This document shows positions 1-53,498 of a stretch of 53,498 bases of DNA, piece after piece. A program made the position numbers and the translations under genes. Within the stretch, counting starts at the first letter, position 1. Each line of letters opens with the position of its first letter. Origin of the DNA: Macrostomum lignano (taxonomy: Eukaryota). Location: the NCBI GenBank assembly GCA_002269645.1, contig NIVC01004243.1:1-53498 (forward strand). Direction: 5' to 3'. The notes beneath the pieces were generated by a model. The model worked only from the letters and a program-made list of their open reading frames with translations, did no database searches and was not told where the DNA came from.

Positions 1-1530
1 ATGTAGGACGTCCTTTGGGATCCCTGTTAGCATGCTGTCTAGCGAGACCTCGGGAGACGGACGCAGCTGGCATGCCACCTTGTTCTCCGGGCCGACTCGC
101 AGAATCTGAAGTCTTTCAGCGCTTCTCGCGGCCAATGATGCAAGCGCCCTCACCGTCGAGCACCAAGAACGGTAGTGTCTCGTGGATCTCGAACACGCTG
201 ACTTGCAGGTCTGCCTTGCCCAGCAATCTCAGCGGCTCTTGGCTTCCGTATGGGTATGAGACCTTGTCGCTGGCGGGCTGCAGCGCGGCTTTTTGCGGCA
301 TCCTGTCGTAGGCCGCCCTGTCGATGATGTTGCAGGCCGCGCCGCTGTCGATGAGCACCTTTGTCTTGAGCCCGTTAATTGTCGCAGGCGTCCAAGTAGA
401 GCCGTAGTTCCTCAGGGTGAATAGCTCGTGCTCGATGGGGTCGTCTTGCAGATATTCGACTCGACCCGGCGGAGCCTCCTCCTGCGGTTCGTCAACGGTC
501 CTCAGAGGGACTTTAGCTGCTCCTCGACACGCCCGAGCGAAATGACCATCTTGCCGCAGCGTCGACACGCCTTGTTACGGGCTGCCTCGCACGTCTGATG
601 CCCTGGTCGCCCGCAGCGATCGCAGTTGATGCCGCTGTCTCTTGCCGCGGCAGCCGGCCTGGTTGTATGGGATGGTCGGTTACGAGGTGGACGCAGCGCC
701 GCCACATTCGAAGCGGAAGGATGCCCGTGTCGGCTGCGGCGCCGATCTCCATGGCCTGGGCCTGCTGCTCCGCTGCCTCCCTCGCTCGGATTCGCTTCAA
801 AACGTCGTCTAAGGAGACATCGTTGAGCTGCAGGAGTTCCCTCCTGATCCTCTCGGACCGGTAATGAGCCACGATCTTGTCCCTGATGAGCGAGTCTCGG
901 AGTTCGCCGAACGTACATTGGTCCGCAGCCTTGCGTAGCCGATGATACCAGGCCTCAATTGACTCTCCTTCCTCCTGCCGGCATATTTCAAACTGGTACC
1001 TGAGGAAGACAACGCTGTTCTTTTGGTCGAAGATACCCTGCAACTTTTTGATGAGCTCCTCCGCGGACTCTCCTTTCTTGACGCCGTTATCGTCCATGAA
1101 GTCTTCCAGCTTCTCGCCCGCAGTGTAAACTAAGAGCTCCAGCTGCTGTGTCGCATCTGTGATGCCAGCTGCGCGTATGTAGCTGTTGAACCTTCGCGTC
1201 CAGGTTTTCCATCGCTGAGCTCTTGTCAGAGGATCGCCTTCGAGGTCAAAGGCGTCTGGTGCCGCGAGTTGCAGGGCCTGTGCCATATTTGCTGAATCAC
1301 CGGTCGTTATCAGTGCGCGGGGGTTGGCCTCACTGAGAGTTTGCTTGCGACGCCATGTAATGACTCAGACTAGCTATTTAGTTTGGCGAGAGAAACGATG
1401 CACTTAAATGAGCCGACTGCTCAATTCAATATATTTATAGGCCCGAGAGCATTGCGTAATAAGAGTATTGCTACGAGTTAGTTCATCGACCAAGCCAAGT
1501 ACATTATTACCGCGCAGAGCGTACACTACA
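1..1530 (-). mobile_element. Ty3/Gypsy LTR retrotransposon, 5' part (5' LTR, PBS, gag, protease), frameshifted; continues past the window start
   Basis: The gag-like ORF is 1286-513. Twin Zn-knuckles CDRCGRPGHQTC and CRRCGKM/GHFARAC are split across frames by shifts near 735 and 545. The aspartic protease motif VLIDSGAACNII is in ORF 568-116. The putative LTR at 1356-1530 reads TGTAGTG...CATTACA on the minus strand and is followed directly by a PBS, TGGCGTCGCAAG. Confidence 0.9.
1356..1530 (-). repeat. Putative 5' LTR (175 bp) of the first Gypsy element
   Basis: TG...CA termini, an adjacent PBS (1344-1355), and a TATA-like CCTATAAATATAT on the minus strand near 1430-1442. The partner LTR is outside the window, so the boundaries are not confirmed by pairing. 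Confidence 0.7.
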
Positions 1531-2895
1531 GACAGGAACTCAGGGGAGGGGAGGACAGGAACTCAGAGGAAGGGAGGACAGGAGCTCAGAGGATGGAAAG
1601 ACAAGAACTCAGAGGAGGGGTGGACAGGAACTCAGAGGAGGGAGGACAGGAACTCAGAGGAGGGGAGGACAGGAACTCAGAGGAGGGGAGGACAGGAACT
1701 CAGCTGAGGGAGGACAGGAGCTCAGAGGAGGGGAGGACAAGAGCTCAGGGGAGGGGAGGACAGGAGCTCAGAGGAGGGGAGGACAGGAGCTCAGGGGAGG
1801 GGAGGACAGGAACTCAGATGAGGGAGGACAGGAGCTCAGGGTAGGGGAGGACAAGAGCTCAGATGAGGAAGGACAGGAACTCAGGGTAGGGAAGGACAGG
1901 AGCTCAGATGAGGGAGGACAGGAACTCAGGGTAGGGAAGGACAGGAGCTCAGATGAGGGAGGACAGGAACTCAGGGGAGGGGAGGACAGGAGCTCAGAGG
2001 AGGGGAGGACAGGAACTCAGAGGAGGGGAGGACAGGAGCTCAGAGGAGGGGAGGACAGGAACTCAGAGGAGGGGAGGACAGGAACTCAGAGGAGGGGAGG
2101 ACAGGAACTCAGATGAGGGAGGACAGGAGCTCAGAGGAGGGGAGGACAGGAGCTCAGGGGAGGGGAGGACAGGAGCTTAGAGGAGGGGAGGACAGGAGCT
2201 CAGGGGAGGGGAGGACAGGAGCTCAGGGGAGGGGAGGACAGGAGCTCAGGGGAGGGGAGGACAGGAACTCAGGGGAGGGGAGGACAGGAACTCAGAGGAG
2301 GGGAGGACAGGAACTCAGGGGAGGGGAGGACAGGAACTCAGAGGAGGGGAGGACAGGAGCTCAGAGGAGGGGAGGACAGGAGCTCAGGGGAGGGGAGGAC
2401 AGGAGCTCAGGGGAGGGGAGGACAGTAGCTCAGGGGAGGGGAGGACAGGAGCTCAGGGGAGGGGAGGACAGGAACTCAGGGGAGGGGAGGACAGGAACTC
2501 AGAGGAGGGGAGAACAGGAGCTCAGAGGAGGGGAGGACAGGAGCTCAGGGGAGGGGAGGACAGGAGCTCAGGGGAGGGGAGGACAGGAACTCAGATGAGG
2601 GAGGACAGGAGCTCAGGGGAGGGGAGGACAGGAGCTCAGGGGAGGGGAGGACAGGAACTCAGGGGAGGGGAGGACAGGAGCTCAGGGGAGGGGAGGACAG
2701 GAGCTCAGGGGAGGGAAGGACAGGAACTCAGGGGAGGGGAGGACAGGAGCTCAGGGGAGGGGAGGACAGGAGCTCAGGGGAGGGGAGGACAGGAGCTCAG
2801 GGGAGGGGAGGACAGGAGCTCAGGGGAGGGGAGGACAGGAACTCAGGGGAGGGGAGGACAGGAACTCAGAGGAGGGGAGGACAGGAGCTCAGAGG
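1531..2895. repeat. 23-bp G-rich minisatellite (GGACAGGARCTCAGRGGAGGGGA)n
   Basis: Directly visible tandem array; it explains the repetitive ORFs at 1468-2598. Confidence 0.95.
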
Positions 2896-2915
2896 ACAAA
2901 GACTGCACTGCTCAC

Positions 2916-5177
2916 CCGCTCAATTTTGACCGTCAGCCGCTTCTTGCGCTGCACCTGCCGCACAGAGAAGACGAGCTCGCCCTGAGACAGCTCGGACTCC
3001 TGCCTGTCCAGGCTGAGGAATTTCCACAGCAGGACTCCTTTCTCCAGCTCCGCCAGGGTCAGGCTGCGCAGCAGGATGACGGCCTCGCCAATCAGCGTGC
3101 TGCTGTCCCCGGTGGTCCGGTCCCACACCTCGATAACGAACGCCTTGTGCTCTTTGAAGTTGTCCTCGAGAAAGTTGCGGATTCGGAATACCTCCTTCCA
3201 CACTGGGTTGCTGGTCAGCATTCGGACTTTGGTCTCCAAGCGGGAGCTGGACGAGGTCGGCAGGAAGCTGACGGTGGCGAAGGCGCAGATTTCGCTGCCG
3301 TTGACTGAGCGAAGATCCTTGGCCTCGATGATCTTCAGGGTGAGCAGCTGCTCCTCGCGATTGTAATGGAAGCTGAGCAGCACCTTGCCGCGGTTCTCGT
3401 CGTCGCCTGTTGAGAGAGATAGTGATTAGGGAGATGACGATGAGAGAGATTATGATTAGAGAGATGATTAGAGAGATGATTAGAGATGATGATTAGAGAG
3501 ATGATGATTAGAGATGATGATTAGAGAGATAATGATTAGAGATGATGATTAGCGAGATGATTAGAGATGATGACTAGAGATTAAGCTTAGATATGATCAT
3601 TAGTGAAATAATGATTAGGGATATGATAATTAGAGATGATGGATAGTGAAATGATAATTAGGGAGACAGGTTATGATCGGAGAGATTACGATCATAGGAA
3701 AGACATGATTTTGAGATCTAGGATTTTGATAAAAGAGACACTGAGAAAAGAAATGATCATAGAGATGATTGGAGAGAGATGATTGAAGAGGGATGATTGG
3801 AGAGAGATGATTGGAGAGAGATGATTGGAGAGAGATGATTGGAGAGAGATGATTGGAGAGAGATGATTGGAGAGAGATGATTGGAGAGAGATGATTGGAG
3901 AGAGATGATTGGAGAGAGATGATTGGAGAGAGATGATTGGAGAGAGATGATTGGAGAGAGATGATTGGAGAGAGATGATTGGAGAGAGATGATTGGAAAG
4001 GGATGATTGGAGAGAGATGATTGGAGAGAGATGATTGGAGAGAGATGATTGGAAAGGGATATTGGAGAGAGATGATTGGATAGAGATGATTGGAGAGAGA
4101 TGATTGGAGAGAGATGATTGGAGAGAGATGATTGGAGAGAGATGATTGGAGAGAGATGATTGGAGAGAGATGATTGGAGAGAGATGATTGGAGAGAGATG
4201 ATTGGAGAGAGATGATTGGAGAGAGATGATTGGAGAGAGATGATTGGATAGAGATGATTGGAGAGAGATGATTGGAGAGAGATGATTGGAGAGAGATGAT
4301 TGGAGAGAGATGATTGGAGAGAGATGATTGGATAGAGATGATTGGAGAGAGATGATTGGAGAGAGATGATTGGAGAGAGATGATTGGAGAGAGATGATTG
4401 GAGAGAGATGATTGGAGAGAGATGATTGGAGAGAGATGATTGGAGAGAGATGATTGGAGAGAGATGATTGGAGAGAGATGATTGGAGAGAGATGATTGGA
4501 GAGAGATGATTGGAGAGAGATGATTGGAGAGAGATGATTGGATAGAGATGATTGGAGAGAGATGATTGGAGAGAGATGATTGGAGAGAGATGATTGGAGA
4601 GAGATGATTGGAGAGAGATGATTGGAGAGAGATGATTGGAGAGAGATGATTGGAAAGGGATGATTGGAGAGAGATGATTGGAGAGAGATGTTTGGAGAGA
4701 GATGATTGGAAAGGGATGATTGGAGAGAGATGATTGGATAGAGATGATTGGAAAGGGATGATTGGAGAGAGATGATTGGAGAGAGATGATTGGAGAGAGA
4801 TGATTGGAGAGAGATGATTGGAGAGAGATGATTGGAAAGGGATGATTGGAGAGTGATCAAAGAGTGGTCAGGTGTCGCAGGAACATGGGGCCCCCGCACC
4901 CACCCTGATGGCTGAGGTCGCCAGCTTGCTCCAGCTGCTGGATGGTGCTGGCATTGTAGGAGCCGATGGAGCTGGCCATGCTGAGCCGGGAGGCGCTCAG
5001 ACTGCCCAGGCTCATCCGGCGCCCTTTGCCGGCGGCGCCGTCCTCGACAGCGGCGCTGTGCCGTTCGAGCTCACGCTGGACGCCGCTGCCGCCCGTGTTG
5101 GAGCGCCGCCGGGACCGCTGCTGATGCGGGAACTGCCCGCCGTTCTGCAGGAAGCCCTTCAAGGAATAGTCGGTCAT
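2916..5177 (-). CDS. Synaptotagmin-like tandem-C2 protein, partial (two exons; C2A and start of C2B)
   Basis: Exon 5177-4904 ends at donor G|GTGGGT (phase 1). Exon 3406-2916 has acceptor CAACAG|GC and donor CGG|GTGAGC. The phases match. Translation GKVLLSFHYNREEQLLTLKIIEAKDL...TSNPVWKEVF...IEVWD...LIGEAVI...QGELVFSVRQVQRKKRLTVKIER is a typical synaptotagmin C2A plus C2B start. Downstream exons are not in the window, and the start codon is uncertain. Confidence 0.8.
3413..4856. repeat. Intronic 14-bp minisatellite (GATGATTGGAGAGA)n with a degenerate left part (3413-3765)
   Basis: Visible tandem array; the 14-aa period in ORF 3757-4899 equals 3 units. Confidence 0.95.
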
Positions 5178-6119
5178 GGCTTGATGAAGCTGAGCTCTCT
5201 TATTTTGATGCCTCTCGTTTCGCCTGCCGCGTTTATAACTTAAGTTTTCTCAGTGTTATTTTGCTCCATTCTATTGGCTCGGGGTAGAGAGAGAAGCTTA
5301 AAATGGCTGAGATTTATTCGTCAGCTGGGCGGAATGCGCTGGATTCTCAGCCGCCGTCCCTGAGTGCAACAGCTTCAAGTTTATTATTGAGTTGCCTTTA
5401 ATTTTGCTCTAGCTAGAGAACAGCCTAGTCAGCCCTACTGAGACCTGCAAATGGAGGCCAGGAGGGGGCACAGGGGTCATGACCCCCTCACAATGGGCCG
5501 ATTGCATTTGAGATCCTTCCTGTTGCTCTCTCCCTCCTATAGGCCCGAAGTAAATAATTACGCCTAGCTAAATTAATTACACAACATATCGGGTGATCTT
5601 AACTGTCACTCTGGGTTTCTCTGCTTACACATTGCTCACAGTCACTCCACTGGGCTCCCATAATTTTTTGTTTACATCGAATTGAAGCTTTTGAGCTCAC
5701 TGTTTATGCCAAAAATAGCATTAGTTGGGCCTGTGCCTCTGTGTGTATGCAGCAATGCAGGGACAGTGAGAAACCACATACACTGTACAGTGCTGCATAA
5801 CAATAGATAACAATTTCTCTCTTTGAATGCGGTACAGACAGTTTATTTAAGTAGTAAGGAGCGCATTGAGTAGCATGAATTTTTCGAATACATATACTGT
5901 ATATTCTCATATTCTCAATTGTTTTCTATTAATTGATAATTACTTCTCAAATATACCGGTTTGTGAGTTCTTATCGGGGCTTCATAGAGACTAAAAGTCT
6001 GCTAAACTGCAATAAGTATTGAAAATTGTCAATAAGAGACTTGGTGACTGCTGACACAAATATTTGATGCACAGTTAGTCAGTTTGAGGGTAAGGTAGCG
6101 TATATTCACGTGGCTATCA

Positions 6120-6412
6120 TCAATTTCCATCAGTTATCCAGTGGTTTCCATCAGTTATCTAACGGTTTCCATCAATTATTATCCTACGACTTCAATCAAT
6201 TATCCTACGACTTCAATCAATTATCCTACGACTTCAATCAATTATCCTACGACTTCAATCAATTATCCTACGACTTCCATCAATTATCCTACGACTTCCA
6301 TCAATTATCCTACGACTTCAATCAATTATCCTACGACTTCAATCAATTATCCTACGACTTCCATGAATTATCCTACGACTTCCATCAATTATCCTACGAC
6401 TTCCATGAATTA
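6120..6412. repeat. 21-bp minisatellite (TCAATTATCCTACGACTTCMA)n just 3' of the DEG/ENaC stop
   Basis: Visible tandem array. Confidence 0.95.
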
Positions 6413-6456
6413 TCCCCCGGTACTATCAATCAGGCTGCACTTTCCGAACCCCTCGT

Positions 6457-8740
6457 CTACTCGCCCAGCCCTCTGCAGCAGCTTCTCATCAGCTGGGACA
6501 GCAGGTCGGCCAGCTCAAACATGGTCAGGATGCTCAACCCCAACCAGAAGCCGCCCTGGCCGCCGCAGTCGCTCAGCAGGTCCTTGAGCTCGTAGCTTGG
6601 CGAGTCCTCAACCCGGTAGACTTTCAGGTGCTCGGCGAAGATGCTAACGCGCAGGAAGTTGCCGCGGGCGAAGTCCAGCAGCATGTTGTCAGCCTTCGCC
6701 TTGGCTACGTCGTTGGCGTAGCCGCTGGCCGTGGCGAGCTCGATGAGCCGTGGCAGGTAGGACAGCGCCGGGAACTGGCCGTAACTGCTGGTCGCCCTGT
6801 ACACCCGCCGGCTGCAGGGAAATTTGCACCTCTCCAAGCAGTCGACCCCGCCAGTCAGCAGCTTCTCGTAGCAGGACTTCTCGGTGACGTTGCCGCGGAT
6901 CAGCATGGCGGAGCGCAGCTCGCAGGGCCGCTTGCTGTTCCGCAGGGAGTTGCTGGCGTAGCTGCAGGACAGGTAGCAGCCGCAGGTGCTCAGGGCCGCC
7001 TGCTGCATGCAGGTGCGCAGGCAGGCCTGGTGGCTGTAGCCGACCTCAGCCGCTGCCGGCGGACTTTCCGCCCCAACGGCAACGGAGGCGTTCACGTAAG
7101 CATTCAGCTGGCGGTTCTCCTCGTCCGTGTAGATCTTGCAGGTGCCGTAGGGCGGCGGCAGGGTGTCGATTCGGTGGAAGCTGAGGCCGATCTGCGCCGA
7201 GCTGCCGGGGCTCAGGTGGAAGCCGGCGGCCTCGGCAAACGGATAGGTGTGCGGCTCGTGGATCAGGATCCGGAAGCCGGCGTCTCCGTAACCATTGTCA
7301 ACATAGTCGGACTGGTTCAGGGCCAGCGTCATCTGCAAGCTGTTGAATGGCCCGTAGCTGGCCATCCTCCAGCTGCCGTTCAGGTTGATGGTGTAGCAGA
7401 AGCCGAAGGCGGCATTGCGGAAGGTGACGAAGTCCTTGGGCGTGCACTGCATGCCCAGGTAGGAGCAGTCGAGCAGAATCCGCTGCAGTCTCACGGAGAC
7501 GCCGGCCAGCAGGGAGTCGTTGACCTGGTTGATCCCCATGGCGTAGCTGCCCATCAGGAAGTTTTCCTTGGACGGCACGTTCGAGGTGGTGAGGCGCCAC
7601 TTCTCTTCGCAGGTCATGTTGCCCGGCAGGCTGCTGCTGTTGGTGCTGGCGGATCCGGGTGGCGCGGTCGAGAAGATGTAGCCCATGACTTCAGTCAGGG
7701 CCTTCATGTTGGCCTGTGTGCTGAAGTTCGACAGGCCGTTGATGGGACAGATCGTGACCGCCGGGAACTGCACGCTGGTGACGTCCTCCTCGTAGCGCCT
7801 GGTGGCCACCGGGAACTGCGAGAACTTGATGGCCAGCTGGCTGATCTGCCGGTAGGGTCGGGGGTTCGAATTTCTGATTGAGGTTTCAGTTCCGGTGCTG
7901 GTGCTTCGGCTTTTAGAGACAGTTTTGTGTTTTAGGGCCAGCTTGGATTGGGACTTATAGTAGGGTTCCGGGTAAGGTTCCTAGTAGTGTTTTGGGTAGG
8001 GTTTCGGGCAGGGCTTCGGGTAGGGTTTCGGGTAGGGTTTTGGGTAGGGTTTCGGGCAAGGTTTCGGGTAGGGTTTTAGGTAAGGTTTCGGTTAGGGTTC
8101 CTAGTAGTGTTTTGGGTAGGGTTTCGGGTAGGGTTCCGGGCAGGGTTTCTGGTAGGGTTTTAGGTAAGGTTTCGGTTAGGGTTTCGGGTAGGGTTCCTAG
8201 TAGTGTTTTGGGTAGGGTTTCGGGTAGGGATTTGAGTAGGGTTCCTAGTAGGGTTTCGGGTAAGGTTTCGGTAGGATTTCGGGTAGAGTCTCGGGTTAAT
8301 TCAGTTTCGGTTTCGGTTAAGGTTTCGGTTTCTAGTAGAGTTTCAGGTAGGCTTTCGGGTAGGCTTTCGGGTAGACTACTAGACTAGTACTAGACTACAA
8401 GCGTTTCGGGTAGGGTCTGGAGTTGATATCCTACCTGGTAGGCAAAGAAGCCGACCGAGCACACCAGCAGGCAGGTCCAGACAATGCGCCTCATCGCCGA
8501 TGGAGCATCGGCCTCATCCTCGGTCAGCTTCCCAATCCCGTGCATGCTGGTGGTGCGGGCCCACTGCGTGACGGCGAGCCGCATCTTGGCCGAGCTGGCC
8601 GAATAGACGGAGGAGCGGCCGGGGCTGTCGGTGGACGAAGCGGTGTCGGCGGCGGCGGCCCAGGCCTCCCGCGCCTTGGCCTGCTGGCCCTCGCTCAGGG
8701 TGAAGACGGGGCAGTCCGCCTCACCCGGCAGTGGCTTCAT
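6457..8740 (-). CDS. DEG/ENaC (ASIC/FaNaC superfamily) ion channel subunit, 2 exons, about 564 aa
   Basis: Exon 8740-8435 runs from ATG through the pre-TM1 TTSMHGI motif and TM1 to donor CAG|GTAGGA. Exon 7845-6457 starts at acceptor GGCAG|ATC in phase 0. It contains FPAVTICPIN, GFCYTIN, GFRILIHEP, the Cys-rich thumb CLRTCMQQ..CGC..CKFPC, and TM2 LLSDCGGQGGFWLGLSILTMFE. Confidence 0.93.
7962..8420. repeat. G-rich, about 12-bp degenerate repeat (GGGTAGGGTTTC)n in the DEG/ENaC intron
   Basis: Visible array with regularly spaced GGG tracts. Confidence 0.85.
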
Positions 8741-9329
8741 CTCTTCCGGCTGTTGCGGTTTTAAAAATTTTAACACAAAAGGAAAATTGAAGTTGAAACA
8801 TGAAACTCCCAGAAATTTTTTGACCAGCCCGGCATTAAATCCCGCAGCGCTGGACACTCCCCCCAGCCAGGTGGAAAACTTGGAGAGTGTTTGCTCAGCT
8901 GGCCGCGCTCCCAAGCTGCTGGGCCTCGCTGGAGCTGACTGGCTGACGGGCTGACTGGAACCAGAAATTCAAATTGCAAAAAGTATATCAATTCCACTGG
9001 GCAAACACTGCCAGCGAGAGCCGGGGGTTTCACCATAGCTGACCAAATCCTCAACTGCTGGTTGCTGGGGCATCAGCGCAAGTAGGAGGAGAGGAGAGGA
9101 GAGGAGAGGGTCCAATGCTGCCACCAGCTGTCACTTGTCAGAAGTGTGAACACTGAGCCAGCGGAAATGATTGATTAGTATGTAGAATCGGGTTGGTGAA
9201 TTCATTTATTTAACTTTTGTTTGTTTTTGCAATTATTGATAATATATGCCAAGTGGCACTTTGCGGATTAGCGAACTCAGTTAGAAAGAGCGCTATTTAA
9301 TCCACGATTACTCTCGATTTTATTATAGA

Positions 9330-9640
9330 AGCTCACTTTCACCATTCACTCCCAAGGTTCACTCACAAGGTTCACTCTCAATTTTCACTCTCAATTTTCA
9401 CTCTCTGAAGTTCACTATCAGGGTTCACTCTCAGGGTCCACTCTCAGGGTTCACAAGGTTCACTGTCAGGGTTCACTCTCAAGGTTCACTACCAAGGTTC
9501 ACTCTCAGGTTCACTGCCAAGTTTCACTCTCAAGTTTCACTCTCAAGTTTCACTCTCAATTTGCACTCCAAAGAGTGAATACACTCCCAAGGTTCACTCT
9601 AAGGATTCACTCCCAAGTTCATTCTCAAGCATCACTCTCG
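9330..9640. repeat. Degenerate, about 13-bp repeat (AAGGTTCACTCTC-like)
   Basis: Repeated TTCACTCTC core. Confidence 0.7.
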
Positions 9641-10410
9641 GAGTTCAGAAAGCGCAAGACAAGTTCACTTTTCAGACTTAAAAATTCTATTCAGACTTCC
9701 TGATTCTATGCAGACTACTCATTGGCTCAGCGTCAGTATGGCGCATGGCAAGAAATATTTTATTTTCAGGACAACAGACGCGTTGGCGCAGAGCCACTCT
9801 GCCCCTCTAGTTCTTAGTTAGTTAGTTAAATTTAAATAATTTTCATGCCCCTTCGGGCTACTATCGAACAGTAGCTTAAACGAGTATTAATATCGGAATA
9901 CGGAGTGAACTATCAAAAGTTTTAGCATCTGTGTTTCCAAAGATACGTATGTTTTAAGGCCCTTGTTTAACCTAGTTTAATAATGCAAATAATAAATTAC
10001 AGCTATGAAGATAATTCTAGACTCAACAGCTGCACACAGCGCGCACCTATGTAAGAAATTAAGCCACGAGAACGAGATAAGAAGCCAGTCCATCTTGTAC
10101 AGGCAGAGCTGCAATATGAAAAAACACTGTACACTGAAATCTCTACCCGCCAACCCACTTTGCTCAGGCGTAGCAACCAAGCTGGACTGCACTGGGACAG
10201 ACTGGAGTGCTGCGCTGCCATATCGATTGAGAGAGCGAGACTGCCGCCGTCCCTTCCTTCCCTCCCCGCCCTGCGCCAGCCAGCCCCAGCCCCCCCCCAG
10301 TGCCCTGCAGTACTGTAAATAGGCGTTCTCGCCTTATGCAGTGCACTCTCCGCTGTTGAGACTGAACTGATAGACAGGCAGACAGGCGAGTTGCCAGGCC
10401 AGCTGCTGTC

Positions 10411-13400
10411 ATGGAGCCGCGCGATCGAACCTCGGACTCGGGGGATGTCGGCCAGGTCTACGACCAGCAGACCATGGTGGCCATCTCCATCTTCTCCTTC
10501 ATGGACCGCCTGCTGTCCGCCATCAGGAGCGGCGCCGACGAGGGCGACGCCGACAATGACAGCGAAGGCGACGGCGAACAGCCGGACGGCGAGGATGCCG
10601 GCGAGGCGGCGAAAATTCAACCGGGCGGCTACTCGGATGAAATGTTCTTTTATCTGTCTGACGCTGAGAAGGAGCAGTTCGAGTGCCGCATCTGGTGAGC
10701 CGCTGTGGGGGCGATTCTTACAGCCATTGTTTATGCCAGGGCGATTCTTACAGCCATTGTTTATGCCAGGGCGATTCTTACAGCCATTGTTTATGCCAGG
10801 GTGATTCTTACAGCCATTGTTTATGCCAGGGCGATTCTTACAGCCATTGTTTATGCCAGGGCGATTCTTACAGCCATTGTTTATGCCAGGGCGATTCTTA
10901 CAGCCATTGTTTATGTCAGGGCGATTCTTACAGCCATTGTTTATGCCAGGGCGATTCTTACAGCCATTGTTTATGCCAGGGCGATTCTTACAGCCATTGT
11001 TTATGCCAGGGCTATTCTTACAGCCATTGTTTATGTCAGGGCGATTCTTACAGCCATTGTTTATGTCAGGGCGATTCTTACAGCCATTGTTTATGTCAGG
11101 GCGATTCTTACAGCCATTGTTTATACCAGGGCGATTCTTACAGCCATTTGGTTATGTCAGGGCGATTCTTACAGCCATTGTTTATGTCAGGGCGATTATT
11201 ACAGCCATTGTTTATGCCAGGGCGATTCTTACAGCCATTGTTTATGCCAGGGCGATTCTTACAGCCATTGTTTATGTCAGGGCGATTCTTACAGCCATTG
11301 TTTATACCAGGGCGATTCTTACAGCCATTTGGTTATGTCAGGGCGATTCTTACAGCCATTGTTTATGTCAGGGCGATTATTACAGCCATTGTTTATGCCA
11401 GGGCGATTCTTACAGCCATTGTTTATGCCAGGGCGATTCTTACAGCCATTGTTTATGTCAGGGCGATTCTTACAGCCATTGTTTATGTCAGGGCGACTCT
11501 TACAGTCATTTTTTATACCAGGGCGATTCTTACAGCCATTGTTTATGTCAGGGCGATTCTTACAGCCATTGTTTATGCCAGGGCGATTCTTACACAGCCA
11601 TTGTTTATGTCAGGGCGATTCTTACAGCCATTGTTTATGCCAGGGCGATTCTTACAGCCATTGTTTATGTCAGGGTGATTCTTACAGCCATTGTTTATGC
11701 CAGGGCGATTCTTACAGCCATTGTTTATGTCAGGGCGATTCTTACAGCCATTGTTTATGCCAGGGCGATTCTTACACAGCCATTGTTTATGTCAGGGCGA
11801 TTCTTACAGCCAAAATTTATGTCAGGGCGACTCTTACAGTCATTTTTTATGTCAGGGCGCTTCTTACAGCCATTTTTTGTCATTTACCTCGCCAGCGGCG
11901 TCAAGCTCCATCCAACCCTACCATACCGCATCTGCAGCTTCAGCATCCTGAAGGACTGCCACGAGTGCCGCAACAGGCACCGGTTCTGCTACGGCTGCAT
12001 CTACATGTGGAGCGGCCAGGAGGGCGGCGGCGCGGACTTCTGTCCGGTGTGCCGAGCGCCGGGCGAGTACGCCAGGAGCCCGGACGTCAACGAACGGCTT
12101 GGCAAGAAGCGGGTTCGCTGCTCCGAATGCAACTGGCGCGGCTGCCTGCGCGACTTCGACGGGCACGAGCACCGGCGCTACGATGAGAAGGAGCTGGCGC
12201 CGTCTGCTGGCGCCCAGCTGCCCGCGCTTAGCAGTAAGCAGAGCCTCGTGGCTGCCCAGCCACCCCAGCCTTCCCAGACTCCGTTGCAGCCGCCACCGCC
12301 TCCGCCTCCGCAAGCTCAGCCTACGGCGGCAGAAGTCCCAGTCGCCGCCCAGCCACAGCGGCTTACGCAGCCTCCGCCGCAACCGCCCCGCCTGCTGGGA
12401 CTTCGGCAGCAGGGCTCCGGCCGCAGGCTGACGCAGAATTCCACGACACCCACCGCTGCACCCGCCGCTGCCACCGGCGCCAATCGTCAGGCCGGCAGCG
12501 GCGGCGGCGGCAGCCGGCGAGGCTCAACGGCAGCAGCTGGCGCGAATTCTGCGGCGGGCAGCAGCGCCAGGAGACCGGCAGCGGCGACGGCCGGGACGTC
12601 TTCTCAGGAGCAGCCGCCGCCGCCTCCTGCGCGAACTCCGCATCCGCCCACGGCGCCACGTCCAGCGAATGCGACGACAAGACCACTGGCTCGCCGGCTG
12701 CAGCAGCGTACAAGACCTCAACCGCAGGCGGCTTCAGAAGCAGCGCCACAAGCAGCGCCACAAACAGCGCCACAAGCAGCGCCACAAACAGCGCCACAAA
12801 CAGCGCCTCAAGCAACGCCACAAGCAGCGCCACAAGCAGCGCCTCAAGCAGCGCCACAAACAGCGCCTCAAGCAGCGCCACAAGCAGCGCCACAAACAGC
12901 GCCACAATCATCATCGACATCGACTAATTCCGCTGCGGAAACATCAACCCTGCCGCCGCCAGCTACGTTTGCCACCGGCACGGCACCGCAGGAGCCGCCG
13001 CAGCCGGAGGAGCTGCAGTTCACCCGCTTGAACCGTCGGGCGCGTCGCCAACCGCCGGCCATGGCACAGCGGCTGCAGCAAAGCCGGGACCACCTGGCGG
13101 TGCTGATGGCGCTGCTGTCGGTCGAGCTGGACGAGCGCCGCCGCGCCGTCGAGCAGCACCAGCAGGAGGCGGAGCAGCGGGAGATGCGGCGCCTCCACCA
13201 GCTGGCCGAGGTACAAAGCCTCAATCGGCGACTGTCGCAGGTGGCCAGCAACCTCAGCCGGATAGTGGACGGCGGTGGCGGCGACGGAGGCATCGGGGTG
13301 GCCGCCGCTGAGCCGCCCCAGCCACCGACGCAGCCAGGTCGGCTGCCCCGACTACCAGCTGGTGGCGGCGGCGGCGGCATTCTGCATCCCAGAGTGGGGC

Positions 13401-13480
13401 TCGGGCCGCCCATCAGGCCCGCCTCGAGCGAGCTCGCCTCCGACTCTGAGTTGGATTTTGAGGACTCTGACACGGACTGA
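10411..13480 (+). CDS. C3HC4 RING finger protein (TRAF/PDZRN-type RING plus following Zn-finger) with a low-complexity and coiled-coil C-terminus, 2 exons, about 608 aa; putative E3 ligase
   Basis: Exon 10411-10694 ends at donor TG|GTGAGC, and exon 11938-13480 starts at acceptor CTGCAG|C. Splicing rebuilds FECRICFSILKDCHECRNRHRFCYGCI...FCPVCR, followed by VRCSECNWRGCLRDFDGHEH. Confidence 0.85.
10708..11877. repeat. 30-bp intronic minisatellite (GGGCGATTCTTACAGCCATTGTTTATGYCA)n
   Basis: Visible tandem array filling the RING gene intron. Confidence 0.95.
12737..12906 (+). repeat. Coding 12-bp repeat encoding (A/T)APQ-type tetrapeptides
   Basis: GCAGCGCCACAA / ACAGCGCCACAA units in frame within the RING gene exon 2. 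Confidence 0.9.
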
Positions 13481-13591
13481 TGACGGGGCTTGAAAGTTGT
13501 TTGAAAATTTCTTGTGATTTCAAAAACTTGTGATGTCCGAGCACTTTTCCCTTGGTGCTCGCAGCCTCTCCTGGCACTATCTTGACATCCT

Positions 13592-14078
13592 AGCCACTGC
13601 CTCTCCTGACACCCCTGTCTCTCCTGATACTCCACTGCCTCTCCTGACACCCCAATCTCTCCTGAGACCCCATTGCCTCTCCTGACACCCCAATCTCTCC
13701 TGATACTCCACTGCCTCTCCTGACACCCCTGTCTCTCCTGATACTCCACTGCCTCTCCTGACACCCCTGTCTCTCCTGATACTCCACTGCCTCTCCTGAC
13801 ACCTGTCTCTCCTGACACCCCGCTGCCTCTCCTGACACCCTCTGCCTCTCCTGACAACCCACTGCCTCTCCTGACACCCCACTGCCTCTCCTGACAACCC
13901 ACTGCCTCTCCTGACACCCCACTGCCTCTCCTGACACCCCACTGCCTCTCCTGACACCCCACTGCCTCTCCTGACACCCCACTGCCTCTCCTGACACCCC
14001 ACTGCCTCTCCTGACACCCCACTGCCTCTCCTGACACCCCACTGCCTCTCCTGACACCCCACTGCCTCTCCTGACACC
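13592..14078. repeat. About 21-bp minisatellite (CCACTGCCTCTCCTGACACCC)n
   Basis: Visible tandem array. Confidence 0.95.
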
Positions 14079-14586
14079 CATGTGAACGGTTTTACGATGC
14101 AGATTATTGAAATGGAGCACTATCGTTCGCCATAAAAAACATAGTTACATTCTTTAATTGTAATACGAAAATAATACTACTGGATATTGTAAACTCTACC
14201 TGTAGATAGCGGCATGTAGACACCTATATAGAAGTCTAAATTTTATCCGTTTTTCCCAACGCTGCCCGCTTCATCTGCTTCAAGCGCACTTGTAGATGTA
14301 CTGCTTTTCATGTTTCATTGCATTTCACTTCGCTGTACAGAAAATATCTACAGACGACTTGTATTTTCGTAGAAAGAGTTTCATATTTCCATATCATAAA
14401 AGGAAAAATAGCAAGGCGTTTCATTTTATAACACTAATTACAACTCGATTAATTTCGGTTTCTTAACCATTTATAGTAACAAATTTTTCGCTGGCGTGCA
14501 ATCTTCTATTTTGAATCGAAAAGTGCAGAAAAGTGCATCCAGCTAGGCACGAAGTAGACCGCATATGGGACACCAGAGTGGCATGA

Positions 14587-16832
14587 AAGGACAGTGGGGG
14601 CGCCAGGGGAGGACAGTGGGGGCGCCAGGGGAGGACAGTGGGGGCGCCAGGGGAGGACAGTGGGGGCGCCAGGGGAGGACAGTGAGGGCGCCAGGGGAGT
14701 ACAGTGGGGGCGCCAGGGGAGGACAGTGGGGGCGCCAGGGGAGGACAGTGGGGGCGCCAGGGGAGGACAGTGGGGGCGCCAGGGGAGGACAGTGAGGGCG
14801 CCAGGGGAGGACAGTGAGGGCGCCAGGGGAGTACAGTGGGGGCGCCAGGGGAGGACAGTGGGGGCGCCAGGGGAGGACAGTGGGGGCGCCAGGGGAGGAC
14901 AGTGGGGGCGCCAGGGGAGGACAGTGGGGGCGCCAGGGGAGGACAGTGGGGGCGCCAGGGGAGGACAGTGGGGGGCGCCAGGGGAGTACAGTGGGGGCGC
15001 CAGGGGAGGACAGTGGGGGCGCGAGGGGAGGACAGTGGGGGCGCCAGGGGAGGACAGTGGGGGCGCCAGGGGAGGACAGTGGGGGCGCCAGGGGAGGACA
15101 GTGGGGGCGCCAGGGAAGGACAGTGGGGGCGCCAGGGGAGGACAGTGGGGGCGCCAGGGGAGGACAGTGGGGGCGCCAGGGGAGGACAGTGGGGGCGCGA
15201 GGGGAGGACAGTGGGGGTGCCAGGGGAGGACAGTGGGGACGCCAGGGGAGGACAGTGGGGGCGCCAGGGGAGGACAGTGAGGGCGCCAGGGGAGGATAGT
15301 GGGGGTGCCAGGGGAGGACAGTGGGGGCGCCAGGGGAGGACAGTGGGGGCGCCAGGGGAGGACAGTGGGGGCGCCAGGGGAGGACAGTGGGGGCGCCAGG
15401 GGAGGACAGTGGGGGCGCCAGGGGAGGACAGTGGGGGCGCCAGGGGAGGACAGTGGGGGCGCCAGGGGAGGACAGTGGGGGCGCCAGGGGAGGACAGTGG
15501 GGGCGCCAGGGGAGGACAGTGGGGGCGCCAGGGGAGGACAGTGGGGGCGCCAGGGAAGGACAGTGGGGGCGCCAGGGAGGACAGTGGGGGCGCCAGGGGA
15601 GGACAGTGGGGGCGCCAGGGAAGGACAGTGGGGGCGCCAGGGGAGGACAGTGGGGGCGCCAGGGGAGGACAGTGGGGGCGCCAGGGGAGGACAGTGGGGG
15701 CGCCAGGGGAGGACAGTGGGGGCGCGAGGGGAGGACAGTGGGGGCGCCAGGGGAGGACAGTGGGGGCGCCAGGGGAGGACAGTGGGGGCGCCAGGGGAGG
15801 ACAGTGGGGGCGCCAGGGAGGACAGTGGGGGCGCCAGGGGAGGACAGTGGGGGCGCCAAGGAAGGACAGTGGGGGCGCCAGGGGAGGACAGTGGGGGCGC
15901 CAGGGGAGGACAGTGGGGGCGCCAGGGGAGGACAGTGGGGGCGCCAGGGGAGGACAGTGGGGCGCCAGGGGAGGACAGTGGGGGCGCCAGGGGAGGACAG
16001 TGGGGGCGCCAGGGGAGGACAGTGGGGGCGCGAGGGAGGACAGTGGGGGCGCCAGGGGAGGACAGTGGGGGCGCCAGGGGAGGACAGTGGGGGCGCCAGG
16101 GGAGGACAGTGGGGGCGCCAGGGGAGGACAGTGGGGGCGCCAGGGGAGGACAGTGGCGGCGCCAGGGGAGGACAGTGTGGGCGCGAGGGGAGGACAGTGG
16201 GGGTGCCAGGGGAGGACAGTGGGGGCGCGAGGGGAGGACAGTGGGGGCGCCAGGGAGGACAGTGGGGGCGCCAGGGGAGGACAGTGGGGGCGCCAGGGGA
16301 GGACAGTGGGGGCGCCAGGGAAGGACAGTGGGGGCGCCAGGGGAGGACAGTGGGGGCGCCAGGGGAGGACAGTGGGGGCGCCAGGGGAGGACAGTGGGGG
16401 CGCGAGGGGAGGACAGTGGGGTGCCAGGGGAGGACAGTGGGGGCGCCAGGGGAGGACAGTGAGGGCGCCAGGGAGGATAGTGGGGTGCCAGGGGAGGACA
16501 GTGGGGGCGCCAGGGGAGGATAGTGGGGGTGCCAGGGGAGGACAGTGGGGGCGCCAGGGGAGGATAGTGGGGGCGCCAGGGGAGGATAGTGGGGGTGCCA
16601 GGGGAGGACAGTGGGGGCGCCAGGGGAGGATAGTGGGGTGCCAGGGGAGGACAGTGGGGGCGCCAGGGGAGGACAGTGAGGGCGCCAGGGGACGACAGTG
16701 GGGGCGCCAGGGGAGGACAGTGGGGGCGCCAGGGGAGGACAGTGAGGGCGCCGGGGAAGGATAGTGGGGGCGCCAGAAGAGGACAGTGGGGGCGCCAGGG
16801 GAGGACAGTGGGGGCGCCAGGGAAGGACAGTG
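14587..16832. repeat. 22-bp G-rich minisatellite (GGGGAGGACAGTGGGGGCGCCA)n
   Basis: Visible tandem array of about 2.2 kb; it explains the 22-aa periodic ORFs at 14543-16867. Confidence 0.97.
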
Positions 16833-17097
16833 GAAGTCAGGGAATGCTGTCTATTGGATTAAAATAAGAAGTAGTTTCTTACTTTATCGGTAATTTACTA
16901 GCAAAATGCATTATCGAAGCAGAATGAAATCATGAACTTGAACGCACAATACGCTCATAATGCATGGCTGAGATTGTTAGCTTTTTTAAGCTGCACATGT
17001 ATGTATAGTTAGGAATAAACTATAGGACTAGACTAAACTAAACTATAGTTAGAATAGCAATTCTGGGTTACAAATAGAGGCAATGATTTAGGGATGT

Positions 17098-19816
<2,719 letters not shown>

Positions 19817-19842
19817 CTGAATTGTTGTTAGGAAGAGCATAC

Positions 19843-20170
19843 TAGCCAATCAGAGTCGAGCACCAATCAGAAACCAACAAGACCGACCGGATTTGAATAT
19901 GGCAGTTTTCAGCCAATCAGAGACCAGCAAGACTGACCGGATTAGAACATGGCAGTTTTCAGCCAATCAGAGACCAGCAAGACTGACCGGATTTGAACAT
20001 GGCAGTTTTCAGCCAATTAGAGACCAGCAAGACAGACCGGATTTGAATATGGCAGTTTTCAGCCAATCAGAGACCAGCAAGACAGACCGCATTTGAATAT
20101 GGCAGTTTTCAGCCAATTAGAGACCAGCAAGACTGACCGCATTTAAATATGGCAGTACTGAGCCAATTAA
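19843..20170 (+). repeat. About 50-bp tandem repeat, each unit carrying AGCCAATCAGAG (CCAAT box)
   Basis: Unit TTTTCAGCCAATCAGAGACCAGCAAGACTGACCGGATTTGAATATGGCAG, about 5-6 copies. Confidence 0.9.
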
Positions 20171-20552
20171 TTAGAAATGATCAAGGATGACAGTGTAGCA
20201 TCTGGACTTTAGATACCTAGAAACAACTTATTTTATTATAGTGGATAAATACAATAAAAACCAAAACGATATTAAACAAATAACTTTGAAATAGCTGATA
20301 ATAATGACTTCACTTTCAGTTTTATTTTACAACAGAAAGGCTTCACTGGAAGAGGCAGACCATAAAAGCATTTGGATCCCAGAACTAGAACTTTGCTAAA
20401 TATTAGTACATACGAGTACTACTAACAATAGAACATGTCCAGCAAGCACTTCAGAAAGATGAAATTAACTATCAGCATGAAAAAAATTCAACAGGATAAA
20501 ACATAAACTAAATAGGGTGAGATCTAAGACGCATACTTCTGCATTAGTTTTT

Positions 20553-20912
20553 CAGCCTCTGATTGGCTAGAAACTACGATCTTCTGATCCCCGCCTCTGA
20601 TTGGCTAGAAACTACGATCTTCCGATCCCCGCCTCTGATTGGCTAGAAACTACGATCTTCCAATCCCCGCCTCTGATTGGCTAGAAACTACGATCTTCCG
20701 ATCCCCGCCTCTGATTGGCTAGAAACTACGATCTTCCGATCCCCGCCTCTGATTGGCCAGAGGCTACGATCTCCCAATCCCCGACTCTGATTGGCTAGAA
20801 ATCACATCCCAATCCCCGACTCTGATGGGCTAGAAATCACATCCCAATCCCCGACTCTGATTGGCTAGAAACTACAATCTCCCCACCCCTGATTGGCTAG
20901 AAACTACGATCC
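20553..20912 (-). repeat. 38-bp tandem repeat carrying CTCTGATTGGCT (reverse CCAAT box)
   Basis: Unit GCCTCTGATTGGCTAGAAACTACGATCTTCCGATCCCC, about 9-10 copies. Confidence 0.9.
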
Positions 20913-20922
20913 CCACCCGAAG

Positions 20923-21645
20923 TCAGCTAGCCGAAGTTTTCCCCGACGCGGACTCAGCAGCCGCCGAGGCCCGCAGTTGCTCGCCCATTGCCCGAAACCG
21001 ATTGGCCAGAGCTTCATCTCTCGGGCCGCAGTCGCCTCTGGCGTAGGCCGTGGCCGCGTTGAAGCAGCCGTTGGCGTAGCCCAGTTCGCAGGCGCGCACG
21101 GCAAAGCGCAGCGACTCCGGCAGATCGCGTGGCTTATCCGGCGCTTCAATCATGTGCAGGGCGGACAGGTGAAAGCAGGCGGCGCCGTAGTCGGCCCGAC
21201 AGGCCTTGTCGAAAGCCTCCAGAGCGCCCGGCAGGTTGGGCGCGTGACTGGCCAGGGCTTTGGCGTCTATGACGCCCAGACCGAAGCAGCCGGTCGGGCT
21301 GTCCAACTCGTGGCAGGCTCGGCTGTAAAATCGGCGCGCCGCGTGGCAGTCCCTGGCGGCGCCGCCGAGGCCGCGCAGTCGCGCGTTGCCCAGCCGCAGG
21401 CAGCTGTCGGCGTGGCGCAACGAGCCGCAGGCGTCGGCAAGCAGGCCAAGGGCCTCCTCGCGAGGCTCCTTGGCGCGCTGCTGCAGGAGGGCGTCGGCCA
21501 GGCGGTAAGCGGACTGGCCGGCTGCGGCCAGCCTGCTGGCGTCGCTGCTGCCGCCTTCCACGCGCCGTCGGGCCTCGGCGTAGATGGAGCGCAGCTCCTC
21601 CAGCGACTCAGTTGGCGCCGACTGCGTGTGAGGTGTCGGCGACTT
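20923..21645 (-). CDS. COA7: Cytochrome c oxidase assembly factor 7 homolog (Sel1-like repeat protein)
   Basis: Motifs HADSCLRLG, ACFHLSALHM, RDL...RACELGYANGCFNA...GD...RDEALA match COA7/SELRC1 as recalled. There is no ATG near the 5' end; the frame begins at acceptor TTTTGTCGCAG|AAG (21645, phase 0). Confidence 0.88.
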   Translation of the reverse strand, partial: KSPTPHTQSAPTESLEELRSIYAEARRRVEGGSSDASRLAAAGQSAYRLADALLQQRAKEPREEALGLLADACGSLRHADSCLRLGNARLRGLGGAARDCHAARRFYSRACHELDSPTGCFGLGVIDAKALASHAPNLPGALEAFDKACRADYGAACFHLSALHMIEAPDKPRDLPESLRFAVRACELGYANGCFNAATAYARGDCGPRDEALANRFRAMGEQLRASAAAESASGKTSAS

Positions 21646-22008
21646 CTGCGACAAAATTGGTGCCTTGTTGATGATTGGCGCGGCTCTGATCTAGTAGCTT
21701 GGCAGCTCTAATCTTATCTGATGTCTCTAATCTTATGAGTAAAAACAAGCCTAAATTAAAGATTAGATGAACACGAGTCTATTGACATATCTAATCTCAT
21801 GGGTAAGCAGGAGTCTGAAAGATCTAATCTCATGGGTAAACAGCAATCTAATGGCAAAGCTAATCTCTTAGGTAAACAGCAATCTAATGGCAGATCTAAT
21901 CTCATAGGTAAACAGCAATCTAATGGCAGATCTAATCTCATTGGTAAACAGCAATCTAATGGCAGATCTAATCTCATAGGTAAACAGCAATCTAATGGCA
22001 GATCTAAT

Positions 22009-25000
22009 TGTTGGGCCTGGTGCGTGGGGTTGGGGTGCGCTTTTACTCCGTGTATTGTTTGTGTTCTTAACTCTGTGCGTGTACTCATGGTCCGTGGCTC
22101 ACGCTCTTTGCACGTCTCTGCTCTATCGTGATTTTAATGTACTTTGTTGGTGTTTTAGCCCTAATAAATCGTATCGTTGGTTGTCGGTGCTCTTGGCACT
22201 TTCGTCTTGTCTCGCATACTCTCAGCTCATGACTTGTTCATTTCAACATTTTGGCGTCGCAAGATGTCTATAAAGCTACGAGACCCACTGCCTCTAAACA
22301 ACATTGAAGAGTTGCGGGCATGGATCGAGGTCTTTGACGCCCAGGTGCGATCAAAAGGAGTGAAGGACACCGATCGCACTGATGACACAGCCGGTAATCT
22401 GGCGTTGACCGATGCCTTCCTTGGCTGCCTTGGCGTGGCACAGCTCATCTAAGTGAAGCAGCTGGTCGCGCCCAAACCGCTCTCGCAGATGAAGTGGGCG
22501 GAAATCAAGGAGTGCCTCGTGCGGTTTCTGGAGCCCAAGAAGAGGCTGCTGATTGCCGAGAGAGCAGCTTTCATGTCCATGCGCCAAGGAGACGGCGAGA
22601 CGGTTGCCGGCTTCGCTGCCCGACTTCAAGAGCAGGCGGTGGTGTGCGAATTCGAGAAGCTGAAGGGCGAGAATGTTGATCCAGCTGAGCAGCTGATCAA
22701 AATGCGCCTCATCGCCGGTCTCAGCAACCAGGAGGTCCGGAGCAAGGTTCTCGAGCGCGAAGTCTCCGCAGAGCTCTCGGTGAGCCAGATCACCGAGTAC
22801 GTGCAGCAACTACAGATGGTGAGCAAATTTTCGTTTGGGCCACTGACTGCCTCCGGCCAAGCTGAAGGAGACTCGGCGGTGCATCAGGCATCGCCCGCTA
22901 GCCAGGAGGTACCAGAAGAGGATTCTGCTGGTGCCAACAGCATCAACGCGGCTGAGATGGTGAGGCCCAGAGCCGGTGGAGGCCAGAGCTGCCAGCGCTG
23001 CGGCCAGGCGCAACATAGCAGACCGACAGACTGCCGGGCCCTGAAGGTCATCTGTCACAAGTGCGGGAAGATTGGCCACTTCACGAAGGTCTGCCGGAGT
23101 GCCAGGACCCACTTTGTCGCACCCAACGAATCCAAGCACTCTGACTCAGCCGTGACCAGAGACGAGCCGGTTTTCTACTGCGGTGCGGGCACCCCTGCTG
23201 CATTCTGCGATGTGAAAATCAACAGAAGGCAGGTCAAAATGGAAAAGGACAGCGGCGCCTCGTGCTCACTAATCTCGAGAAAGATCTGGGAAGAACTCGG
23301 CAGGCCGCCACTGAAGTCGCCCAAGTCTCGGATGCTGGCCTACGACGGGCACGTGATGAAGCAGCTCGGCATCCTGGAGTGCCTGGTGGAGACTGGCGGC
23401 CCTGATGGCCGCTTCGCTGCGGCGGAGCTGCCCGTCATCGAATGCGAGCAGAAGTTCGGGTTGCTCGACCGGGATCTGCTCAGCTCGCTGCCAGCTCACC
23501 ACTCAGATGAGGCCAAGCCGCCCAGCAACAACAGGTACGAGAGCTTGTTGGGCATCAAGGGAGCAGTTGGCGAGATCCTGTTGAAGGCGGGAGCCAGGCC
23601 GATTTTCCAACCAGCCAGAGAGCTGCCGCTGGCGCTGCGTCCACTGGTGAAGGAGCTGGACCTGATGGAGAAGGCGGGCATAGTTGAGAAGGTGACGTCC
23701 TCAGAGTGGGGCAGCTCCAAAGTGGTGACGGTGAAATCCGACAAGATGTCTGTGAGGATCTGCGGAGACTACACTGCTGTCAATCAGTGGGTGCAGGACC
23801 AGACGTACTTGACTCCGTCCGTCGAGACAGCCTTCTCAAAGATGGGAAACAAGAAGTTGTTCTGCCGACTGGATTTATCTGACGCTTATTATCAGGTTCC
23901 GCTGGAAAATGAGTCAAAAGACATCACCACGATCAACACCCCTTTCGGCTGCTACCGCTTTAACAGGCTGCCGTACGGCATCAAGGTTTCTCCGTCTGTG
24001 TTCCAGCGCGAGATGGAGAAGCTGCTGGGTGAGCACACAAGTGTACCAGGATGATGTGCTCATGGGAGCGGTGTCAAAGGCGGAGCTGCAGAATATCAGA
24101 GAGAAGGTGCTGGACAAGCTGAGGGCAGCTAATGTGAAAATCAACGAAGCGAAGAGCAATTTGGAGGCCAGAAGCCTAAAGTTCCTGGGCCACATCATCG
24201 ATGAAGAGGGGATCAAGCCGGATCCGGGAATGGTGCAGAAGATTCAGGATTGTGGAGGCTCCGAAAAGCAAGAATGATCTAGAGCGGTTTCTGGGCTTGG
24301 CGCAGTTCTATGGTCGGTTGGTTCCCAACTTTGCTGAGAAGTGTCGGCCTCTGCAGGAACTTCGTCGAGCGGACCGTGTGTTTGACTGGAGTGCGGCTGC
24401 CGAGGCAGCGTTCACCAATGTGAAGCAGAGCCTGAGCTCGAATCCGTGTGTGAAACCGTTTGACGTCAACTCACCGGTGTGTCTGTGGGTGGATGCTAGC
24501 GAGCAGTCTCTGGGCGCTGTGCTGGTGCAGTCAGGGCACCCAGTCATGTACCTCTCTCGGGCGCTGACCAAGTCTGAGGCCAACTACTCCAACATTGAGC
24601 GGGAGGCTCTGGCCATTGTCTGGGCGGCGGAGCGAGCCCGCAAGATGCTCCTGGGGAAGAGGTTCACGCTCCAGACTGACCACGAGCCACTGAAGTACAT
24701 CTTCAATCCCAGCAAGAACCTTCCTAAAACAGTGTCCGCAAGACTAACTCGCTGGGCCCTGCGACTATCTGCTTTTGACTACGAGGTTGAGTATGTGCCA
24801 GGAAGACTGATGGTGGATGCGGATGCCTTATCTCGTTTGAGTTTTGCTGCCCAAGACCCTCCAAGTGACGCCGTGCACCAGCTGGAGCATGAAGAGGTCG
24901 TGTCAGAAGGAGCTCTTGTGACTCTGCAGGATCTTCGTGAGGGAACCAGGATGTGGTGTTGATGAAGCGGCTGCAGCAGAGGATCAGAACAGGCCGGTGG

Positions 25001-26430
25001 GGCCAGGTGTCGCAGGTGGAGAGGCTGTACAAAGCGTGCCGGGAGGCGCTGTCGGTGGAAGACGGTCTGGTGATCCACGGAACCAGAATTGTGCCCCCAA
25101 CTGTTCTCCGCAGGCGCATTCTGGAGGTGGCGCACGACGAGGTGCATCCGAGCGCCGACAACACCAAGGCGCACATCTCCAAGGATTTCTGGTGGCCGGG
25201 TCTCGATCGCGATGTTCGCAGCTTTGTGGAGCGCTGCCAGCAGTGCTCAGAAACTCGGCCAGTCCTGCAGCGGAGAATCGACACCTGGCCAGCCGAGAGT
25301 GAGCCGTGGTCCCGGGTTCACATGGACCATTGTGAGATTTCTGGTGTCGGCCTGCTACTGCTACTGTCGGACTCCTACTCCGGGTGGCCTGAGGCGATTC
25401 AGGTGCCAGACCGAACTGCGGACAGTGTCCTGCGGGTTCTGAGAGCGGTATTTGCCAGGAACGGAGTGCCTCGGACGCTGGTGTCGGACAATGCGCCGGA
25501 GTTCAAGTCGGAGAAAGTGTCCCAGTGGCTGCGCAGCATCGGGTGCCAGGAGCTGCACACTCCACCGTACCATCCGGCCTCGAACGGTCAGGCAGAAAGG
25601 CTGGTGAGGATCATCAAGGATAGACTCAAGGCGTGGACGAAGATGGTGCCGTTCGATCACTTCCTGCAGAAACTGCTGCTGACGATCAGGACCAGCCGGC
25701 CCAGTGGAAATTGAGCGGCATCTCCGGACGTTCTGATGTGGGGTCGTCGCCTTCGCCACCCGCTAACCATGACTGAGTAGGTGGGCGATCCAATCTGGCT
25801 GAGGATGCGTCCGGGATTTTCGCCGGTTCCGGCCAAGTTCGTGGTGCAGCACGGCCAGAACACGGCGCTGGTAGCCCCTGCGGACCAATCGGACGGCGGC
25901 CTGCGGCTGGCGCACTCGAATCAGTGGACCGGCCGGCCGAGTGCGCCTGGGTCGCCTGAGGGGGCCAAACCTGAGGCGGAGTTGCCGGAGCAGCTTCCTG
26001 GCGCAATGGTTGAGCACCTTCCTGATCCGGAACCAACGGTGGCGCCAATGAACAGTGGCCAGCGAGAGCCGTACGAGCTTCGGCCTTGCCCGCCTGTCTG
26101 CTTTAAAGTATAGTGACTCTTTGTGACTGTACTTGACTCTGATTTTGTTCTTGTGGTTTCAGTCTTTGTTTGCTTTGGCGGGGGGGGCAGTGTTGGGCCT
26201 GGTGCGTGGGGTTGGGGTGCACTTTTACTCCGTGTATTGTTTGTGTTCTTAACTCTGTGCGTGTACTCATGGTCCGTGGCACACGCTCTTTGCACGTCTC
26301 TGCTCTATCGTGATTTTAATGTACATTGTTGGTGTTTTAGCCCTAATAAATCGTATCGTTGGTTGTCGGTGCTCTTGGCACTTTCGTCTTGTCTCGCATA
26401 CTCTCAGCTCATGACTTGTTCATTTCAACA
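22009..26430 (+). mobile_element. Full-length Ty3/Gypsy LTR retrotransposon (twin-knuckle gag; Mag/K02A2.6-like), coding region disrupted
   Basis: LTRs are 22009-22248 and 26191-26430 (240 bp, TG...CA, 3 differences). The TSD is CTAAT at 22004-22008 and 26431-26435. The PBS TGGCGTCGCAAG is at 22252-22263 and the PPT at 26177-26190. Domain order is gag (CHKCGKIGHFTKVC), PR (KDSGA), RT (LDLSDAYYQV...YQDD), RNaseH (VDASEQSLGAVL...EREALA...TDHEPL), IN (H-H-C-C, D-D-E). Confidence 0.97.
22264..26113 (+). pseudogene. gag-pol polyprotein of the second Gypsy element, inactivated
   Basis: ATG at 22264. In-frame stops at 22450-22452, 25712-25714 and 25778-25780. Frameshifts near 24035 (just before YQDD), 24250 and 24950. 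Confidence 0.88.
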
Positions 26431-27294
26431 CTAATCTCATAGGTAAACAGCAATCTAATGGCAGATCCAATCTCATTGGTAAACAGCAATCTAATGGCAG
26501 ATCCAATCTCATTGGTAAACAGCAATCTAATGGCAGATCCAATCTCATTGGTAAACAGCAATCTAATGGCAGATCCAATCTCATTGGTAAACAGCAATCT
26601 AATGGCAGATCCAATCTCATTGGTAAACAGCAATCTAATGGCAGATCTAATATAATAGGTAAACAGCAATCTAATGGCAGATCTAATCTCATAGGTGTAC
26701 GGCAGTCTAATCGCAGATCTAATCTCATAGGTAAATTGGTGCACCTGAAGCAATCTAATTTAATATTAAAACTTTAAATGGAACCACAAGGAAAAGTCAT
26801 TGACCTCATAATTATGAAAATCGCAAATTTTATTAAAACAATGTAAAAATCTAATTAAGAAGTGAACCTTCGAATGTACATGTATTGTACTGAGTTTAAG
26901 GCATTGTTTAGCATGGTGTACAACAAGCATTTAGGCCAAATTTAAAACCTCGCACAGCATAATTTAATGACTGGAGTAAAATGTCAATAAGGAATCGGTG
27001 ATTTAAAAGTAAAGCAAATTTATAATCTGCCATATTCAAAGTATATGGATAAACACTTCCAAAGGGCCAATGGAAGGGTGCTTAATAATATAGTATAATG
27101 ATTATAGCTGTTTATTTCTCCACGCATTATTGATAATTAATTGTGTAATGATTGAGCGCAATTTTAATGCTACAATACATGCATATACTACTCATACCGT
27201 AGGGAAGTAAGTAGCTGCAACCATCTTTCAGTAGCTTTGTTTGACATCTACATCAAATTAGTCCTCAGCTAACACATCAGGCTTACACATTAAT

Positions 27295-27590
27295 GTAGAC
27301 ATTCACTGACACATCAACTGACACAGCTACTGACACATCAACTGACACAGCTACTGACACTATAACTGACACAACCACTGACACATCAACTGGCACAGCT
27401 ACTGACACTATAACTGACACAACTACTGACACTATAACTGGCATAGCTACTGACACTATAACTGACACAGCTACTGTATGACACAGCAACTGACACTATA
27501 ACTGAAACAGCTACTGACACTTTAACTGACACAGCTACCTGCCTGGCACAGCTTCTGTAACAGCTTCACATAAACTGACACTAAAGCTGC
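27295..27590. repeat. 12-bp-based repeat (ACTGACACAGCT / ACTGACACTATA)n
   Basis: Visible degenerate array. Confidence 0.85.
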
Positions 27591-27640
27591 ATCATTCGAA
27601 ATCGAATATCATCTACAAACGGCTACAAACAGTTGGCAAA

Positions 27641-30600
27641 TCAATTCAAATTGTGCTTCTCCCGCAGCTGCCACGCCATCTCGAGCAGTTTCAGCCGCTC
27701 ATCGGCATCATCAATATTATAGGCAGCCAGATCGGCCAGTGACAAACGGCTGGGCGCGCTCACCACGTTCGGGAACTGGGTGTGGCCCGGCAGCGCCCTG
27801 TGCGTGTCCCTGAACACCCGGTCAGCAATGGCGTTCAGCAGCCTCCAGGGCAGGAGCTCCTCCCGGCGTTCCTGCTCGCTTCGCTCCGAGCTGCAAGCGC
27901 TGCGCAGGCAGCTAAGGAGGGCTCGAACTCCGAACGAGCCCGAGCTGCTGCCGGCCAGAGCTACCTGGCTGGCGCCGGCTGAGTACAACCGGAAATAGTC
28001 CGGACTCTCCAGGATCTGCGGGAATGGGCGGACTCTTCAGGCTAATATTGCCAGTGTCTAACCTGATCTACTAATCTGCATTTCTCTACTAATCCCCTCA
28101 ATTCCTCTCCTAATCCCCCATTCCTCTACTAATCCCTTCAATTCCTCTCCTAATCCCCCATTCCTCTCCTAATCTCCTAATACCCCATTCCTCTCCTAAT
28201 CCCCCATTCCTCTCCTAATCCCCCATTCCTCTCCTAATCCCCTCAATTCCTCTCCTAATCCCCTCAATTCCTCTCCTAATCCCCCATTCCTCTCCTAATC
28301 CCCCATTCCTTTCCTAATCCCCCCAATTCCTCTCCTAATCCCCATTCCTCTCCTAATCCCTTCAATTCCTCTCCTAATCCCCCATTCCTCTCCTAATCCC
28401 CCATTCCTCTCCTAATCCCCCATTCCTCTCCTAATCCCCCATTCCTCTCCTAATCCCTTCAATTCCTCTCCTAATCCCCCATTCCTCTCTAATCCCCCAT
28501 TACTCTCCTAATCCCCTCAATTCCTCTCCTAATCCCTCATTCCTCTCCTAATCCCCCATTCCTCTCCTAATCCCCTCAATTCCTCTCCTAATCCCCCATT
28601 CCTCTCCTAATCCCCCATTCCTCTCCTAATCCCCCATTCCTCTCCTAATCCCCCATTCCTCTCCTAATCCCTTCAATTCCTCTCCTAATCCCTCATTCCT
28701 CTCTAATCCCCCATTACTCTCCTAATCCCCTCAATTCCTCTCCTAATCCCTCATTCCTCTCCTAATCCCCTCAATTCCTCTCCTAATCCCCCATTCCTCT
28801 CCTAATCCCCTCAATTCCTCTCCTAATCCCCCATTCCTCTCCTAATCCCCTCAATTCCTCTCCTAATCTCCCATTCCTCTCTAATCCCCCATTACTCTCC
28901 TAATCCCCAATTCTACGTAATAAGTCTACTCAATCCTCAACCCGGAGATAAGCAGCGGATTCGGCAGCCAGCGACGCACCGGCAGGCTGGGCGCGACTCC
29001 CATCGTCAAGTTGTCGGCAGTTCGGCAGGCGTCGTAGAAGCCGAGCAGGAGGCGCCGGCCGCTCTGCTGGTGCACCGGCAGCGCCTCGAACAGCGGCCTG
29101 ACCAATTCGGCGTCGATATCGACGGAGCCGCCGCCGGGCAGCACGAACAGGTTGCGACCGATGGTGTTGGCGTCCTGGCTGGACACCGACAGCTCGCCGT
29201 GGCCGTCCACCAGCAGTAGCGCCTGCACCGGATGGCCTTCGGTGGTTTTGAATTGGATAAAGTTTTCATTGGCCTTAAGTTGTAAACGAGACCGATAAGT
29301 TATAATAGGTAGTAAAGAAACACCAGGACACATATCGGCAATAAATACAGTTTCGATACATATCGGCAATCAATACAGTTTCGATACATATCGGCAATAA
29401 ATAGTTTTGGTACATATCGGCAATCAATAGTTTCGATACATATCGGCAATAAATAGTTTTTATACATATCGGCAATAAATAGTTTCAATACATATCGGCA
29501 ATCAATAGTTTCGATACATATCGGCAATAAATATTTTCGATACATATCAGTAATAAATACAGTTTCGATACATATCGGCAATTAATACAGTTTCGATAAA
29601 TATCGGGAATCAATGCAGGTTCGATACATATCGGTCAGGAAAATTCGAAAACTAGACGGACAGCTGAAAGTACTAACAATCGCTGCCGCCAGCTTCCCTC
29701 AGCAATTCGCAGAAGTCGGCAACCACGGCCAGCAGGGCTTCCTTGGCGTCGCCGGAGTCGCCGCGGGCCCAGTCGCAGCAGACGATTGTCTGGTAGCCCA
29801 GCAGTTGCAGAGCGCCCGCTACCTGGCGCAGTTCGCCGGGCACGCATGGCAGATCGCCGCACTCGTAGCGACTGGCGCCAATGAGAAGGGCGAACTTGCG
29901 CCACGCCGGCTGAGCGACCGTGACCAGGCGATTAGCCGCGAATATCGAGAAGAAATCCGTGAGCATCACGAGGTCTGATAAGCGGGTCCTAGTAGCCGAG
30001 ACCTGGAATGTTAAATATGACCATGTTAAGTGACGGATTTTGTAAAACCTGTTTATGATCGGAAATCTGATCTATGACCAGAAAAAATCTATATGACCAG
30101 AAAGCCTATCTATATGACCAGACAGCCAATCTATATGACCAGAAAGCCGATCTATATGACCAGAAAGCCTATCTATATGACCAGAAAGCCGATCTATATG
30201 GTCAGACAGCCTATCTATATGATCAGACAGCCTATCTATATGATCAGACAGCCTATCTATATAATCAGACAGCCTATCTAAATTATCATCAGACAGCCTA
30301 TCTATATGATCAGACAGCCGATCTATATGATCAGACAGCCTATCTATATGATCAGACAGCCTATCTATATGATCAGACAGCCTATCTATATGATCAGAAA
30401 GCCTATCTATATGATCAGACAGCCTATCTATATGATCAGACAGCCGATCTATATGATCAGACAGCCTATCTATATGACCGGGAAGCCAATCCTTGCGACC
30501 AGAAAGTCTATCTGTTACCAGAATGTCGTATGACATAGCTCATGCACAGAACGCTGACCTGCAGTTCAGGCAGCTGCTCCTGGTACCGCTCCGCTATCTC

Positions 30601-32775
30601 CCTGATGGACTTCGACACCCCAGTGAGGAAGCTGTCCACCTGCAGTCGTCCCTCGTCGCACAGGTGCTGGCGCAGCTGCGAATTCAAAGCCGAAATGCCG
30701 AACGACTGTCGATTCCGGTTGTGCCTGGCGCTGTCCAGCACGGCAGCCGCGGCGCTGCCGTAGCTGGTGGCGTGCAAGCGGTGGATCTGGCTGCCACGAA
30801 CTGTCACGCCGAGGTCTCCGCCCAGGTGCACAGACGGGCAGCTGGCAATACGGCACATGTCCATCATCACCACTAGAAGGCCTTTGTCGCTGCTGTCATC
30901 GCATGCCGGTTGCCTGCGACCAGCCGACATCGCGTGATTGCCAGGCAGGCAGTCGGCCAGAGGCTTGAGGAAGTCCTCCTCGACACGGAGGAAGCTGTCG
31001 GGCTGCTCCAGCTTGGCGTCGATTGGCAGAAAACAGGCGCTGGTGGTGACGCCGTCTGCTTTGTAGTTCTGCAACATGCATGATGTTGTTTCGATATTCG
31101 ATACATATCGGAACTTTAAAAGCTTTGTTATACACCGTTAATAAATTAGATACATATCAGTATTTAAATATCTTCAATACATATCGGTACTTAAATAGCT
31201 TTAATACATATCGGTACTTAAGTAGCTTCGATACATATCAGTACATAAATAGCTTCGATACATATCGGTATTTAAATAGCTTCGATACATATCGGTATTT
31301 AAATAGCTTCGATACATATCGGTACTTAAGTAGCTTCGATTACAGAAACAGAACTTCCATATATATCGGCAGGGATAGCTAGGTGCACATACGTTTACGA
31401 CAGTGCCATGACCATCTAACAATAGAAACAGGTGCGGCTCCGGCCCGCTCAGAAGTGCCAAAATGTGACGCAGCCGATCGATGGCGCAGAGCAGCTTTGC
31501 CCGGCTCGGATCCATCAGACGGAGGGTCCGGTAGCCCAGCTTGCGAAGGTAGTCCTCCAATTGGTCGAGCTCTCTTGTATTACCGCAACCAAGCCCCGGC
31601 ATGTGCTTGTAGCTCTGGCAGCTAACTATCAGGGCGTATTTGTGCGTTCGCTCCATGTCGATAGGCAGCGGGCCCTTCGGCTTGATGTCTGGCACTGCCT
31701 GCAGCATTGGAGGCGCAGGTTGGATGCAGGGTTGCGACAAAAATGCGACTTAAGAAAGACTTAATTACTAAAGGTAGGAAGACAGGGCATTGCACTTCCT
31801 AGAAATATTTTTAAAGGCCGAGTAGGAGTTGTAGTAGTAGCTTGCAAAATATTTAATTTCCTATTTACGTAGTAAATTCTTTGCGCAGAACTACTATTAC
31901 TACTACTACTACTACTACTACTACTATTACTACTACCACCACTACTACTACTAAGTATTAGACTTACACGCGGCAAAGTTGGCCTTGCCCGAACTTTCAG
32001 GCTGAACATCACGTATGCTCGAGAACTGCCGGGCAGCTGGTTGGCGAGTTGCACTGCGCAACGGTACTGGCCCTGCGGGGGTAGTGTAAGTACGCATACT
32101 ATAGATATGATTAGCAACGTATTTGTCTTCATTATAGGCAGTCTCTTCACTTACTTGATCAGTCAGCGCCACTTGCTTAATACGCAGGTGAACACCGGTG
32201 CAGAGCACCTCAGCACTGAGCGCCTTGTGCCAGGACACGCTGGCTATGGCAGCAAACTGTTCTCCAAGGGTAACACCAAACAATGCCACGCCGCCTTCAT
32301 CAACTTCCAAGGTGCGACTGGCTGGTAGTAGTCTTTCAAACAAGCCGACGGGCTGCTGCTGCTGCTGCTGTGGTGGCTGAGGCGCCGGCGGGTTGATGCC
32401 GCGAGCGGCGGCGGCGGCAGCGTCAGCAGCGAAGCCCATGGCGGCGAGCACCTCAGCAGACTCAGGTATCCGGCGGAGCACGGAGACCAGATGGGCCAGG
32501 GTGGCGCCGCGCCGCTGGCCCATTCTTAGCAGGGCGTCGTGCGCCAAATCGATAGAATTGCTGCCAGTCTTGGCCTCGAGCTCCAGAATCTCAGTCTGCT
32601 TCAGAAAGAAGGGCATCACGCGTTTGATGAGCGGATCGCCTGGCGGGACGCCTAACTTGGTGTATAGCGTGTGAAACTGTCCACCTGGCAGGTGCTGCAG
32701 CATGAGCTGATGCGCGTTCATTTGCCTGACGGGTCTCTGCTGCGGCTGCGGCTGCTGCGGGAGCGCGGAAACCAT
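27641..32775 (-). CDS. MALT1-like: MALT1-type paracaspase with death domain, one Ig domain and two tandem caspase-like (C14) domains; 7 exons, 2499 nt, about 832 aa
   Basis: Exons are 32775-32155, 32072-31968, 31698-31393, 31068-30559, 30002-29678, 29236-28980 and 28015-27641. All junctions are GT-AG and phase-compatible (0,0,0,0,1,0); the exon 6 acceptor GAAG|GC is weak. Death-domain-like segment: FHTLYTKLG...LAHLVSVLRRI. Ig: SVSWHK...LTDQ|GQYRCAV. Domain 1: KYALIVSCQSY...LLLDGHG...MMDMCR. Domain 2: KFALLIGASRY...LLVDGHG...FYDACR. Confidence 0.88.
28065..28912. repeat. 19-21-bp pyrimidine-rich minisatellite (AATCCCCCATTCCTCTCCT)n in paracaspase intron 6
   Basis: Visible tandem array. Confidence 0.95.
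29328..29632. repeat. 26-28-bp minisatellite with core TTCGATACATATCGG in paracaspase intron 5
   Basis: Visible array, e.g. TTTCGATACATATCGGCAATAAATAG. Confidence 0.9.
30072..30500. repeat. 21-bp minisatellite (ATCTATATGATCAGACAGCCT)n in paracaspase intron 4
   Basis: Visible tandem array. Confidence 0.95.
31095..31340. repeat. 27-bp minisatellite with core TTCGATACATATCGG in paracaspase intron 3
   Basis: Unit ATACATATCGGTATTTAAATAGCTTCG. Confidence 0.9.
31889..31952. repeat. (CTA)n microsatellite in paracaspase intron 2
   Basis: Directly visible. Confidence 0.95.
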
Positions 32776-32976
32776 TGAGTGTTCGTGTGCAAAACTAAAA
32801 TCTTTGTGCGCAAAAATATAAGAGAAGACGCTATTGTTCCAAGGCCAAGCCAGAGCACACGACAGTTAATATACAGGACAGGGAATCTGCTGGCTTGCCG
32901 TGTGTGTGCGAGCGAGACTAAGATAAGAGTTCGTGATTGCGGATATCCCTTGCTGGTGATAAAAAAAACAAATTTC

Positions 32977-32984
32977 TATTTATA
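32977..32984 (-). promoter_or_regulatory. Candidate TATA box (TATAAATA) about 200 bp upstream of the paracaspase ATG
   Basis: The minus strand reads GGCTATAAATAGAAA; a second copy is near 33138-33145. This is a motif match only. Confidence 0.3.
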
Positions 32985-33869
32985 GCCACGGAGCGAACTG
33001 TCGCATTAAATGCTATCCGCGTCAGACAACTGGGGGGGGTTATTTAATTAGCGTGACCGGCCCGAGGGGAGGGAGTGAGAAATCAATGTACATTAACTGT
33101 ACACTGTACACTCAATAGAGAGAGCCAGGCGAAGTATCTATTTATAGGCGAGTTTTAAGTTAGAATTTGGACTAGTAAACTATCTGAAAGCTGCGCTCTA
33201 CTAATTCTAGGTAGGGCTAACTCTAAAGAGAGTGAAGGACCCACATGAAGGACCACATCAATTTTATTCATTTAAGGGCCCAATTTAGGCTAGACAATTG
33301 GTTTAACATCTTCCTGTTGATTTAAATGTAGTCATTCTTACGACTTTTCATCAGATATACTAAGTTCCCAATTACTTGCTGAGTTGGGAGATTTAGACTG
33401 AGATTTAGAGATCTCAATCTCTAAAAAGTAACAATATAGTGATCATATGGGGTAATATCTCTTTCTTAGTCAAAAACACTACTTTAATATGGGCGTCTGT
33501 TTAGAGTTTTAACGTAAAACTTTTCGTTTTGAAAACTTAATAATAAACTTTTGTCTATGGCCTAAACTGACAAATGTAACGTTCTATCGCAAAATCAGAT
33601 ATTAATTTGCGCTCAAAATGCTAAAAGTAGGCTGAAGCGATTAAAGATAATCTACTGTTTGAGCCTACAATCAAGAATAACTGGTTTATATGCTAAATTT
33701 ATATTTTTAAAACCGAAATTGTTTTATTAACGCGTGACAATGCATGACAATTGAGTAAATGCTAAGACAAAGCAATAATTATCAGTAGCAAAACAGTTTT
33801 TTATGATTCTAAAATAAATAGGTTAACTAAGATAACCAAGATTTTCTAGCAAAATGTAATCAAAATCCT

Positions 33870-35918
33870 GCAGACAGGATCAGAATCCCTACAGACAGGA
33901 TCAGAATCCCTACAGACAGGATCAGAATCCCTACAGACAGGATCAGAATCCCTACAGACAGGATCAGAATCCCTACAGACAGGATCAGAATCCCTACAGA
34001 CAGGATCAGAATCCCTACAGACAGGATCAGAATCCCTACAGACAGGATCAGAATCCCTACAGACAGGATCAGAATCCTACAGACAGGATCAGAATCCCTA
34101 CAGACAGGATCAGAATCCCTACAGACAGGATCAGAATCCCTACAGACAGGATCAGAATCACTACAGACAGGATCAGAATCCTACAGACAGGATCAGAATC
34201 CCTACAAACAGGATCAGAATCCCTACAGACAGGATCAGAATCCTACAGACAGGATCAGAATCCCTACAGACAGGATCAGAATCCTACAGACAGGATCAGA
34301 ATCCCTACAGACAGGATCAGAATCCTACAGACAGGATCAGAATCCCTACAGACAGGATCAGAATCCTACAGACAGGATCAGAATCCTACAGACAGGATCA
34401 GAATCCCTACAGACAGGATCAGAATCCTACAGACAGGATCAGAATCCCTACAAACAGGATCAGAATCCCTACAGACAGGATCAGAATCCTACAGACAGGA
34501 TCAGAATCCCTACAGACAGGATCAGAATCCTACAGACAGGATCAGAATCCCTACAGACAGGATCAGAATCCTACAGACAGGATCAGAATCCCTACAGACA
34601 GGATCAGAATCCTACAGACAGGATCAGAATCCCTACAGACAGGATCAGAATCCTACAGACAGGATCAGAATCCCTACAGACAGGATCAGAATCCTACAGA
34701 CAGGATCAGAATCCCTACAGACAGGATCAGAATCCTACAGACAGGATCAGAATCCCTACAGACAGGATCAGAATCCTACAGACAGGATCAGAATCCCTAC
34801 AAACAGGATCAGAATCACTACAGACAGGATCAGAATCCTACAGACAGGATCAGAATCCTACAGACAGGATCAGAATCCCTACAGACGGGATCGGAATCCC
34901 TACAAACAGGATCAGAATTCCTACAGACGGGATCAGAATCCCTACAGACGGGATCAGAATCCCTACAGACATGATCAGAATCCCTACAGACAGGATCAGA
35001 ATCACTACAGACAGGATCAGAATCCTACAGACAGGATCAGAATCCCTACAGACAGGATCAGAATCCCTACAGACGGGATCGGAATCCCTACAAACAGGAT
35101 CAGAATTCCTACAGACGGGATCAGAATCCCTACAGACGGGATCAGAATCCCTACAGACATGATCAGAATCCCTACAGACAGGATCAGAATCACTACAGAC
35201 AGGATCAGAATCCTACAGACAGGATCAGAATCCCTACAGACAGGATCAGAATCCCTACAAACAGGATCAGAACCCCTACAGACAGGATCAGAATCTCAAC
35301 AGACAGGATCAGAATCTCAATAGACAGGATCAGAATCCCTACAGACAGGATTAGAATCACTACAGACAGGATCAGAATCCTACAGACAGGATCAGAATCC
35401 CTACAGACAGGATCAGAATCCCTACAAACAGGATCAGAACCCCTACAGACAGGATCAGAATCTCAACAGACAGGATCAGAATCTCAATAGACAGGATCAG
35501 AATCCCTACAGACAGGATCAGAATCCCTACAGACAGGATCAGAATCCCTACAAACAGGATCAGAACCCCTACAGACAGGATCAGAATCCCTACAAACAGG
35601 ATCAGAACCCCTACAGACAGGATCAGAATCTCAATAGACAGGATCAGAATCACTACAGACAGGATCAGAATCCCTACAAACAGGATCAGAACCCCTACAG
35701 ACAGGATCAGAATCCCTACAAACAGGATCAGAACCCCTACAGACAGGATCAGAATCCCTACAAACAGGATCAGAACCCCTACAGACAGGATCAGAATCTC
35801 AATAGACAGGATCAAAATCCCTACAGACAGGATCAGAGTCCCTACAGACAGGATCAGAATCCCTACAGACAGGATCAGAGTCCCTACAGACAGGATCAGA
35901 GTCCCTACAGACAGGATA
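33870..35918. repeat. 21-bp minisatellite (CAGACAGGATCAGAATCCCTA)n with 20-bp variants
   Basis: Visible array of about 2 kb. Confidence 0.97.
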
Positions 35919-35975
35919 GAGAAAAGCAGAAAAAATGGCCAGATGCTCAGTCACGAGCGCAACAGCAAGGAGCCC

Positions 35976-36263
35976 TCAGTCCCACTTGGACCGCGGCCTG
36001 GCGGGAGCGCCTTGCTGGCCAGCGGCACTTTCAAGATTCTCCTGGCGCACATTCATGTAGGCCAGGAAAGCGGCGCAGCAGGTCAGAGCGGTCGTGCCAA
36101 TCAGCATCACGGTTTTGTTCGGCTTGGTGTACAGCTCGTAGTTCAACGCCCGAAACATCGGCGAGGTCTTCAGGCCCGAGAGACCGCCGCCGCTGCTGCC
36201 GCCACCTCCTCCTCCAGGTTGATGCAGCTGGCCAGACTGCGCCCGCGGTGGATCTTGGCTTGA
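35976..36263 (-). CDS. SMIM8: Small integral membrane protein 8 homolog
   Basis: GLSGLKTSPMFRALNYELYTKPNKTVMLIG-TM-YMNVRQEN...SKWD* matches the SMIM8 pattern (LFRAVNPELFIKPNKPVM...SKWD). The frame starts at acceptor GAATTTCCAG|TCA (36263, phase 0) with no ATG. Confidence 0.9.
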   Translation of the reverse strand, partial: SSQDPPRAQSGQLHQPGGGGGGSSGGGLSGLKTSPMFRALNYELYTKPNKTVMLIGTTALTCCAAFLAYMNVRQENLESAAGQQGAPARPRSKWD

Positions 36264-36780
36264 CTGGAAATTCGAATTTAAAAAAATTAACACGCATTGT
36301 TCGTTTTTTGGCCTACTAAAAGTAGTGCGAACGAAAAAAATTTAAGCTACGAGCTAATAGCTATATTTTTATAGCGAAACTGTGGTATCAAATATATATT
36401 AATATATGAAAACTCGTATACCTCTTTTTACCAAGACAAAATGTTTACCTATAATAAAATATACTAAAAAGGTAATGTCCAGTGGCGTAGCTCAAGGTGG
36501 GCTGGGGGGTCATGAGCCCTCCAGACGACGACAGACCAGACAGATCACTATAGCTACTATGACTCCGGCTCGTGACCCCCCCCCCAAGATGAAAATCCTG
36601 GCTATGGCGCAGGTAATGCCAACCCTTTATATTAGCACATTAGAGATTAAAAATCTAATTGATTGAAGCATAAGTCCAAGTAGATTAAGGAAACCATTTT
36701 CAATACACTGTATATTTTGTAAATGCTCAAATGCATAAATAAACGAGTATTAACGGGTTAAATAGTCGTAAATCGCGTGT

Positions 36781-39700
36781 TTAGGCGAGCCTGTCGTCCA
36801 GACTCTGAATCTCGCCATTGGACAATTCGGCAACAAGTTGAGCAGGTTGAAAATCAAAGTGCTGATGCTTCACTACCTGCCAAATTTGGTTGGAAATCGA
36901 AAGTTCTGTTTATACTAATATAAGTAGTATTATTGCAATATTTTCCGTCCATACCTCGTTACCCCAGCTGGACCAGCCAGGTGTGAGATTTCTGGCAAAC
37001 AGTTCGAGGCATCGATAATCGTCTGAGCCAAACAGTGCGTTGAGCAGCGCTGTGGGCAAGGGATTTTATGGCTCTATCAGATGATAGTGCAACTCATATT
37101 TTAATTTTCTATCGGTAGAAACTTGAACTTTCTCCAATTAGAGCAATGGCCATCGACAATTATCACCTGTATGCATCACACTCACCCTTACACCGGACTA
37201 ATTAGAGCAATAGCCACCCAATAATTATCAACTGTATATTACTCACCCTTACCTGGACTAATTAGAGCAATAGCCACCCAATAATTATCACCTGTATATT
37301 ACTCACCCTTACCTGGACTAATTAGAGCAATAGCCACCCAATAATTATCACCTGTATATTACTCACCCATTACACCGGACTAATTAGAGCAATAGCCACC
37401 CCATAATTATCACCCGTGTACATTACTCATCACTACACCTGACCAACTACCTAATATCCTACTAATAATCGGAGCAATAATGCCGGACTTAAATAACTCA
37501 CGCTTCAAACACGGCTTCCTTGAGTGCAGGCAAGACGGCACGGACATCAGAGTGAGCTCGGCGGGCACGCGTTTATAAACGTCGGATGACGCTGCAAGCT
37601 GGGCGGGCGCCAGCACGTAAAGCCGTTCGAAAGGCCGGCGAAATCTGCTGTGCAGTGGGGTCAGCGGTCGCCCCGTAGCGGTCACCTGCTCAAGAGTCAG
37701 CGGAATGGGCAGCTTCTGCGAATACGTTTATTACTGTTAACCATGTCGATCGAACCGGCTGACCCACCTTGACCCACAGCCAACGGCCGATGCAGCGCAG
37801 GCCCCAGGCAGCGGTCAGGTCTTCTAGCACGCAGCGCACATGCTTCAGCGAGTTGGTGCACCAGACCAGCACCAGAGGCCCCGGCCACCCCTTCGCTCCT
37901 CCCCCTGACTGTTCAGCTCGATGACGCAGCAACTCCGGCACGGGTATTCGCGACAGAAGCTCGAGCCCGATGGACTCAGCGGCAGAATAGACTCCGCGCC
38001 TGCGTGCCGACGCGTTTGGCCAGGGCGGGTCGGCCAGCACAACGTCGTAGGGCCCGTCCGATGAGCTCAGCTGGAGCAGCAGAGGCTTGGCGCTGCACAG
38101 CTGCGAGATGGCGAACGAGCTGCGAGCCGGCACAGCATAGCAACCGCCTAGCAAGCGAACTGCTCGCCGTTGGCTGACGCTGGGCTCAACAAGAGCAACC
38201 CGGCCGAAACGGCAAGCGTCGGCCAGAGCAGCGCCCGGGCCGCAGTCGGTGCCAGAGTTGAACAGCTCAAACAGGGCCGTCTGGCTCTCAATGCCGCAGA
38301 TGGAGCGAAGCTGGCCAGCCTCAGTTAGCGTCAGGAAGCTGACCAGCCCGGACTGAGTAGCTAGGGACAGCCGGCCTTCAATTGATGCCACTGAGAATGC
38401 GGACTGGGCAAGCCGGATGATGGACGAGTTTGTCCTTTATAAGTACACTGAGTTATTTCATTTATAAGTACACTGACTTCTTTCGTTTAAGTACACTGAG
38501 TTCTTTCATTTATAAGTACACTGAGTTCTGAGGTCTACGCACTACGCTCGTAGTTTGAGGATCTTTGGGATTTACAACACAAATTTGAGGATTTTTGGGG
38601 ATTAGAGCACTAGTTTGATCTTTGGGGATTACAGCATTAGTTTGAGGATCTTTGGGGATTACAACACTAGTTTGAGGATTATAGGGGATTACAACACTAT
38701 TTTGAGGATTATAGGGGATTCCAGCACTAGTTTGAGGATTATAGGGGATTCCAGCACTAGTTTGAGGATTAAAGGGGATTCCAGCACTAGTTTGAGGATC
38801 TTTGGGAATTATAGCACTATTTTGAGGATTATAGGGGATTTCAGCACTAGTTTGAGGATTATAGGGGATTCCAGCACTAGTTTGAGGATTATAGGGGATT
38901 CCAGCACTAGTTTGAGGATTAAAGGGGATTCCAGCACTATTTTGAGGATTATAGGGGATTTCAGCACTAGTTTGAGGATTATAGGGGATTCCAGCACTAG
39001 TTTGAGGATCTTAGGGGATTATAGCACTATTTTGAGGATTATAGGGGATTTCAGCACTAGTTTGAGGATCTTTGGGGATTACAGCACTAGTTTGAGGATC
39101 TTTGGGGATTCCAGCACTAGTTTGAGGATCTTTGGGATTCCAGCACTAGTTTGAGGATCTTTGGGGATTACAGCACTAGTTTGAGGATCTTTGGGGATTC
39201 CAGCACTAGTTTGAGGATCTTTGGGATTCCAGCACTAGTTTGAGGATCTTTGGGGATTACAGCACTAGCTTGAGGATCTCTGGGGATTACAGCACTACTT
39301 TGAGTATATTTAGGGATGACAGGGCTAATTTAAGGATCTTTGGAATGATAGCACTGCCTTGGGGATCTCGTTTTGGCAGCACTATACTTAAATAAATGAA
39401 TTATAGAGCCTACATCATCAGACTCGCCACTGTCCGTGTGATCTTCTACAAAACCAGCCGCAGCGGCCTTGCGTTTCCTTGATTTGGCAGGTTTTTCACG
39501 TTCGGGCTCTACAAAACATTATTGTGTGCATTAAATATGCATACTATTCTACTGATTCATTCTATTCAGTAGCGAATGCGTATATCTTACCATCGTTATA
39601 CAACGGGTCTAGAATAAGATATTCCAAGTCGGATATTGATTTTGCTTCCTTCAAGTTCCGAAGATGCCGGAGGGTCTGGCGCAGGAAAGTCGTCTCCAGC

Positions 39701-39812
39701 TGCAGCCTGGCATCGCTGGAAGCTTCTGCCTGAAAGTTTGCGCGCCGGGACTTGTGAGCTCTCGAAAGATTAGGAATCCCATCATTGTAAATCAGGGGTG
39801 GCGGTGACCTAA
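36781..39812 (-). CDS. METTL4: MT-A70 family N6-adenine methyltransferase, METTL4 homolog (N-terminus unresolved)
   Basis: Exons are about 39812-39591, 38390-37768, 37685-37502, 37049-36955 and 36876-36781, all phase-compatible. Motifs: YDVVLADPPWPNAS, LVWCTNS, WLWVK|VT, SVPSCLHSRKP, CLELFARNLTPGWSSWGNE|VVKHQH. The first listed exon's acceptor is not in phase 0, so the start lies elsewhere. Confidence 0.9.
37140..37420. repeat. About 60-bp tandem repeat in a METTL4 intron
   Basis: Unit ATTAGAGCAATAGCCACCCAATAATTATCACCTGTATATTACTCACCCTTACCTGGACTA, about 4 copies. Confidence 0.9.
38570..39340. repeat. 30-bp minisatellite (TTTGAGGATTATAGGGGATTCCAGCACTAG)n in a METTL4 intron; a short, about 25-bp array precedes it at 38440-38530
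   Basis: Visible arrays. Confidence 0.95.
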
Positions 39813-39844
39813 CTGTTGGACCTAGGAGGGTGGCAGTGACGCAG

Positions 39845-40381
39845 TCTGGGGGTGCTGAGGACCAGCCTGAGGATCCGAGAGGGTGCTGAGGACCAGCCTG
39901 AGGATCCGAGAGGGTGCTGAGGACCAGCCTGGGGATCCGAGAGGGTGCTGAGGACCAGCCTGAGGATCCGAGAGGGTGCTGAGGACCAGCTTGAGGATCC
40001 GAGAGGGTGCTGAGGACCAGTCTGGGGATCCGAGAGGGTGCTGAGGACCAGCCTGAGGATCCGAGAGGGTGCTGAGGACCAGCCTGAGGATCCGAGAGGG
40101 TGCTGAGGACCAGCCTGAGGATCCGAGAGGGTGCTGAGGACCAGCCTGGGGATCCGAGAGGGTGCTGAGGACCAGTCTGAGGATCCGAGAGGGGCTGAGG
40201 ATCCGAGAGGGTGCTGATGACCAGTCTGGGGATCCGAGAGGGTGCTGAGGACCAGCCTGGGGATCCGAGAGGGTGCTGAGGACCAGTCTGGGGATCCGAG
40301 AGGGTGCTGAGGACCAGTCTGAGGATCTGAGAGGGGCTGAGGACCAGCCCGAGAATCCGAGAGGGTGCTGAGGACCAGCCT
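39845..40381. repeat. 31-bp minisatellite (GAGAGGGTGCTGAGGACCAGCCTGAGGATCC)n
   Basis: Visible array. Confidence 0.95.
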
Positions 40382-40790
40382 TAAGAATCATCATCACAGA
40401 ATCACTTTTGAGTTTTGAACTTGAATAAGCAGCCCAAGTAAAAACTACAAGAAGTGCAACAAAATTGTTTGAAAACCAAGAATAAATTATATTGAATCTC
40501 ATACAGATCCGTATTTGAGTATGCACTGTTCGCAAACAAGCGCGGACAACTAACATTAAACCACTGACAGGGTTTTGTCTTTATATTTGATTGATAAAAA
40601 CTTTGAAAAACAACAGCAAGCATGTACACGGTTGCATAACACGGCCGATAAATAACTGAGAGTTCTAAGAAAGCTTATTTACTATGTACAAAATAAAATG
40701 AAGTTATAAGTTCTTTCAACACATTATTAAAACAAGATTAGGTAGTTGATGAACCCGATGAAAACGGCACCAAGGCCAAGAAGCGTCACA

Positions 40791-43705
40791 TCAGCGCTCC
40801 TTACGATGCCTCTTGTCCTTCTCTTTTTTCTCTTTCTTTTCCTTCTTGTGCTTCTTGTGCTTCTTCTTGCCGCCGTCTCGGTCGCTTTTGCCCGAATCTA
40901 GCTTCTCGAGCTTCTTCATCAGCTTCTCGCGCTGGGCAGGCGTCAGCGAGCGAAAGAAGGCCTCAACCTCGGCTTCGCTGCTGGCCGATGCGCCGCCGCC
41001 GGCGACGACTTCGTTGTAGCCGGAGGCCTCGGCCCGGCGGGTGAAGCGCAGGTGCTGCTCGTCGCGCATGTGCCGGCCGGCGTCGCCAAGATGAGAGTCG
41101 GGCAGCTGCGGCTCCATGGTGATGGACTTGCCATACAGCGGGCACAGCCGGTCGGTGTTCACGTGGCCCCAGCTGTGGCATTTCACGCAGCGCACGTTGC
41201 GCACCTCGATGCCAAACGGCTGGTCGCGGACCTCGTCGCTGCCTTTGCAGTAGGCCTCTCTGGGCGCCTGGAATTTGCGCTGCCATTCGAAGCGAACCTC
41301 GCGAGCCTCGCTGGGGCCGGCCTCCTCCTGCGGGACCGGGGGGTGTGATTGGTTAGATTAGCTAATTAATAGAGTTCCACTGTAGCTATGGATAATAGCG
41401 ACAGAAACTAATGGATATGGTTAAGTCCCTGAGGTTGAGGACTCAATATTTGTAATCCCATATTCACATGATGTTAAGGTAATTGTTAAGATGAATGTTT
41501 TCACTTTCAATGTGATGAGGTCTTAAATGTGAATTTTAATGATAATTGCATCAATACAATGTTCTATTGCGAAGCAGTGGAAAAGCAATAAATATTAATT
41601 CAGTAAATTATTCACTTAAGAACTGATTTAAATGCCATTTCAAGATATAACCAAGATGCTTTTTGACACCAATATACTGCTTTGCCTGCATCAAAAAAGT
41701 GTAAACTTCAATCACTGCTATCCAGACCAGACACAGACTGTCTCAAAACTTTTAGCAAAACCCCTTAATTCATTTTAGCAAACTTTTAAACTTTCAAACT
41801 TAGAATGACTATGCCCATACAAATTATAGGAAGCAAACAAAAACTCATTATATCCCAGACTCTGGATGGTATTAGTACATAAGGGGCCTAGTATATCCTT
41901 TGGTATATAGCCTGGCATGCAGAGATTGCCAAGAAAGCAAGTGGGACCAAAGTTTCAAGTCAATGTAATCAATGTATATACTTAGTATACAAAATGACTA
42001 AGTTCAACTTTGGCATAGTCTTTATATGCATAGTCATAGTTATAGTAGCTAAATTTTGATCAAAAAGAATAGCTCCTATGGATCTTTAAAAGTTATTAAC
42101 AAAAAACAAAATAAAAAATCATGTTTAATTCTATATTTTTAATTCTATATTCCAGAAGGTATATATTATGTCATGCCAGAATTTCTAGTATATATTTGGT
42201 TTGGCCAAAAAAATTGGCATGCCTTTTGGTTAAGCAAAAAATAAGGTATGCTATGCCATGGAATAGCTTGATAGCATATAATATAATATAGTATGATCAT
42301 AGTGGGGCAGTGTTTTTGAGTTTTGGAAAATACTTATAAATATATTTTATCTTGTTTATTTTTACTAGAAATACCAAAGAGTACCGAAAAAATTTATAAT
42401 TTAATTTAATGCTTATACCTCTAGTTATAAATTTTTAAAGCTTTGTTTTTTCTTGTGCATTTTTAAAATGTAATTTTTGCATATATTTTTGCTTTTTTGT
42501 GGGGCTATTGTTAATTATTTCAATGGTATATGTGGCATAAAGTTGGTAAACATGGCATGCAATAGGTGTACAAACAAAAAATGCTAGGTATATATTCTAG
42601 CAAGCAATTAACATGATCTGGAATATGGCAAAAATGGTTAAAAGATAGTTCTTCATGGTTCAGTATAAAAATAACCAATTTTTACTAATGATTTTTGGCA
42701 ATCCTCTAGTTTTGTATGGTAAATTATTTTTATTGAAAATGATAACCTTTAAATAACTTTCAGCTTGATAAGTGATAAGATAGATAATAGAGAACAAATT
42801 TAACATATTATCAAATGCCTACTTTTGTTTAAATATGTATAAATGATATTCTTTTCTAGCTTATCAATAGCTGCCTAACCATGCTATCATCAATTTTTGA
42901 CTGCATTTTGTAAACCCAGTGGACCTAACTATTTACATTAATATTATTGAAGGCACATAGATAGGCTCATGAAAAAACTAATTATATTATAGACTAGTTG
43001 AGTCCTACTTATAGAAATACCTTTGGCAGCACCAGTTCCTAAACAAGACCTTCAGGAACTTTTTATATACTGGGTATTATATTATTATCAACTTTAGTTT
43101 AACATCCATTAATATTGTTTATATATGTTTAGGGCCTAAACAAAAGTCTTAAAACAAAAACATAAGTTTAAACAAAACAAAAGGCCTAGGCACTCAATAA
43201 TATGATAAGTTTGTTCTCTATTATCTATTTTGTTATTTATTGAGCTTAAAGTTACATAAAAGTTATTATTTTCAACAAAAAATTAAATGTGTCTAAATTA
43301 TTAAGATGCCTCCATATAATATAAAAATATAAAAAATACATTAGCAATGCTTTATAATGAAATTTTATTATAGACTCTAGTAGTCGAACTAAATGTTTTG
43401 ACAGATTACGAAAGAAAAAGATAGGTCTAGGTCTAATTATATATAACAATGTAAAAAATGTTTACCTTATCAGCACCAGGGGGCCTATCATACATGAAAG
43501 CAATTCCAAGCTTTGCTTTTTCATCTCCTAAAATGGCTCGAGCTTCAAGCTGCTCTTGCTCTCGACGATAAAGAGCGACTTTTTCTTCTTCCTTTTTTTC
43601 CTCGAATTCCTTTTTCTGCTGTGCCATCCATAAACGTTTAATATTGTCGAAGCTTCCTGGGTGGAAGAACTTCTTGTTCATATAATTTTGATAACCTTTG
43701 CCCAT
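40791..43705 (-). CDS. CIR1: Corepressor interacting with RBPJ 1 homolog, 2 exons, about 258 aa
   Basis: Exon 43705-43466 encodes MGKGYQNYMNKKFFHPGS... and ends at donor AAG|GTAAAC. Exon 41327-40791 starts at acceptor CCGCAG|GAG and encodes FEWQRK..APRE..VRDQPFGIEVRNVRCVKCHSWGHVNTDRLCPL plus a Lys-rich tail. Confidence 0.93.
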
Positions 43706-46700
43706 TTTAACGTGAGTTGGGCGCTAAACAGTTGAAGAAATGAATATATGTATATGGACTTACACTTGTTGTAAGCAATTTCAACTAGGACCTCAGCTTA
43801 AATTTTATCTTTTATGTAAAAAAATGTACAGTTTGAGTCGTAACGGATGTTGCAATTCATCGTAAATTATTATTTAAACTTATTGGTTTATTAAAACGCC
43901 GAAAATACTATTTTTAAAATCTGTTTTTATTGTATTGTTACCACCTGGTTTTTCAAGAAACCCCAAGTTACTTTTTTTGACAATTTTTTTAACTTTGTTT
44001 AACATAACTTACCGGAGATTTCTTAAAAGTGTTTGATTACATTGCTTAATAGCAGTGTTGGTGACTTGGCTTTGCAATTATTGTTGTTTTGTAAGTACTT
44101 TATTCAGTGTTTTTGGCAGAAGGTGTTTCTATCTTGATTCACTGCGTTCGCTTTTCTATTTTGCTGTTTTAATTCATTCTAGCCCCTTACTATTCTAATC
44201 CCAAGTTTTTCGCGCCGTCTCTTCGTGATGTAATCGCGCTCATCAATAGCAACATATAAACCGCAATCGTTTGCCATTTCGTACCAAACTTTATCATTTT
44301 GAAATCTCAAGTTAATTCTTTACAAGTAAGTAAAAGTGATTTATAATAATTATTAAACAAGACGATAGCTGGGATTCTAAGAACTCTGAAAATACTTTTG
44401 AAGGCGTACGCGATTACGTATGAGAGTATGATTCTCAGAGTATGTATAAAAATACTAGCTTTATTATTTATCTGTAGTTACTTACCTTAATTTTCATTTA
44501 AGTTTATTTTGATCATCACTTACTCATAAATGGCAGCAGGTTAAGTGATTTTTTTCGTTTCTTATAAGGGCCTGAAGTACGAGTAGTACGTGCTAATACA
44601 CATGAATGCATATGTATCAAGGAACACTAGAAGTTACCGTTGATACAACCGTTGATATGTACATGTAAGCCCATGGGCTGCAAAGCCTCCTCGCTGTTTC
44701 CAGACGAACGGAGCCCCCTGCAGCTAATGTCAAGCCCATAATATCGCGCGCAATTCATATTGACTGTTCGTGAATTGATTGATTGCAAAATGAGAAAAAA
44801 TCATACATTAATATACGAGTAACATATTGCTCCAGAACAGCTGAAAAATATCAAATATATATATAAGCGATAGAAACGAAAACAGTACGTTTTTATCCGA
44901 ATGCAGTCCTGATCTATAACCCAGGGAGGCAGCTCGCGTACTGTTGTACTCTTTAATTACATGTACGTGCATTAAACGCTTGATCTATCGGGGACGCTGC
45001 GGCTTTCAAATGACAAAAAACAGCTAAAAGCCAAACGCTCGCGGTTGTGAGCAGCCAAGCAAGGCCGAGTTGATCCAGTTACCGCCTCAGCATTGCGGCA
45101 ACAAGCGACTTTGCTCGACGTTGCAGAACTCGTTAAGTGCTTTGCTGCTTTTCGTCACACTCTGCCAAAAAAGCTCTTTCTCCATGCAAGCTCACAAGAA
45201 CTAACCCATTAATATAAAGTCCATCCCTCCCTTTTATCTAGCAATTGACATCAAAAATCAGTTTAAGTCTATTCCCTCAGTGTGATTTTCCCTTGGAAGT
45301 CCCGATTAAAGCATTGACGACATTTCCCCGGTGTTAAATATATCTACCATTTATTAAGATATATAAGACAAAGATAGATTAAAAAGGCATGTAATTTAAA
45401 CGACTCAGATCATAAGTTTTTTACCCGCTCGTACTGTCAATTGATGAGTCGGCGGTGACTGCATGAGCACTAAGCGGCCAAGGCAATACGTCGAACCGCA
45501 GCAATTAGAAAGCACGGCGACCCTCCGCTTTGAAATGCATCATTACCTCCTGTTATCTAGCTTCATTGGATTTTTCTCCCAAATTAAGCCGGAGCGCTCC
45601 CCAACTGCCTTGTCCCACTTTCGCTGGAAAATTACCTTAGGTAATCCTTCCGATCCACTGAAAGAGGGTGCAGCGAGTAATACAATTTTGACCTCGCTCT
45701 CCTACACCCCCCAGCCCGATCCTAATCAACCGGAATTGTTTGGTGAGGTCCCGGCGAGACACGGGGCTGGTGTCGGCGTCCTGCGTGTCCAGCAGAGTCT
45801 AGTTCAACAAATCAAGCGAGAGTAAAACAGGATACTGCATACGAGTTGGCACTCACTTGGCTACGGGATCAATACGTGCTAAACCAGCTTCGTTGGCACG
45901 TTCGAAACGCCTCCGTGTTGGGGGGGGGGGGGCAAGAAGTGGCGCCGGGGCCGTACGCGCATACGGCAGTGTTTCGCTTCAGTCGGCGGTTCGATTCGTC
46001 AATTCATTTGTAAGGACGAGAGGCGCCGTAGTGGGTGATGTAACTCTTCGACTCTCCCCCATCTCTCTCTAAACGCTTAATGAGGCTTACACAGACTCCA
46101 GTGGCAGCTGTGCAAAGCTGAAGGCCATTTAATGCGGCTGACACTACGGATTATGCAGCCCATCGAGTTGAGCCGGGCTCAGCTGAGCTGGCCGAGCTCA
46201 CCGGCTGCCTGCTGGCGTCATCTGTCTGCACAGACCGGTCGGACGTCCCCCGCGCCACTCTGCATGCCCACTTCTCTCAAGCGACCGACCAAAAAACTCA
46301 ATTTTCTGGATGGGGGGCCGAAGGGAGAAAGGGACAGAGTCAGAAACAGAAGACCCCGAGACTGCTGGGACGCTAATTGCGACTGAGTGCCGACTCGAAG
46401 GGGAGGGGGGCTGCGGTCATCTGCCGGGCGCACATCGGGCTGATGAAGGCAGGCGCGCATTTTTTGTTTTTGGCTTCGATGCTTCGAGTCTCTCTGGTTG
46501 TCGTGTCGATGCTTTGCTGCTGGCAGAGCATTTTCTGTTCAATTAATAGCTTGTAGGCATGAAATCCGGTCTAAAGAGAGCATGTCCTGCCGGTTTGGCT
46601 ATCCGTCAGACTGCCTGTCCTGTCACCCTCACAACATGAAATCCGCAAAATGATCGCGCAAAAATTTCAATGCTCGATTAATTTCGAAGCACTTCTAAGG

Positions 46701-46752
46701 GGATATTTTTATAGTGCAACCTACGCCTGTCAATCACTTGATGGAACTTAAG

Positions 46753-46996
46753 AGGGATGTGAACTTAAGAGTCAAAATGGAGCCTGAAGCATTGGGTCCC
46801 GATTTCTCTACACCAATCCCTACATTTGGAGCCAAATAGCTCCCGTTTTGACGAAAACCCGACCATTTTAGCAATTGGGGATCTTTATGGGGAGAAGTGA
46901 AATAAATGGGGATTTCACGTGAACATGATTTCATGCGAATATGATCATGGGACCCAATGTTTCAGGCTCCATTTTGGCTTTTAAGTTCACATCCCT
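46753..46996. mobile_element. MITE-like non-autonomous DNA element (244 bp) with 48-bp terminal inverted repeats
   Basis: The left arm at 46753-46800 (AGGGATGTGAACTTAAGAGTCAAAATGGAGCCTGAAGCATTGGGTCCC) is the reverse complement of 46949-46996 with 3 mismatches. No symmetric TSD is seen. Confidence 0.75.
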
Positions 46997-48796
46997 TTGG
47001 TCCAATGTCGAATGACGTTCTTGTCGACAGTAATAATTTTTAACAGTGCGATCTGGTTGGAACTCGACTGACTGAACTTGCGTGTCACTGGCTCAGCAAA
47101 TATTTGATAGCAAAGTTCGTTGATAAAGATTGTTTGGCAAAAATGTGTCGCCTTTTTTATTGCCTACATGCTCCGGTAATATCAAGCAGAATTGATTGCT
47201 TGGAATAATAATTTGCGCAAGTGTTGCGTAATTTCTAAACAAGCTTGTGTATGCATAGCTGGGGGTGGCTTTCCTTCATTGCAGCAGCGGTTCCCAGCTG
47301 ACTTGAATCTGTCCGCGGGGCAGCATTAAGTGACAGGTTGGTGCCTGCCGAACTGATTGCCACCCATATTGCACAACTGCGCAAAACCTTCAGCGGGCCT
47401 GAATGTGACACGCTGGCTCTGACCTTTGCGTGCGAGCTTTAATATGATTTTAGGCATTGCTATTTCTGCCTATCTCAGTATCAGTTTTGTTCCACAAGCA
47501 GATAGGGGAATGTGTTTCGAGTGCAACAATGCGGATGCTTGGGTATGACCTCCGTGGCATTCCAGACTCTATATGCGTGATTCGGCATCCAAAGTCAGAC
47601 TGTCTGACTCACGGCTCTCTGCTGTCTCAGAGCGGGCCGATCTGAAATTAATTAGCCATCCTTTGTTTTCCCTGGCACACACTCCAGAATGCCAATGATG
47701 ATGAGGCTCTGAAGGAGCTTGTCCTCCCCCGACCTACCCTATCCGGGACCGGCTCGGAATGCATTAGGAGGGGACTTCCTACAGCATTCGAACGGAGCCT
47801 CCCCGAGCTCCAATACCGCTAATGACTGCTGCCGGTCCCTCCGCGTCTGTTCTTGGGACTTCGGGCCTCTGTTAAATGCTGACCTGTCTGGCTGAACAAG
47901 CTGGGGAGACAGACGAAATCGGAGCGGCTTATCCTGTCCCTCGGAGGGGACCGGATCAGTGGGCATGACGCAATCATGCGGATTGGCAAGTGGCCGAGAG
48001 GCTTGGCCTTCTCTCCGAAGCCCCGCACAGAATTCCCGGATCCCACGCACCCCGAGATCCCGCTTCAGTTTAGGGATGGCGGCAGCTGTTTGATCTTGAC
48101 TGATTTCTAGGAAAATGCTGCTCACATTTTGTTCTTCTCTCACAAATCTCTCACGTCAATCCCGCATGAATGGAGCAGGTGGCCTTGTGAGTCCTTGTGA
48201 GCTCTCTGTGAGCTCAAATCCCCGCTTGGAAGCCTTAAAACTGGCCATGCAGCGCTGCGGCAGGGGGATCAGCAGCGGCCTCTCCCGCACGGTTGGTTGC
48301 CAGGGCCCGCGTGTTGGTCGGGCCGTCGCCACGCATAGCGCAGTGAATAATGCATGGCGCGGCGGGTGGCTCAGCTTCATCATATCTTGATGAAGGGAGG
48401 AGGAGGCTGCAGTAGGGCGGGGCCGGCCCAGAGACTGCATGACTGAACAGAGCTGGTGGGCTGTTGTATTTTGGGGGGGGGGGTTGAGACGTGTCGGTGG
48501 GTGGCAAGGTGTGGACGGCTGCGTCAACATCAATAAATAAAAGGATGTTTTGTCAGGCCGGCGGAAGAGGGTGGAGCGCGGAGAAGTGCTCACCCTGTTC
48601 TCCCAGTAAGCTCTCGATTTTCCTCTCGCATCCTCTTGACTCTTCATCAATTCGATTAATCCATCCCACTACGCGTTTGCACCTTTCTGCCTTTTCTGCA
48701 ACAACAGATCTGCTTGGGTGCTTCTCTTCCTTTAATTATCCTCAGTTCACTGCTTTCTCTTATGAGCCACTTTCTTCACTGTCCCACTGACCGCCT

Positions 48797-48930
48797 TTAT
48801 CTACTGTCCTCTCCTGTGACCCCCACTTATCTACTGTCCTCTCCTGTGACCCCCACTTATCTGCTGTCCTCTCCTATGACCCCAACTAATCTAATGTCCT
48901 CTCCTATGACCCCACTTATCTAGTGTCCTC
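48797..48930. repeat. 30-bp tandem repeat (TTATCTACTGTCCTCTCCTGTGACCCCCAC), about 4 copies
   Basis: Visible. Confidence 0.85.
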
Positions 48931-50035
48931 TTATCTCAAAAGAAATACGCTTTTCCTATGACCCACCCTCCTATGAGGCTCATAAAATCGCACTTTACTG
49001 ACTCGAACTTGTTATCAAAACAACAATGTACTTTTTAACCTCAACTGACCGGAAGTTCGAGGCCGACCAATTAGCACGCATACCTCATTTCTCTCAGCGA
49101 CTGCCCAGCTCTCGTCTCGGGTTTCTCTCGCCATCATACAGAGCATTGGGGGCGGGCTTTTGCTAACACACACTGTTGACCCCCCCCCCCCAACACTGCC
49201 CAAGGCTGGCATTGCAGAGTGGGAAAGTGGGGACCCCACTTAGTGCGAGGAAAGTGTTTTGAAAGACAGCAACAAGCAGCTTCTACCACATTTGCTGCGG
49301 GTTGTCCAGGTAGGCGGTAACTCCGTCCAGCTGCTCTTCAATGCAATTTGGTCGCTCAATATGCACTTTGTGTGGAATTCTCTCACCTAACTCTGCATTT
49401 GTGCTTGAGAGAGTAAACACAGCACTGCGCATGATCTGAGGACTGTGCAGCTATTCTTAAATTTGTTTTTTATATAGTATATATCTGAGCAGATATGTAC
49501 TTTGAGCCTAGGAGCAAGCAGTTTAGTCCTTAGTGAGAATCAATCTACTTCGAAGTATTGAAGACGATTTTCATTGTCTATGGCCCAGAAGGGGAATATC
49601 TGTGAAGTGAATTGAAACAGTAAAAGACAAAATCGTAACGTACAGTACAAGTTCAAAACAATCGTATGTGTCTCGAAGCAATGCTGAACAAATGGAACTC
49701 GAACCCCTGATCAATGTTCGAAGAATCTCTTCTCCATTGAAGCAGCGTGGGATGAAGCCCTGCTCAATTAAACTCTTGTCTCACATTTCCATGTTTGTCT
49801 AATGAAACCCGTCATATTCTATGGCCCAAGTCTTGTACAACTGCAGGGGCGTCGCCATCGGGGGGAGGGGGCACAGCGGGACATGTCCCCCCTAGTAAAA
49901 GCTATTGGGGGACATGCCAATGTTTTTTCTCCCCACCCCACCTTGCGACCCGTTATGGAAATCAATAATTCTGCTTCAGGGCGCTAAAGTGACTGCCTGA
50001 AGCGCCAAAATGAGTGCCTAATATAATATAATAGT

Positions 50036-50600
50036 GCCTCGCCTCTCCTCTCCTCTCCTCTCCTCTCCTCTCCTCTCCTCTCCTCTCCTCTCCTTCTCCT
50101 TCTCCTCTCCTCTCCTCTCCTCTCCTCACCTCTCCTCTCCTCACCTCTCCTCTCCTCTCCTCACCTCTCCTCTCCTCTCCTCTTCTCTCCTCTCCTCTCC
50201 TCTCCTTTCCTCTCCTCTCCTCTCCTCTCCTCTCTCTCCTCTCCTCTCCTCTCCTCTCCTCCTCTCTCTCCTCTTCTCTACTCTCCTCTCCTCTTCTCTC
50301 CTCTCCTCTCCTCTCCTCTCCTCTCTCACTCTCCTCTCCTCTCCTCCTCTCCTCTCCTCTCCTCTCCTCTCTCTCCTCTCCTCACCTCTCCTCTCCTCTC
50401 CTCTCCTCTCCTCTCCTCTCCTCTCCTCTCTCTCCTCTCCTCTCCTCTTCTCTCCTCTCCTCAAATCTCTCCCTTCCCTCCTCTCTCTTCTCCTCTCTCA
50501 TCTCCTATTTTATCTCTCCTCTCCTCTTGTCTCCCCTCTTCTCCTTTATTCCCTCGCCTCACCTTTCTCCTATCTCTCTTCTGTATTCCCTCTCCTCTCT
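50036..50600. repeat. (CTCTC)n pentanucleotide / polypyrimidine tract
   Basis: Directly visible. Confidence 0.97.
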
Positions 50601-53169
50601 CCCCTCATATGAGTCATGCGCTAGGTTCTTTATCTGGCCCTTGAGGTAAAAAGTTCGCCGACCCCTGGTCTATGGGGAAAATATAAATGCTTCATTGCCA
50701 GTGGAGTTGGTCTCTGTGATAATGAAAAGCAAGTCTCGAACAGCTTGACCCTAGAGCGAGCTATTGGCTTGAAGAATGCTGTACAAGTTTGTGCAATACT
50801 GCGGGTTTTAGATTGCAAAATCCGATTGAACTCAGACAGGCAACTTCACTCCAGATAAAAACTATGCATTCAATTCTATAAAAAAGTTTCAGTTCCGCCC
50901 TGTAAAAGAACGAAGGCCAATGCAAATTTTGCCCGTTTTGAGACTTTTAAATCTCCCCCCCCCAACTGGGAGCGCCCAGTTTGAGGACACGAGCCTGGGG
51001 TGGATTCCAACCCCCGCCCAATTTTGCCTCGTGACAGATTAAAGAAATGGTCCCGATTTCTTCTGTAGCATTTCGAGCACAATTCTTCTTTGCCCTTTGA
51101 TTTGGCACAGAACAGAAATTGTAGCAATTATGAAAGCAGAAAAATGCTCCGCTCTTCTGCGCCATTTTTATGCGGTGTTTTCTTTGAAAATGGCTGCGCC
51201 ATTCAATCGGGCACTCTGGCTGCAGCTCTCGTACTGCATGGGGAAACTTCATGCTTCCCTTTTGAAGTTTAATTCCTCAAAGCTGATGGGTCCTTGGCAA
51301 ATCCAGTTGCAGGTGCCGTCCCTTGGACAATAAAGTTTTAGTATGGAACTGTATCTGGCTCTCGGATCATCTCCGATACCCCGCCACAGAGACCAAAATC
51401 TAGCATTAGTCACCGATCACCGCATGCGGATACTGGTAAGCTTCATCTCCAGGCGCAGCCAGCCAGCCAGCCTGCCAGTGCTTAGGAAAGCAGGCGGACT
51501 TGAATAAACAGCGATCGGGGGGCTCTGCTTTGGCAGCATTGGCCACCGGCCTGTTGGACCAGCCTGTGCGCGGCAGACAGCGCACTTCGAGGAGTGATGC
51601 CTCAGTTAAGACAAAAACAAACCATTTTCCCACTCTCCAAGCTACATGTCGTCACCGGCGCAGGCTGGACAGAAATCTTCCCAGCCCACCAAAGCCAGGA
51701 ACTTCTCTGAAAGAACCTCCGCCGGTTTCTTTTGCCGTGACTCATTCCCGTTAATTCGCCAAGGCTGCCGCTTACCTGCCTGGCCTCTGTGTTCAGTCGG
51801 TGGCGCTTTTTTTAACAGCATCGGCGTAGCGACACACGTGCCAATGTGTGCTGCATGTGTGTCTGCATGTGTGCGCTGATTAAACCCAGACTCCAGCTCA
51901 GTACCCTCCCCCCGTCTCCTCAAGCCACCGTCAATCGATTCCGCTGTGGGAGACGGGAAATATTAGCAGTCCGCCTGATGAAAAAAATCTTTGACTCTGG
52001 CACGCTTGCCCGGACTCACTGGGTGGGGGGGGGGAGAACTCCTGCTCCGGCTCACTGCTGGATGGGGCAGCGTGTCCCCAGGAGACATCTGCGGTGCCTC
52101 TCCCATTCTGATCTCTCTAAATTTGACCACCAGAGCTCAGATGCCGATCTCCATCCCCAAATAGCTCCAAGTTCAGCCTCCAATTCTGCATCATTTCAAA
52201 TTAGCTTTGCTCAGGCCTGGCAGCTGATTTGTCCCCATAAATTAATTACCGAGCAGTCCCCAGTTCACTACAGGGAAAACTACTCAAAAATAAATGCAAA
52301 AATATCGGCATTTTGATGGATCCAAAAAACAAATAAAAATTCGACTCAGAAATCGGGTATATTATCAACTTGGCTGTACTGTACCATACTATACAAGCAG
52401 GTGGGGGGTATTCGCAGGGACCGGTGCAAATCCGCACAATGCTCCAGCAACTGAAAACTACAGAGAAGCAATGAGCGAGAACAACAGCGCAAAATCTGAG
52501 GTAAATCGAGTGGAATAATTCCAAAAAAGACATCAAAACTGAAATGTTCTAAAAGGAGCAGCGGGCATAGCGGTGTGACATGAGCGCGGTGAAAAACGCA
52601 AAAAATGTGGATGGCATTCAGGAAACACTTCATAAGTTTTCCTACAGATTGAAAAAGTCCTTTGCCAGATCTTCTGCGCACCCCTTTCCTACTGTGTGGT
52701 CGAGAGAAACAGCGAGAAACAGCGCATCAGGAAAAGTTCATCCTGGCTTCCATTGCGATCTGATTTGCGGATTAAGGGACTGCGGCTGCAGCTGGCGGAT
52801 GGGGATCTGAGAGAGAGGGTACAGTTTTTTCTCTGTGAAAATTTTGCGATGGCGAAAATGGTGAGGAAAAAGCGCATCGAAAAAATTTTGCAGGAATTTC
52901 TGTGCCAGGAGGGCGGTGCGGGTGCCGCTGGGGGGGCGGAGACTTGGCGACTCTGTCAGGTGGGCGCGGATTTTGTCAGCGACCGGCCGATGGCCGAAAT
53001 TTCCCAGGATCCCAGCCAGTCAGCTGATTTTTTGCCCAAAAAAGTTCGGCGAGCCTTCGGACCCATTTCAGGCTGCCAGGCTGAGGCAGATAGTTTCCCA
53101 CTAGCAAAAAATCCGAACATACCTGGTGAAAGGTCTCAAAAATAACAAAAAGCGTCTGCGCCAAAAACC

Positions 53170-53498
53170 GAATTTTACTGACCCAAAACCGAAATATCTG
53201 ACCCAAAACCCGAAATATCTGACCAAAACCGAAATATCTGACCCAAAACCCGAAATATCTGACCCAAAACCCGAAATATCTGACCCAAAACCCGAAGTCA
53301 CTAATCCTAAACCCGAAGTCATTGACCCAAAACCCGAAGTCATTGACCCAAAACCCGAAGTCATTGACCCAAAACCGAAGTCATTGACCCAAAACCCGAA
53401 GTCATTGACCCAAAACCCGAAGTCATTGACCCAAAACCCGAAGTCATTGACCCAAAACCCGAAGTCATTGACCCAAAACCCGAAGTCACTGACCCAAA
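53170..53498. repeat. 21-bp minisatellite (GACCCAAAACCCGAAGTCATT)n running off the window end
   Basis: Visible array. Confidence 0.93.

Follow-up and report, generated by a model that had tools for sequence, protein, structure and literature searches.

We find that a gene on the minus strand of a Macrostomum lignano contig is genuine and expressed, and that its single mRNA encodes an Ig domain and two protease domains (Table 1; coordinates refer to the window, the whole 53,498-nucleotide stretch of contig NIVC01004243.1 that was analysed). An Ig domain with two consecutive MALT1-like protease domains is an arrangement that we found described for no paracaspase. Taking the evidence as a whole, the reading that we tentatively favor is that the protein is a divergent relative of type 1 paracaspases, in which the protease domain was duplicated and the two copies form an intramolecular pseudo-heterodimer. 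The protein itself is already present, unnamed, in GenBank and UniProt, and two-CASc true caspases have been reported in Mytilus.

Table 1. Features of the tandem protease gene, with coordinates in the window
Feature	Residues	Position	Strand	Details and source
Whole gene, 7 coding exons	832 aa	27641..32775	minus	GenBank BOX15_Mlig034005g2 / PAA48081.1
Coding exons		32775-32155, 32072-31968, 31698-31393, 31068-30559, 30002-29678, 29236-28980, 28015-27641	minus
Probable spliced-leader trans-splice junction		32751..32752	minus	putative; annotated CDS begins after ...CCCGCAGCAG
N-terminal helical region, death-domain-like	34-125	32401..32676	minus	six predicted helices; AF2
Single Ig-like domain	~150-240	31974..32328	minus	spans intron 1; AF2 and Foldseek
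Protease domain 1	262-530	29955..31641	minus	KYALIV...LSDLVMLTD; spans introns 3 and 4; PF00656, BLASTP
Domain 1 catalytic His codon (CAT)	H339	31408..31410	minus	in LDGHGTV (DGHG)
Domain 1 catalytic Cys codon (TGC)	C416	30853..30855	minus	in MDMCRIA (DMCR)
Inter-domain linker	531-549	29898..29954	minus	FFSIFAANRLVTVAQPAWR
Intron 5, atypical		29237..29677	minus	donor GTTAGT, acceptor ...CCGAAG; read-through gives GGSDC-stop
Protease domain 2	550-812	27704..29897	minus	KFALLI...LADLAAYNIDD; spans introns 5 and 6; Pfam, BLASTP, AF2
Domain 2 catalytic His codon (CAC)	H635	29199..29201	minus	in VDGHGEL (DGHG)
Domain 2 catalytic Cys codon (TGC)	C693	29025..29027	minus	in YDACRTA (DACR)
C-terminal helix	813-832	27644..27703	minus	AF2 H812-829, pLDDT ~79

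A single gene encodes both protease domains

The initial annotation had proposed that seven phase-compatible exons yield one ORF of about 832 aa, and this gene model held: all introns are bounded by GT...AG, the spliced ORF is 2499 nt (832 aa plus stop), and its translation is 100% identical to GenBank PAA48081.1 (P0003; Macrostomum lignano, "hypothetical protein"). The GenBank models of M. lignano derive from RNA-seq and de novo transcripts, and the TBONE pipeline splits these transcripts at their trans-splice and polyadenylation sites (PMC5730564). There are three syntenic genomic loci, each with the identical set of seven exons and splice sites and with intact ORFs, and at all three copies a single GenBank model contains both protease domains, in agreement with one gene rather than two separate genes. 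We rejected an assembly-made duplication, since the three syntenic copies retain exons and ORFs. The copies differ in the lengths of intron 5 (441/800/1237 bp) and intron 6 (964/230/564 bp). Substitutions among them are few (2 synonymous and 1 non-synonymous in domain 1; 4 synonymous and 2 non-synonymous in domain 2) and give no sign of decay in either protease domain.

We considered that the locus might make two products, either because frequent retention of intron 5 yields a 623-aa protein with one complete protease domain or because a spliced-leader (SL) acceptor at exon 5 yields a stand-alone domain 2. No other intron of this gene has sites as weak as those of intron 5: its donor is GTTAGT, and its acceptor, AAG, is not preceded by a pyrimidine tract, compared to CAG at the other five acceptors. 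Three UniProt models of 538-539 aa (P0004, P0006 and P0007) terminate precisely at its read-through stop. Moreover, exon 5 begins in phase 0, such that the terminal ATG of an SL would be in frame, and polycistronic precursors make up ~7% of M. lignano transcripts (PMC5730564). Nevertheless, we judge this alternative improbable: at each of the three loci the GenBank model, which is based on RNA-seq, removes intron 5 and covers both domains, as does UniProt P0005; TBONE, which cuts at mapped trans-splice and poly(A) sites (PMC5730564), left this region uncut; and the short UniProt models, part of an older prediction set, may be artefacts.

At the 5' end, the annotated CDS starts at codon 9 (CCG) in all three copies, directly after the sequence given in Table 1, and the 3' end of the M. 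lignano spliced leader is ATG (PMC8629364). We infer that this position is probably a spliced-leader trans-splice junction.

An Ig domain and a helical region precede the proteases

Modelling confirmed the single Ig domain that had been predicted upstream of the proteases. The AF2 model of this domain has a pLDDT of 82-95, and Foldseek returned Ig-domain matches at E 4e-6 to 1e-4, among them MALT1 Ig2 (3bfo_A; TMt 0.71). At the sequence level, phmmer matched the Ig-repeat protein P0009 to the Ig region, and Pfam gave weak I-set/V-set/Izumo-Ig matches (E 0.003-0.006). By contrast, the death domain (DD) assigned to the N terminus in the initial annotation was not confirmed: we obtained no Pfam match at E<=10, no BLASTP match to a DD-bearing MALT1 and no PDB match. 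Only two observations favor it, namely six low-confidence AF2 helices (H34-40, H48-68, H74-89, H93-101, H104-112 and H116-124; pLDDT 45-69) and a non-significant hhalign match to the MALT1 DD (E 0.19), which falls in the helix 4-5 region, at the expected place.

Both protease domains retain the catalytic dyad

Pfam Peptidase_C14 matched the whole protein in two stretches (E 1.1e-15, 58.4 bits), and each of these contains its His/Cys dyad at the predicted codons (H339/C416 and H635/C693). The motifs DGHG, SFG(I/V)xAL and LGY(R/Q)T, noted earlier in slightly shorter form, occur in both domains, and a full-length alignment of the two domains with human MALT1 and a bacterial C14 domain places GHG, D-x-C-R and the C-terminal LS(D/E)xxxLTD-type motif in register. 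In this alignment, MALT1 D365 corresponds to Glu and D462 to Asp in both domains (S1-pocket equivalents E285 and D414 in domain 1; E571 and D691 in domain 2), while E500 corresponds to Ala in both. Since acidic S1 residues are kept at two of the three MALT1 positions, both domains would probably be able to cleave after a basic P1 residue.

Domain 1 alone scores 40.9 bits on Peptidase_C14 (PF00656), and BLASTP against human MALT1 (sequence checked against PDB 3v4o_A) gave E 4e-5 over 156 aa, with the dyad residues in register; domain 1 also matches several vertebrate paracaspases (E 1e-6 to 1e-4), but has no significant similarity to the bacterial C14 protein P0008. Domain 2 alone scores 20.9 bits on PF00656, slightly below the 21.4 cut-off, and has no significant sequence match to MALT1. 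It does match the C14 domain of P0008, a bacterial TPR-caspase protein, by BLASTP (E 1e-13, 30% identity, 194 aa), and the P0008 domain itself scores 89 bits on PF00656; thus, domain 2 is clearly C14 by transitive homology. Its AF2 model (pTM 0.59) has a caspase-like predicted topology, b1-a1-b2-a2-b3-hairpin-a3-b4. Foldseek with this model ranked MALT1 6h4a first (E 2.2e-5), followed by caspases, with TM-scores of ~0.4, although this ranking is biased by an AF2 input alignment that was mostly MALT1.

These properties of domain 2 bear on the idea that it is mainly regulatory, standing in for Ig3 and carrying out little or no proteolysis of its own despite its His and Cys. In MALT1, Ig3 directly follows the protease and is an allosteric regulator. 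Domain 2 occupies this place after domain 1, and Ig3 itself is absent (no PF18703 match after the proteases). The score of domain 2 below the Pfam cut-off fits such a role, as do the Ala at the E500 position and the absence of the P-[VI]-D-A motif, which domain 1 has in common with MALT1, with a paracaspase of an insect and with bacterial homologues; caspase-like domains with a regulatory role have precedents in cFLIP(L) and separase. However, GHG, D-A-C-R and the acidic E571 and D691 are all intact, whereas the Cys is usually missing from known pseudo-caspase domains, and domain 2 is nearer to the bona fide C14 consensus than is domain 1. We consider a mainly regulatory domain 2 rather unlikely.

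An old internal duplication, suggested initially from the shared motifs, is a plausible and the most likely origin of the second domain. Domain 2 is the best partner of domain 1 (E 1e-8, 26-30% identity), and the two are sisters in 66% of bootstraps of an NJ tree, a grouping that joins two long branches and could be produced by long-branch attraction.

The protein may be a divergent type 1 paracaspase relative

The designation as a paracaspase, made in the initial annotation, stood in part: domain 1 matches MALT1 in pairwise comparison, but domain 2 does not, and neither phmmer nor a two-sequence profile found MALT1 in the PDB. Identity to MALT1 is only ~21-24%, below what phmmer can pick up in that database. 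The comparisons point, weakly, to a highly diverged protein related to type 1 (MALT1-like) paracaspases.

We also weighed the view that the protein belongs to another C14 lineage (bacterial-type orthocaspase-like, possibly acquired horizontally, or metacaspase-like) that was fused to Ig and duplicated in flatworms. The sole non-self C14 match among 1.84 billion representatives was a bacterial TPR-C14 protein, aligned to domain 2, and the NJ tree places both domains between the bacterial and metazoan paracaspase groups; the failure to find MALT1 in the PDB at the sequence level points in the same direction. However, this protein, P0008, is itself similar to human MALT1 (E 3e-8) and shares the D-A-C-R motif, and thus belongs to a paracaspase-like branch, while domain 1 matches MALT1 and vertebrate paracaspases rather than P0008. 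Moreover, a type 1 paracaspase is by definition a combination of DD, Ig and paracaspase, and an Ig upstream of C14 matches this layout (PMC5978004). The caspase motif QACxG and the metacaspase motif DSCHSG are both absent from the protein, and the gene contains six introns of the spliceosomal type and exists in three syntenic copies. We regard a different C14 lineage as highly improbable.

The architecture had been put forward as undescribed, and our searches agree: we found no description of a tandem paracaspase in the literature, no other protein of this architecture among the 1.84 billion representatives, and no orthologue in other species by which conservation of the architecture could be seen.

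The two domains may pair within one chain

In the caspase family, two protease domains normally pair along the last beta-strand, and this pairing orders the active sites. In the flatworm protein, the predicted arrangement begins with a helical, death-domain-like N terminus and one Ig domain; two complete paracaspase-like domains follow, the second at the position of MALT1 Ig3. The link of about 18 aa that had been noted between LTDF and KFAL was recovered as FSIFAANRLVTVAQPAWR (18 aa), and the linker as a whole counts 18-19 residues. Based on the pairing rule and this linker, we propose pairing within one chain as the most likely mode of action: the linker, which leads from the C-terminal edge of domain 1 directly into domain 2, would allow the domains to pack as an intramolecular pseudo-heterodimer, in which one domain might activate or regulate its partner, as in MALT1 protomers or caspase-8/cFLIP(L).

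Alternatively, the domains may pair between two molecules (dom1-dom1', dom2-dom2' or head-to-tail chains), such that concentration or scaffolding would still be required and the duplication would just double protease valency or add a second specificity. MALT1 and caspases do pair between chains. In our full-length AF2 model, which is of low quality (pTM 0.38), domain 2 is not folded and nothing shows a contact between domains 1 and 2. Furthermore, the protein retains the N-terminal helical region and the Ig domain, whose counterparts bind scaffold in MALT1 (PMC5978004), and homologues of card, bcl and malt1 are named in work on a planarian (PMC7840899), which would make a CBM-like scaffold possible in flatworms. 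Against this, a partner that is covalently attached is present at very high local concentration, which usually favors intramolecular pairing if the linker reaches, and this linker should in principle be long enough. We consider pairing between molecules credible but doubtful. If the domains do pair within the chain, scaffold-driven dimerisation would be less needed.

Comparison with known systems

Single-chain caspase-like halves occur in gingipain R (catalytic sub-domains A and B) and in separase (a pseudo-protease and an active protease). In both, tandem caspase-hemoglobinase folds in one chain pack together, one supporting the other, which sets a precedent; they belong to different clan CD families with just one catalytic half. 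In the caspase-8/cFLIP(L) heterodimer and the MALT1 homodimer, a protease gains activity when it pairs with another caspase-fold domain. With its non-identical partners, caspase-8/cFLIP(L) is a functional analogy for the proposed pseudo-heterodimer of domains 1 and 2. Both of these dimers, however, consist of separate chains joined by scaffolds (the DISC; CARD-CC/BCL10 filaments), and cFLIP(L) has lost the catalytic Cys that both flatworm domains keep.

The flatworm protein shares an Ig upstream of the C14 domain with type 1 paracaspases (MALT1/PCASP1-3 and invertebrate homologues). Its GHG and D-M-C-R motifs have the same form as those of MALT1 (YYAGHGY and LLDMCRK; PDB 3v4o_A), domain 1 ends in LSDLVMLTD where MALT1 has LSEKRALTD, and acidic residues are retained at the D365 and D462 positions. 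In contrast to MALT1, it has two proteases rather than one, one Ig rather than two and no Ig3 (PF18703), its DD is undetectable by sequence, and the E500 equivalent is Ala. The bacterial TPR-Peptidase_C14 proteins (P0008-like) are the best relatives of domain 2, with which they share D-A-C-R and the N-terminal pattern (R/K)xALxIG...Y...LP...VAGAL..LGY, but they are prokaryotic and carry a single C14 behind TPR repeats, with no Ig. Finally, the bivalve Mytilus coruscus has four caspases with two CASc domains (PMC10967218). These are true caspases (CASc, p20/p10) without a DD-like/Ig N terminus, but like the flatworm protein they place two caspase-family proteases in one polypeptide, through domain duplication, in a spiralian (PMC10967218).

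Gene model and genomic copies

The window (53,498 bp) comprises one entire scaffold of Mlig_3_7, an assembly from the free-living flatworm Macrostomum lignano. From its sequence we rebuilt a minus-strand gene of seven exons (see table), in which all introns have GT...AG borders, successive exons join in compatible phases and the ORF runs to 832 aa, so that the gene structure proposed in the initial annotation was borne out. The translation is 100% identical to GenBank PAA48081.1 across the 824 residues of the GenBank protein (BOX15_Mlig034005g2), which is labeled "hypothetical protein, partial." The protein is already deposited in both GenBank and UniProt, where it has no functional name, and "Mlig034005" does not occur in the searchable literature text. 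We rejected a chance ORF, since the ORF is identical to the transcript-based CDS.

We found two further genomic copies, on NIVC01000094.1 (1.29 Mb) and NIVC01002590.1 (159 kb), with the same seven exons and splice sites and with intact ORFs. The copies share a neighborhood, in which genes for Cir_N and MT-A70 proteins lie upstream and a Sel1-repeat gene is called downstream at one of the other loci (L001). Intron 5 (441/800/1237 bp) and intron 6 (964/230/564 bp) differ in length among the three copies because minisatellite copy number differs. Since the three syntenic loci have different intron lengths, a duplication made by the assembly is excluded. No signs of decay were seen in either protease domain across the three copies, among which dN/dS is uninformative because substitutions are too few. 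The known range of the protein is one species, with three near-identical genomic copies.

Exon 2, which encodes the last strands of the Ig domain, is the least conserved exon: here the window copy is 95.2% identical to the other two copies, compared to at least 98.4% in every other exon. The five base differences in exon 2 are all amino-acid-changing (G222V, A226P, V228A, T239H), while differences among copies in the protease exons are mostly synonymous. This pattern could reflect diversifying selection or gene conversion acting on the Ig domain.

Two C14 protease domains in one chain

Peptidase_C14 (PF00656) matched the whole protein in two stretches (E 1.1e-15, 58.4 bits); it scored 40.9 bits on domain 1 alone (aa 262-530) and 20.9 bits, against a cut-off of 21.4, on domain 2 alone (aa 550-812). 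Domain 2 also matched the C14 domain of P0008, a bacterial TPR-Peptidase_C14 protein, by BLASTP (E 1e-13). As judged from these sequence matches, the whole protein falls within family C14, domain 2 through its match to a bona fide C14 domain.

To place the domains relative to MALT1, we used a human paracaspase-domain query that is 100% identical to PDB 3v4o_A. Domain 1 matched human MALT1 by BLASTP with its His and Cys aligned (E 4e-5, 24% over 156 aa) and matched several other vertebrate paracaspases as well (E 1e-6 to 1e-4). Domain 2 gave no significant BLASTP match to human MALT1; the bacterial P0008 protein did match human MALT1 (E 3e-8). A D-x-C-R motif is common to domain 1, domain 2, MALT1 and the bacterial protein, all four of which are devoid of the caspase QACxG and metacaspase DSCHSG motifs. 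In multiple alignments both flatworm domains match up with MALT1 from end to end, including a C-terminal LS(D/E)xxxLTD-like segment. A P-[VI]-D-A motif kept by every other aligned sequence is missing in domain 2 alone.

An AlphaFold2 model of domain 2 alone (pTM 0.59, pLDDT 53.8) has the canonical order b1-a1-b2-a2-b3-hairpin-a3-b4, with strands preceding the His motif and the Cys motif. In a Foldseek search with this low-confidence model, MALT1 ranked first, followed by caspases-11, -1, -4, -3 and -7, and Arabidopsis metacaspases 4 and 9 appeared at ranks 36-50; the MALT1-first ranking is not independent, because the input alignment of the model was mostly MALT1. Vertebrate MALT1 fragments made up nearly all the matches of a profile built from domain 1, domain 2 and MALT1, and many of these fragments were mis-predicted in the middle, so that the alignments used for structure prediction are shallow and biased.

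Neither phmmer nor a two-sequence profile matched a caspase-family structure in the PDB, and NCBIfam had no match for domain 1 or domain 2. A homologue search with the whole protein returned its own cluster only, and one with domain 1 alone returned nothing at E<=10. Apart from the protein itself, exhaustive phmmer of 1.84 billion representative proteins found just two others, a bacterial C14 protein and an Ig-repeat protein, with no metazoan paracaspase at E<=0.001, no orthologue and no second tandem protein.

A main rival reading is that the domains belong to a C14 lineage other than the paracaspases; the bacterial best match of domain 2 and the phmmer results fit that reading, while the MALT1 match of domain 1, the common D-x-C-R motif and the end-to-end alignment speak for the paracaspases. 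We consider an affinity with paracaspases probable, and would describe the protein as a paracaspase-like C14 protein with a type 1 layout, in which formal paracaspase membership is moderately supported because the protein is so divergent.

Catalytic dyads and S1 pocket

The four catalytic codons lie exactly where the initial annotation had put them, and correspond to the dyads H339/C416 in domain 1 and H635/C693 in domain 2. The His and Cys columns show no variation when both domains are aligned to MALT1, an insect paracaspase and bacterial homologues, and the active-site Cys is found in the contexts MDMCRIA (domain 1) and YDACRTA (domain 2). The motifs claimed to be common to the two domains (DGHG, SFG[IV]xAL and LGY[RQ]T) are real, and the stretch between LTDF and KFAL is 18 aa, as claimed. 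Two positions of the acidic S1 pocket, to which MALT1 owes its cleavage after Arg, are acidic in both domains (E285/E571 stand at the position of D365 and D414/D691 at that of D462); the third, E500, corresponds to Ala in both, in a loop where the alignment is uncertain. Each domain thus retains its dyad and two of the three acidic pocket residues, and both could be catalytic with a preference for basic P1 residues.

N-terminal region and Ig domain

About 240 residues, including the Ig domain, precede the protease domains. In the full-length AlphaFold2 model, which is poor overall (mean pLDDT 51.7, pTM 0.38), the confident parts are the Ig domain (aa ~150-240, pLDDT 82-95) and the N-terminal half of domain 1, and Foldseek with this model returned Ig folds only, MALT1 Ig2 among them. 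There is one Ig domain between the N-terminus and the protease, and space for only one.

The first ~125 residues are predicted to form six helices (pLDDT 45-69). Pfam Death, CARD and DED had no match in the N-terminal part at E<=10, and this part matched neither the death-domain-bearing MALT1 P0045 by BLASTP nor any entry in the PDB; hhalign placed it against the MALT1 death domain at the expected helix 4-5 position with a non-significant E of 0.19. Six helices would be expected of a death fold, but their prediction is of low confidence, and we regard an N-terminal death domain as plausible but unproven.

Downstream, domain 1 is followed directly by the second C14 domain and domain 2 by a 20-aa helix only; Pfam found no MALT1 Ig3 (PF18703, MALT1_Ig) after the protease. 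Thus, of the order death domain-Ig-C14-C14 that had been proposed, the Ig domain and both C14 domains stood up to AlphaFold2, Foldseek and Pfam, while the death-domain label did not gain significance with Pfam, BLASTP, hhalign or the PDB. In the architecture itself we have high confidence.

Origin of the second domain

Domains 1 and 2 show 26-30% identity along their full length (E 1e-8), and domain 1 has no better partner anywhere than domain 2. In a small neighbor-joining tree (300 bootstraps), domains 1 and 2 were sisters in 66% of replicates and domain 2 grouped with the bacterial sequence in 29%. No intron position is shared between the two repeats. The best reading of these comparisons is the one suggested initially, an internal duplication, which would be old and after which domain 1 would have diverged faster than domain 2. 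A fusion of two distinct paracaspase-like genes is a less likely alternative.

Minisatellite arrays with related 26-27-bp units (GATACATATCGGTACTTAAATAGCTTC and ACATATCGGCAATAAATAGTTTCGAT) occupy parts of intron 3 (31098-31322), just after the domain 1 His, and of intron 5 (29353-29634), just before the domain 2 His. Their core, TCGATACATATCGG, occurs 15 times in 53 kb, in introns 3 and 5 only (0 expected). This shared minisatellite may be a relic of duplication or may have spread later.

One product or two

For this assembly, the gene models in GenBank derive from a genome-guided transcriptome (StringTie/TACO) and de novo assembly, not from ab initio prediction, and TBONE cuts its transcripts at spliced-leader and poly(A) sites mapped by experiment (PMC5730564). 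The GenBank model contains no TBONE cut between the two protease domains. In contrast to this single product, a main rival reading holds that alternative processing yields two. Intron 5 has the weakest splice signals of the gene (donor GTTAGT, acceptor AAG without a pyrimidine tract; 29671-29680, 29236-29250), and read-through into it meets a stop two codons on, where three older UniProt models of 538-539 aa end (A0A1I8JFF9, A0A1I8GU18 and A0A1I8HK11). Because of these weak signals and the three older models, there may be an isoform that retains intron 5 and has only one complete protease domain.

At the other end, the annotated CDS is 5'-partial in all three copies and begins at codon 9 (CCG), right after ...CCCGCAGCAG (32749-32775). 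The spliced leader of M. lignano has an ATG at its end (PMC8629364), and this ATG would be in frame with the codon 9 start. Since the CDS starts at codon 9 and the terminal ATG of the leader is in frame, the mRNA is probably trans-spliced before codon 9, and translation may not begin at the genomic ATG (32775).

Proposed mode of action

We considered that the two domains might pair within one chain. The 18-19 residues that follow the last strand of domain 1 and lead into the first strand of domain 2 would act as a tether, and the domains would form an intramolecular pseudo-heterodimer by meeting at the usual beta6 edge. Such pairing is possible because the domains are covalently tethered by these 18-19 residues, although we hold it to be rather doubtful. 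The two main rivals are that pairing is intermolecular, as in MALT1, and that domain 2 is largely regulatory, in place of Ig3. The tether is what recommends pairing within the chain over pairing between chains; the position of domain 2, directly after domain 1, and its lost P-[VI]-D-A motif would suit a regulatory role, and its intact dyad and acidic pocket residues would suit a catalytic one.

Taken as a whole, the statement that joins the architecture, the paracaspase affinity and intramolecular pairing is tentative, somewhat short of an even chance. Unlikely, in our view, is its strongest form, a natural single-chain pre-assembled paracaspase, in which the enzyme, with its domains in a MALT1-type intramolecular pseudo-dimer, would need no CARD-CC/BCL10-type scaffold to be active as a monomer, possibly with two sites of different specificity. 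If true, it would be the first such answer to the dimerization requirement in the caspase/paracaspase family.

Genomic surroundings

Four of the six introns (introns 3-6) are packed with tandem repeats with units of 19, 21, 26 and 27 bp, while intron 2 has a short 3-bp array only; beyond the stop codon, in what is probably the 3'UTR, there is a 12/24-bp array. Among the neighbors, the zinc-knuckle C-terminal part corresponds to the Cir_N gene of the other copies. Synteny is conserved: each of the two other loci has Cir_N and MT-A70 called upstream in the same order, and L001 has Sel1 called downstream. The RING-like ORF had no Pfam match at E<=0.01, and its upstream part crosses a tandem repeat. 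Long ORFs within the tandem-repeat blocks (both strands, up to 887 aa) were rejected as repeat artefacts, and several of these blocks show extreme GC skew. An AT-rich block at 42001-44000 has a GC content of 0.28, compared to 0.42-0.67 elsewhere.

Features of the scaffold, in window coordinates
Feature	Position	Strand	Remarks
Exon 1	32775-32155	-	
Exon 2	32072-31968	-	
Exon 3	31698-31393	-	
Exon 4	31068-30559	-	
Exon 5	30002-29678	-	
Exon 6	29236-28980	-	
Exon 7	28015-27641	-	
Tandem repeats in introns and downstream	28079-28913, 30087-30477, 31890-31953, 27305-27538		
LTR-retrotransposon pol	22453-25714	+	aspartyl protease, RVT_1, RNase H, integrase; ~2 kb downstream of gene
gag-like ORF with CCHC knuckle and aspartyl-protease-like ORF	116-1286	-	left scaffold end
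DEG/ENaC amiloride-sensitive sodium channel gene (PF00858)	6457-7809, 8390-8914	-	main exon E 8e-61; upstream exon is N-terminal part
Sel1-repeat protein	20923-21654	-	neighbor gene
MT-A70-family methyltransferase	37690-38391	-	neighbor gene
Zinc-knuckle C-terminal part	40791-41204	-	neighbor gene
Long ORF, RING-like C-x2-C...C-P-V-C-R pattern	11870-13480	+	followed by Pro/Ala/Gln-rich low complexity and a coiled-coil-like end
Large tandem-repeat blocks	2113-4899, 10683-12186, 13577-16764, 17098-19196, 35372-35815, 38615-40556, 50034-50612		

Comparison with known systems

Both Ig3 and scaffold-induced dimerization control the activity of MALT1, a drug target. In the literature searched, no paper brought the term "paracaspase" together with Macrostomum or with tandem or two-domain wording. 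An infection study names a planarian "Smed-malt1" without giving its architecture (PMC7840899), and a survey of paracaspases makes no mention of flatworms or tandem domains (PMC5978004). Domain duplication in the wider family has a precedent, because four true caspases of Mytilus coruscus are reported to carry two CASc domains in one protein (PMC10967218); unlike such bivalve caspases, the flatworm domains do not contain QACxG. They likewise differ from metacaspases, in that D-x-C-H-S-G is absent and metacaspases rank below MALT1 and caspases in Foldseek with the low-confidence model.

Type 1 paracaspases, of which bilaterians typically have one, are defined by a death domain, Ig domains and a paracaspase domain, and type 2 paracaspases by a paracaspase domain without death or Ig domains (PMC5978004). 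The flatworm protein, with its Ig domain and ~240 N-terminal residues, is not type 2. As in type 1 proteins, Ig lies upstream of the protease; in contrast to them, it has two C14 domains per chain, where type 1 has one, and relative to MALT1 it has one Ig domain before the protease instead of two and no Ig3 (PF18703) after it. The protein would add a data point on the evolution of the paracaspase module in flatworms and could serve as a template for engineering constitutively assembled paracaspases. A natural MALT1 relative that has a second protease domain in the place of Ig3 would offer a test of how far covalent pairing can stand in for the scaffold.
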